The position numbers and the translations under genes were made by a program. Of a stretch of 64,000 nt of DNA, positions 1 to 64,000 are shown piece after piece (the stretch's first letter is position 1; every line of letters starts with the position of its first letter). Source of the DNA: Eledone cirrhosa (taxonomy: Eukaryota); the NCBI GenBank assembly GCA_964016885.1, contig OZ024741.1, positions 319,610,001 through 319,674,000 of the forward strand, read 5' to 3'. The notes beneath the pieces are model-generated. The model was not told where the DNA came from. It did no database searches and saw only the letters and a list, made by a program, of their open reading frames with translations.

Positions 1-347
1 GCATTCTGAAGGCGTCAGATCGTCGATCATGTGTTTTCCTCTCTGATGTTGCTTCGTAGTCGAATCCTGAATCTTCCAATTCCTTTCTGACCTTTTCCAC
101 CATTCTCCTGCTCACGCTGAGAAAGTCTGAAATTTCCTTATTTGTCCTCCCGGCGCGGATTCCAAGAAGAACTCCGTGTCTCTTCCACAAATTTGGAGGT
201 TCAAAATTATTCATAATCAATTATTCTGAAAATTAATAATGGAAATATAGTCACTGTTTTTATGAATACAAGAGTGACAACGGAAGTAAAAAAAATTTGC
301 ATAAAATCAGCAGTTGAAAATTGCGAACAAATATCGTCCGCACCCTG
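1..347 (-). mobile_element. Tc1/mariner-superfamily DNA transposon, 5' end (TIR plus transposase N-terminus, runs off window)
   Basis: Minus strand begins TA-CAGGGTGCGGACGATATTTGTTCGC at 347 (CAGGGTG terminus next to TA). ATG at 214 opens MNNFEPPNLWKRHGVLLGIRAGRTNKEISDFLSVSRRMVEKVRKELE, an HTH-like transposase N-terminus, open to the window edge. Confidence 0.75.
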
Positions 348-558
348 TATATATATATATATATTTACAAACCTTAAAACCCCTCCCGGGTAATGTACTG
401 AACATTTTCTAGTTTTCTATGCCCTTGAGAAGCCCTTTTCGAGCGAAAGTGACGTAGATGCTTTTTTTATATAAACATGTTTTAACGGGATATTCTCCTT
501 TGTAATCATTTCACTTATATAATACTTATATATATTTACATACTTATATATATATATA

Positions 559-661
<103 letters not shown>

Positions 662-711
662 CAAGTAAGTATGTTTTGAAACAGTGAGCAGGTTTGAAAT
701 TAGAAAATAGA

Positions 712-892
712 ATAGCTTTCACCGTATTTTTGACTAAAGGAATTTTAGCCTGATAATGGGGTTTAGAACCCTCAGATAAATGGAAAAAGATGAGTATTGA
801 CGTACAATACTCATCTTTTTCCATTTATCTGAGGGTTCTAAACCCCATTATCAGGCTAAAATTCCTTTAGTCAAAAATATGGTGAAAGCTAT
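712..892. repeat. Near-perfect inverted repeat (88-bp arms, 5-nt loop), probable PLE fold-back remnant
   Basis: ATAGCTTTCACC...GAGTATTG-acgta-CAATACTC...GGTGAAAGCTAT, lying between (TA)n tracts. Confidence 0.85.
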
Positions 893-1048
893 ATATATAT
901 ATACATATATATAAGTAAGTATGTTTTGAAACAGCGAGCAAGTTTAAAGGATTGTAAATAAAACGAGTAAATGAGACAAAATTGGAATTCCTTTTATTAA
1001 TATAATCTTCTATACACAATCATACACACCTATGTATATTTATTTATG

Positions 1049-1198
<150 letters not shown>

Positions 1199-1389
1199 TT
1201 AAGCAAAACAAGACCACAAATTTCACAAGGAAGACATTATTAAAAGATTGTTTAGTTTGATGTAAGGAATGTAGAGAATAATAATAATAGTATTAATAAT
1301 AATTGTTTCTACTTTAGGCACAAGGCCAGCAAATACCCAGTGCATTACTGGTACTTTATTTTATCGACCCCGTAAGGATGAAAGGCAAA

Positions 1390-1910
1390 ATAATGTCCGT
1401 TTACAATTGTTTCGCTGCTCCATATAATATTTCTGGATCAGATGACTATATATCATAATTGATTTGGTTCAGTTGAAAATAAATAACATATTTAAAAGAC
1501 AGGGCGGCTCATCGGAACTTCAAAGGAATATAAATTAAATTAATGAGATAATGTTACATAATATAATGTTCCATATATTGGTTTTTACTATGGTGTCTTG
1601 GTTGCATCAGTTGTCAGCCATAATCAAGCAGTATTCATCTGTCGAGGCTGCATTGTGTGAGATCTGCCTATGGATAACAAGATGGCTGCCAAAGGGCATA
1701 TTTACCTCACTAGTTAGAGGGTGGTTTCAGGGGAAGTAACTTCTCGACAGATTAGAAATTGTGGGTGTTTATAGTTAAGTGCTAATTAAAAATTTTTTTT
1801 TTAATTGAGAGACAATGTGGGGAGGTAACTTATAATTATCGAGTTGTTCATAGCAATTTAACTTATTAGCTACAAGTAAAAATGGGGCTACATGACTAAT
1901 TTGGGTCAAA
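1390..1910 (-). mobile_element. Penelope-like element 3' fragment (endonuclease C-terminal remnant plus pLTR with HHR)
   Basis: Minus-strand peptide [13 protein letters not shown] resembles the PLE GIY-YIG C-terminal helix and is followed by the HHR-like motif at 1399-1518. Confidence 0.5.
1399..1518 (-). ncRNA. Hammerhead ribozyme-like motif with 95-nt stem II region
   Basis: gtt-CCGATGA-gccgc...(insert)...gcagc-GAAA-CAATTG-TA-aac. Stem III is the palindrome ACAATTGT; the core has U4C. Confidence 0.5.
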
Positions 1911-1932
1911 TATATATATATATATGTATATG

Positions 1933-2030
<98 letters not shown>

Positions 2031-2188
2031 TTGGAATAAATGCTCTGAAATAGCGATATATATGTGAATATAGACATAGAATATTCGAAAATATTCTGTA
2101 TGTTTATAATAAACATTTTGAAGACCTAATCGCTATAGAATAGAATACGTCACGTATTACAATTAGATTCTCGATAAAAGCAAGGGAA

Positions 2189-2231
2189 GTAATCTACGCG
2201 TTTCATTCTTGTTAGAAATCATCAGGACTAC
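2189..2231 (-). ncRNA. Type I minimal hammerhead ribozyme (identical copies at 2499-2541, 2809-2851, 3119-3161)
   Basis: Reverse complement reads GTAGTC-CTGATGA-TTTCTAACAAGAAT-GAAA-CGCG-TA-GATTAC. Confidence 0.85.
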
Positions 2232-3553
2232 ATATCCAGTGCTTTTATCGAGAATGACACAGCTAGAGACTTATAGAATACTTAGCTGTGTACAGGAACT
2301 GGTTTGAAAGAGCGGTTGCCGGTCCGGCAGAAATTAGAAATTGGAATAAATGCTCTGAAATAGCGATATATATGTGAATATAGACATAGAATATTCGAAA
2401 ATATTCTGTATGTTTATAATAAACATTTTGAAGACCTAATCGCTATAGAATAGAATACGTCACGTATTACAATTAGATTCTCGATAAAAGCAAGGGAAGT
2501 AATCTACGCGTTTCATTCTTGTTAGAAATCATCAGGACTACATATCCAGTGCTTTTATCGAGAATGACACAGCTAGAGACTTATAGAATACTTAGCTGTG
2601 TACAGGAACTGGTTTGAAAGAGCGGTTGCCGGTCCGGCAGAAATTAGAAATTGGAATAAATGCTCTGAAATAGCGATATATATGTGAATATAGACATAGA
2701 ATATTCGAAAATATTCTGTATGTTTATAATAAACATTTTGAAGACCTAATCGCTATAGAATAGAATACGTCACGTATTACAATTAGATTCTCGATAAAAG
2801 CAAGGGAAGTAATCTACGCGTTTCATTCTTGTTAGAAATCATCAGGACTACATATCCAGTGCTTTTATCGAGAATGACACAGCTAGAGACTTATAGAATA
2901 CTTAGCTGTGTACAGGAACTGGTTTGAAAGAGCGGTTGCCGGTCCGGCAGAAATTAGAAATTGGAATAAATGCTCTGAAATAGCGATATATATGTGAATA
3001 TAGACATAGAATATTCGAAAATATTCTGTATGTTTATAATAAACATTTTGAAGACCTAATCGCTATAGAATAGAATACGTCACGTATTACAATTAGATTC
3101 TCGATAAAAGCAAGGGAAGTAATCTACGCGTTTCATTCTTGTTAGAAATCATCAGGACTACATATCCAGTGCTTTTATCGAGAATGACACAGCTAGAGAC
3201 TTATAGAATACTTAGCTGTGTACAGGAACTGGTTTGAAAGAGCGGTTGCCGGTCCGGCAGAAATTAGAAATTGGAATAAATGCTCTGAAATAGCGATATA
3301 TATGTGAATATAGACATAGAATATTCGAATAATAATATAGACATAAAATATTCGAAAAATGTTTATTATAAACATACAGAATATTTTCGAATATTCTATG
3401 TCTATATTCACATATATATCGCTATTTCAGAGCATTTATTCCAATTTCTAATTTCTGCCGGACCGGCAACCGCTCTTTCAAACCAGTTCCTGTACACAGC
3501 TAAGTATTCTATAAGTCTCTAGCTGTGTCATTCTCGATAAAAGCACTGGATAT

Positions 3554-3596
3554 GTAGTCCTGATGATTTCTAACAAGAATGAAACGCGTAGATTAC
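3554..3596 (+). ncRNA. Type I minimal hammerhead ribozyme (identical copies at 3864-3906, 4174-4216)
   Basis: Stem I GTAGTC/GATTAC, core CTGATGA, stem II TTCT-aaca-AGAA, GAAA, palindromic stem III ACGCGT, predicted cleavage after GUA (3590). It is enclosed by a 16-bp helix ATTCTCGATAAAAGCA/TGCTTTTATCGAGAAT. Confidence 0.85.
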
Positions 3597-4356
3597 TTCC
3601 CTTGCTTTTATCGAGAATCTAATTGTAATACGTGACGTATTCTATTCTATAGCGATTAGGTCTTCAAAATGTTTATTATAAACATACAGAATATTTTCGA
3701 ATATTCTATGTCTATATTCACATATATATCGCTATTTCAGAGCATTTATTCCAATTTCTAATTTCTGCCGGACCGGCAACCGCTCTTTCAAACCAGTTCC
3801 TGTACACAGCTAAGTATTCTATAAGTCTCTAGCTGTGTCATTCTCGATAAAAGCACTGGATATGTAGTCCTGATGATTTCTAACAAGAATGAAACGCGTA
3901 GATTACTTCCCTTGCTTTTATCGAGAATCTAATTGTAATACGTGACGTATTCTATTCTATAGCGATTAGGTCTTCAAAATGTTTATTATAAACATACAGA
4001 ATATTTTCGAATATTCTATGTCTATATTCACATATATATCGCTATTTCAGAGCATTTATTCCAATTTCTAATTTCTGCCGGACCGGCAACCGCTCTTTCA
4101 AACCAGTTCCTGTACACAGCTAAGTATTCTATAAGTCTCTAGCTGTGTCATTCTCGATAAAAGCACTGGATATGTAGTCCTGATGATTTCTAACAAGAAT
4201 GAAACGCGTAGATTACTTCCCTTGCTTTTATCGAGAATCTAATTGTAATACGTGACGTATTCTATTCTATAGCGATTAGGTCTTCAAAATGTTTATTATA
4301 AACATACAGAATATTTTCGAATATTCTATGTCTATATTCATATATATATATATATG

Positions 4357-4404
<48 letters not shown>

Positions 4405-4669
4405 CATACATACACTCAAAAGTAGAGTCTTCTTCTGCATATGGCTAGTGGAAGAATTTTAATCAAGCAAGACTTGTCGCAACTTGCTGACTGAAGCTCC
4501 CTTTGGGCTGTTCAAACTAAGAAGTAAAATATTTCATGTATGAGCTATGTAATGTATATGTTACTTGTCTGACAGCATGGATAACAAAATTACTTGTGAT
4601 CCATGCTAACATTCGCACATGTGGAACTTTCCCATGCACAAACATTCACATACATGCTCACATACACAT

Positions 4670-4794
4670 TCTAGCAGGCACCTTAACACGCACAGATATT
4701 TATACGTACCAGAGTACACACACACACACACACACATATTTTAGCAGACACCTAAACACACACAGATATTCATATGCACCAGAGTACACACACA

Positions 4795-4870
<76 letters not shown>

Positions 4871-4966
4871 CTCACATACACATTTTAGCAGACACCTAAA
4901 CACACACAGATATTCATATGCACCAGAGTACACACACACACACACACATACACAGACAGACAGACA

Positions 4967-5038
<72 letters not shown>

Positions 5039-5200
5039 CACATACACATTCTAGAATACACCTAAACACACACATATATTCATACACACTAGAGTACACA
5101 CACACACACTCACACATATCCATACACACACACATTCTCTCCTTCACAAGCACACACACACACACACATACATTCAGAATCTTTGGACACATACATTCAT
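4670..5200. repeat. Compound (CA)n microsatellite with a repeated ~50-bp spacer
   Basis: CA tracts alternate with TTTTAGCAGACACCTAAACACACACAGATATTCATATGCACCAGAGT variants. Confidence 0.85.
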
Positions 5201-6084
5201 ATATATAAGTTTCTCTTTTCTCCTAATTCGTTTGAGTTTCTAACTGGCACAAGACATGAAGAAAGGTGTATAACTGCAGTGGAGGTGATGGAGGTGATGA
5301 AGTAATGTTATTGCCAGAAATAGATCTAACCGAACCCGTAGATCCCATCTTCAGTTAAGTTGTTATAACAACAACAACAATGATAAGGCCAGCTATTTGA
5401 AGGGAATAGTTGATTAAATCGACCATTGTGCATTACTGGTATTATACTTTATCAACCCCAGTAGGATTTGCACTTAGAACGTAAAGGGCCAAAACTATAT
5501 GCTGCAAAGCATGTTGTCCAACACTCTACTGATACAGTCAATCAACCACCCTGACAACAACAACAACAATAATGATTGTTTCTACTTTAGGCACAAGGGC
5601 AGCAATTTGAAGGGGAGGGGGAAATTCGATTAAATCAACTCCAGACCATTACTGGTACTTTATGTTATCGCCCCCCGTAAGGATGAAAGGCAAAGCTAAC
5701 CTCAGCGGCATTTTGAACTCAGACTGTAAAAGGCTGTAACTCTATGCTGAAAAGTATGGTGTCCGATGCTCTACTGATACTGCCAATCCCCTGCCCTGGC
5801 AACAATAACAATAATAATAACTTCTTTTATTTGCCACAAGGGCATCTAATAGAGCAGGCACTAAAAAGACAAGTTACAACATTATTGTGGGGCTTTGCAT
5901 AGAAATGAGGAAAGGGGGTAAGATGTATACAGAGTAATATGTAATATTTGAAAAAATAACAAAATATACTGACTTAATGGACAAAATCGCCCAAGAGTGA
6001 TCGATAACACCTAACAACATTCATATAACTCCAGTTGTCATTGGAGTTTGGGGCTTAACCCTTTAGCATTCACATTACTCTATA

Positions 6085-7296
6085 TATTCTGTGCCACATA
6101 AAAGGCTTATGGCAAAACTCTGTGCAATGGGTGTGAAAGATGATCTTTTTAACTGGTTGAAATCCTTCATTCTCACTCGAAGAGAGGTAGTCATGGTTCT
6201 AGGACAGCATTCCTCACCGTATGAGATGTCATCTGGTGTACCACAGGGATCTGTTCTTGGCCCCCTTTTGTTTGTGGCATATATTAATGACATAGATGCC
6301 AACTTAAAGAATGCCATAGTACTGAAATATGCAGATGACATCAAGCTGTACCTTGAGATAAAAAGATCAGATCCTGAACACTATAGATCTTGCCTGCAAT
6401 CTGACCTGGACACAATGCAACAATGGATCACAGACTGGCAACTCAAGCTAGCTGTGGACAAGTGCACCACAATGCATTTTGGGAGTAAAAACCCAGCGTC
6501 CACATACTCCCTCCACAACACTAATATCAAGAAGTCTTCTTGTGAACGTGCCTGGCATTACGGTCAGCAGCGATTTGCGTTGGATGAAGCACATCTCTAA
6601 AATTGTCAAGAAGGCCGAGGGTGTCTAAACATCACTCAGCAAGACCTTTGTCAACCGCTCTGCAGCTATCTATTTAAGGCTGTACATAGCTATGGTGCGG
6701 CCACACTTAGAATTTGCATCACCAGTCTGGAACTCCTATCTTGCTCAGAACATTGACCGCCTGGAAACTGTTCAGAGACGTGCAACCAAGCGAATACCCT
6801 CCATCAGGCATCTACCATACTCTGAACGCCTTGCTTCCCTGGGCATGTATTCATTGAAGCTCCGACGTCTGGCAACTGATTTAGTAAACACCCACAAAAT
6901 TATTAACCATTTTGCCAACAACAACCCTGAGTACCTTTTTGATTTCCATGTGTCTAACACACGTGGGCATGCCCACAAAGTCAGAAAACAGCACAGTTCC
7001 CATGACTTTCGGAAGCATTTTTTCACGCTCAGAGTTGCTGAAGCATGGAACAAACTACCTGCATCAGTTATTAGCTGTTGAAACACTGCATCCTTTAAAA
7101 CCTCCATGCTTCCTGAGATTCACCAACACTACACCTAATATTCCCCCTCCATACACATACACACATGTATATCATGACTCATACACTATTCACTTCCCTG
7201 ACATTTGTATATTATTCTATGTACTATATATACATGCATCTTTGACGAGTTGTAATGCACTTGAGCACTTTACACAATAATTTCATTATTATTATT
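6085..7296 (+). mobile_element. CR1-clade LINE, 5'-truncated, frameshifted RT plus 3' UTR
   Basis: VPHKRL, SGVPQGSVLGPLLF..YINDI, YADD, VRPHLEFASPVWN, ETVQRRATK, RKHFFTLRV..WNKLP; ends in (ATT)n. Confidence 0.9.
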
Positions 7297-8516
7297 ATAT
7301 ATTTTCATGGTAAAGGCTTTACCTCACATAATTATCTCACATAATATCGAATCTATGGGATTTTGAAAATATTTATTTTGAGAACAATACCTTAACATCA
7401 GTTCGAGTGACCAGTTACAGCCACTTTCAACAGAAAAAGGTAGAGAATTCTGGCTGGTTTGAACATTAAAGTGTTAATAACACTAAAACTAGGATGGTAT
7501 CTTAAGCAAATAGACCTTGAATCACAAATTGTTCTACAAAAGTCTGCCCTGTTAGGCATTGAAGATATACCCAGGAAAGTACTGACTGTCTAAGGTCTTA
7601 TTTTGACCCGACAACAGTAATTATATTCACAGTGTAAACAACGATGATGATGACAACAAAAATAATAACAGTTTCTGATTTAGGCACAAGGCTAGCAATT
7701 TTTGGGGAGGGGAAAATCAATTAAATCGATCCCAGTGCATTACTGGTACTATATATTATCGATCCCGTAAGGATGAAAGGCAACGCTAACTTCAGCAGGA
7801 TTTGCATTCAGATATAAAGGGACGTAACTATATGACACAAAACAGTAATACTGGTTTTTATTAGCCACAATGACCCAAGACTTTAGGGACATTTCAAGAA
7901 TGAATTACAAAACAAATACCTGTCCATCTTGAAGGATGCCACTGATGGACATCAATGTATTCTCTCTACCTGAACACATCATACAGGGTATTACAGTTTG
8001 GTAAAGTAAGTGTAACAATATATAATCTGTCCAAGTATACAAAGAAAAGTCTGGGATTGATTCAGATGTGATATACAAGTCTAGGAACTTGTTACTTGAA
8101 CACTCTATACATGAAGTCTTCTGAGTATCTTTTCAAAGGAACATTAGATAACACTATGTCCAATATTGAAATATCATTTCTTTAAATTGTTTTACTCTAC
8201 TTTCAAAGAGATGGCTAGTAACGATACATTAAGTTTTGAAATAATGCTTCTTTATATCCTGGATAACAGTACATCCTATATTAAAATAATGGTTTCTGAT
8301 TTAGGCACAAGGTCAACAATTTTGGGGGAAGGGAAAGTCAGTTAAATTAACCTCAGTACATTACTGGTACTTTATTTTATCAACCCCATAAGGATGAAAG
8401 GCAAAGCTAACCATGACGAGATTTAAACTCAGAATGTGAAGGGCCATAACTCTATGCTACACAGTATGTTGTCCAGCACCCTACCGATACTGCCAATCTA
8501 TGTCTCATATTGAAAT

Positions 8517-8704
8517 AATTGTTTCTACTTTAGGCACAAGGCCAGCAATTACCCAGTGCATTACTGGTACTTTATTTTATCAACCCCGTAAAGATGAAAG
8601 GCAAAGTCAACCTCGGCGGGATTTGAACTCAGATCGTAAAGGGACGTAACTATGCTGGAAAGTATGGCGTCCGACCCTCTACCGATACTGCCAATCCACC
8701 GCCC
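8517..8704 (-). mobile_element. tRNA-derived SINE family A (other copies near 1300-1390, 5385-5550, 5575-5800, 7670-7835, 8290-8500, 19360-19460, 19565-19755, 44272-44447, 59140-59320, 61664-61852, 62020-62132)
   Basis: Minus strand has A-box TGGCAGTATCGG, B-box GTTCAAATCCC and conserved body GCCTTTCATC(C/T)TTACGGGGT(C/T)GATAAAATAAAGTACCAGT, ending GTAGAAACAATT. Confidence 0.85.
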
Positions 8705-9384
8705 TTGTCTCATATTGAAATAATGATTTGAAAATTTAAAGACATGGTTAATGATGGTTAAAGAAGGAGGAATAATTTAGGGTTCATGAAAATTATTGAT
8801 CATAACTATTGATGTTCTCCTAGGAGAGTGAAAAGGAGAGAAACTGAAATATTATAATCAACTGGATGTAATTAAAATAATCTTATGTGACCACATTTTA
8901 ACTATTTAAACAAATTACTTTATTAGGCTTAAAGATTTGTTGTAACTAGATAATTGCCAATTATGAGAATGTTGTTTGATTGCACTTAATTAAACAAGGC
9001 TGATATAATTGCATTATTTAAGTGATATTTCAATAATTAATTGTTTATTTATGATGTTAATTTCAGTATGAAATCTGATAGAGCATGTGACCAACTCCCC
9101 CTCCCTTCTATTACTTTCCATAAAGAAGTTAAAACTTATGCTGTCACTAACAAAAACTACTTCCTGAAGTAATGTAAATACTCTTACCCACCTCTCACTG
9201 TGAGTTCAATTAATCATAAAATAGAAAGATAGCTAGAGAGAAAGTGAAAAAGAAAAAGTTATAACAAGTTATAACAAGTTATAAGTGAATTTAGGATAAG
9301 GTGTTGGTTGACAATGAGCTGCTTGGTTCGAGAAAAACTTCATATATATATATTCATCATTTTTTTTTTTACGTCTGCTTTTCC

Positions 9385-9597
9385 CGAGGTGTAGAGCTAG
9401 ACAGAGTGTATTATAGTAAAATAAAACAAGGTCGAGTGGTTACTCCTTCATTACGTAATGAAGGAGTAACCACTCGTCCTTGTTTTATTTTACTATAATA
9501 CACTCTGTCTAGCTCTACACCTCGACACAGAAGTGAACCTAAACACCGTGTGTTTACCTGGGTGAACCTACAGTAACTCCAAGTTACACTCCCTGGA
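9385..9597. repeat. 140-bp near-perfect palindrome (9385-9524, centre TTACGTAA) with a one-sided ~70-bp extension, probable PLE fold-back insertion
   Basis: Arms are reverse complements with one mismatch and no spacer; the extension ends at (TA)n. Confidence 0.8.
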
Positions 9598-9851
9598 TAT
9601 ATATATATATATGTATGTGTGTGTGTTAAGTATTTCTGTAGAAAAGGTAATGGAAAGAAGAGTGCTCTAGGTATTGTACAGAGCTGTTTAATTACATAAT
9701 AAACAACACAATATAATTATATTATTACCGAAGGTTTCGAGAAACTAGACGATTCTCACAGAAGCATCTAGCTTGATGAACAAACATTGAGTGCTCTACC
9801 CTGCATACTGATGTGTCGGTGATTAACCAACACATACTCGTGTGTGTATAT

Positions 9852-9892
<41 letters not shown>

Positions 9893-10759
9893 GTTGATGG
9901 CTGAAGAACCTGTGATAAACAGGCAAAACACCAGAGTAACAAGACTCATTGTTTAGCCTTAATAAAATGATATATACATGTATGTACAGTTATTTATTAC
10001 ACCAATAAAACATGCTTCAGGATATATGTATTTCATTGATTTTGTCAAATCTTCATCCAACCATCTTAGAATGGTTGTCTTAATTTATATCTTTTTAAAA
10101 AAGAAAGCATGATTTGTTGGTGTAATAAATCATGTAAAGGCTGAAACAAGCTATTGTTAAGACCATCCTGAGAGGAGCACCACTAGTAAGGTTGTCAGTA
10201 GCAAAAGTTGTATTAAATAGCATAACCACATATGTGGGTGGGGGAGGTCAAAGTCATGTGATTGTATTTTGTCAGACATGCAAGATGAACTTGGGATATT
10301 CCATTATGTAGTGAGAATGGATGTGGTGGGGAGTAGCACTCATTGTCATGTGATAAATATAACAATTGAATGAGGGGGACTACATGTTTAATCCTGGGCA
10401 AAATATGTGTCCAGAAAATGTTTTGAATTCAGCTCAACACATAACTATAATAAAACTCATGATGATGATGATGATATCTTGGAGTGAGTGCTCTACCAAC
10501 TTTCAATTTTTATTACAAAATTCAGTTACACTACATACACACACACACACATTGCATACAGACCCGGATTTACCATTGTGCTTAAGTGTTCTGAAGCATA
10601 GGGCCCCATTGTCCAGGTGGAAGCCATCTTCCTGCCAAAAAAATGTTTTTAGTTCCTTCAGGGCCCAACTTAACTACCACATGACCTCCTTTGTCCTCAA
10701 TCCAGCACTGATTGTATACCTGATGCCAGTAATGATGGTAAATATATTTATTGCACATA

Positions 10760-11130
10760 AGTGCACATACCGTGACTTCTGGCGTCACGCAGTAATACAG
10801 GGTACCCGACCTCCCATGGGTACATGCTGAAGCATATAAACAATATGCCCCCCCCCCCCCGCAAGGTGGTCGTGGAGGTGCCACGGCAAAAAAGCACCCA
10901 GCCCACACTGTAAAGTGGACGTGTAGGCGCCACGAAAAAGCACCCAGCACTCACTGTAAATGAGGTTGGTGTTAGGAAGGGCATCCAGCTGTAGAAATCA
11001 AGCCAGATCAGTTCCTGTATGAGCAAGGCATGGTCAGCCGACCAGACACTGCCCACAACAGGACAACCCGTCTAACCCATGCTAGCGTGGAAGAACGGAC
11101 GTAAAACGGTGATGATGATGATGATGATGA
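10760..11130 (+). mobile_element. RTE 3' end / SINE family B tail with (GAT)n terminus (similar at 33130-33340, 43725-43990, 45170-45500)
   Basis: DFWRHAVI..TRPPM RTE C-terminal remnant, then GGTGTTAGGAAGGGCATCCAGCTGTAGAAA...AACCCATGCTAGCGTGGAAGAACGGACGTAAAACG(GAT)n. Confidence 0.75.
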
Positions 11131-12616
11131 AGTATTAAATTAAATAATCCACGAAAATCCAATATTTTGGTGCGTGTTCATATAATTTGCATATCCCAAA
11201 TGCAGTTTTACCTTTATAATATAAGTAATTAGCTACACAGTCCTTTCCTAGAATTGAGACAACATAATATCAAGGAGACGATAAAAAGCAATGCAAATAA
11301 AAAAAAAAGATGATGTAATGAAAAGTTGGTGCAAACTGTTCCAACTATTTGAGGAGTACCTCATTGATATTCTGAATGTGCCAATGTGGACTATGACAAA
11401 CTGCACTGAATCATTCCTATCATATCTACATAAAATTTTTGTTAGGCAAAAGAAAGTGTAGGGAGTCCAACATTTTGGATAGCTTAGCTACACAGACCAC
11501 ACATTTCTGATCTGAGCAGCAAACTTAGATAATACATATATACCCAAAGGCCTGGTTACTGGAAGTTGATTATGTTTTCTTGACAGAAAAACCTTACATC
11601 ATCTAACTTATCAAGATACTCAATAAATGACATGATAAATATTCAACAACTGGTGTGTACCTCATCAAAGATAAATATTGCAGATGAGGCGATAAAATTT
11701 AGCATATATCTATTCATAGAAAACAGCAAACAAGGTGGTGGAATTGCCTCGTAGGCAGTATAGAAGTCAAAACAGGTTGTTTTGTTTGCATATATTTACT
11801 TTTTCATAGAAATCTATTTTGAAATTTGGAGGTAAAATCTCTTTCCAACTCAATGGAAACTTATTTGTACTTTTATTATATTGTTTAAGTATTTAATTTA
11901 ATTTTAAATTGTTTGGCATTTATTTCTTCAGAATTCCTATTTGTTAGTATTGTTGAGAATGTTGTTGATCACTGATTCTTTTGCAGTATATTCCTCTTAA
12001 TCCACGATCACAAATATATTAGTATATCATAGCTATATTTTAGGTCATGCAGAGTTTATATGTGTTTCATGTAAATCCAGCTTTGGATCATCAATACATG
12101 TTTGGATGGTGTGGTTTTGAAATTCTCATGAGTATAAAATATATTTATGAAGTTTTAATATTTTGATGTTTAAAATGTTTAAAATACAGTTTTGATTCAC
12201 ATTACGTAATGAGTTCCCCTTATGTTAAGATTCAACAATCTTCTTGAATTTTTGTTTACTTTTGGTCAATCACATGCTAGGAGTACTTTGAAAGCAAGAT
12301 ATTCAATAAGAGAACTTTAAATAGGGATTCATTGAGTAGAAGGGGAAGAGAGAGCAAGCAAGAGAAAGGAGAGGCAGAGGAAGAAAACAAGAGTGCAAGA
12401 ATGAGACAAGGGAGACATGAGAGAGAGAGAGAGAGAGAGAGAGCAATAAATCAGAAGATTTCAATCTTACATGAGATTGAAAGAAAAAGTAATACTAAGT
12501 CAAAAACATGTATGTGAGTGTGAAGCTGTATAGTTAACATGAAGTATTGTGAGATATGTAATAAGTGTTAAGTGTTAAGTGTTAAGAATTTCAGAAAGCC
12601 ATTACAATGTGGATAG

Positions 12617-12654
<38 letters not shown>

Positions 12655-12841
12655 GTGGTATTGGGGTAAAGGATGACAAAAAAAACAAATAATATTCTGT
12701 TTTACTCAGTATATTTCATCGTGATATTTCAAATGAAAACGAAAAACGATGCGTCTTCTAAGAAATATTTTGATGAAATATATTGGTTAAAAAACATTAT
12801 CTTATTTTGTTTTATTTGTCAACCTTTACCCCAATACCTCC

Positions 12842-12891
<50 letters not shown>

Positions 12892-13056
12892 CACAGTACA
12901 GGCACTCTGAAGTTCTTATCACACACACCCGCACGCATGCACACACAAATACACACACACATACATACATACATACATACATACATGCTAGTCTTTAAAT
13001 TCCACTAATATCTTAACATTACTATTCTTCTTCTTCACTCCATTTCACATTTACAG

Positions 13057-13380
13057 ATATCAGTCTACAGTGTCTTGGTGTCAAATGGAACCTCCACAGT
13101 AAATATATTAACAAATCACCAGTTCTTGTAGATTTATTTCTAAAAGTTTATGAAAGCAATAAATCAACACTTAATCTCAAGCAAACTATGTTCAGGAAAA
13201 AGAAATCTGCCAGTGATAGTCAACTAAAATTAATAAAGTCACCACTTCTTGAGAAACCTCTTAAGCTGGAAGGTTTCAGGCGAAATTCCATTGATTCTGT
13301 CCCCACTTTCGACAATCTCACCTCAAATGAAATGTATCACATTAATTTGGCAGCCGATGATCCAAAGCTGACAAGGAAAG
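13057..13380 (+). CDS. BTBD16: BTB domain protein (BTBD16/GMCL1-like), internal coding exon A
   Basis: Acceptor tttacag|, donor |gtgagt. The frame is open across the exon: (D)ISLQCLGVKWNLHSKYINKSPVLVDLF...YHINLAADDPKLTRKG, matching the recalled BTBD16 BTB start (DVILECLGFKWELH) and its INDP motif. Confidence 0.8.
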
Positions 13381-14597
13381 GTGAGTTGTAACATTATTTG
13401 GAAAATAATGTTTTGTCTATCTCCCAGAACATCCCTAGTCAATGAACACACACATAATCAAAGGTATTCTGGCTGTGACCTTTGTCTTTTCAGCTATTAT
13501 CTTAAATGCATCAGACTAAACTAAAACTTAAAAAAACAATAAAAAACATCTCATTGACAACAAACCACAAGCATTTATTTCCCAAGAACAAGATAATATA
13601 ACCAATGTGATTTACAAATTCAACTGCAAAAATAAAAATTATAAAGTTCATGAAACCAATTGTAAGCTCATCATACTTCTCCTCTTTGTGTATGTTGAAG
13701 CATTGTTAAGTTAGAATAAGAAACTGCATCAGGAGAAACAATGGCTGAAAATTGACAGTCTTGAGAGTATAGGGCAAAATGACTTGCCATATTTGTTATA
13801 TCTCTTTATCCTTTGAACTTTGCACTTCTTGCTTAATAAAAATTAAGTACAAATCCAGAGCAGGGTTTGCCCAAATCGTAACAGTGTCTGACAGGAAGCC
13901 TAACAATATTTGTTCTTGCTTTTTTGCCTTCTGAATACCTGGGTAGTAACCTTAATCTGTCACTTGTGGAAAGCATTCGAGCCAAGTCTTCAGTCTGAGG
14001 ATAACTTCTTCTCTACTCTAGATCAATGTTGGAGACTCTAGAAATTGTCATGGAAGTTGCACTTAGCTTCCTGTCAAATGATAAAATATACTCACACGCA
14101 CATTTTTTGTGCGTTTATGTCTCTGTTTTTTAGTATACTTGTGAATGTTGACTTGTGGTGGTGGTGGTGTTGGTGGTGTGTACAATTAAGTGTGCCAAAT
14201 AGATGGTCTATATATTTCTGTGTGTATTTGTGTCCATAACAACTCTGTATGTGTGTGTGTGTGATGCCTGGCATCTCTGTGTATATATGATGACTGCATG
14301 TGTATGATGTCTAGCTGTGTTTGTGTATGTGTGGTAACTGGCATGTTTGTTGTATGTATATATGATGACTGTACATGTGTAATGGATGGTGTGTGTATGT
14401 CATGATATGTGCATGTATATGTGTGTGATGATTAGCATGTGTGTTTTGGAGTGGTGTCTTGCATGTGTGTGAGTTATCTTGTGTGAAAAGAATATCTCAC
14501 TATCATTAGTATTTTGTAAGGATATTCCCTCACAGTTAGAAATGCAGTGAAATATTTATAGCTAAAGCACACACACACTCACACATAATGGAATAAA

Positions 14598-16200
14598 TAT
14601 ATCTATCTACCTATCTCATGTATATTTATATATATATTATCTACCTATCTCATATTTATATATATATTATCTACCTATCTCATGTATATTTATATATATA
14701 TTATCTAACTATCTCATATATATTTATATATATATTATCTACCTATCTCATATTTATATATATATTATCTAACTATCTCATATATATTTATATATATATT
14801 ATCTACCTATCTCATATTTATATATATATTATCTAACTATCTCATATATATTTATATATATATTATCTACCTATCTCATATTTATATATATATTATCTAA
14901 CTATCTCATGTATATTTATATATATATTATCTACCTATCTCATATATATTTATATATATATTATCTACCTATCTCATGTATATTTATATATATATTAGCT
15001 ACCTATCTCATGTATATTTATATATATATTATCTACCTATCTCATATTTATATATATATTATCTACCTATCTCATATATATTTATATATATATTATCTAC
15101 ATATCTCATGTATATTTATATATATATTATCTACCTATCTCATATTTATATATATATTATCTACCTATCTCATATTTATATATATATTATCTACCTCTCT
15201 CATATTTATATATATATTATCTACCTATCTCTCATATATTTATATATATATTATCTACCTATCTCATATATTTATATATATATTATCTACCTATCTCATG
15301 TATATTTATATATATATTATCTACCTCTCTCATATATTTATTTATATATTATCTACCTATCTCATATATTTATATATATATTATCTACCTATCTCATATA
15401 TATTTATTTATATATATATTATCTACCTATCTTGTGTATATTTATATATATATTATCTACCTATCTTGTGTATATTTATATATATATTATATCTACCTAT
15501 CTCATATATATTTATATATATATTATCTACCTATCTCATATATATTTATTTATATATTATCTACCTATCTCATATATATTTATTTATATATATATTATCT
15601 ACCTATCTTGTGTATATTTATATATATATTATCTAACTATCTCGTGTATATTTATATATATATTATATCTACCTATCTCATGTATATTTATTTATATATT
15701 ATCTACCTATCTATCTCATATTTATATATATATTATCTACCTATCTCATATATATTTATATATATATTATCTACCTCTCTCATGTATATTTATATATATA
15801 TTATCTACCTATCTCATGTACATTTATATATATATTATCTACCTATCTCATGTATATTTATATATATATTATCTACCTATCTCATGTATATTTATATATA
15901 TATTATCTACCTATCTCATGTATATTTATATATATATTATCTACCTATCTCATGTATATTTATATATATATTATCTACCTATCTCATATTTATATATATA
16001 TTATCTACCTATCTCATGTATATTTATTTATATATTATCTACCTATCTCATGTATATTTATATATTATCTACCTATCTCATGTATATTTATATATATATT
16101 ATCTACCTATCTCATGTATATTTATTTATATATTATCTACCTATCTCATGTATATTTATATATTATCTACCTATCTCATGTATATTTATATATATATTAT
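14598..16200. repeat. Minisatellite, ~30-34-bp unit TATTATCTACCTATCTCATGTATATTTATATATA
   Basis: About 50 tandem variant copies; the long ORFs here are low-complexity artefacts. Confidence 0.95.
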
Positions 16201-16206
16201 CAACAG

Positions 16207-16324
16207 GCTTAGCTATGGCACTAAATGCTCTCTACCAGGATGTCATGGAATTACCATTTTCCAAGCAGATAGTCCATGTTTTAGCTGCAGCTCATCTGTT
16301 GCAAATGAAAGATCTGTCTGACAG
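16207..16324 (+). CDS. BTBD16: BTBD16-like exon B
   Basis: caacag|GC TTA GCT...GAC AG|gtaaca. Encodes LAMALNALYQDVMELPFSKQIVHVLAAAHLLQMKDLSDR (BTB C-terminal helices) and is phase-compatible with exons A and C. Confidence 0.85.
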
Positions 16325-16941
16325 GTAACAGATGTTCATTTTTACTTGATTTTTGTGTATCTACCTGAATATGTGCAAGTGTGTATCTTTTATATAGGCA
16401 GGGAATTGAGTTATTAGACTGAGTTATTAGAATATTGGATAGAACATTTTGCAGTATTCATTCCAGCTCTCTGCACTCTGAGTTAAAAATCTGCCAGGAT
16501 CAACTTTTCCTTTCACCCTTTTGAAGATAAAGTACCAGTCCAGTATTAGGGTCGATTCGCCCTCTGTATTTTTTTCTTACTTTTTCTCTCATACTCCCTC
16601 TCTTTCTTTGGAAACAAAATGTCAGCTGTGTCCAGACCTAAAGTGGGAATGGGCTCAGCTAGTTTTAATATTCCCAAACACACACTGTATGTCACTATGG
16701 TACACCTATGACTCCATCAGGACTTATGGCTACATACATATATCTTATATAATAAAATGTATTTTGAGTGTTTGTGTGCATGATAGAATGAGAGAGAGAG
16801 AGAGAGAGAGAAAGAAAGAGAAAGAGAGACTTTTTGCCGACGTAAGAGAAACACAAAAATACCCTCTCAAACATTTAGCCTATATGTCAGTAGAAGTAAT
16901 AACCTGAAGATCTTAAATAGTATATTTAACTAGGTGGACCC

Positions 16942-19327
16942 ATGTATGGGCCCCACAAAGACCACAAGACAGTCGACGATCCGACAACAGGACCACCAAC
17001 AAGACCTGTATGCGGAGAAAATATAGCTAGCAACTACAGGATCTCCTACTTCCTCTCAATGGTTATACGCCCCATAATCAAGATGTCCCCAGATGTATGT
17101 GACAGTACAGAGGACTTCTTCAGTAGAATCAGTGAGTGCAACAAAAACAAAAACCTATCCAACTGCATAATAGGCAGCATGGATGTGGTATCACTGTACC
17201 CATCCATTAACATTGATTTTGCTGTGGAAAAATGTGTGGAGATGATCATTGAGAGTGAGGTGGAGTTCTGCGATGTCGACACAGACAAACTGGGCCTCCT
17301 ACTTAGACTTACCTATGACACTGACTACCTAGACAGCCATGACCTTAGACGTTTCTGCCCCAGTAGACCCATAAGAGGTAGACCCCCCCACCATAACCTC
17401 AATGGCAAAAAAACTCCCATGGGAAGGTGGATTGGGTGGACCAAAGCTATATGGACCCCCCAAAACAATGGTCAGGTAAGAAAAATGGTCGCACATGCAA
17501 TAGGGGCTAGTATCACAACTATCCTAAAGGGCCACATATTCAAATTCAACGAGAAGTTCTACACCCAAAATGAGGGAGCAGCCATTGGCATCAGCATAGC
17601 TGGTGACGTTGCCAACCTTTTTATGGTATGGTGGGAAAGGAGACTCAAATATCTCCTTGATGAGGGCTCCATAGACCTCATCATGTACTCTCGTTACGGA
17701 AACGACATCAATATAGTAATAAGGACATCCCCACAAGAGAGTACTAACAAGTTTGATTTAGAACGTAGCACAATGGAAAGCATCCAGCAGATAGCTAATT
17801 CCATACACCAGAGTATAACTGTAACTATCGACTACCCTTCCAAACACCCTAACAATAGACTACCTGTATTAGACACGGAACTCTGGATTAACACTATAGA
17901 CGAGAGAGTCCAAATTCTCCACTCACACTATGCTAAACCCATGGCCTCCAAATACGTGATACTCAAAAACTCAGCAATGTCCAGTAGTGCTAAGTTTAAT
18001 ATTCTGATCGCAGACTTGGTACGAGTGATGAAGAACGTGTCCCGCATGTGCGACCCAAAAGAGATGGAAAGACACATCCAACACTTCATCAACCACATGC
18101 AGTTCTCTGGCTACAACCAAAGAGACAGAATCAGAGTATACGAAGGAGCCACGGAGAAGTATAAGACCCTCATAGAACTGGACATGAAAGGAATTTGCCC
18201 ATTATACAGGAGCAAATCATGGAATAGATTAGATAGGACTAGACATAAGATAGGGAAAGCCGCCTCATGGGACGACAACCAGAGATACCAGAGTGTCATG
18301 TTTGTGGACGCTACTCCTGGAGTGAAATTAGCTAACCAGTGTAGAAAGGCCATGAGAAAGACCCACTTAAAGATTAAGGTGGTAGAAAAGCCAGGAACCA
18401 CCATAAAATCCCTGATCAGAAAAACCTACCCTTTTAAGAAAACCCACTGTACTAATAGGAAATGTATTATATGTAAAGTAAACCCCCGGATAAACTGTAA
18501 AACTAGAAATGTAGTCTATAGCATAAGATGTACAGAGGGTACTTGCAGAAACATAACAACAACATACATAGACGAGATAGCTCGTAGAACTAAAAGGACA
18601 AAAAACGGTTCAGTACTATATGAACATGCCAGACAACAACATGACAGTAACATAGACAACATAGAAATTAGAATAATATCTAAACATAGAAATGACCCAG
18701 CAGATAGGCAAATCAGAGAGGCCAGCGAAATAGAACTTAGAAGGCCAAGGCAAAACAGAAAAAATGAATGGAATAACAACACCTAAACAAACAATACTGA
18801 CATAAGAGAAGTATAAATAAATAAATAAATACATACACAAGCACAATAACAACAAACACATATAAACACACACTAGTAAACTAAGATAGAATACAATAAC
18901 CAATACACAGTCACCCAAATACGAACACACATCAAACACTATACACACGCAAACGCATGCGCAGAGAAGACAAAAAAAAATAAAATAAACAGACTAAATA
19001 AAGAAGGCGTAGGCATACAATACAATGGGAGGAAACATAATAGCACCACTGACGATGTTACAGATGTGCAACAAAAGAACTTTGTTAGACTATATATATG
19101 TTTGTGTCTATATTGTATCTGTATTTTTGACCGTTGGTCAGTCAATGGCAACATTGCAGACTGAATAAATTAAATTAACCGATATAAAAGACACAGAAGC
19201 AAAAACCAACCAAACAGTGAGTGTGTTCTGTTATTAATTCTGGCAATATTATTACACAAATATGACCCTCCCCAAGTATAACAATATTTGTTTCGACACA
19301 CGATTTCATATCAAAAACCTCGCAAAA

Positions 19328-19330
<3 letters not shown>
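16942..19330 (+). mobile_element. Penelope-like retroelement, 5'-truncated (RT plus Cys-rich linker plus GIY-YIG; ORF 16942-18786), catalytically degenerate
   Basis: MYG..KDHK, RPV, SMDVVSLYPSI, Q.EGAAIG, YSRYGND (degenerate Y.DD), LPVLD, CxxxxCxxC linker, NVVY.IRC...TYIDEIAR (degenerate YIGET). A degenerate CTGACGA HHR-like motif lies near 19049. Confidence 0.9.
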
Positions 19331-19363
<33 letters not shown>

Positions 19364-19479
19364 TAACTTTGCCTTTCATCCTTATGGGGTCGATAAAATA
19401 AAGTACCAGTAATGCACTGGGATAATTGTTGGCCTTGTACCAATAGTAGAAACAATTATATATATATATATATATAAAT

Positions 19480-19543
<64 letters not shown>

Positions 19544-19764
19544 GTTTCTATATATATATATATATAATTGTTTCTACTATTGGCACAAGGCCAACAATTA
19601 TCCCAGTGCATTACTGGTACTTTATTTTATCGACCCCGTAAGGATGAAAGGCAAAGTTAACCTTGGCGGGATTTGAACTCAGATCATAAAGGGGCGTAAC
19701 TCTATGCTGGAAAGCATGGTGTCCGACCCTCTACTGATACTGCCAATTCACCGCCAGACAGCAT

Positions 19765-20595
19765 ATTTATCAATGCCAGGACCGGTTGTATCTCAGCGCA
19801 CTCAATAGGCAATGTAAGATACATTCCCAGAGTATACACCTAGTTATTCGCTTCAATACAACACACGTAAAACGGGTGCCTATAATAGTTCCCGGACTTG
19901 AGTTTCGGCCACACTTAATGCAGCAGTAAGGTGCACTGCACCCTCTATCTGCATACATTATGCAACAATGCATAATCGGCGTATGTGGCTTCATCAGCGG
20001 GTATTACCTAATCAATAACCAATCGATCGACAGAATCCAAACCCCAGCCCATGCTGGATATGACTGTTTGTGACGGCTGACACCGTAAAGTGATTAGCAA
20101 CTGGAATCTGATACAATTCTGTCCCTCGACCAGCCACCTATTTACAAACCTTACGTGGTGGCGGGAGAATAGAAAACAAATATTTTCGTTCCCGTCAAAA
20201 GCATTCAGCCAACGTGTCTCAAACACAAATTAATAAGGAATGAAAAGATGGTTATTAGAAATAGCAGTCCCACATCGATGCATAATAGAATGGTAGCATT
20301 CGGCTCAGGTCTCCAAGTCCCATGGCTAGAGGAAAGCGATAGTAACAATGGTAGTGCCAAGAACCTTTAACGGACATTAAATGCCAGTATTTATTATAGT
20401 AGCTGGGTTGCGGCAGCCGTGTCTATTTCACAACTTAAAAGAGTGACAGATAAAATTGTATAACAACAGTCAATCACTATAAATATCAATGGTATTAGAA
20501 ACTCTGGTAAAATACCCCTAGCGACAGAAAAAAGTGGATAGCAGTTGCTATGTAGAGTCGATCTTTGTATCTCTTGATATTCAGCCAAGTGACGA
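19765..20595 (-). mobile_element. Probable PLE 3' end / pLTR fragment carrying an HHR
   Basis: Non-repetitive segment containing the HHR at 19891-20001; LAEYQEIQRS at its 5' side weakly resembles a PLE C-terminus. Confidence 0.5.
19891..20001 (-). ncRNA. Type I hammerhead ribozyme with 84-nt branched stem II
   Basis: CCCG-CTGATGA-aGCCACA...TGTGGCc-GAAA-CTCAAG-TC-CGGG, with a GUC cleavage triplet. Stem I extends TAATA/TATTA across a bulge. Confidence 0.8.
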
Positions 20596-20749
20596 GTTCT
20601 CCAGTTGATTCAGTCAATGGAACTGTTTGCTTGAGAAATTAACATGTAAGTGGCTGAGCATTTCACAGTCATGTGAAGCCTTAACATTGTTCTCAGGGAG
20701 ATGCAGCCTTAAACAACGCATGTCAAGGCTAGACTCATGAATTACAGGT

Positions 20750-21035
20750 ATTTAAGTGTGTGTGTGTGCATGTGTGTTGTGTATGTGTGTGCATGTGTGT
20801 GCTTTGTACACATGTGTGTGTGTGACTCTGTGTGTGTGTTTGTATGTATGTGTGTGTGCATGTGTGTGAATGTGTATGTATGTGTGTGTTTATGTGTGTG
20901 TTGTATGCATGTTTGTGTGTGAGTATGTGTGTGCTTTGTGCACACGTGTGTGACTGTGTGTGTTTGTATGTGTGTGTGTGTGTGTGCATGTGTGCATTTA
21001 GTGCCCATGTGTGTGTGTGCATGTGCATCTGTGTA
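20750..21035. repeat. Degenerate (TG)n microsatellite
   Basis: Direct inspection. Confidence 0.85.
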
Positions 21036-21744
21036 TTTATTTAAAATACCCAATACATAACATGTAGATCCAGTATTTGAAAGCATGGATCAACATTATT
21101 TTGTGCAGACCTCATAGTGTTGTGTGTATATTCCACCATGTTTTATCTGCAAAACTTACATATTTCTAGAATTTTTGTATTTATTATATGTATCATATGT
21201 CCAGGCAATACACCAATTTTTTAAAGGATCACATCATCGAAAAATCACTTATAGATAACCAATACAGTGTTTCATCTCTGGGTATTAATACTTATTTTTC
21301 AAATACTGACTTTAGCTATTCCATTATTTTGCCGCCTTTCAAGAAAGAGATTGCATCTCCCATTGTTTGATTTTATTACAATAATGGCTCTCAAGATGTA
21401 CTTACAAACACACACAAACATACACATACATGCACACACACACACTATATACGCATGGACACAGACACAAATGTACGCACACATATATGGATATAGGGAA
21501 CAGCTGTGACTATAACATATTTATATGCTATAGTATACTCTTCCCCATATATATATATGTATACGCACATACAAATATGTATATATGTTTGTATATATAA
21601 TTGCCTCACATATAAACATATGTGCACACACATATACACAAACGTACATATATAAACGTGTGTGTGTGTGTGTGTATGTATATATATATATATATCCTTA
21701 AGTCATATTATTGAATATATACACTACAAGCATAGACAGAGGAG

Positions 21745-21781
<37 letters not shown>

Positions 21782-21990
21782 CATGCAAACATATGCATAT
21801 CCATATATATACACACACATGTATATATGTATATACAAATGTATGTATATATTTAGTATATATAATATATACACACATACGTATATATATATATAATATA
21901 TATCTATATATAATATATATATCTATATATAATATATATATGATATACATATAATATATATATATATGATATATAATATATATATATATG

Positions 21991-22028
<38 letters not shown>

Positions 22029-22669
22029 ATATATATATAATATATATATATATGATACATATATAATATATATATATATATGATATATATATATCAAGCC
22101 AGAATCAGTTCCCGTCCCACCCTTGCAAGCAGGGAAAAGCGGACGTAAAATGATGATGATGATGATATATATATATATATAATACATATATATATATATA
22201 TATGATATATATATATATATATATACATACACATATATACATATATACATATATGGACATACACAATTACATATATATCTCCATATATATATATAAATAC
22301 ACTTATGCACACAAATATATGGCGGAAGCTTCACACCACAGAAATGAAATATTTATGATATATTCCATCATTCAAAATCCTATTTTCGCTTTACAGAAGC
22401 CATCTTATGATTCGTGCTAAACTTTTGACACCAATAGTTGATAGATAAAGGTGAATGATGGCTGAAAATATTTTTCATCTGGTTTAATGGTTCTCAGCTT
22501 GTTCTCTGTCACGAAAACTAATCACGATGGAGGTCACATAGAGCTTTGGCTATTGTTATTGCATTTTTTTATGCTGAGGGTAAACTATTTCACTTAGCTC
22601 ACTCATCTGTAAGTGATGCCACATGTACGTATGTATTTTTCTCTCTTTATGTCTATCTATAATTATCTA

Positions 22670-25600
22670 TCACAAGAAATAAACAACTGGTGGAAACTAT
22701 CCGAAAGGACTCCACAATACAAACGGAAGGGAAAACCTTCCCCACTAACGACCCACCCCCAAACCTCAAACTTATTAGGGTAACAACCATACAGCTCGAA
22801 ACTTTAAAAAAGAACTTCCCACATGATGTGGGCCTCCCTTGCCAAAAGCCCCTTAACCGTGTCCTGCTAAAAGGATTCTCTCCATCCCCAAACACCCCCA
22901 ATCTGGACAAGGAGATCGAACAACCTGACCTCCAGGAAACGAAAAGGTAAGTGTTCCTGCCTTTTCTCTCCCTAACTCTTCTTCACCAACATGGCGACTA
23001 TACAAGTTGGATGTTTGAATGTACGTGGCCTGGGCATGCCCTGGAAACAGGGCCAGCTTTTAAATGATCTCAGGTCAGATTGTATAGAAGTGATAGCCAT
23101 CATCAAGTCCAGGATTCACGACAAGCAGCAGCTAACCCCCATGTTCAATGACTTTGAGATCTATGCATCTCTCTGTCAGCCAGGAGGTGGAGGGGGCGTT
23201 GCTGTTCTGTTTCGAAAAACTTGGATCTCAAAGCACAGACGATTCACTTAGACCCGGAGGGCAGCTTGATGGTCCTGTACGTGAATGGTAGTGAAGGTGG
23301 AGCTTTCAGTCTGGTGGCCATATATGCCCCAACTGGGACATCACGACCAGAGTTCTTCAAGCATCTGGAGCCATTCCTGGGAACGTCTCGCTCCTTAGTG
23401 TTAGCTCCTTAGTGTACCACTGTGGACGTGGAGCAGCCGCACTGGGTCTTCTAGATCATATTTAGAGAGATTTTTAATTAGACAGAATGATAAGGAAACA
23501 TTAAGCTGTCCACAAATGCACATCGTTGCCTATTCAGACCACAAATTAGTCACCTGTGTAGTCAACCTTGATAGAATACATAGACAGCGACCCAGATACT
23601 GGAAGCTAAACATGTCACTTCCGGCGCGTAAGGCCTACAGTAAATGGATTAGCACCTTAGTTAAGTGCCAGTTGACGGGGGCAATCGTCAACAACAGGTG
23701 GTGGAGCTCTCTCGAGAAAGCAATTAGAATAGAATCGATAGCATTTTGCAAGGAAGTAGCTTTAGAAAAAAACAAAACCGGAAAGGAACTGGTAGCTAAA
23801 GTAGAAGAGGCACTTAGGATGGCAGTACAGCTGACGTACTAGCGGCGAGAACGATGCTAGACCAGTTCTTCAACGTGAAAGACAAAGGTTGTATTGTCAG
23901 AAGTAGAACATGTGCTCTAAGAAACGAGGCAGCCAAAGCTCTTAGCTGGGCCCAAGTGGCAGAGGCGAAAAGTGGCACCAAATCCACAATTCGGTCTTTG
24001 CAAGACAAAGATGGACGCATTCTACTTGAATCCAACCAGATTTACACGGCCTTCCAGCAGCATTTTGCGCAACTGTTTGGGCAAAGCGATACATCGAGAG
24101 TGGTGATGGACTTCAGCTCCTACCTAGACAGTGTACCACGACTCTCGAGCATGGATGCAGAGAGCTGCAAAAAGCCGATCACAGCGGGTGAAATAGAAGA
24201 TGCCCTAGGCTGCTACGGGAAACACAAATCACCCAGTTTAGATGGTCTACCCTATGAGGTTTACATAGGCATGCCAGACTTGTTCACTGGTGTCCTCAAA
24301 GCGGTCTACTGCAACTGGCAGCAGAAAGGAAGGATTGCCAGTTCTGTAGGCAGAGGCGTAGTAACGCTGATCAGGAAAGATGAGAACAAGGGGGATGACA
24401 TAAGCAATTTCAGACTCATAACTCTGCTCAACACAGAGTTAAGATTTTGGCCAAGGTGTTAGCAGCGAGGCTGGCACTTGTCGTCGAGAACCTGGTAGGG
24501 GAAGCGCAAACGTGTGCAATCCCGACCAGGTCCATACACGACAACCTCCACCTCATGCGATACATCATAGAGAGGGTAGGGTGTAAACCTGGCTTCGGTG
24601 GGGCTCTGATCAATTTAGATCAGTCTAAGGCATTTGATAGGGTCGACCATCATTACTTGGAAGCGGTTCTCAAGGCGGCCGGCTTCGGTCCCGTCTTCAG
24701 AAGCTGGATCATGCCATGCACACCAACATCTGCTCGGCAGTCAAGGTGAATGGCTTCCTATCAGAGCCATTCCAAATCATGCCTTCCATCTGTCAGGGAT
24801 GCCTTCTCTCCGCCATTCTGTATGTACTGACTCGCGAGCCATTACTGTGGAAGTTGGAGTTGTTGCAGGGCATCCCGATCGAACCAGGACTGCGGAAAGC
24901 AGCGTCAGCCTGTGCCGACGACATAACCGTAATGGTGTCGAAAACCTCGGAAATCGGGGTAATCGGCAACCTATTACAGGAATACAAAACCTTGACAGGA
25001 GCAAGACCAAACCCAAACAAGTCTGTCGGTTTGCAACTCGACACATGGAGAGGAAAACCGATGCCTTCTGACAGTGTCACTGGACGCTGGACGGAAGGAC
25101 CGGTGAAATTGCTTGGGGTCTTGTTTGGTCCAGACCTCCAGGTGGACAAGAACTGGAGGTGTTTGTACTCATCCAGAAGTGGGCTGAGTGGAAACTCACC
25201 TTGAAAAGTCGAGCGGAGATGGCGAACACTTACATAGCATCTGTCATCTACTACCGCTTGACAGCCGTGCCTTGTCCATGTGAATACCTCACCAAAATGG
25301 AGCGCCTACTCTTCAAGTTCCACTGGAAGAAACAGGCTCCATTGGTGAGGAGATCCATCTGCTGTCAACACCCTTCTAACAGAGGGCTGGGCATCCCGAG
25401 GCTGATGATGTGCAAACACGTGCTGAGGCTATGCCATCTCCAGGTATTCCTGACCGGTGAAAAAGTGTGGCTGTCATTTGTGAGACAAGCTCTTCCACAA
25501 CTCGTCTCACTAACAGAGCTGCAGTCCTGGGTCAAGCGAAGACCAAAAATGGGTGCCTGGCACCTCGAGTGCCTTCAGGCGCTCACAGCCCTCTACGAAG

Positions 25601-26545
25601 CGGAAACGGCAATCAGCGGAGACTCCACTTTGAAATTCTATAGTGGATTAGTGGAGGATAAGTGCGACGACGTTCTCGAGGAAACTCTAGGCATCGAGGA
25701 GGACGAACTGACCAGTCTGTTCGGGAGGACTTTCCGTCCAGGGCCTATGGATTACTTCCAGAGGTCTCTGGCCTGGCAGTGCTACCAAGGTGCTCTACCA
25801 GTTCGAGACAAAATCTACAGGCACGGACGCCCTGGCAGAGATCCTGCCAAAAGGACCTGTCCAAGATGCGAGCAGGACATCGAAACCATTCTGCACACAA
25901 TTGTTCAGTGCCCAGGGGTGACCGACCTGTGGAATTATGTCGAACAGCTACTGTCACGTGTGGGACGCATCCAGTTGTCAGCCGAGTCCATCGTGAGGAT
26001 CACCCCGCTGCCTTTATTTAAGAATGAAGGAGAGGCGGTTTTCCTCTGTCTGGTGGCTATGGTGAAAGAGGTAATATGGTGGACGAAGTTAAAAGGACTG
26101 AGGGCAAACACCTTTCTCTCTGGACAACAACTTATCCCCTTCTTTAAGTACCACTTCAAAAGGAAGGTGAGAGTGGAGAGAGAGGTGCTAGACCCCAGTA
26201 AATTCGCTGAAAGGTGGGTGAATGTGCCGAAAATGGCCCGAGTGAATGGGCCTTCTCTGTATATAAACCTGTAGGTTGAGGAAGATAAACAGAGGGAAGA
26301 CAGGAATACCTACAAAACGTGTTCCTGGTGTTGAGGGTTGTTCTATCCATGGGGTGTAAAACAACCCTGCAGTAACGTTCCCCTCTATTGAGGATTTCAA
26401 TTGTTATTTTGTTATTTTATTATATATAGTTTATTGTTATTTATTAATGTTAAAGTTATATGATTGTTATGTAAAACCCCCTCTGTCACGTCTTGTAATG
26501 TCCCATTTTTGTACGCCCTCTGTGGCAAATAAAGAAAGATATCTA
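22670..26545 (+). mobile_element. Tx1/L1-clade non-LTR retrotransposon, near-complete ORF2 (APE, RT, C-terminal Zn knuckle), frameshifted
   Basis: MATIQVGCLNVRGL (APE start), SDHKLV, YWKLN, KSPSLDGLPYE, NFRLITLLNT, LDQSKAFDRVDH, ACADD, CPRC...ETILHTIVQC; 3' AATAAAGAAAG. Confidence 0.9.
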
Positions 26546-26580
26546 TCATATATTATCTGTTTATCCATCACCTATCCATT

Positions 26581-26613
<33 letters not shown>

Positions 26614-26628
26614 GTGTGTGTGTTTTTA

Positions 26629-26685
<57 letters not shown>

Positions 26686-27730
26686 AGGGCAGGTAAAATT
26701 CCCGAGATAAAAAAAAATATATATATATATATACAATATATATATGCATGTATGTATCACGCCAAAAATCACCCAGCCCACACTGTAAAGTGGTCGTGTA
26801 GGAGAAACGGCAAAAAGTACCCAGTACAGACTGTAAATGTGGCTGCCATTAGGAAGTGTATTCAGCCATAGAAAACCTGTCTAACCCATGCTAGCGTGGA
26901 AGATCGGCATTAAACAACAATGATGATGATATAAGTATGCGACTGTTTGTGTTTGTGTGAGTGTATGTGTATCTGCAAGTATTGTCATAATTACACAAAT
27001 GGGTAAAACAAACCTGAATGCATGAATGCAGTGTTATATAATTTATTATAATCAAACAGCTCAGCTACATCAGTGATTAAATAGCCATATCACACATTAT
27101 GTGAACTTCTCTATGACTATTCTTGCTTTTCTGTGTCTCTTTTTTTGTTTTGATTTTCTATTTACTCCATCTTGTCCTTCTGATCTAAACAAAGAGATGC
27201 TCATTTGCATATAATGTGAACTTAATTGGCTAGGATTAATTAGGAGTAGCACATATATAGCATTGTTCACATGCAAAATATAACAATATAATAAGCTATA
27301 GGCTTATTTTGTCTGAAAATTGTGTGAGGAAATGGCACCAAAATGTCTCCTCTTTGATGTAACCTTGTTCTATTTTTTCGTCTTTGTCTTTTCTACTCAG
27401 TCATCAGAAAAATTTAAGCATAATAAAAAAAAATATCAATAAATTAAGCTCTTCTTTGATATTAAGCACTCATTCTTGCAACTGTTAATACTAAGCGAAA
27501 ATAAATATAAATAAAAATGTCTATATATACAAATATATATATATATGTATATGTATATATATATATAGATATATACACATATATATAAACATATATATAT
27601 ATCATCATCATCATCATCATCATCATCATAATCATCGTTTAACGTCCATGTTCCACGCTTGCATGGGTTTGGTCAGGAGTTTTCCCACTTGAGGCAAGAG
27701 TGGTTGTCTTGCTCGCATAGGACTGATACA

Positions 27731-27762
<32 letters not shown>

Positions 27763-27782
27763 AACATATATATACATATATA

Positions 27783-30193
27783 GAGAAAAAATTTACGAAA
27801 TGGAAATGCGGGTATATAGAATTTATTAGGTAATAATTGTTTCTATAGTGTATGAGTTACCTATATCTCGCTATTTGAATAATACACAAATATTATCAAA
27901 AACCGAAAGTACACTGTAAGCCAACACACCATGTCATCAGACCTTTGTATTAGAATGATATGAAAATATTTTATACACAAGATAAAAGATAAAGAAGGAG
28001 GTAGGAAGAGAAGGGGAGGAGGGAAGTGAGTAAGGTGGAGGGAGTCTTAGGGTTTAAGACTGTCAGACTAGTAGAGATTGTGAAGAGAGAATGTTTTGGC
28101 AGCTGTTAGCTTAATGAGGCGTGCTAAGGTTGGCTGGGAAGTAGATACTTCTAGTGGTGTTGTTCGGACAAAATTCAGTTAGAGGGGTCAAAGTGGTACA
28201 ATGTCACAGACAAGTTATTAGGGCTATTATAGTAGCAGGTTATTTCTAAAGGGGTCCAGAAAAACAGTGTTTAGTACTATTATTATAGAAAGCCATATCT
28301 AGTGTATAAACATATAAAACAGAAATTTGCAAACGTTGGTGTAAAAAGATAACATTATATGCATTTAAAAAAAGAAAAAGTCGTTTTCAAACGATGGTTA
28401 CAGTATAGAGAACGTTCAATTTTGCTGTTCAAAAGTTTGTTTACCGACGTTAAAATGCAGTATATCTCTAAGTTGCATAACTTGCAGAATCGCTGATTTT
28501 GCTGATATGCAGGCGCAGCTGCAATAATTTGCCAATCAAGGGAGAACGCTTGATTGTTCCTCCGAAGCTGCCAGGCTTTATCGGCGAGGGTTGTTACGGA
28601 GCGCATTTTCTCGTGCCTGATCGAAGATCGATGTTGGTATAGGCGAGCCTTGAAAGAAGTTGCGGTACATCCGACGTAATACCATTTGTTGGTCCCGGAA
28701 TTTATTGTACACCGGTAGACAATATTGCGTGCTAAGCACTGGTTATTCAGTGGGCACGTACCTGGTTTGGTGCAGTTACAACTATTTTTATGTTTTGCAG
28801 TAGAATCCTGGATAGTTTGGTGGGGTTGTGGTTGCGTGTTAGTGCGTTGCATGTTGCTATGCTGGTGCGCTGAGTCATTAGGGATGTACTTATTTAGTAT
28901 TGCTGAGATGAGTTTTCTAATTAGTTGTTCTATGTTAGGTGCAGTGGAGTATGAGAGTCTAATGGTGCGCGAGTTAAAGATTTTATAGTATTTATGTGAA
29001 GTTGTAAAGTGTTTATTGATTAGTGTATAGAATTGTGAGATAATCTTAGTGCTAATAGAAGAATTGTACACGGGGTTATACCATATGTACTCTCTACGTC
29101 TGACTCTATTTGCTGGTTTGCACCTGTTAGTATGCCTATTGATGTGTGTGTGTGGTGCAATACTAGTTCGACTTAGATGTGTTTTATTCCTAGTACTTAT
29201 GTGGTTATCGTCTAGATATTCAATTTTCTCGCAGTAACCAGCTTTTCTAAGTGCGTCATTATAATATTCAGCATGCTCGTTGAGGGTTTGCAAATTAGAC
29301 GACAGTCGGGAGATCCTTATGGATATATTTTTAGGGATAGATTTAATAATGGAATGAGGATGGTTCGATTTTACATTAACGTACTTAAGATTTTCATTAA
29401 GTTTGTGAAATGGCTCTATATTACCGTTATTAAGGTTTAAGGTAACATCCAAGAAGTTGACCTCCTTAAGATTGTGTTCAAAGGTAATATTAAGCCCTAG
29501 TTCTAAGAAAAGTTTCCTAATGTTTTTACGCCGCCTTTCTAGGTTTTGTTTGTTCATATTCTTGACTAATAGAAGTGTATCGTCGCGGTATATTCCGCCG
29601 TGGAGGTCCGTAAATTCGCTCTGGAGTCTATGGGCTATATAGATCCTTTGTATATGACATTGTACCACTTTGACCCCTCTAACTGAATTTTGTCCGAACA
29701 ACACCACTAGAAGTATCTACTTCCCAGCCAACCTTAGCACGCCTCATTAAGCTAACTGCTGCCAAAACATTCTCTCTTCACAATCTCTACTAGTCTGAGT
29801 CTTAAACCCTAAGACTCCCTCCACCTTACTCACTTCCCTCTTCCCCTTCTCTTCCTACCTCCTTCTTTATCTTTTATCTAGTGTATAAAATATTTTCATA
29901 TCATTCTAATACAAAGGTCTGATGACATGGTGTGTTGGCTTACAGTGTACTTTCGGTTTTTGATAATATTTGTGTATTATTCAAATAGCGAGGTATAGGT
30001 AACTCATACACTATAGAAACAATTATTACCTAATATAAATTCTATATACCCGCATTTCCATTTCGTAAATTTTTTCTCCATATTTTCTCCGGATTTTAAA
30101 ACACACTTTATTATACGTTGAGCAATCTCTGACGTCAGTTGACTCCATCCAATGCAACTACTTAGTAACATTGGAATACAAATTATCTAATTC
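27783..30193 (-). mobile_element. Penelope-like element, 5'-truncated, with ~424-bp inverted pLTR arms (27783-28206 and 29655-30078); partial RT plus GIY-YIG ORF (28355-29654)
   Basis: GIYRDD, VNFLDVTLNL, YVNVKSNHP, IWYNP, NIVYRC...YYVGCT..FKARL..H, CKLCNLE. Arms are reverse complements with few differences; the element is embedded in (TA)n. Confidence 0.92.
29915..30031 (+). ncRNA. HHR-like motif with 90-nt stem II region (mirror copy 27828-27944, minus strand)
   Basis: AGGT-CTGATGA-cATGGTGTGT...ATACACTATa-GAAA-CAATTA-TT-ACCT. Stem III is one mismatch from ACAATTGT. Confidence 0.55.
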
Positions 30194-30199
30194 TATACA

Positions 30200-30240
<41 letters not shown>

Positions 30241-30334
30241 GTACAGATATATATATATGTACATATATATATAGACAAATATATATATATGTACATATAT
30301 ATATATATATATACTTATATATAGTAATAATAAT

Positions 30335-31603
30335 AAAATTGAAGACTAAAATCCAGAGAGGGCTCGATAAGGAAAATATATATCAAATATATAAGAACCG
30401 AAGAGCAAATATTTATTAAAATAACAGATTAAAGTTTAAGCAAAGAATCGCTGCTTTCACCCTTAACGGGATCTTCTGAAACTAACAAAGTCAATCTGTA
30501 AACGCAGAACTGGATATTTCAAAAAACGTTGCAACCGGAGGAAGACAGGAAGACGATACTTTGGTTCATGGTGACGTTCGCTGGCAAAGAACGGGAAAAA
30601 ACGAATAATACGTCATTAATAGGAGCGGTGAAAAACAATTACGCGCAAAGACAGAACCACGTTTATGGTATAAAAGAGGTCGTAGATTAATGTTCTCTAA
30701 GTGGTGCATAGAGACGTTCTCTGGCAATGAACGAAAAAACGAAGATAATAAGTCATATGTGGAGCGTGGAGAACAATAGCGTGCAAAGACAAAACCACGT
30801 AAATGGTATAGCAGAAGTCGTAGACTAAAATTCTAACTAGGAGACCGAATGAATCTCCGCTACAGAGTTAAGAACAAAGTAAATAAATACAATACAGAAG
30901 TAATAGGAACAAATAAATACATACACGCAAACAGATACGTACATACACAAGCATACGCAAAACCTTACCATAGGTATACAAAACCACGCACATATAAATA
31001 TGTGTATGTGTGTATGCTTGTGTACAAATAAATAAATAATTATATAAACGTATATAAGTAAATAAATACGTATATAACAAGCGCACACACATACCTACAA
31101 ATAAATACATGAAGGTTCGGAGACGTAAGTCAACTTTGTTCTTAACTCTGTAGCGGAGATTCATTCGGTCTCCTAGTTAGAATTTTAGTCTACGACTTCT
31201 GCTATACCATTTACGTGGTTTTGTCTTTGCACGCTATTGTTCTCCACGCTCCACATATGACTTATTATCTTCGTTTTTTCGTTCATTGCCAGAGAACGTC
31301 TCTATGCACCACTTAGAGAACATTAGTCTACGACCTCTTTTATACCATAAACGTGGTTCTGTCCTTGCACGTAATTGTTTTTCACCGCTCCTATTAATGA
31401 CGTATTATTCGTTTTTTCCCGTTCTTTGCCAGCGAACGTCACCATGAACCAAAGTATCGTCTTCCTGTCTTCCTCCGGTTGCAACGTTTTTTGAAATATC
31501 CAGTTCTGCGTTTACAGATTGACTTTGTTAGTTTCAGAAGATCCCGTTAAAGGTGAAAGCAGCGATTCTTTGCTTAAACTTTAATCTGTTATTTTAATAA
31601 ATA
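30335..31603. mobile_element. Non-coding PLE-type fold-back element (arms ~30410-30880 and ~31133-31603) with internal ~135-bp subrepeats
   Basis: Long inverted arms, a one-sided terminal extension, an HHR variant in each arm and (TA)n flanks. Same family as 46801-47860. Confidence 0.8.
31530..31580 (+). ncRNA. Hammerhead ribozyme variant with CAGAAGA core (copies 30433-30483 minus, 46824-46874 minus, 47712-47762 plus)
   Basis: AGTTT-CAGAAGA-tCCC-gttaa-(G/A)GGt-GAAA-GCAG(C/A)GATTCTTTGC-TT-AAACT; all three stems can form. Confidence 0.65.
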
Positions 31604-31605
31604 TA

Positions 31606-31734
<129 letters not shown>

Positions 31735-31848
31735 ATATCACGCTGAAAACACCGGTTCTCATCCGATCACCGAAGTTAAGCAACGTCGACGTCGAGCCTA
31801 GTTAGTACGTAGACGGGTGACCGCTTGGGAACCCTAGGTGCCGTAAGC
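31735..31848 (+). pseudogene. 5S rRNA-derived pseudogene, slightly 5'-truncated
   Basis: CACGCTGAAAACACCGGTTCTCATCCGATCACCGAAGTTAAGCAACGTCG...GTTAGTAC.TAGA.GGGTGACCGC.TGGGAA matches invertebrate 5S; contains a 6-nt duplication (CGTCGA twice). Confidence 0.88.
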
Positions 31849-31909
31849 GTTTAATTTTTGTCTAGCATGGAAGAACGGACGTAAAACGGTGATGATGATA
31901 TATATAAAT

Positions 31910-31966
<57 letters not shown>

Positions 31967-32592
31967 TACATATATATATATATATATCTCATGTTTTTTA
32001 TACATATTTACCTCGGCTGCATTTGTCTGTTTCTCTCTTATTGCATTCCCGTTCTCTATGTTGCTCTCACCTTCTTTCGCCCCCTCTGTCAGTTACACTT
32101 TCTCTCGACTGACCTCTTCCTCGCACTTCCACTCACTCACTCTCTGTTTCTCCCCTTCTCACTTCCTCCCATTTGGCTAGTGTGGGGTCTCTTCTTGCTC
32201 ACATCTCACTCACGTCGGACGGTCTGTATCTTGATCGCTCATGAAATCCATCCAGATTATGCTGACCGGATAACCATGTTGCTTGTTTATTTTCCTATTT
32301 TCGGTTTGCTTTTATCCTTCTATGTTGTTTACTTGTCTCACTCGCTTTACGCGATTTACTTGTCCCAATAGCTTTTTTTAGTTATTGCTCGCACCAACCT
32401 GAGGTATATGATTTTTAATGCGATGAAATATCAATGATGGTTGGCAAATCACTGACGAGGGACTAATTTTATCATATGTAACCCATGTACAACCACGCAG
32501 TATTCTTCTTTCTTCTCATGTTTTATATATATATATATATATATATACATATATACATATATATAAATATATAGAAAATATACATATATATA

Positions 32593-32988
32593 TACGAGGG
32601 CAATCCCAAAAGTAAGGTCTCCTTCCGATATTGCAACTTTTCCGTTAAAATCCTGTGGATGGTGCTTCGGGAAACCTCAGGAACCAAAATGCAGAGACCA
32701 TCCAGAGTGATCCGCCGATCTTTACGCATGTTTTCCTCGGAAGGAGACCCTACTTTTGGGATTGCCCTCTATATAATAACTGCGCGAAATTTGCACTTGG
32801 TGGTAGCATTCAACGGGAGCTCCATTCTCAACGGCTGCCAAGTCAAGATTGAGCATCCCAGCGAAGCGCGCGCATGCTTGTTTGGGAGCGAAGGAAGCAC
32901 CAATCACAACAGTGTTGCCAACAACCATACGAACAGCTTCTCTGCGTCCCCATCGCTTTGGAGACCTTATTTTGGGATTACCCTCATA
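32593..32988 (-). mobile_element. Rearranged mariner element with three TIR copies
   Basis: TIR TA-CGAGGGCAATCCCAAAAGTAAGGTCTCC at 32593-32622, inverted copies at 32743-32771 and 32960-32988. Minus-strand transposase pieces MELPLNATTKCKFRAVI and DRRITLDGL..LVPEVSRSTIHRILTEKLQYRK. Confidence 0.85.
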
Positions 32989-32989
32989 C

Positions 32990-33020
<31 letters not shown>

Positions 33021-33093
33021 AATATACATATATATATAAATATATATATACATATATATACAAATATATATACATATATATATATATATAAAT

Positions 33094-33126
<33 letters not shown>

Positions 33127-33415
33127 CATATATCATCATCACCGTTTTACGTCCGTTCTTCCATCCTAGCATGGGTTAGACGGGTTGTCCTGTTGTGGGC
33201 AGTGTCTGGTCAGCTGAGCATGCCTTGCTCATACAGGAACTGATTTTGGCTTGATTTCTACTGCTGAATGCTCTTCCTAACACCAACCTCATTTACAGTG
33301 AGTGCTGGGTGCTTTTTTCCGTAGCGCCTACACGTCCATTTTATATATATTTTAAAATAACAGGAGGCTGGACTGGTGTAATAAACATAGTATAATAAAC
33401 CTTAAAAGGTTTATT

Positions 33416-33473
33416 ATACTATGATCATTTCAATGACCGGGTTCCGTATGAATCCGGTGATATCATCAGGTAT
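33416..33473 (-). ncRNA. Type I minimal hammerhead ribozyme at the end of a ~1 kb non-autonomous PLE-like segment (~33355-34330)
   Basis: ATAC-CTGATGA-tatcACCGGaTTCatacgGAAcCCGGTcatt-GAAA-TGATCA-TA-GTAT; palindromic stem III ATGATCAT. Confidence 0.78.
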
Positions 33474-34430
33474 TCGAAATATAACAAAGGAATATAATAG
33501 ACAAAATCCATGGACAAAATAATAGACAAAAAGAGACATGAGGGCAGCCGAACATTTAGCAGCTTCTACCGGGGTGGGTGATGGGCGGTGTTGGTGCCTG
33601 TTGCCGTTGCCATTGTTGTTGTTACTATTTATGGTCATGGTGATTGTTACCATGATTGACCACCAACTCTGTGTATCCACCTACCTCTAAACTCCTTTTT
33701 AATGCTTTGGCATTATCACTGTTTACAGTAGACAGGGTGGTACCGTCACTGCGACGACTACGACCTGTATACACGACGCTGGTCTGTGTTTTTGCTGTTG
33801 TTGTCGTTTGCTGCTGTTGTTGTCGTTGTAAGTGTTTTACTGTAGCTGTTGCTTTAGTTGTTGTTATCAATAGGGTGGTGGTATCAGCACGACTATTGCG
33901 ACCAGTGTGGACAACATTCGTTGGCGGTTTGATGTTATTGTCATTGTTGTTGTTGTAGTTGTTGCTGTAGTTGTTGTCTATAGGTGGTTGTCAACTAAAT
34001 ATATACCCCACCCCCACCCTAAGAGCTCCATTTATTGCTTCAACTGTCTACTGGGTTTTGGCTGCACACAGTTCTTCGTTCTTTTTTCGCTGATAGCTTT
34101 TTCTAGCAAACAAGACGGTTGGCAAACTCTTCAAGGAACCCATATGTATGCTGGGCGCACAGGCATTAGGACGTGTGTTTTCCTGCCAGCGACATATCAA
34201 ATATATTGATTTTCTTCTGAGGAGACCGTTCTCATAATCAACAGAAAATGCATGAAGGACATCTCGATTGCATGGAGAACGGTGGAAATAATTATTATGA
34301 TTAAATGATATATGTAACCTCAGCATCTTATTTTGTTATTTATATATATATATATATATATACAAATATATAAATATACATGTATGAGTATATATACACA
34401 CACACATATATATATATACATATATATACA

Positions 34431-34509
<79 letters not shown>

Positions 34510-36770
34510 GGAAGTGGTTACACAACAGTTAGTTCACCATACCGAGAACAATTGTTTCACCTTAGCAGATCCTCAGCTCGGAATGGGCATGGTTATAGGA
34601 ACAGGAAGGACAACCGTATGAACGCGCATGCGCAGAAACCCGATCACTTCACACAGGCAATACTAGACTGCGTGCAAGAGGTGTAAGGGAGATAACTGCG
34701 AAAGTCTGAAAAGTTTCTAGGTTGAAAATAAAATTACAAAGAACGCTATTACTTCTAAATATAAGAAATCTAACCCTATGGCCTACCACGACATTAATAC
34801 AGAAGCCAAGGAACTTGCCGCCGACCTTAAGGTAGATAAGAAGCTACAATCTCTAGCTAAGTGGGAGGCGTTCCTCACCCTGAAAGATCACAAGATAGAT
34901 TTTACCCCACATGTAGACTAATAAACCCGGCACGCAGAGATATGGGACTAGTCAGTAAGGCCATACTTAGAAACATAGTTAAGACCATTAGGACCAAGTC
35001 CAACCTGCCCCAGTGGGAGAACAGCGACTCCGTAATTAAGTGGTTTAACTCCTTAAAATCCCAAAAAGCGAAGTTCACACAGTTTGACATTGTCGATTTT
35101 TACCTGTCGATATCAGAGACCCTGTTAAACAAAGCGTTGGACTTCGCTACCACTTATACCACGTCAATGGTTTAGACAGGGAAATTATCGCTCACTGCCG
35201 GAAAACCCTCCTCTTCAACGACGGAGTAGCCTGGGCAAAGAAGTCTACATCTTCAGACCTGTTCGACATCTCCATGGAATCGTTTGACAGTGCTGACGTA
35301 TGTGACCTGGTTGACCTATTTATTTTAAACATATTACGTGTTAGATTCCCGGACTTCACACAGGAATATACCGCGACGATGGACTGACTTTATCAAGCCA
35401 TAAAAGTGGTTATGACCTCGACCGGTTTAAAAAAGACTTAGCTTCTACCTTCAATGAGTTAGGACTTAGGATAACAGTAGCCACCAACCTCTCTAGCGTA
35501 AATTTCTTAGACATTAATTTAGACCTTCGCACACCCACCCACAGACCCTTCCATAAGCTAAACGAGAAACTCAATTACATTCACAAGGACTCATGCCACC
35601 CTCCCACTGCTTTTAGAAACTTTGTTAAGAATATCAGTACTAGAATCTCAAACCTCTCCTCTAATAAGGCTATCTTTGACAGGGCGGCACCCTACTATAA
35701 CACGGCGTTGGCTAACAGCGGTTTCTCACAACCTATCACCTACTCTCCCACTAGCAACAACACCATTAAGAAAAGTAAGCGCAACAATAGACAAACTATC
35801 TGGTTCTCTCCTCCCATCTCACTCAACATTAAAACCAATGTAGGAAAGAAATTTCTAGCCCTCTTAGATAGACACTTTCCCATAGGTCATAAATACCGCT
35901 CCATCTTTAACCGACACAAAGTTAAACTAGGATAGTCCTGCGCTAAGAACATGAAGGCCCACATCACCAGCAGCCGTAGGAGCAACACCCCACCAGGGTG
36001 CTCTTGCCGTAAGCCTGCGGCTTGCCCCCTTCAACAGCAATGCAACACACCAGCTGTAATTTATGAAGCTGTGGTCACTTTCAACCGACCAAACGAATCA
36101 CAGGAGGTCAAATCCTATGAGGGCATGGCGGAGGGCCGATTTAAGAAACGTTTCCTGAACCACCAGTCCACCTTCAGGTACTCGGACAGACGTTCATCCA
36201 CGAAACTCGCGAGCCACGTATGGTCCCTCAAGGACTCAAGTATAGACTACTCCATTCAATGGAAAGCCATCACTAAGTCCAAGCCATACACAAGGGGAAA
36301 ACTGACGTGTGGCTTATGTATTGACGAACGAATAACTATTCTAAAGAGATTACGCAACAATAGACAAACTATCTGGTTCTCTCCTCCCTTCTCACTCAAA
36401 TGAGAAATGAATTTTTCACACGTTGTCCACACGTCGCCAAACACCTATTGCATAACTACAAGGCTCTGGACTGATTCTTTGTTATTTTATTTTCAACCTA
36501 GAAACTTTTCGGACTTTCGCACTTATCTCCCTTACACCTCTCACATGCAGTCTTGTATTGCCTGTGTGAAGTGACCGGGTTTCTGCGCATGCGCGTTCAT
36601 ACGGTTGTCCTTCCTGTTCCTATAACCATGCCCATTCTGAGCTGAGGATCCGCTAAGGTGAAACAATTGTTCTCGGTATGGTGAACTAACTGTTGTGTAA
36701 CCACTTGTACCTAACTCGTCCCACAGACTGAGTGCTCTACCACTACAGATATTACCTTCCCGTGTTCCAC

Positions 36771-36773
<3 letters not shown>
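34510..36773 (+). mobile_element. Penelope-like element, 5'-truncated and frameshifted, with inverted pLTR arms (~34512-34733 and ~36485-36706)
   Basis: TLKDHK, CRLINP, QFDIVDFY.SI, GIYRDDGL, NFLDINLDL, IWFSPP, VIYEA...SYEGM (GIY-YIG), CGLC; (TA)n flanks. Confidence 0.9.
36637..36676 (+). ncRNA. Type I minimal hammerhead ribozyme in pLTR (mirror copy 34542-34581, minus strand)
   Basis: C(T/C)GAG-CTGAGGA-tCC-gctaa-GGt-GAAA-CAATTG-TT-CTCGG; palindromic stem III ACAATTGT. Confidence 0.8.
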
Positions 36774-36869
<96 letters not shown>

Positions 36870-36895
36870 AATATATATATACACACACATATATT

Positions 36896-36927
<32 letters not shown>

Positions 36928-36947
36928 TATATATATATACACACACA

Positions 36948-37009
<62 letters not shown>

Positions 37010-37094
37010 CACACATATTTTTATATATATATATAAAAATGTGTATATATATATATATATATATGGACGTTAAATGATGATGATGATGATGATG

Positions 37095-37127
<33 letters not shown>

Positions 37128-37670
37128 CAGACAGAGATAGATTATGTGCATGTGTATGAATGTGTGTATGCATGTTTAAGTGTGTGTGGTGGGTGTCTTT
37201 GACTATATATATATATAAAGCTGTGTTTCATTTGCTGACTTGTAATATGCACCATTCTGTTTTCTTTGATCTGAAGCAACCACAATCCATTAAAAAAAAG
37301 TACTTCCACAGTTATTGCTGATTAAGTGGGTATGTTGAAACTCACAAAACACTTCAGGGTAACAGTTTGAGAAATCTCTATGCCTATTCATTATCTCATT
37401 ACAGAACATTTATTGAATATTGGACATAGAATGATTAGGACATTTTTGCCTGCTTATTTGTAGATTTACCTATAGTTATATTTGTATTACTGTCTCTTTC
37501 TTTTTCTCCTCTCACATCTCTCTCAGTACACACACATATGACATATGTGTATGCAGCACGCTGCTCCAGACATGGATGATTATCTAGTACAAGTGAAATT
37601 CAAATATTAATCAATCAATCAACATATATATTCACACACATAAATATGTGTTTATATATATATATATATA

Positions 37671-37838
37671 TAATGAAGGAGGTCTGGTAATGAACCAGAT
37701 GGACCATAACACACCAGAGTACTCAATACTTAGGGTAGTAGAGTGGGTAATAGGGAAATGTTTAACCTCGACGGCAGAGCTCAAGCCGTTTCGACGGCTA
37801 TTTCTGGAAATAGCCGTCGAAACGGGGTTAAACATTTT

Positions 37839-37840
<2 letters not shown>
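37671..37840 (-). mobile_element. Short PLE-type fold-back insertion (family also at 46299-46492 and 50668-50726) containing the 3' half of an HHR
   Basis: Sense strand TAGCCGTC-GAAA-CGGCTTGAGCTC(A/T)GCCG-TC-G(A/G)GGT; hairpin centred at ~37805. Confidence 0.7.
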
Positions 37841-37904
<64 letters not shown>

Positions 37905-37910
<6 letters not shown>

Positions 37911-38340
37911 AAGAATGAAGGTTAACATTGTTGGCTGTACAATAAGGGCTTTATTTAAAGTACTGACAGTTGTTTTGTTGATCATGTGGGTCTAGAGTTC
38001 GCTAATCGCTTGAGGTTGTGTTATTCGATCGCCAATACATTATTCACCTCTGTAATAATGTATTGGAGATCGAATAACGCAACCTCAAGCGATTAGCGAA
38101 CTCTAGACCCACATGATCAACGAAACAATTGTTAGTACTTTAAATAAAGCCCTTATTGTACAGCCAACCATGTTAATCTTCATTCTTTAACTATTATTAC
38201 TCCAAGTATAACCTGCATAGAAACTACCGCGAACTCGCTGCATGGTGAGTAAAAAAAAGGCGTACGTTAAAACTATCCACGACGCAGAGCACTCACAACC
38301 TCTAACTGGATTACCTATAACGATAACTTGTTATCCCATA
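37905..38340 (+). mobile_element. PLE-type fold-back insertion: 140-bp arms (37905-38044 and 38054-38193) plus 3' extension
   Basis: Inverted arms with a few mismatches. The right arm has GAAACAATTGTT (HHR 3' half) at 38122-38133; the extension contains ATG-GTGAGT. Confidence 0.75.
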
Positions 38341-38342
38341 TA

Positions 38343-40543
38343 GGATTGCTAGACAATGTGTCAAGGAAAACCGTGATATTGTCGGGGAGAAGTGTGTCCG
38401 TAATGATAATGGTTACTTGTGCTCACTGATACTGATAAGAAGATAGCCTGGAAGTGTCACTACGAGAGACTATTAAATGAGGAGAATAAATGGGAAAAAG
38501 ATAGTCTGCCCCAAATCGATCCAATAGAAGGACCAGTGGTGCAAGTTAAAGGTAGTATAATAAGTAAGGCAATCAAAGATATGAAGACAGGCAAGGCAGC
38601 TGGGCCTTCGGAGATAGTTGCTGAGATGTTGAAGGCATCTGGTATGGTGGGACACACTATGGTCATCCGTATAGTTAACCAAGTAATACAGAATGGGGTC
38701 ATACCGAAAGACTGGCATAGCAGCATCATCATTAACTGCTACAAGGGTAAAGGGGATGCTCTAGATAGGGGAAACTATAGAGGCATTAAGTTAGTTGACC
38801 AGGTCATGAAGGTCACAGAAAGAGTTATAGCGCAATTAATCAGAGAGCGAATTGATCTAGATGAAATGCAGTTTGGGTTTGTGTCAGGTAAAAGTACCAC
38901 AGATGCTCTTTTCCTTGTACGACAACTACAAGAGAAGTACCTAGCTAAAAGTAAACTCCTCTACTTAGCTTTTGTAGACCTGGAGAAAGCTTTTGACAGA
39001 GTCCCCCGCTCCATTATCTGGTGGGCTCTTTGAAAACTAGGTGTAGATGAATGGCTTGTGAGAGCTATATAAGCTATGTATAATGAAACAGTCAGTAAGG
39101 TTAGAATTAACAATGAATATTGTGAAGAATTTAGTGTAAAAGTTGGCGTTCATCAAGGCTCTGTCCTTAGCCCCCTCTTATTTATTATTGCCCTTCAAGC
39201 TATAACAGAGGAGTTCAAGACCGGCTGCCCGTGGGAACTCCTATACGCACATGATCTAACGCTCATAGCTGAATCAATGGCTGAACTAGAGAAGAAATTC
39301 GAAACATGGAAGCATGGCCTAGAATCAAAAAGCCTTAAAGTTAACTTGTCTAAGACTAAAGTTCTAGTTTGTAGAAAGGAAAATAGGGCACAGGTACCCT
39401 CAGAGAAATGGCCATGCTCAGTGTGTAGGAAAGGAGTAGGCAGAAATTCCAATTTATGTCCCAAATACAAAGTATGGGTACATAAAAGATGTAGTGGATC
39501 ACAGGTAAACTATCTAAGAACGTAGACTTTATATGTGGCCAATGCTCGGGTGCAATAAGTAGCAAGTGTCCAAAGGATACTAGCTCCTTCTATTGCCCAG
39601 ATGGTTCTATAGAAATAGTAGACACTTTCCGTTACCTGGGTGACAAAATCAGCAGTGGTGGAGGGTGTTCTGGAAGTACAGTAGCCAGAGTCAGAACGGG
39701 ATGGAAAAAGTTCAGAGAGCTTATACCACTGTTGGCCACAAAAGGTTTCTCTCTAAAAATGAAAGGCAGATTGTATGATGCCTGTATACGAACAGCAATA
39801 CTACATGGCAGTAAGACATGGGCATTACGTGCAGAGGACCTGCGTAGACTGGAAAGGAATGAAGCATGCATGCTCCGTTGGATGTGTACTAGTAATATAC
39901 GTGAACGGCAAAGCATAAATGAACTAAGTGAGGAATTAGGAATAAGAGGGATCAGATGCTGTTTACTTGAGAGAAGACTACATTGGTACAGTGCAGGGTG
40001 ATCAAAATTGATGGTAGTTACGGAGTAAGCAGACCCAGAAAAACTTGGGATGATCTGATAAATTCCGACCTTACACACTTTCATCTCTCTAAGACAATGT
40101 CTCTGGACTGAGATCTTTGGCGCTACGCAGTAATACAGAAGACCCACCTTGCCTATGTACAAAGCGAAACCTACAGTCAGTAGGCACTTCTTAACCAAAT
40201 ATACACCCCAATCCACTACCCCTACCCTATCCTCCCACTCCCACCAACAGCAAGAGATAATGAGAGTGACATCGTGTAGGTGTCACGACAAAAAACACAC
40301 ACAGTCCACGCTGTAATGTGGCCGTATAGGTAACACGGTAAAAAGTTCTCAGTTCCACACTGTAAATGTGGTTGGTGTTAGGAAGGGCATCCAGCCGTAT
40401 AAAACCTGCCAGATAGTCCTATATGAGCGAGACATGGTCACCCGACCAACCTTGCCTCAAGTGGGACAACTCCCGTCTAACCCATGCTAGCGTGGAAAAT
40501 GGACGTTAAACGAAGATGATGATGATGATGATGATGATGATGA
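38343..40543 (+). mobile_element. RTE-clade LINE, 5'-truncated and degraded, with (GAT)n tail
   Basis: MKTGKAAGPSEI.AEMLK, YKGKGD..DRGNYRGIKL, QFGF, FVDLEKAFDRVPR, GVHQGSVLSPLLF, LYAHDL, Cys-rich insert WPCSVC...WVHKRC, KGRLYDAC. Confidence 0.9.
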
Positions 40544-41549
40544 TATATATATAATATTAATTGTTTCTACTTTTGGCACAAGGCCAGCAATTATCCCAGT
40601 GTATTACTAATAAAAATAACAATTATTAAGTTGAAACTTTTCGAGAAGGTCGTAAACTCGATGCATGTGTTACTTTGAACATGCATTGATTCGTTGGTGT
40701 TTTTTTATAAACAACTATATGTATGTATATATGTATATACATATACACACACACACACACATATATATATCTAACGACTCTATCATAAGCATCATGTTAC
40801 CACATTAGCAAATATTTGTTGTCATTTATACATTTATGTACCTATAAATCTACGATCCATCTTTCTCTCTCTCATTGTATTTATATACATATATATATGT
40901 ATATATATATGTATCTATCTATATGTGTGTGTGTGAATGTGGGCCATTGTGTATTTATATTCTCTCCCACCTCATCATTATTTGACGTCTGTTTTACCTG
41001 CTAGCAAGAGTTGGCATGGTTTTCAGAGACAAAATCAGTACTCTAGCTGAGGTAGTTACAACTCTGACGAGCTGGAGGGGCCTACATCTCATTTAGATAA
41101 TTTTCTGCACTCTACCAAGTGCTCAGACAAGTGGGTGGCCCACATCTCACTTACATACATTCCCATGCATATTTAGTGCATTTTATCATGGTACCAGCAT
41201 TATTTGTGAGTGCACATGTGTGTATATAATATCTTGCTGTCAGAAATACAGTGACATGGGGATTTGCTTATTAAAAACTTGTAATCAATGCACTATTGTT
41301 AATATATTTTGATTCAAAATTATACATATGTAAATAAATACATGTGTATGTATATAAGACATTCTATTTCACATTGCTCTAGTCCACTGAGCTGTACCTG
41401 TAATTCAAAGAGCCAAACTTGTCACCCACTCCATAACACTGAATCTCTATGAGAACTACGTATACTGAACCACAGTCTCATTAATTTCAGGTGCAGGCTG
41501 TTCTTTTGTTCAAACAATCGGAATGCATGTCATTGAAACCAGAGGTCCA

Positions 41550-41581
<32 letters not shown>

Positions 41582-42535
41582 ACACATTCATACACATATA
41601 TATTTGTGCATATGGACAATTTCTCTTAAACACATTAAATTGAAAGCACAGCTGTTTCTTTTATTTTATTGGTTCTTTATGGCTAGTTTATAAGTAACTG
41701 CTCTTATTTATTACTATGTTGTTTTATCCATTTGTTAATATAACACACTGTCTATCTCTCTCACACACACATGTAACTATGCCAACAGTGTTATAGTAAG
41801 TAAAGTTGACAGACCATAAAAAATACATTTATTTACACAAAACAACAAATCTTTCTAAAGGCATCGCAAGATAAAATGCCACCTTTCCATCACTCCACTT
41901 CATGTGACTGAAAGATGAAGGTACCAGAAATTTGTCATTGTGGTCTGTTATTGAATCTATATTCTTGAGGATCTAGGTTGTGTTATTATGATTTTATGTT
42001 CACTTTCTATAACCACTTAGGTTAGATGAATTCTTAGTTTCCGAGTGGCTTTTTATTTGACGTTACTGCCATTTTAGATGGATTGGAGGACATCTAACTT
42101 GTATGTACCATTTTGGCATGGTTTCTACAGTTATATGCCTTACATTTTATCAACCACTTTAAAGAGTATAATGGATGTATTTTATTGTGACCCTAGCACC
42201 AAAAAGGTTACATTAATCTCTGCAAAGGAGTGTTCTCTACATTGTATTTATTCTTTTAGGGAGAAATGGGACTGGGACCATGAGTGTATGCATTACGGAA
42301 AATCACTACAGAGATATATCTTTATAAATATATATAGTAGATATAAACGCACATTCATTCACACATCACAGTGATAGCAGATGTTAAATGATGATGATGA
42401 TATATATGTATATTATGACATAATAAATATGAGACTGTTATCATTTTTATATCTCTAAATAGTCAACTCAACATTAATGTGTGTATATATATATAAATAT
42501 ATATATATACACACATTAATGTTGAGTTGACTAGT

Positions 42536-42576
<41 letters not shown>

Positions 42577-42616
42577 CAAGCAGGGAAAAGCGGACGTAAA
42601 ATGATGATGATGATGA

Positions 42617-42657
<41 letters not shown>

Positions 42658-43317
42658 TATGGACACACACACTCAAACATAATCACATACAAACACACAC
42701 ACATATAGACATATATTAATTTTTATGTGTGCATTTATAAGTGTGGGTATGCATATGAATGTGCATACGTCTGTGTGTATGCACATTCGTGTTTCTAAGG
42801 TAAAGTATACACCAAGTCTCTCAGCAAAGGCAATTTAGCTACTTACATTTAGTCGAAGAATGTCAATAATTAACTGACAATTTAATGATGAATTTTCTCA
42901 GTATGTAATCGAACTGTTTATGGATATTTAGTGGAGTCAACATCGGACATCTCTGCGGGGTATTGAAGAATTAGATAAAAGTATTTACGGTTGAAATATC
43001 TTAATAAATTTAACCTAGCTGGATGTTGATACATCTAAATGTGCATATCTATCTTGCTGTCTATCTACCTATCTCTATCTCTCTTGATATATACATAATA
43101 ATTATCATCATCATAAACATTTTTGCATCCATTTTTCCGTGCTTGCATAGGTTAAGCTCCATAATATACACAAATTACACAAATGAAATAGATCTCATCC
43201 TGTAGAAGTAATTTCTATAATAGAATAATGATGCTTATACTCTACTAATGTATTGAGTACCTTTTTTAACTGTGGTTACCTCTCGATATACATCGTGAAT
43301 CCACTTATATATATATA

Positions 43318-43661
43318 TCATCATCATCATCATCATTTCATTTTACGTCCACTTTTCCCTGCTTGCAAGGGTGGGACGGGAACTGGTTCTGGCTTGATTT
43401 CTACAGCTGGATGCCCTTCCTAACACCAACCTCATTTACAGTGAGTGCTGGGTGCTTTTTTGCCGTGGCACCCCCACGACCACTTTGCAGTGGAATGATA
43501 GGGACCCCAGTCCCTATCATCTCATTTCTACAGCTGAGTAAACTGGAGCAATGTGAAATAAAGTGTCTTGCTCAAGGAAACAACACATCACTCGGTCTGG
43601 GAATTGAACTCACAACCTTTCGATTGCAAGGCCAATGCTCTAACCACTAAGCCATGTGCCT

Positions 43662-43663
<2 letters not shown>
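43318..43663 (-). mobile_element. tRNA-headed CORE-type SINE family B, full length (also 50826-51135 plus, 59767-60113 minus)
   Basis: GGAGGCACATGGCTTAGTGGTTAGAGC (A box), GTTCAATTCCC (B box), CORE-like TCCTTGAGCAAGACACTT, RTE-type tail ending (GAT)n. Confidence 0.85.
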
Positions 43664-43727
<64 letters not shown>

Positions 43728-45668
43728 TCATCATCATCATCCTCGTTTAACGTCCATCTTCCACGCTAGCATGGGTTGGACGGGAGTTGCCCCACTTGAG
43801 GCAAGGTTGGTCGGGTGACCGTCTCTCGCTCATATAGGACTATCTGGCAGGTTTTCTACGGTTGGATGCCCTTCCTAACACCAACCACATTTACAGTGTG
43901 GACTTGGAACTTTTTACCGTGTTACCTACACGGCCACATTACAGCGTGGACTGTGTGATTTTTTGTCGTGACGCCTACACGATCGCGATCTCGATCAAAT
44001 ATTTTGGCCCAGTGTATATATCAAATCACATATTACTTCAATTCATTTGCATCTTGTCATTGCATTAATATTCGAAGGACCAGCCTTGTCACATTCTGTA
44101 TGCATGTGAATCTCCCTGAGAATTACATTAAGGGTATGAGTGTCAGTGGAATGCTCTATCACTTGTATGTTAATGAGAAGGCTGTTCCTTTGATTGTATC
44201 AACTGGAACACTCATTGTTGTAACCGATGGAGTGTCAATTATATTTATAATATAATATAATGTAATATATATAATTGTTTCTACTTTTGGCACAAAGCCA
44301 GCAATTACCCAGTGTATTATTTTATCGACCCCGTAAGGATGAAAGGCAAAGTTAACCTCGGCGGGATTTGAACTCAGACCATAAAGGGACGTAACTCTAT
44401 GCTTCAAAGCATGGTGTCCGACTCTCTACCGATACTGCCAATCCATAATGTAATATATATAATGAACTGAAATCACAAGGTCTTCCAGAAGCCGACTGAT
44501 GATAAGGGACTGTTCTGTATTTCATCCATTTTTTCGTTCTCTTCATCCATCTCTTTTTAAAAATATATGTACTGTATTTGCTGGCCTATTGGATGCCTTT
44601 CATATAAGACACGCCCTGGTTTTATAAAGACATTTTGAGAAAAAAATAATTTTAGTATAATTCTTCATGAATTTATTCAAAATTATTTCATTATACATCT
44701 GCACAATTACAAAACCTACAATAGTTAAAATAAAATCTACTGTTATTAATACATGCAGACAAAACAATTTCTGGTATTTCAGCAAAAACAGACAAAGCAA
44801 GAGACAAAATACCACTACAATAAATCTAGGTAAATACCTATAGCTAACCAAAACAAATATTTCTGTAAAATGTGTTTCCTTCTACAAAGTGTAAAACAAA
44901 TCACTGTGCAGTTTCATAAATTTCAAAGCATTCCTATAGTCCAGTACATGCAAAGCAGAAATCAGTATTACAGTAAAAATTAGTACTAGGCAAGAACAAA
45001 AGAAAACAATAGTAACTCCTTGAAATTTGAATGTAATCTTGCAACTCCAAATATTTTTGTTCTGGCTCACATATGTAGGTTATTTCTCCGTATAAATCTA
45101 GCTCACCATGGTATTGAACGTGTGAAATCACTGATGTCCCTGGTCATTGCTACCTGTCTTGATCATTTTGGTAGATACCCAGCACACACTGTAATGTGAT
45201 TGTGTAGGTGTCATGCAAAAAGTGCCCAGTCCACATTGTAAAATAGTCATGTAGGTGTCACGACAAAAAGCATCCAGCCCACACTGTAAAGTGGTCAGGT
45301 AGGAGTCATGACAAAAAGCACCCTGCACACACTGTAAATGTGGTTGGTATTAGGAAGGGCATCCAGCTGTAGAGATCTAGCCAGAAACAATTCTGTATGA
45401 GCAGGACATGGTCAGCTGATCCAACTTGCCTCAAATGGGACAACCCGTCTAACTCATGCCAGCATGGAAAGTGGATGTTAAAAGATGATGATGATGATGC
45501 TGACTGCATTGACTGAACTCCTTTCATTTAATACCCATGTGTTTAGTTCCTCTTGAACTTCTGGCCATTTTACAATCCCTCTCCAGAGAATGAGTTTACT
45601 ATGCTGAGCATCTTTTAACTGCTCCTCTTGTTTTCTCCAACTATATGTATTTTTTGCTGATATAAATA

Positions 45669-45770
45669 TACAGGGTGTTCCTCCAAAATGTATATAGACT
45701 TAGATTACCTGTACAGACAATATTCATAAGAATGCTGTTGGTGTGTTTACATTTTTTAGGACATCTTGTA
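45669..45770. mobile_element. Short Tc1/mariner-type MITE
   Basis: TA-CAGGGTGTTCCTCCAAAATGTATA ... TTTACATTTTTTAGGACATCTTG-TA degenerate TIRs. Confidence 0.55.
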
Positions 45771-45995
45771 TATAAATATATATGTATAAACCTTTCTGTA
45801 TCTATCATTGTTGTGTTATATGTATGGCCAGTACCTTTGGTCATTTTTCTTGGTGTCACACTTCATAACTGTTGTCTTTACTCTGGACCTAAAGTTTTTA
45901 ACTTTTGCTCCATTAAGTGTTTTGTGATTGCTTCAAACAAATCGAATAGTACTTGCTGTGCCACAGCTAAAACTTTGATTTATAGCTCTTATATG

Positions 45996-46096
<101 letters not shown>

Positions 46097-46270
46097 ATGA
46101 TATTAAATAAATGGAAACTATATTTCTAAAACCATATTTATTCAATTTTATATATTTCAAGAGTACCAAAATTTAGGTACGCTATCATCAGATAAAATAC
46201 AAAATGTTTTATAAATATTTGACATGACCAAGGATAATATACCTTAACGGTTCAAGTTATCCCTGGAAAG

Positions 46271-46298
<28 letters not shown>

Positions 46299-46303
<5 letters not shown>

Positions 46304-46490
46304 AGTAAGTAAGACCCCGACGGCTGAGCTCAAGCCGTTTCGACGGCTAATTCTGTACAGAATTAGCCGTCGAAACGGCTTGAGCTCAGCCGTCGGGGTC
46401 TTACTTACTCCTATTACCCACTCTACTACCCTAAGTATTGAGTATTTTGGTGCGTTATGGTCTACCTGGTTCCTTACCACTTTTCCCTCG

Positions 46491-46492
<2 letters not shown>
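46299..46492 (+). mobile_element. Perfect ~115-bp palindrome (centre CTGTACAG) plus one-sided extension; PLE-type fold-back with HHR 3' half
   Basis: Arms 46299-46356 and 46357-46414; the extension is homologous to the 37671-37760 sequence. Confidence 0.8.
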
Positions 46493-46553
<61 letters not shown>

Positions 46554-46625
46554 TAACCCTTGCAAGCAGGGAAAAGCGGACGTAAAATGATGATGATGAT
46601 ATATATATATATACAGTACATATAA

Positions 46626-46776
<151 letters not shown>

Positions 46777-46800
46777 CACACACACACATATATATATATA

Positions 46801-47860
46801 TATTTATTAAAATAGCAGATTAAAGTTTAAGCAAAGAATCGCTGCTTTCACCCTTAACGGGATCTTCTGAAACTAAAAAAGTCAATCTGTGAACGCAGAA
46901 GTAAATATTTCAAAAAGCGTTGCAACCAAAGGAAGACAGGAAGACGATACTTTGGTTCGTGGAAACATTCCCTGGCAACGAACGGAAAAAAAAACGAAGA
47001 TAATACGTCATAATTTGGTGCGGTGAAAACAATTACACGCAAAGACAAAACCACGTTTATGGTATAAATGAAGTCGTAGACTAATATTCTATTGGGTGGT
47101 TCAAGGAGACGTTCTCTGGCAATGAACGAAAAAAACGAAGATAATACGTTATTATGTGGAGCGGTGAGAACAATTACACGCAAAGACAGAACCTCGTAAA
47201 TGGTATAACTGAAGTCGTAGACTAAAATTCTATTTAGGAAATCGAATGATTATCGGCTTCAGAGTTAAGAATAAAGTAAATATAATACAGAGATAATTGA
47301 AATTAAATATATACATACACGCATCCATATACGTACGTACACAAGCATACGCGAAAACACTCGCCATGGGTATGCAAATACAAGCACGTACACAAAAAAA
47401 CACGCACGCACATACAGAACCCACGCAATGCCTGTACCCACACAGATACGAACGTATACACGTATACACGTATACACGTTCATTGCCAGAGAATAATGGA
47501 ATATTAATCTACGACTTCATTTATACCATAAACGTGGTTTTGTCTTTGCGCGTAATTGTTTTCACTGCACCAAATTATGACGTATTATCTTCGTTTTTTA
47601 CGTTCTTTGCCAGGGAATGTTTCCACGAACCAAAGTATCGTCTTCCTGTCTTCCTTCGGTTGCAACGTTTTTTCAAATATTTACTTCTGTGTTCACAGAT
47701 TGACTTTTTTTAAGTTCAGAAGATCCCGTTAAGGGTGAAAGCAGAGATTCTTTGCTTAAACTTTAATCTGTTATTTTAATAAATATTTGCTCTATGGTTC
47801 TTATATATCTGATATATATTTATCCTTATCGAGCCCTCTTTGGATTTTAGTCTTCAAATA
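46801..47860. mobile_element. Second copy of the non-coding fold-back family of 30335-31603, in opposite orientation
   Basis: Inverted arms starting TATTTATTAAAATA(A/G)CAGATT; the terminal extension lies on the right (47788-47860); CAGAAGA HHR in both arms. Confidence 0.8.
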
Positions 47861-47896
47861 TATTATTATTACTATTATTATTATTATTGTTGTTAT

Positions 47897-50432
47897 TCCT
47901 TGAATCTCAGTCATTGATGTTGGTTAACTGGAAAGTCCGTTGGGATGAATATCAAGCCACTACCTGCAGCCTCAGATATTCAGGACGTATCGGAGGGTTC
48001 TTGCTGTTCCAAGCAAGCATGCCTTTTGAAGCGTTCCAAAAAGCGTGAAGGGGCCGATTTTCTTTAACCATCCCTGGAAACTTTTGGAGATAGTCCCCAG
48101 TGCGCCTATGACAATCGGGATCACTTTGACTTCATGGCAGTTCCAAATCCTTTTCACCTCCCACTTTAGGTTCTGGTATCGGTTAATTTTCTCCCTCTCC
48201 TTCTCTTGCACTCTCGTGTCGAACGGGCAGGCCACATCCACAATCAGACACGATCTTTTTTCTTTGTCCACAACCACCAGGTCAGGTCTATTGTGTTCCA
48301 GTTTTTTGTCCGTCTGTATCCTAAAATCCCACAGCACCTTCACCTGATTGTTCTCCATCACCGCCTCCGGCCTATGCTCATACCATTTCTCAGAATGTGG
48401 TAAATTGTTTACTTTGCACAGGTGCCAGTGGATCACCCTGCCCATCACATCGTGTCTCCAGCCCTTATAGTGGGTCTGGGCTAGGTGTTTACACTCGGAC
48501 ACAATGTGAGCCACAGTCTCCTCTCTCTCTCCACAGATCCTGCACAGTGGGCTAGCCTCCTCCTTGTAAATATGGTGCTTCAACCACTTCGTTTTGAGGG
48601 CCTGCTCCTGCGCAGCCATTATCATTCCTTCTGTAGCCTTTTTGAGGTCTCCTCTTCTCAACCAGTTCCATGTCTGTGGATCTCTAAATTCAGTTTTCTC
48701 AAAGAAGGTACTATGAAGGGATTTTCCCTTAAGGCTGCTCTTCCTCCTTGATGTTATTTCCTCCTTGGACATCCCCTGGCCTATTGTCCCCTCCTTCAGT
48801 ACAGTTTTGAGCATTGGCTCCTTACTATAGGTCACGTATTTGTATAGGTTGTTTTTCTCCATCTGAACACAGTCCTCTATGCTGATAAGACCTCTTCCAC
48901 CCTCAGATCTCCTTAGGTAGAGTCTATCGACATCACTCCTCTTGTGGAACATGTTGTAGATAGTCAATAGCTTCCTAGTCTTCCTATCCATTTCTTTTTG
49001 TTCAGCAACATTCCATCTCAGAATTCCCGCACTGTACCTAATAATAGACACAGCTCGGGAATTTACTGCGCTTATGGCATTTCTGCTGTTCAGATGTGAC
49101 TTCAATACGCTCCTTACTCTCCGAATGTATTCAGTTCTTAACAATTCCTTCATTGTTTTGTTCTTTATGCCATCAGCCTCCAGAACGCCCAAATACTTGT
49201 ATCCTTCCTCAGAGTCAATTTCCTTTATCATCTCACCTGTTGGTATCTGGATCCCGCTACTTCTGCTCAACCTACCCCTCCTCATCACAATGACTCCACA
49301 TTTACCAATACCAAACTGCATACATATATCACTGCTGAAAATACGGACAGTGTCAACAAGCACATCCAACTCCTTCTCACTTTTCCCGAAGAGCTTAAGA
49401 TCGTCCATGAAGAGGAGGTGATTGATGGTAAGCTCTCCCCTTCCCAACTTGTATCCTGCTCTCACTTTTCGCAGCATAATGGTCAAGGGCATTAGGGCAA
49501 GGACAAACAACAGAGGGGACAGGCTATCTCCCTGGAAGATACCTCTCTTGATCTTCACGCTTCCCAAGGATACTCCAGTTGATGTCAACTCTGTCTCCCA
49601 GGACCCCATACTCCTGCCCAGCAACTGTCTGATGTTATCTGCCACCCTGAAGATCTCCAGGCTTTTGGTGATCCAAGAATGAGGCACCATGTCAAATGCC
49701 TTTCTGTAGTCTATCCATCCCATGGCAAGATCAGTGTGTCTCCTCCTGCAATTCCCCATTACCATCTTATCAATAAGTAACTGGTCCTTTGTACCACGTG
49801 ACTTCTTTCGGCATCCTTTCTGTTCGTCCGGTAACAAGTTGTTTGTGTGGAGGTGATGGTAGATTTCCTCGTCAAAAGTTTCCACATTACGGACAGACAT
49901 GTGATAGGTCTATAGTTGGTAACATCATTACCCTTGATTCGGTCTTTCATTATCAGAACTGTGGTACCTTTTGTCAACTACTCTGGCACCTCACCCGACA
50001 CCAAGCAGTCATTGAACATGGCCGTCAGCTTCGGGTGGAGGGATGTTAAATGTTTAATCCAATACCCCTGCACACCATCTGGGCCTGGTGATTTCCAGTT
50101 GGTTAGTTTTTTGGCCTGCCCCTTAAGAGTATCAACTGTGATACTCAAATCAGTTTGTTGTTGTGCCTGCTCACCGATCTCCCTCTGTACTGTCTCAATC
50201 CACCCTGCCTGGGCATTATGTCTAACATCCTGCTCCCATATTCCTCTCCAGAATGTTTTAGTTTGTTCCGCCCCAGGGATCAAGTCGTTGCCTCTTTCTT
50301 TCCCCTCAAGCTGTCCAAACAGCATCTTCTGGTTGTTGTCGAACATGCGGTTCTGTTTATACTGACTGACTCTGTTCTCGTATCTCCTGATTTTTGCACT
50401 CTTTGCTACAATGCGTTGCTTCAATTCCTCTA
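47897..50432 (-). mobile_element. R4/Dong-clade non-LTR retrotransposon (RT, CCHC, restriction-like endonuclease), 5'-truncated, one frameshift
   Basis: NWKSPGPDG, QKGC...[41 protein letters not shown]...[18 protein letters not shown]...VDV...EKINRY; flanked on both sides by (TTA)n. Confidence 0.92.
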
Positions 50433-50440
50433 TGATAATA

Positions 50441-50473
<33 letters not shown>

Positions 50474-50531
50474 TTTTATTATTATTATTATTATTATTGC
50501 TTAAAGCTTTCTCTGTTAATGTATTAAATAT

Positions 50532-50670
<139 letters not shown>

Positions 50671-50728
50671 AACGAGTAGGACCCCGACGGCTGAGCTCAA
50701 GCCGTTTCGACGGCTAATTCTGGACTAA

Positions 50729-50798
<70 letters not shown>

Positions 50799-51319
50799 AT
50801 ATATATATATATATTTATATATATTTGGAGGCACATGGCTTAGTGGTAAGAGCATTGGAGTTCAATTCTCAGACCAGGTCATGTGTTGTTTCCTTGAGCA
50901 AGACACTTTATTTCACATTGCTCCAGTTTACTCAGCTGTAGAAATGATATGATAGGACTGGGGTCTCTATCATTCCACTGCAAAGTGGTCGTGGGGGTGC
51001 CACGGCCAAAAAAGCACCCGGCACTCACTGTTAATGAGGTTGGTGTTAGAAAGGGCATCCAGCTGTAGAAATCAAGCCACAATCAGTTCCCGTCCCACCC
51101 TTGCAAGCAGGGAAAAGCGGACGGAAAATGGTGATTATATAATGAATGAACTATTGTTAAGACAGAGTTACTTTTACATAATCACAACATTGTTTTACAT
51201 ACCTGGCCTGTGATGTGGTGAATAATCACACACCTCACAATTACATACATAAATACCCACACCCACACATATACTCAAAGCTACCACAGGTTTCTAATTG
51301 TGTTCTATCTTTTTGTCAG

Positions 51320-51389
51320 GTGTGTTGAAACTATGTTTGAAACTGTGACCGCTGAAACTATAGCAACTTTCTATGATGCTGCGTTAAGG
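51320..51389 (+). CDS. BTBD16: BTBD16-like exon C
   Basis: tttttgtcag|G...AGG|gtatgt. Encodes (R)CVETMFETVTAETIATFYDAALR, continuing the phase-2 end of exon B. Confidence 0.82.
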
Positions 51390-51860
51390 GTATGTCTTCT
51401 TTTAAAATAAATACTGGTTTTTAGGTGGATTCTGCGGCTAGAAAGATATTTATGGCTTATAGTATATCCCTGAGTTTGCACTGCATCCATGACCCAGCAT
51501 GTCACCTTGGTTAACTCCAACACCTGTTCTTATTTCATAGGATCCGACTATTTGCAACCAATCCAGCCAGACATATCTCCACTGACTGGCCGTTTTCAGT
51601 CATTTTGAGTTTAAATCTCCCTATGAAGTCAAATTTACTATTCATTCTTCCAGGTTCAATATTATAAATACCAATCAAATACTGAAGATATTATTTGACT
51701 CTTTGTCCTCTTTTCTAAAATTGTGGCTAGCTGCCCATGAAGGTGTTTTGTGGGCCTGTAACTCCTGATGGAGCTGTAGGGGGACTGTAGTGACATATAG
51801 TGTGTGTCTTGGGCATTTTAACCCTGGCAGAGCCCATCCCCTACCTAGATCTTCCAGGGT

Positions 51861-51882
51861 GGAGAGAGAGAGAGAGAGAGAG

Positions 51883-51927
<45 letters not shown>

Positions 51928-51933
51928 GAGAGA

Positions 51934-52001
<68 letters not shown>

Positions 52002-52007
52002 GAGAGA

Positions 52008-52051
<44 letters not shown>

Positions 52052-52080
52052 GAGAGAGATAAAGAGGGAGAGTGAGAGAG
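51861..52080. repeat. (GA)n microsatellite
   Basis: Direct inspection. Confidence 0.95.
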
Positions 52081-52702
52081 AAGGTGGAAATAAGAAAGAG
52101 ATATATAGATGGTACTTGTTTATGAACCTCGAAAGGATGAAAGGCAAAGTTGACAATGGGAGTTTTGTTCCTCTGAGTTCAGACCTAGTGTACGTTTACA
52201 TCATCACCATTTTACGTCCATTCTTCCATGCTAGCATGGGTTAGATGAGTTGTCCTGTTGTGGGCAATGCCAGATTAGGTGACCATGTTTTAATCATAAC
52301 ATATATATATTCATATAAAATCAATTCAGACAAAACACACACATACACACACAAAAACGACTAAAAGCATTCACCATTAAAAATAAGAAGCAAGTCAGAA
52401 ACATTAACTAATGGGAACGCCTCAATGCATTATGTCTTTACATTTTGGAAAGTCAAAGTTTATTATAAAAAAGAAACAATAGAATAAGTGAAAAAAAAAG
52501 TTAACACTGGTGGTTTTGAATTCAAAGCACAGAGAGCTGGTACGAGTACCCCAATGTTTTCTATCCAACATCCTAATGAGTCTGCTATATTGCCAAGGTT
52601 ATATGACGAACCTTTATTTGACAAAATGCATTATATCTTCAATGAATGATTTACAATCTACTTAATTTCTAAATGATTGATTTGTTTTGTTTTGCATTTT
52701 AG

Positions 52703-52765
52703 CATAAACTTCATGACTGTGTCACGTTTTGTGAACATTGGATTGAATTACACTTGATACCAACT
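52703..52765 (+). CDS. BTBD16: BTBD16-like exon D (BACK-like region start)
   Basis: gcattttag|CAT...ACT|gtaagt. Encodes HKLHDCVTFCEHWIELHLIPT (compare recalled BTBD16 CEKWLEMNLVP), phase 0. Confidence 0.8.
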
Positions 52766-53074
52766 GTAAGTATGCAAAATATTACACAAAAGTATGATGT
52801 ACAGTATTTGAAAGTTTTTCTTCTAAGCCATAGTCTCTTGCTAAATGAGTTTCGAGATGATAAAATCGAATCCACTGCATGTGTTTTATTGTGACTCCTG
52901 TGCTCGTTATTTGATTATACATTTCCACATTACACTTATGCATACACACAGACACACAGACATCACACAGTGTGTGTGTGTGTGTGTGTGTGTAAAGATA
53001 CTGAATATGTATTCTAGAGTAATAAACTACGTATTTACTATATTATATAACCTCCCTATATATATATATATATA

Positions 53075-53735
53075 TCATCATCATCTTCGTTTAATGTCCA
53101 TCTTCCACGCTAGCATGGGTTAGACGGGAGTTGTCCCAATTTGAGGCAAGGTTAGTCGGGTGACCGTGTCTCACTCATATAGGACTATCTGGCAGGATGC
53201 CCTTCCTAACACCAACCAAATTTACAGTGTGGAACTGGGAAATTTTTACCGTGTTACCTACACGGCCACATTACAGCGTGGATGGTGTGTTTTTGTGTCG
53301 TGACACCTACACGATCTCAATCTCATTATCTCATTTATTTGGACTGGATGTTGTGGTACCAACTTTACAGAGAGAGGGTGGTGTTGGTGGGAGTTGAAGG
53401 ATAGGGTAGGGGTAGTGGATTGGGGTGTATATTTGGTTAAGAGGTGCCTACTGACTGAAGGTTTCGCTTTGTACATAGGCAAGGCGGGTCTTCTGTATTA
53501 CTGCGTAGCGCCAAAGATCTTGGTCCAGTGACATTGTCTTAGAGAGGTGCAAGTGTGTAAGGTCGGAATTTATCAGATCGTCCCAGGTTTTTCTGGGTCT
53601 ACCTACTCCGTAACTACCATCAATTTTGATCGCCCTGCACTGTTTTATACAGCTGTCGTCTTTCATGCGCATCACGTGACCATATCAATGTAGTCTTCTC
53701 TCAAGTAAACAGCATCTGATCCCTCTTATTCCTAA
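53075..53735 (-). mobile_element. 3' end of the RTE family at 38343-40543
   Basis: Reverse complement is highly similar to 39940-40540; GRPRKTWDDLINSDL. Confidence 0.88.
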
Positions 53736-53739
53736 TATA

Positions 53740-53957
53740 TCATCATCATCATCATCATTTTACGTCCGCTTTTCCCTGCTTGCAATGGTGGGATGGGTCT
53801 TATTCAGCACAGCATCTCTCCACTTGTCACGTTCCTTCGTCATCTCCACCGTGAGCTTCAGCGATCTGAGGTCTGTTCTCATTACCTCCACCCATGTTTT
53901 TCATGGTCTACCTCTACCATGTCTTCCTTCAACTGGCATTTCCTGGCACTTCTTCAT
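53740..53957 (-). mobile_element. 3' end of a second RTE family
   Basis: KKCQEMPVEGRHGRGRP*KTWVEVMRTDLRSL...RDKWRDAV, then TTGCAAGCAGGGAAAAGCGGACGTAAAA(TGA)n. Confidence 0.75.
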
Positions 53958-54114
53958 ATATATATATATACTAGCAGTGTATCCTGGCGTTGTACGGTTA
54001 AGAACATTGGTAATAGCACCTCCAATGAGAAACGTTTATTTGTGAGTGCCTGTTAAAAACTCACGAACTGGACATGCTCAACGACATCCAGAGTTGACAC
54101 TGCACTCAGTGCTC

Positions 54115-54295
54115 CTGTAGGAGCCCCTGTATGGACGCACTGGAAGAGGAAGACCAAAGTTAACATATGTTGATGCCCTAAGGACAGACACTGGTCTGTT
54201 GGAGACGCAGGACATGGCAGCGATAATGAGGGAAATAGACCACTGGAGAGAACTCGTCCATGGATCTCGGGAATTTTATCCGCCCTAGATAGATA
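54115..54295 (+). mobile_element. 3' end of a third RTE-like LINE with (TAGA)n tail
   Basis: YGRTGRGRPKLTYVDALRTDTG...M.EIDHWRELV...YPP*, then TAGATAGATA. Confidence 0.7.
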
Positions 54296-56667
54296 TGTTT
54301 CTTTATTAGCCTCAGGGGCACAAAAGAAGGGGACAAATACAAAGGGGAAGTTTACATACAATAAAAACGTGTAAAATACTATCACAAATGCAATTTAAAA
54401 ATTAATCGATTTTCCCCAATAGGGGGAGACATTACATATGGGTAACACATACCCCCGAAAAAATGTGCAACCCTCATCTCCAGGAGTACGAAGAGTGAGT
54501 ACCCCCTTCCTCTCTTACTCTTTTTCCTCAACCTACAGGCTGATATAGAGAGAAGGCCCATTCACTCGGGCCATTCTCGCCACTTTCACCCACCTTTCAT
54601 AGAACTTGCTGGGGTATAGCATCTCTCTCTCCATCCTGATTCTTCTTCCAAAGTGGTATTTGAAAAAAAGAATCAGTTGTTGGCCGGAGAGAAAGGTGCC
54701 TGACCTCAGCCCTTTTAACCTCGTCCACTATACAACCTCTTTCGCCATAGCTATCACACAAAGAAAAATCGCCTCTCCTTCGTTTTTGAAGGAGGGTGGC
54801 GGTTTGATCATAACAAAGGACTCTGTGGTCAACCGGATTGGTCCCACCCGTGTCAATAGTCGTTCTACATAACCCCACAGGTCGGTAATGCCCGGGCAGT
54901 GTACGAATGCGTGCACGATTGTTTCTTCCTCTCGCACACATCTCGGACAAATCTTTTTCGAAGGGTCCTTGCCCGGGCGCCCATGTCTGTAGAGCTTATC
55001 TCGAACTGGTAGAGCTCTTCGGTTGTACTGCCAGGCCAGGGACTACTGAACAGACTGGCCAGTTCATCTTCCTCTACGCCTAGATTTTCTCCGAGTGCGT
55101 CGTCGCACTTGCTGCGGACCAACCCTCTATAGAATGAGGAAGTGGAGTCTCCACTGATTGCCGGGTCTGCCTGCCAGAGGACTGTGAGCACCTGAGCACA
55201 TTCGATGTGCCAGTCGCCCATTTTCCTCGGCCTTTTCTTGACCCAGGACTGCAGCTCAGTCAGTGAGATGAGTCGTGGGAAGGCTCGCCTCATGAACGGG
55301 GCCCACACCGGTTGTCTTGTGAGGAATACATGGAGGTGCCGCAGCCTGAGCGCATGTTTGCACATCGTCAGCCACTGCATCCCCAGCCCTCCGTTGGAAG
55401 GGTGTTGGCAGCAGATGGATCTTCTCACCAAAGAAGCCCGTTTCTTCCAAAGGAATTGGAAGAGCGCACGCTCCATTTTCGTGAGTGTTTTGGCTGGACA
55501 AGGCACGATGGTCAGGCGGTAGTAGATGACGGACGCTATAAAAGTGTTCGCCACCTCCGCTCGACCTTTCAAGGATAGTTTGCACTCGGCCCACTTCTGG
55601 GTGAGCGCAAACACCTTGGCCGTCACCTCGTTCCAGTTCTTCTCCATCTGGAAGTCCGGACCAAACCAGACCCCGAGCAGCTTTACTGGTCCTTCCGTCC
55701 AGCGTCCGACGACGCCATCGGAAGAGCATCGGTTTGCCTCTCCACGATCCGAGCTGCAAACCGACAGACTTGTCCCGGTTCAGCTTCGCTCCTGTGAACC
55801 TTTCATATTCCTTCAGTAAGGTGCCGACTTCCTCGATTTGCGAGGTTATCGACACCATTACTGTCACGTCGTTGGCGTAGGCCGACACTGCTTTTTGCTG
55901 CTGTGCATTGCAGCAATCCAGCCCCTGAACACGGGTCCGAAGCCTGCTGCCTCGAGCACTGCATCCAGGTAACGATGGTCAACCCTATCGAAAGCCTTAG
56001 ACTGATCCAAGTTGATCAGGGCCCCACCGAATCCGAGTTTACACCCTACCCTCTCTATGATGTATCACATGAGGTGGAGGTTGTCGTGTATGGACCTGGT
56101 CAGGATTGCGCATGTCTGCCATTCTCCCACCAGGTTTTAGACGACAAGCGCCAGCCTCTTTACCAGGAGAACAGAGAACAAGTCCGGCATTGCTACGTAA
56201 AATTCATAGGCTAGACCGTCGAGACCTGGAGATTTGCGTTTGTCGTATTGGCTCAGCGCATTCCCTATCTCAGCATCCGAAATCGGCCTCGCTGTCCGAG
56301 AGTCATGGCAGGGCGTCGAGGTATGGACCAAAATCCATAGCCCTCCCACCGTGCCACCCTGCCCGAACAGCTGAGCAAAGTGCCGCTGAAAGGCCGCGCA
56401 CATCTGCTTCGGCTCATGTATCACGCGTCCGTCTTAGTCCTTCAAAGACCGAATCGTGGGCTTGTTGACACTTTTCGCCTCCGTCACCCGGGCCCAGCTA
56501 ACAGCTTTGGCTCCCTTGTTACCCAGTGCACGTATTTTGCTTCTGACAACGCAGCCCTCATGCTTTGCGTCGAAGAACTGGTCCAAGGCCGTTCTCGTCG
56601 CTAGCACGTTGGCTACGTTGCCACTTCTAATTGCCTCTTCTACTTTATCTACCAGTTCCTTCTTCAT
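54296..56667 (-). mobile_element. Second Tx1-clade element, 5'-truncated with internal deletions
   Basis: Homologous to 23780-26545: KSPGLDGL.YEFY, SAYANDVTV, LSLKGRAEVANTFIAS, ETIVHAFVHC. Confidence 0.9.
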
Positions 56668-57467
56668 GGTTATCGTTACATTTCATTTGACAATTTGTGG
56701 GTTGTTTTGGCTCTATTGGACAAGTTTGTTATTACGCCCAAGTTGGCATTTGTTTTTTAATCCATGCTTTTTTTCAGTTATTATGTTATCACTTGGCCAG
56801 TTCAGTGATTGATCTGTCTCTGTTGGTCTAGCAATTATATTTTCTTTTGCTAAAATTGTTTATTTGTTTATCACTTTCCTTTTTGCTACTTTAGTTTTTG
56901 TCTTGTCATTGTCTGCAGAATACGTCAGGATATCATGTTCAGCAAAAATTATTATTCTGTATTGAAAGATTAAATTGTTATTTAGTATCTGGTTGTATAC
57001 TCTGGTGTATTTTATATCTGATGTCTCTAAATTGTAATTATTTTACTTAGGTTAATTTGTTGGTCATATTTAGTTTCTTCCACTGGGACTGGTATAGTTA
57101 AGCCTCCATTTTCAATTAGTTAGATTTGTACTCTGTTTACAATTTAGACCAGAGTAAAAATGAAGTTGTTCTGTCATGTATAGCATGTTATCATCACATT
57201 TGTTCTAACGACCAATCACATATTTTACATAATTATTGATGTAGTTTTCTGAAATACACAAAGGGCTTGTCCCAGAACCATTTATGTAAAAAATGTATAG
57301 CAAGGTTTATATGTGTACCATATTATTCCTCCCTAATTATCACTTGGAATTTGATAGAAAGTTTACTTTTTTTCAATAGATATTGTAGGATGAGTATATA
57401 TGTTGTGCATACCTGGCATTTCTGCTTGTTCATCACCATGATAGATCATATACTTTTGAAGGCAAAT

Positions 57468-57498
<31 letters not shown>

Positions 57499-57725
57499 TT
57501 ATGTGTGTGTGTGTACATATTGCATAATATGATGTAGGACAGAACAGGGAGAGACATAAAATAACAAATTACTCATTGAAGAGTCACAGAATGTGTAATG
57601 AAAGAATTTTGACATACAAATAAACAACCATCCAGTTATTAAACTAATCAACTGGAAGTTTATAATAAATTGAAGTGAACCCCAACAGGTGTGTGTGTAT
57701 TGACCCTCCCAAAGTATAACAATAC

Positions 57726-57756
<31 letters not shown>

Positions 57757-60700
57757 CTCACAGAGGTATGCCCACATGCCCCTCCCTCTCAAACAGATAT
57801 ATATATATATATATTATTGACAGATGTGAAAATGAGAACTCAATACCATAGTAGAGATTAATTGATTCTTATTTGTTCATGTATTCAGTTTTCTGTACCA
57901 GTCAAAAGACACTCCACTGTTTTCCTTTCTCTCTATGTTATTGTGTTGTCTCCTATGTCTCCTCTCAGTAGTGTATTCAAGCAGTCTTGAAACCTGGGAT
58001 CAGTGTGATGCAATCCTCTCCATATTCACAAATTTTCATTGTCCACTGGGTGGGTGACGAGAAAGATAAATCCTTTTGTTCAGATTCAGAGTTCACATGT
58101 GTTTCGTCATTTCCATCTGCAATTTTGTATACATACACACATTCAGACACCAAACACACACATATATATATAATATATATACATATATGCATATATATAT
58201 GCATGTACATACACACACACACACTTATCTCCCTCTCTTCCTCTCTCCCCCCTCTCTCTCTCTCGATATATATATATATGTCATACAGACACTTATAGAT
58301 CCATACATATGCATGCATGCATATATATAAGTATGAAAGTCTGTGTGTGTGTGCGTGTGTGTGTGTGTGCGTGTGCATGTATAAGAACCAGTGCTGTTTT
58401 GCCATCATGAAATATTTTTTGTACTTACTACTTAAATGTGGGAAAGAAATTTTTCTTAACACCACTAACAATATTACTACACGATTTATCTCTAGATGAT
58501 ATACATATCTTATTTATTATGCTGTTTTCCTTCTCCAGCCTTCGATAAGGCTTGCATTATTAGAAATAATCTCATAAAGCTTTGCAAAGTACATATAGTC
58601 AATGAGAAACTCTATCCTAGATTGATTACAGGGAACTAACCAAGATATTGGCTTTTCATCTGTTATATCGCTCCACATGTATTATGTAGTCTAAGCTCAA
58701 TTATGCCTGAAATCATGTGAAATCATGGCTGCAATGCCTTTCATCACAAGTCTGCTTAAACAAAGGTGAACTTTGTGCTAAACATCAGCAGGGACTATGA
58801 CAACATCAACAACAACAACAACAACAAAAACAACAGCAGCAGTAGCTACAACAACAACAACAACAGCAGCAGCAGCAGCAACAGCAACAGTATCAATGGA
58901 ACTATCATATCCAAGAACAAATATTCCTAGTTTTCACATGTCTCACTTTGGTGAAATTAGGTCTGATATGTTAAATGGATTCGTATATAACTACTGTCCA
59001 GTTCACTCCACTCCACCACACATTAAACTTTTCAAATATAGAACACATACTTCTAGGTACACATTTACCATGGCCAGAAAAAATAGCAACCTGAAAAAAT
59101 ATACACACATTTTAATGCAGTTTCTAACATAAGAATAAGGCCAACAGTTTGTGCAAATAGGAAAGTACATTGCCACCAGTACGTGACTGGTACATTATTT
59201 TATTGACTTCAGAAGGATGAAAGGCAAAGTTGACCTTAGTAGGATTTGACCTTAGAATGTAAAGGACCATAACTATATACCATAACTATTTTGTCTTATG
59301 CTCTAAGGATTCTATCAACCCACTACTCTTAAACACTTTGTAATGTGAAAACTTATTTTGCTATTTTCTTATCTCTCAAGCTGAAACCAATATTCTGGAT
59401 ATGGGAAGAATTCGATATAACATAATTGCATTATTAACTAATGTTTCTTTCCTTAGTTTTGTTTAATGTTGTGTAAGGTAATATCGTTGCTATGATTATC
59501 TCATGTAAATGCAATAACAAGCATAACCTATCCGTAATATGAGGTCAGAGTGATACTGGAAACGGGAATAGATTTTAGGAACTTTGCTCTTCTAAGCAGA
59601 ATGATAAAAATAAGTAAGGAAATTAGAAAACATCTTTTAAAAAAGGCATAACATCAGAACATGGTCAGAATTTCGTGTTGTTCATGTTCAGTATATTGAA
59701 TATTCCACACAAACATATTACATGCATACATACTTACATACATATGCTATGCACACACACACACACATCATCATCATCATCATCATTTCATTTTACGTCC
59801 GCTTTTTCCCTGCTTGCAAGGGTGGGACGGGAACTGATTCTGGCTTGATTTCTACAGCTGGATGCCCTTCCTAACACCAACCTCATTTACAGTAAGTGCT
59901 GGGTGCTTTTTTGCTGTGGCACCTCTGCGACCACTTTGCAGTGGATTGATAGGGACCGCAGTCCCTATCATCTCATTTCTACAGCTGAGTAAACTGGAGC
60001 AATGTGAAATAAAGTATCTTGCTCAAGGAAACAACACATCACCCGGTCTGAGAATTGAACTCACAACCTTTCGATTGCGAGGCCAATGCTCTAACCACTA
60101 AGCCATGTGCCTCCATCACATATATATATATATATACACATATACACGTGCATGCATATGTGTGTCATTCATTCGAGGGGGTCATTTTTATTACATATAT
60201 TTGATTTCAATGTCAATGTATTTTAATATCGTAAGAGAGGTCTTCCTAAAATGTTGTGCCCTATCACAAAATTGGCCAAATAGAAGAACTTCAGATAGAC
60301 AAATTAATGACCAGTCCATCTAAAATGAGACTGGGGGGGGGGGGGGGGTAGCTTGAATGCCTCACATCTTTCTGTTCAAACCAGCCATAATTGGCGGCTC
60401 ATACCAATGTTATGGTATTGTTCTCAAAATAAATAACATCAAAATCTTGTAGCTTTGATATTATGTGAGATAAAGCTTTTACTGTGAAAATACTAGTAAA
60501 TATAGAGTAATGTAAATGTTAATGGGTTAAAGGTCACATATCCTGAAAATACCAACATTACTGATTTGGTCTTAGATAATATACCCAGAATTGCTACAAG
60601 AGCAATGTTTATTGAAATTATTTGAATGTTGTATGTGACATACAATGAGTCAAGGGCAAAGATCCATAAAGTAAAGATGAAAAGGCTGCAGCTACATAAA

Positions 60701-61109
60701 CTTTTTGTTTCCATTTCAGATGCACTGCTACAACTTACCAAATAAATCAGTTATTTGGTTAAACCTATTTATGATATTTGAATTCAGAGCCATTGACTTT
60801 TATGCAATCTGTTTGAAGAATAGGAATGTTTCTTTGCTTACTAGTTAGCTTAGCTTGGTGAATTATTGGCACAATTTATATATAAAAAGGAAAACTTATT
60901 GTGACGCTGGATAGTTTAGCAGCATGTGACAAATGTTCAGACATAAATTGAATTTCTTCCAAAGATACTGCTACACGTGCTGCACATATTTGTATGCATA
61001 CACATGAATATGTATGTGTGTGTATGTATAAATACACACACATACACACATATGCAGACACACACACACACACATATGTATATATATATAAGTATATATA
61101 TGTATGGAC

Positions 61110-61395
61110 TCATTCAACAGACTCTTGGATCATGTCAATAGCTTCCTGTGTCATTCAGAGTGGGTAAGATGGTTCTCAGACATTGTATTGAGGTTCTACT
61201 TAGTTCCATAGGTGTTAAACCTCTTCACCTAGGTTTGTATATTGGCTTTGAAGGAAGATTTCTCTGCTCCAAAAGGTACATTAAATTGTTCCTGGACCTG
61301 CTTATATGAGCCAAACTTATAGTAGTGTTTCACACAGAAAATCCAGTGTTGGGGCTCCCAGTGGGTCTTGTTTTCTCAGATGATATATCTGCCAT
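61110..61395 (-). mobile_element. Degenerate Tc1-like transposase N-terminal fragment
   Basis: Minus strand reads WIFCVKHYYKFGSYKQVQEQF...IQT*VKRFNTYG, an HTH pattern of Tc1-type transposases. Confidence 0.5.
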
Positions 61396-62315
61396 ATCAT
61401 GAAGTGTTTGTATATTTATATATGTAAATAAGACTGTTATTGTTCTGGTCAGTCTACTGCATCAATCATTCTACATACACTCAGCAAACACACCTAAATC
61501 GAATGCTAAACTGTCCTATGACTCATACAAAACAAATTGTACTCAAATTTGGCAAATCAAACATGGACCACCCATCCTCCCAAACTCGGTTTATGTAACT
61601 GAACCACAATAGGGAAGACAAACATTATCCAGCTGCAGCTGTCATATAACATAAGTTTCTATATAATTGTTTCTACTTTAGGCACAAGGCCAGCAATTAC
61701 CCAGTGCATTACTGGTACTTTATTTTATCGACCCCGTAAGGATGAAAGGCAAAGTCAACCTCAGCGGGATTTGAACTCAGATCGTAAAGGGACGTAACTA
61801 TGCTGGAAAGCATGGCGTCCGACCCTCTACCGATACTGCCAATCCACCGCCCTAGTTTCTATATAATAAAGCCAAAGCAATTATTATCTCCATCTGTAAC
61901 TCTTTAAAATTTACACACACTAACATACATATAATGCATCCCCTATCTCAGTCATGTTACTATAAGAAGTCATTTATCCATACATGCTGAACATATGTAT
62001 GGATCATTATCACTGTATGTGTTCAAATCCCGCCGAGGTGAACTTTGCCTTTCATCCTTACGGGGTCGATAAAATAAAGTACCAGTAATGTATTGGGTAA
62101 TTGCTGGCCTTGTGCCTAAAGTAGAAACAATCATCACTGTTTGATGTAATTATATCCTGGAAATTATTAAAATATAATTCTCATCATTAATCACTTCTGC
62201 ATGTTGCTAATTAGCATAGACTATAGTGTTTCTTTTATGCGAATCTTTAATTTATGTAAAAAAAAAAAATGTCTCAGTTTGTTTGATTGTTCATATATCC
62301 TGTAATCTTGGTACA

Positions 62316-62505
62316 TACGAAGGTTGGCTGAAAAGTTCATAGGCTGACTAAGATGCTCTCATGAGGTTTATTTTTCAATATAATCCCTGGAAAGAAACAA
62401 TGCAATTATTAATAAGAAGGATTGAAATTAATGGATGCAAGATTTCACAGCTCTAGCATCAAACTCTTCATAGCCTGACAATGAACTTTTCAGCTCATCC
62501 TCATA
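62316..62505. mobile_element. mariner-type MITE (partial second copy ~62712-62788)
   Basis: TACGAAGGTTGGCTGAAAAGTTCAT ... ATGAACTTTTCAGCTCATCCTCATA inverted termini. Confidence 0.65.
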
Positions 62506-63306
62506 CCACTAGCATATCATTTACCAATAGCACTGACACCACGTGATTCAGAATAAAGGTGTATATGGATTGATCTTCTATTGGTGTATTCTATAATACA
62601 AAGGAAAGTTGTCTCAGTGCATATCCAGGTTGTACTCAGAAATCAGGGAATGAACATTCACAAAATATCTACATTATTTTTCCGTATCCCACTGGAGGAG
62701 TCATTGTAGTATTAATGCATGCAAGATTTCACAGCTGTAGTATCACTTCTTCATAGTTAGCCTATGAACTTTTCTACCTATCTTTGTATGGTACACCATT
62801 ATATATGTTCAACACTTTTGATGGTATGGCTCCACTACTCTATAATGTTATTCTGTTTGCCATGATAATTATGTGTCCGTGTGTTAAGCTTTCAGCAGTT
62901 TTATCTATGGAAGAAATTCGTAAATGTAATTGAAATCTTTAACATAATTTCAAGTGTTACGTTTCAAACAACTTTTACCATTGAATGAAGCCGATAACAT
63001 AATCGAAATAGTTCACATAATGAAACAGTGTTACAAAGATCTCTAAATCTATGCACCAAAATAGAAAGAACAACATGATTACCGCGAGTACGAACAATTC
63101 ATAAGATTGTATACATATCATTAATTTGAAGAATTCTAAGACATGCAGCATTTAGTTACATGCATTTCCTTTATGAGTTCGTATTCTCTGGACGTCAGTA
63201 AATTAAGTACTAGTTAAAAACTGATGTTGATATAACTAATTTTATCCACAGTTTTGTCAGATATCAACATTACTATCATCATTTCTTGTTAATTAATCCA
63301 CTATTT

Positions 63307-63752
63307 ATAATAATAATGAAAATTATTGTGTACAGTGCTCAGGTGCACTACAACTCACCAAAGGTGCATGCATAGTACATAGAATAATGTACAAATGTCA
63401 GTAAAGTAAATAGTGTATGAGTCATGATATACACACCCATGCGTGCATATGTATGGATGTATGGAGGGGGAATATCAGGTGTAGTGTTGGCGAATTTTGG
63501 GAAGCATGGAAGTTTTGAAGGATGCAGTGTCCTAACAGCTAACAACTGATGCAGGTAGTTTGTTCCATACTTCAGCAACTCTGAGCATGAAAAAATGTTT
63601 GCAAAAGTCATGGGAGCTGTGTTATTTTCTGACTTTGTAGGCATGCCCATGGGTGTTAGACACATGGAACTCAAAAAGGTGGCAAGATGGTTAATAATTT
63701 TGTGGGCGTCTACCAAGTCAGTTGCCAGATATCGTAACTTCAATGTATCCAA
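63307..63752 (-). mobile_element. 3' end of the CR1 family at 6085-7296
   Basis: Reverse complement aligns by eye to 6840-7290 (LKLR.LATDLV..HKIINH and the 3' UTR). Confidence 0.88.
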
Positions 63753-64000
63753 TCAACTAAAACATTATTTATAATCTGTATTATTCTGCTTGTCACAATG
63801 TGTGTTTGAAAGTTACACTTTCCAGGGGCAAATAACTTCATCTTGAACTCAGTTAGTGAACAAAGAAGGGGGTAGCAAATGTTAGTGAGGGTGGCAATCA
63901 TCTGGAAGAAGAGAGAGAAAGAGAGAGAGAGAGAATAAAACTACCAGGAAATACTGTTACAAAAATAATTGTATACAGTGTGATTCTCAAAGAAATAAAC

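Follow-up and report, generated by a model that had tools for sequence, protein, structure and literature searches.

A two-armed hammerhead array in a (TA)n tract of Eledone cirrhosa: a non-LTR retrozyme family with PLE-like insertion ends

A stretch of 64,000 nucleotides of the Eledone cirrhosa genome (contig OZ024741.1, positions 319,610,001 to 319,674,000; referred to here as the window) contains 7.4 identical 310-bp units. They form two arms that lie head to head within a (TA)n tract. The question raised by this locus is what kind of element the array represents, and by what reaction and from what template its two arms were made.

Unit position 1 is set at window position 3591, directly after a predicted ribozyme cut. 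The array is bounded by the two halves of the target microsatellite (1910..2029 and 4341..4397, without strand). The left arm (2030..3329, 4.19 units) has its sense on the minus strand; its inner end is at unit 105 and its outer (3') end at unit 165, the long, tailed 'B' end. The 35-nt tail (2030..2064, minus strand; unit 131–165) lies between the two fixed end sites of the family, is present at the left end only, and corresponds to the tail of Penelope-like elements (PLEs) as described in the available parts of PMC8557442 and PMC11167929. The right arm (3356..4340, plus strand, 3.18 units) has its inner end at unit 76 and its outer (3') end at unit 130, the short 'A' end, where the unit's own CATATATAT joins (TA)n. 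The head-to-head junction (3330..3355, without strand) is a 26-nt insert that is a near repeat of the left arm's end and may be a templated repair scar. By comparison within the window sequence, both arms are exact pieces, with 0 mismatches, of one 310-bp multimer. Both ends are inside (TA)n, so any target-site duplication, which in retrozymes exceeds 4 bp when present, would be masked.

A preliminary description of this DNA had placed the array at 2031..4340; the right end is retained, while the left end is corrected to 2030. It had also called the array palindromic, but the array is no clean palindrome, because the arms are of unequal length and their outer ends lie at different unit positions (165 and 130). 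Its count of seven identical hammerhead units, four on one strand and three on the other, agrees with the exact arms and the seven motifs located, one per complete unit pass (7/7; four on the minus strand, three on the plus strand).

The motif in each full pass is CTGATGA-14 nt-GAAACGCGTA, whose copies end at 3590, 3900 and 4210 on the plus strand and at 3125, 2815, 2505 and 2195 on the minus strand. The corresponding type I hammerheads, which have the core CUGANGA, GAAA and UH together with stems I and II, occupy 3554..3596, 3864–3906 and 4174–4216 on the plus strand (predicted cuts after 3590, 3900 and 4210) and 2189..2231, 2499–2541, 2809–2851 and 3119–3161 on the minus strand (predicted cuts after 2195, 2505, 2815 and 3125). 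The predicted products of the plus strand are a 310-nt monomer and circle at 3591..3900, the basis of the unit numbering, and a second at 3901–4210. The predicted fold holds stem I (3554–3559 with 3591–3596), stem II, which consists of 4 bp below a U-U pair, and a perfect 16-bp helix (3529–3544 with 3603–3618) that extends stem I, so that the extended stem I domain around the ribozyme core spans 3529..3618 (plus strand). The monomer fold has a z of -4.38, and equal stability is reached in 0/100 shuffles. The minimum-energy fold contains all four further helices (CACAGCTA, TAGCGAT, TGCCGG and ATACGT), and thus every helix named in the preliminary description is recovered.

Helix III is the palindrome ACGCGT. 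It does not fold within a single motif, whereas two copies are predicted to pair over 6 bp (ACGCGU) at -9.5 kcal/mol. The 2-bp palindromic helix III therefore predicts use of the ribozyme as a dimer, an arrangement that has been described (PMC4209133, in part). The preliminary description, however, overstated the matter in taking cleavage as dimers to be established for the class: the need for a dimer is reported for the amphibian retrozymes, while most invertebrate ones cleave efficiently (PMC7229834, in part). No hammerhead is found by Rfam at the gathering threshold, the best match being HH9 at 19.2 bits against a required 52 (E = 0.053), and the proposed Rfam check thus failed to confirm the ribozyme; a match to the fluoride riboswitch (E = 2.6) is attributed to chance. 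Canonical hammerheads and those of PLEs typically have a G10.1-C11.1 pair (PMC4209133, in part); this pair is absent here, with U-U in the window haplotype and A-U in T287A haplotypes and in most copies of a sister family, Rz2. Minimal PLE hammerheads are described in the same source, in the part available, as weak.

The ribozyme motif is nevertheless not a chance occurrence, because in a pattern scan of the 3.0-Gb assembly the 43-nt ribozyme has 4,177 exact copies and the reversed control 0. Exact copies of a 33-nt unit piece put the number of units at 15,066 or more, and these would amount to about 4.7 Mb if each were a full unit. A scan for the two end patterns at (TA)n counts 1,286 ends of type A and, on the forward strand, 727 of type B, the reverse-strand B count being set aside as inflated by the variable gap of the pattern. 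With about 9 units per insertion, the number of insertions is estimated roughly at 1,300–1,600. The preliminary description had named a unit confined to this locus, as an ordinary satellite, as evidence against a retrozyme; the unit is instead dispersed, as had been anticipated. The unit is short and tandem (within the range of 150–450 bp), carries a hammerhead in each copy, has a GC content of 0.33 (below 50%), is non-coding and dispersed, and forms a self-paired monomer. The array is therefore one copy of a young, recently active non-LTR retrozyme family, in agreement with the identity first proposed. In the circularised unit the longest stop-free frame is 59 codons, and there is no ORF for RT and GIY-YIG, so the unit is non-autonomous. 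As the ribozyme is present in one polarity of the unit only, the term 'circular RNA replicon' does not hold in an autonomous sense.

To characterise the insertions, 65 were examined by sequence: that of the window and 64 that lie within the initial 115 Mb of contig C1, a subset of the listed ends. Eleven of the 64 were picked by the ribozyme pattern and the rest by paired or unpaired end patterns. Left out of the counts are L041 (incomplete sequence), L065 and part of L034 (the same arrays as L066 and L035), and one duplicated copy of L155; L130, which has a degenerate end, is left out of the variant tallies, and L040, L130, L154 and L159 are left out of the mutation spectrum.

The arms are head-to-head in 56 of the 65 insertions and tail-to-tail in none, the other nine being one-armed or cut. 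Outer ends cluster at two sites about 35 nt apart, unit 130–139 (A) and unit 165–172 (B), and every two-armed insertion with both ends determined has one of each (55/55). For the 56th, L074, the B end is found in the genome-wide list of end patterns. (TA)n lies directly next to the outer end in 115/119 cases; the search pattern behind many of these ends itself contains TA repeats, but the 12 arrays picked by ribozyme alone agree. Nine of these 12 are two-armed with A and B ends, one is one-armed, one ends at a gap, and one has incomplete sequence. Among the 20 insertions picked by one unpaired end, 15 are two-armed with A and B ends and five are one-armed. Both of these samples, which are unselected for the rule, conform to it. 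A coordinate test over C1 1–128 Mb, with both end patterns scanned on both strands, gives A+B in 43/43 divergent end pairs within 20 kb, and no A+A or B+B (p ~1e-13); 38 of the 124 ends have no partner by the exact patterns, and the coordinate set overlaps the set read by sequence and is not independent of it.

Inner ends, in contrast, are spread over the whole unit. The expectation that arrays would differ in their starting phase is thus correct for the inner ends, which vary freely, but not for the outer ends, which are fixed at two sites. A script count of 55 junctions shows 29 with 1–5 nt of microhomology, one with 16 nt, seven blunt and 18 with inserts; the junction of L036 contains 272 foreign bases. 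Most arms (97/110) are longer than one unit, an arm of L074 exceeding 26 units, and A and B arms do not differ significantly in length (p = 0.12). Taken together, the insertions show an inverted 5'-truncated copy, a 30–40-bp tail at one end and a microsatellite target, which is the signature of PLE insertion. PLE mobilisation, previously argued by analogy, is now backed by the end anatomy (A and B ends, tail and (TA)n). The suggestion that the inversion permits transcription from either side is not supported: the arms point outward, and the inversion recurs as a by-product of integration rather than as a design for two-way expression. Since the arms are head-to-head, a read-through transcript from the flank would meet the antisense arm first, which could then pair with the sense arm for about 1 kb.

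The same anatomy is known for PLEs that encode protein. Their insertions include an inverted 5'-truncated copy and a 30–40-bp tail, often at one end only; Naiad targets (TA)n, and a motif has been proposed for such a bias in Neptune (PMC8557442, in part). The available text of PMC8969392 gives the same general anatomy. In vitro, a PLE protein, for which a dimer has been modelled, cuts both strands and extends them from two internal start sites, one at either limit of the tail (PMC11167929). The origin of tandem and inverted PLE insertions and of the one-sided tail is termed undefined in the available part of PMC8557442 and is partly explained in PMC11167929. The Eledone cirrhosa genome itself has a young, intact Neptune-like PLE family, with a 1,217-residue frame, a C-terminal GIY-YIG and a CX4CX2C motif before it. 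This family also targets (TA)n and has one short and one tailed end in 8/8 complete divergent pairs, with a tail of about 46 nt against 35 in the retrozyme. A look-alike hairpin before its short end is no better than shuffles and was discarded.

The search for a partner covered three PLE families, a minority of those in the genome, seeded from window ORFs and including the Neptune-like one. Within these three, no sequence common with the retrozyme unit is found by blastn, a profile of 14 copies of the most conserved module of the unit (see below) gives a best E of 0.71, and the score of a direct alignment with the unit is matched by 229 of 1,000 shuffles. Pfam names no domain in four PLE-like window ORFs, which were assigned to their class by motifs and by the GIY-YIG and RT families of their ESM Atlas neighbours. 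Beside one PLE copy there is a short hammerhead element whose likeness to the unit is confined to the stem II region.

Sister families point to selection on the RNA. Rz2 (314 nt, 2,648 candidates, copies about 90% alike) aligns over the whole monomer to Rz1, the family of the window, and is nearest to it at unit 69–189. This module (3659..3779, plus strand) is the most conserved part of the unit, at about 80% to the sister families, contains both end sites, and is a candidate for the region where the PLE protein binds and starts. In 25 loci read, Rz2 ends lie at the homologous two sites and the copies are often head-to-head. The Rz2 hammerhead keeps its core in most copies, and compensatory changes have altered stem I, stem II and the long helix; the extended 16-bp stem I domain is thus kept with altered sequence. 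Helix III is replaced by other self-complementary sequences in Rz2 and Rz3, and in a third variant (L091) the palindrome is longer and the core is damaged. None of the 31 arm-fixed variants of Rz1 falls in the 16 core and palindrome bases, while several are at free ribozyme positions (N7, 10.1, loop II and wobble changes in stem I); this conservation is weak evidence by itself, with a chance of about 0.2 if the variants are spread evenly over the unit.

The substitution haplotypes, 20 among 47 informative insertions, bear on the template. The majority haplotype is common to both arms in 43/47 insertions, against 13% of 2,162 cross-insertion pairs. Within arms only 116 of 177,675 bases (0.065%) depart from the arm majority. 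In 12 of 56 insertions a private variant is present in every unit of both arms and nowhere else among the insertions examined; if one monomer founds each insertion, the observed rate of stray bases leads by arithmetic to an expectation of about 18%, or about 10/56. In copies of a linear multimer, stray bases would stay rare. Run-off at the cleavage site is not seen, with 2/120 inner ends within 5 nt against 4.3 expected, and 574 passes through the site show two stray bases and no indels. Therefore, it appears from the shared arm haplotypes, the private variants of whole insertions and the seamless copying of the cleavage site that each insertion derives from one monomeric, probably circular RNA template. 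A circle would account for these data and for the arms longer than one unit alike. Of the 'circular or multimeric template' proposed earlier, the haplotypes favour the monomer or circle. Some insertions depart from this pattern. The arms are discordant in 4/47; in L135 a variant fixed in one arm is present in 2/6 units of the other, a haplotype switch in mid-arm; and long arms of L035, L036 and L074 carry a repeated minority variant, which needs later recombination, a multimeric template or an assembly error. The recurrence of A20G and A276G hints at A-to-I editing as a source of variants, but single stray bases show no excess of A-to-G (2/62).

That the array family is a PLE-mobilised retrozyme is regarded as very probable. 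The fuller model, in which a PLE inserts a non-autonomous retrozyme from a single monomeric, probably circular template, is considered likely. In this model a tandem arm would be transcribed, and hammerheads paired through the palindromic helix III would excise 310-nt monomers, as the structure and the known class suggest; the monomer may then be closed into a circle, or its ends may be held by stem I. A dimer of a PLE protein (reverse transcriptase/GIY-YIG endonuclease) would bind the module at unit 69–189 and cut both (TA)n strands, and each DNA end would prime reverse transcription, one at about 130–139 and the other at about 165–172, both start sites being AU-rich and able to pair with (TA)n. 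The end positions and the one-of-each pairing are the observed part of this step, and the enzyme is its conjectural part. Both polymerases would roll on the same template, making anything from less than 1 to more than 25 turns, a step for which the arm lengths and the shared haplotype are observed. Finally, the two cDNA ends would be joined by microhomology or by a short templated patch, as the observed junctions suggest, to give a head-to-head insertion that is tailed on one side. In its most specific form, towards which the evidence leans slightly, each insertion would be the footprint of one PLE dimer that copies one closed 310-nt RNA by rolling circle from both (TA)n ends, its subunits being constrained to use different start sites 35 nt apart.

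Several observations count against the model: the lack of homology to a partner in the three PLE families sampled, the tail of 46 versus 35 nt, the sub-threshold Rfam score, the missing G10.1-C11.1 pair, the discordant arms (4/47), the L135 switch, the repeated minority variants, the nine of 65 insertions that are one-armed or cut, and the origin of all examined insertions except that of the window from the start of a single contig. The cleavage step in particular is weakened by the Xenopus retrozyme dimers, of which 1/9 is cleaved in vitro (10.64898/2026.07.22.740005), and by the PAc ribozyme, which is unnecessary for insertion, uncut RNA being the main substrate (PMC11167929). These results suit an alternative in which a PLE inserts long linear transcripts left uncut by a slow or vestigial hammerhead; unequal crossover would later lengthen the arrays, and gene conversion between the arms would keep them uniform. 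Uncut RNA would account equally well for the absence of run-off at the cleavage site, PAc used uncut RNA in vitro (PMC11167929), local amplification by unequal crossover is favoured for Xenopus, where 8/9 dimers are uncleaved (10.64898/2026.07.22.740005), and the minority variants of L035, L036 and L074 are of this kind. However, private variants fixed in both arms (12/56) at a divergence of 0.065% leave little time for conversion, copying of a linear multimer can only make arrays shorter, and the ribozyme stems covary between Rz1 and Rz2; this alternative is thus judged unlikely. It is distinctly less plausible that the template was a cleaved linear monomer held by stem I, with a precise jump of the enzyme from the 5' to the 3' end at each turn, or that the two arms came from two RNAs of one source locus. 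Stem I and the 16-bp helix do keep the monomer ends together in the predicted fold, and the switch within one L135 arm is in keeping with such a scheme, but template jumps usually leave bases added or lost, whereas the 574 passes show two stray bases and no indels, and inner ends do not cluster at the site.

The remaining two explanations dispense with RNA-templated insertion or with the inversion itself. Spread of an ordinary satellite at the DNA level (by circular DNA, Helitron-like rolling circle or recombination), with the ribozyme a dead relic, would account for the tandem organisation and for the Rfam score under threshold. It is very improbable in view of the polarised ends, fixed on the outside in (TA)n and free on the inside, the invariable A+B pairing, the recurrence of this rule in a PLE that encodes protein, and the strong fold and covarying stems; the end anatomy already largely refutes it. 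That the inversions are assembly artefacts from fold-back reads is scarcely credible. PLE insertions in the form of long palindromes are indeed hard to assemble (PMC8557442, in part), the L033 array ends at a gap and the L155 array is duplicated beside one; yet fold-back should mirror flanks and ends, while the flanks are unique, the arms unequal, the ends unlike and the junctions specific to each locus. Contigs of run X2, which may depend on the assembly, also exit the unit into TA-rich sequence at 3729 and 3760, that is, at unit 139 and 170. The PLE-inserted retrozyme copied from a single monomeric, probably circular RNA is accordingly the reading retained.

The family is young, nearly error-free and represented by more than 1,000 independent insertions. 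With a countable rule and a 310-nt substrate with predicted start sites, the questions of the enzyme and template of retrozymes and of the mode of PLE insertion become testable in one in vitro reaction. If the model is true, the unit offers a minimal element, acting in cis, through which a circular RNA can be inserted by target priming at two ends. If the reading of one circle and one dimer is true, the insertions are direct genomic proof of circular RNA as a template of retrotransposition in an animal, the inverted copy and one-sided tail of PLEs are the outcome of one asymmetric two-ended reaction, and the genome holds more than 1,000 kilobase-scale perfect palindromes as sources of double-stranded RNA.

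The retrozyme class and the proposal of PLE mobilisation are already known, and the inverted arms, the one-sided tail and the A+B pairing rule appear to be new. For metazoan non-LTR retrozymes, PLE mobilisation and a circle template have been proposed from co-occurrence and homology (PMC7229834, PMC7761336 and 10.64898/2026.07.22.740005, each in part). No inverted arms, tail or microsatellite target is reported in the available parts of PMC7229834 and 10.64898/2026.07.22.740005, and a literature search, which covered subscription journals thinly and excluded supplements (figure S9 of PMC7229834, the preprint tables), found no retrozyme with inverted arms, a tail or the A+B rule. The retrozymes of coral, mussel, axolotl and Xenopus, as described in the same parts of these two sources, are like the present one in having tandem, non-coding units close to 300 bp in length, each bearing one type I hammerhead with a short palindromic helix III, and also in a GC content of 33%, a self-paired monomer, thousands of dispersed copies and co-occurrence with PLEs; they differ in being described as plain head-to-tail tandems. 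In those accounts the link to PLEs is co-occurrence and homology of terminal repeats, whereas here it is the anatomy of integration, with PLE homology not found in three families; expression, cleavage and circles are shown for them and are predictions for the Eledone cirrhosa unit.

The non-autonomous PLE derivatives of the MRC1 type in Chlamydomonas are likewise non-coding, multi-copy, head-to-tail and PLE-mobilised, but their 3' ends are like that of the autonomous partner, and hammerheads are absent from most Chlamys elements (PMC8557442, in part); the retrozyme has a hammerhead in each unit and no partner match in the three PLE families sampled. In Schistosoma, pairs of minimal hammerheads on opposite strands, 100–700 bp apart, are ascribed to truncated PLEs (PMC4209133, in part). 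Viroid-like circular RNAs and newt satellite 2 share with the unit a small structured RNA and have a hammerhead active as a dimer, as is predicted for the unit, but the retrozyme has its ribozyme in one polarity only, with no evidence of RNA-to-RNA replication. In the twin priming of LINE-1, both target strands prime on the RNA and an inverted part is joined by microhomology, the starts being the poly(A) and a random internal site; in the retrozyme the two starts lie at fixed positions separated by about 35 nt, and each product may run over many units. There is also a likeness to the EN+ PLEs (Neptune, Naiad and Poseidon), for which the available parts of PMC8557442 and PMC11167929 describe an inverted 5'-truncated copy, a one-sided 30–40-bp tail, a (TA)n target, a hammerhead upstream of the end and two internal start sites. 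These PLEs form partial tandems of a 3–4 kb element, while the retrozyme, without an ORF, forms tandems of many units of a 310-nt RNA; and the one-sided tail, which occurs 'often' in the same parts of the PLE papers, is in the retrozyme a rule of one end of each kind, counted in 55 of 55 insertions.

When other sequencing runs were searched with the unit of Rz1, the 310-bp hammerhead-bearing retrozyme, each of three runs (X1, X3, and X6), labelled as three other organisms, was found to contain a single closed contig of 340 nt, which is identical to that unit and has a depth of 10-15. The simplest reading of these contigs is trace carry-over of an abundant repeat; a shared circular RNA as their source is indistinguishable from such carry-over.

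Among the Rz1 insertions, A-to-G changes recur across several haplotype backgrounds at unit positions 20 and 276 (counted from the predicted cut), both in paired regions, and at one locus (L135) a single A-to-G change switches within one arm. These changes possibly reflect RNA editing or a template switch. The head-to-head junction at L036:2599-2870 holds 272 captured foreign bases.

The window also carries a 5'-truncated copy of a young, Neptune-like Penelope-like element (PLE) family at 16930-19330 on the + strand, which has its own hammerhead-like motif and its tailed end in (TA)n. Intact frames of this family are present elsewhere in the genome, as at L059 (1,217 residues); the frame has a long Asn-rich insert, and the start of the ORF contains the tail. 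A distinct PLE family, with frames of ~780 residues in the genome, is represented by a piece at 28355-29716 (-), and a further, older PLE family by one at 35345-36403 (+). Neither of these two families contains a match to the retrozyme.

Fragments of several LINE-type retrotransposons lie at 6067-7081 (+), 23405-26274 (+), 38410-40001 (+), 47972-50442 (-; Pfam RVT_1 match for 47972-49909), and 54865-56468 (-). An AT-rich minisatellite with strong strand skew (34-bp period, 48 copies) occupies 14593-16201, and mutually related copies of a 138-141-bp repeat form dimers at several places (30562-30828, 46953-47234, and ~47600-47713). A 5S rRNA-like sequence (31725-31849, +; 68.8 bits) that begins within a (TA)n tract is either a retrocopy or a 5S-derived SINE. 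A near-perfect inverted repeat spotted by eye, with ~80 bp per arm (724-802 and 803-881) and flanked by (TA)n tracts, is possibly another short two-armed insertion.

In the flanks of L044-L067 and L104-L112, hammerheads occur in many unrelated elements whose ends crowd the (TA)n tracts; more than 30 distinct motifs were counted in the loci examined. A short palindromic element in (TA)n (L052:640-800), a type with 576 genome-wide candidates, carries a hammerhead with a stem II resembling that of Rz1, and the element ends ~30 nt further on. Two sister retrozyme families older than Rz1, Rz2 (314 nt) and Rz3 (L077:6385-6698, L079-L103, and L091:2341-3094), have arms mostly of one to two units, with both end sites and the head-to-head layout as in Rz1.

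Follow-up and report, generated by a model that had tools for sequence, protein, structure and literature searches.

A predicted hammerhead ribozyme with a branched stem II domain in a non-coding, Penelope-type repeat family of Eledone cirrhosa

The window, that is, the whole stretch of 64,000 nucleotides analysed here, contains on its minus strand a hammerhead-like motif in which the core boxes CUGAUGA (19997-19991) and GAAA (19906-19903) lie 84 nt apart (19990-19907), raising the question of what kind of element carries such a motif and what so large a stem II is doing in it. A sequence-only reading of the window had proposed a hammerhead with an 84-nt insert, a connection with Penelope-like elements (PLEs), and a role of the insert in recognition by the PLE reverse transcriptase (RT) or as an allosteric switch; all the motif pieces that it listed were found in place on the minus strand. 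From stem I to stem I, the motif spans 19891-20001, with the CUGANGA, GAAA and UH core elements all present and in order. Three helices surround the core, which is open at stem I: a 4-bp stem I formed by CCCG (20001-19998) and CGGG (19894-19891), a 7-bp stem II, and a stem III (19906-19896 together with the GAAA box) that in the window copy has merely 2 bp and a 4-nt loop, the alternative being an 8-bp intermolecular helix. Cleavage is predicted after GUC (19895-19894), based on the hammerhead consensus and on the 5' ends of short genomic copies.

The 84 nt fold into a single three-way junction. The basal stem II (5' strand 19989-19983, pairing with 19914-19908) and one unpaired base on each side leave 68 nt for the added domain, so that the earlier figure is correct as the distance between the boxes, not as the size of an insertion. 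This domain comprises a 6-nt junction strand (NNGCCG, 19982-19977, delimited from the alignment of copies and by inference), hairpin 1 with 8 bp and a 4-nt loop (19976-19957), and hairpin 2 with 16 bp, two bulges and a 3-nt loop (19954-19918), the 1-nt loop previously drawn for the latter being unable to close. The unpaired bases between core and stem II are an A and a C, and the G10.1-C11.1 pair consequently does not abut the core. At -37.2 kcal/mol, the minimum free energy structure is identical to the centroid (z -4.59), and none of 200 shuffled sequences folded equally well. In a context of 400 nt, stem II has pair probabilities of 0.92-0.99 and the domain a single dominant fold; as a monomer, stem I (P about 0.27) and stem III (P at most 0.03) are poorly populated. 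The Rfam hammerhead model RF00163 scores the motif at 16.7 bits, with an E-value of 0.73 and 75 nt left unaligned, against a gathering threshold of 34; at that threshold, the window hammerhead is absent from the Rfam matches, the only one in the window being a 5S-like piece. The expectation that a large structured domain in stem II would hide such a hammerhead from standard searches is thus borne out. Taken together, sequence and modelled fold identify the locus as a predicted type I hammerhead with an unusually large, branched stem II domain, the only long-spacer hammerhead that a generic scan found in the whole 64-kb window.

The motif lies within a 5'-truncated copy of a ~840-bp non-coding repeat (19759-20457, minus strand), which corresponds to unit positions 104-818 at 88.7% identity to a full unit by blastn, its extents being taken from 30 paralogues. 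The repeat is abundant: a first look at the 3.0-Gb genome gave 2426 candidates, all 40 of the matches scored were 93-100% identical over 151 nt, and the exact motif pattern occurred 208 times, compared to 0 for the reversed control. The long stem II domain is therefore a trait of a multi-copy family and, as discussed below, of several unrelated families as well, which goes beyond the sequence-only reading. Among the 30 copies, 28 stop at position 832-846, about 155 nt beyond the cut site, whereas the 5' ends are spread over positions 1 to 559. The usual surroundings of the insertions are (TA)n tracts. When 30 copies were chosen for possessing the head of the unit, 20 were found directly on the end of a preceding unit, forming partial tandems, 4 more joined a preceding unit across a SINE-like piece, and none continued into a PLE open reading frame. 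Some tandem loci (e.g., L028, L034 and L057) contain two ribozyme motifs, and within the 3-kb loci no tandem array extended beyond about 1.6 units. No stop-to-stop frame exceeds 117 codons in the three units inspected, and the longest frame is not the same from copy to copy; tblastn with two PLE proteins gave no match in the unit. The unit head bears a GT...AG intron-like segment, as does the head of an autonomous element of the same genome (L154, see below).

A fixed 3' end, variable 5' truncation, a microsatellite target and an intron-like head are traits of PLE derivatives, and the proposed PLE connection was accordingly the right idea; a non-coding unit shorter than about 1 kb with a type I hammerhead and head-to-tail tandems is, in turn, typical of animal non-LTR retrozymes. 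By its sequence, the repeat qualifies as a non-autonomous unit and an animal retrozyme as defined in the parts of PMC7229834 and 10.64898/2026.07.22.740005 available to us. No autonomous PLE sharing the unit sequence was present among the 30 copies with a head, 29 members of a neighbouring endonuclease (EN) family and 40 loci of other long-stem families, the best 40 candidates being scored in each search. Two candidate partners were rejected. A GIY-YIG fragment fused to the motif in one locus (L061) belongs to another family, in which the motif occurs in 0 of 29 other copies, and an RT-EN frame within the window (16930-18786) lies on the opposite strand and has nothing in common with the unit. 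The latter frame (plus strand, 618 codons) carries RT and GIY-YIG-like motifs of Penelope-like type, with catalytic motifs that look decayed; it is unlike the Hydra-like protein of L154 (blastp E at least 0.26) and represents another PLE type.

In the window copy, the final ~20 nt of the unit are replaced by a SINE-like piece, part of a separate repeat joined to its 3' end (19564-19758, minus strand) and represented by 13 pieces in the window. In many loci (L174, L180, L199, L201, L082 and L086), this repeat, with varying 5' ends, is positioned precisely where the tail of one unit meets the head of the next or where a unit ends on its 3' side, which suggests that the two share a TTA/TA target. 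At L142:880-1061 lies the 3' part of a copy from a more diverged sister subfamily, with about 78% identity and a GUA site. This sister subfamily also appears as loose ends in DNA sequencing runs, which gave no linked sequence for covariation.

How well is the domain kept within the family? We aligned 90 copies, drawn from 60 loci of the DNA searches and 40 pattern matches chosen for diversity, with 19 partial or duplicate matches dropped first. The copies form a ladder of subfamilies, which differ by 3-5% from their majorities at non-CpG sites. Paralogues had been named earlier as a check on the core and stem pairings, and both are kept: 94.6% of alignment cells are paired, compared to 27-49% when the partners are slid, with 90.8% for stem I, 97.9% for hairpin 1 and 93.5% for hairpin 2, and the core is intact in 42 of 51 copies from the DNA search. 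The stem II pair 19986/19911 is A-U in 51, G-U in 11 and G-C in 23 of the 90 copies, a compensatory change that is a single inherited event, and a pair-level shuffle test for covariation was not significant (185/500). All 6 of the transitions fixed between subfamilies in stem II and the domain preserve pairing, compared to 53 of 85 private ones (P 0.06). Within the two hairpins, covariation is one-sided only; hairpin 1 has an A-U to G-U change in 24 of 90 copies, and one position of hairpin 2 is G-C, G-U or U-U depending on the subfamily.

Two related subfamilies (13 of 90 copies) lack the basal stem II G-C pair, yet were amplified, and one subfamily has fixed the U-U mismatch in hairpin 2. 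These cases favour an explanation in which the ribozyme is a passenger whose stem II drifted to a large size as cleavage was unneeded for transposition, the fold being a by-product and cutting occurring rarely or never. Published work points the same way, in that core mutants leave PLE insertion in vitro unaffected in the experiments accessible to us from PMC11167929, and 8 of 9 retrozyme dimers did not cleave according to the available part of 10.64898/2026.07.22.740005. On the other hand, subfamily-diagnostic changes in the core, stem I or palindrome number none, compared to 35 or so in the flanks, which speaks against relaxed constraint of this kind.

The palindrome in question is stem III, which in 39 of 51 copies from the DNA search is a perfect 8-nt self-complementary sequence, revealing a ribozyme of the palindromic dimer type, a feature that the sequence-only reading had not recognised, nor that the window copy is decayed. 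In the latter, a CpG-type change at 19899 breaks the palindrome, and the predicted energy of the self-duplex rises from -10.7 kcal/mol in the family form to -1.6 kcal/mol. Because hammerheads with palindromic stem III cut as dimers, and slowly, as reported in the portion of PMC4209133 at hand, and because a candidate docking sequence (see below) is lost as well, the window copy is probably weak or dead.

If the family form did cut, some genomic copies might begin at the cut site. We collected copies starting within a 17-nt interval around the cut and next to TATA, and classified the junctions by eye; of 21 loci, 18 had clean ends after removal of 2 with internal deletions or mutations and 1 with a complex junction. 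The base that follows GUC, or the next one, is the starting point of 7 of these 18 short copies, a result with P 0.003 given that 2 of the 17 positions qualify. When ends with TA microhomology are set aside, 7 of the remaining 10 map to the cut or cut+1 (P 0.008, with 2 of the 7 positions qualifying). The copy in L180 starts exactly at the cut and continues across an additional complete unit. In a control interval, 30 distinct loci were found and 20 fetched, yielding 11 true ends, all at TA microhomology, the control being weak in that it has only two comparable positions. Five more of the 18 ends, from independent copies (L241, L242, L243, L252 and L187), coincide with 1-nt microhomology at position 112, within the loop of stem III and 4 nt ahead of the cut, and two of the 18 fall at the base of stem II, indicating that RT stalling at helices can mimic the cut-site signal. 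We interpret the clustering of 5' ends at the predicted cut as suggesting that the family did cut itself, and the enrichment weighs against the passenger explanation. In at least 11 tandem copies the sequence continues across a second ribozyme, which implies that cutting is slow or that the products are re-ligated; the traversal of two ribozymes by many cDNAs is again what a passenger would show.

Long stem II domains are not confined to this family. Across the genome, the core pattern gave 12,605 matches with a 9-39-nt spacer (control 382), 2,532 with a 45-75-nt spacer (control 284) and 6,593 with a 76-106-nt spacer (control 219), these being raw matches with some double counts; the long-spacer matches thus number 9,125 compared to 12,605 short ones, or about 40% of core-pattern matches. 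Among 40 loci picked by eye, stem I reaches at least 4 bp in 20 of 29 motifs of the longer class and in 4 of 24 of the shorter, with four of these counts relying on a second GUC. Unrelated families carry stem II domains of 47-104 nt without mutual sequence likeness, a spread that fits drift and thus the passenger explanation. A 91-92-nt rod-like stem II (Y1) is found in both of the 98%-identical pLTRs of an element coding for a 777-codon RT-GIY-YIG protein (L154:815-4465, L153 and L169), which is near-intact and autonomous, has a 3.55-kb unit and is very abundant among the pattern matches. Judged by eye against a published alignment, the RT3-4 region of this element appears to resemble Hydra; sequence searches of Pfam, NCBIfam and PDB named neither of the two PLE proteins. 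Another family has a 47-nt stem II domain around a decayed ORF. The non-coding family Y2/Y4, in which blastn detects no likeness to the ~840-bp unit, nevertheless shares with it the basal stem, a GCC-containing junction strand and two hairpins, and its 9 sequences display compensatory changes in the basal stem and in both hairpins. Compensation in a matching architecture weighs against a fold that is a mere by-product and, weighing both sides, we regard the passenger explanation as unlikely. Five loci (L155, L156, L164, L168 and L172) represent a non-coding family of tandem units of ~700 bp, whose stem II measures 94-98 nt and has two hairpins; the 5' flank is complementary to a loop of hairpin 2 with one compensatory change, a candidate pseudoknot.

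The presence of large stem II domains in the pLTRs of autonomous elements would also agree with a protein-binding handle, to which the PLE RT-EN or a host factor attaches and thereby chaperones or gates cleavage of the RNA. In line with such a function, the domain is kept in all subfamilies; a genome-wide pattern for a short-stem form, considered as a possible ancestor of the family and rejected as such, gave 2 matches, both with deletions that break stem II. In addition, one PLE hammerhead cuts only in the presence of its protein, as described in the accessible part of PMC11167929. However, no sequence or shape is common to the families, the domain being a rod in Y1 and a junction in the ~840-bp family and Y2/Y4, and the same genome contains the short-spacer motifs counted above, about 12,600 of them. 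Copies whose 5' end lies at the cut, or beyond it in the 3' direction, do not include the domain and yet were integrated, which weakly disfavours the RT-recognition module envisaged in the sequence-only reading. We consider a protein handle improbable.

A third possibility is that the domain controls when the ribozyme cuts, either allosterically, as a switch, or by helping two RNAs to dimerise. Hairpin 2 is almost perfectly palindromic, and a dimer joined through it lies 11.6 kcal/mol below two monomers, but structure-preserving permutations did as well in 10-13 of 60 cases for three copies and in 43 of 60 for a fourth, and 11 motifs of other families show no excess dimer gain. A switch might operate through GGCG, which in typical copies lies upstream of stem I and has two potential partners, the CGCU adjacent to the core and the junction strand; the alternative pairing, however, is without covariation, and the domain has one dominant fold, with no ligand or alternative state seen. 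The allosteric role suggested earlier thus found no backing, and regulation of either kind appears very improbable.

Our results point instead, in our judgement with reasonable probability, to a dimer-type hammerhead near the 3' end of a repeat of ~840 bp that encodes no protein and likely depends on the RT-endonuclease of a PLE, probably of Hydra type, for copying in trans, with the 68-nt domain being likely a tolerated, weakly selected extension of stem II and not a switch. The units stand in (TA)n, either singly and truncated at the 5' end or in partial head-to-tail tandems, and their 3' end is fixed; judging from the PLE literature, the RT would start at this end before proceeding toward the 5' end. 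The palindromic stem III would bring two ribozymes together, and cleavage after GUC would be slow; most RNAs would be copied uncut or after re-ligation, and some cDNAs would run off at the cut. The domain appears to fold by itself and to close the 7-bp stem II, such that the core can form, and subfamily changes seem mostly to keep its pairs. The simplest reading is that of a self-folding extension that keeps stem II closed. More speculatively, the junction strand may dock against the sequence that precedes the short stem I, replacing the usual loop I-loop II contact: in typical copies (subfamily A), NNGCCG is complementary over 4 bp to the GGCG upstream of stem I. This candidate pseudoknot shows no covariation and loses one pair in subfamily B, and the window copy has lost the docking sequence. 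A bolder view, possible in our opinion though rather doubtful, is that of a large unseen class of active natural hammerheads, in which about four in ten core motifs of this genome have 47-104-nt structured stem II domains that evolved repeatedly in Hydra-type PLEs and retrozymes, the branched form would swap the loop I-loop II contact for a junction-to-flank pseudoknot, and the cut site would be fossilised in genomic 5' ends.

The element type is already known, as an animal retrozyme or PLE hammerhead, and the long, branched stem II is a new structural variant of it. As in the animal non-LTR retrozymes characterised in the available parts of PMC7229834 and 10.64898/2026.07.22.740005, the unit is non-coding, falls within their range of 51-972 bp, occurs as monomers and tandems, and has a type I hammerhead with a short palindromic stem III and a proposed PLE origin. 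Unlike these, the ~840-bp family has a three-way junction and 84 nt between the core boxes, consists mostly of 5'-truncated solos and partial tandems, and is known here from genomic DNA alone. The Hydra-clade PLE hammerheads (PMC8557442 File S2, as far as available) similarly lie near the 3' end, target (TA)n, and have a 4-6-bp stem I, a stem III of the ACUC-(N)-GAGU type and one additional base flanking stem II on either side, but those listed have short stems II with 3-10-nt loops, and the ~840-bp unit differs also in having no ORF. The nearest printed precedent for an enlarged stem II in the material at hand is provided by PLE-X1_sMoe and PLE-X1_sTam of spike mosses, marked as deviating in the same file, with loops II of 35 and 29 nt; their core boxes are separated by no more than about 53 nt, they are targeted to plant rDNA, and they come with no description of a branched fold in the portion available. 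The minimal PLE hammerheads of PMC4209133, in its accessible part, share a 7-8-bp helix II, a short helix I, an unpaired base 5' of stem II and a palindromic loop 3, and act in dimer mode with low activity; their loop 2 is simple and carries no added domain. In the discontinuous CLEC2 hammerhead, as presented in the part of PMC6155905 at hand, a natural core likewise survives a large insertion in one helix, although that ribozyme is of type III, with 150-1500 nt in helix I, and is a single-copy mRNA element and not a transposon. In the accessible parts of this literature, no long or branched stem II is described for animal PLE or retrozyme hammerheads; the supplements of 10.64898/2026.07.22.740005 and PMC4209133, as well as Lunse et al. 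2017, may bear on this point.

The core search in PMC8557442, according to its available part, used a spacer of 7-17 nt. Short-stem-II descriptors or Rfam models miss long-stem motifs, such that the ribozyme content of some animal genomes may be underestimated, and claims of 'ribozyme-less' elements may likewise be affected. Given that the accessible part of PMC11167929 reports no RNA reads ending at the PLE hammerhead site, counts of genomic 5' ends at the predicted cut offer a cheap test of PLE hammerhead cutting in vivo, modestly positive in the ~840-bp family. A natural three-way junction on stem II also lends itself to tests of how the core is supported by peripheral domains.

Several other features of the window deserve mention. 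At 2030-4349, a very young 310-bp tandem repeat, with units 99% identical, forms two inverted arrays in (TA)n, and each unit has a short-stem hammerhead of type I with a GUA site, 7 motifs in all, scoring below the Rfam gathering threshold. Short hammerhead-like motifs with palindromic stem III occur in inverted orientation at 34547-34576 (minus strand) and 36642-36671 (plus strand), about 2 kb apart. The 5S rRNA-like copy at 31725-31849 (plus strand, 68.8 bits) adjoins a TA tract and is probably a retroposed pseudogene, and broken pieces of a LINE-like ORF2 with a zf-RVT match extend over 23405-26274 (plus strand).
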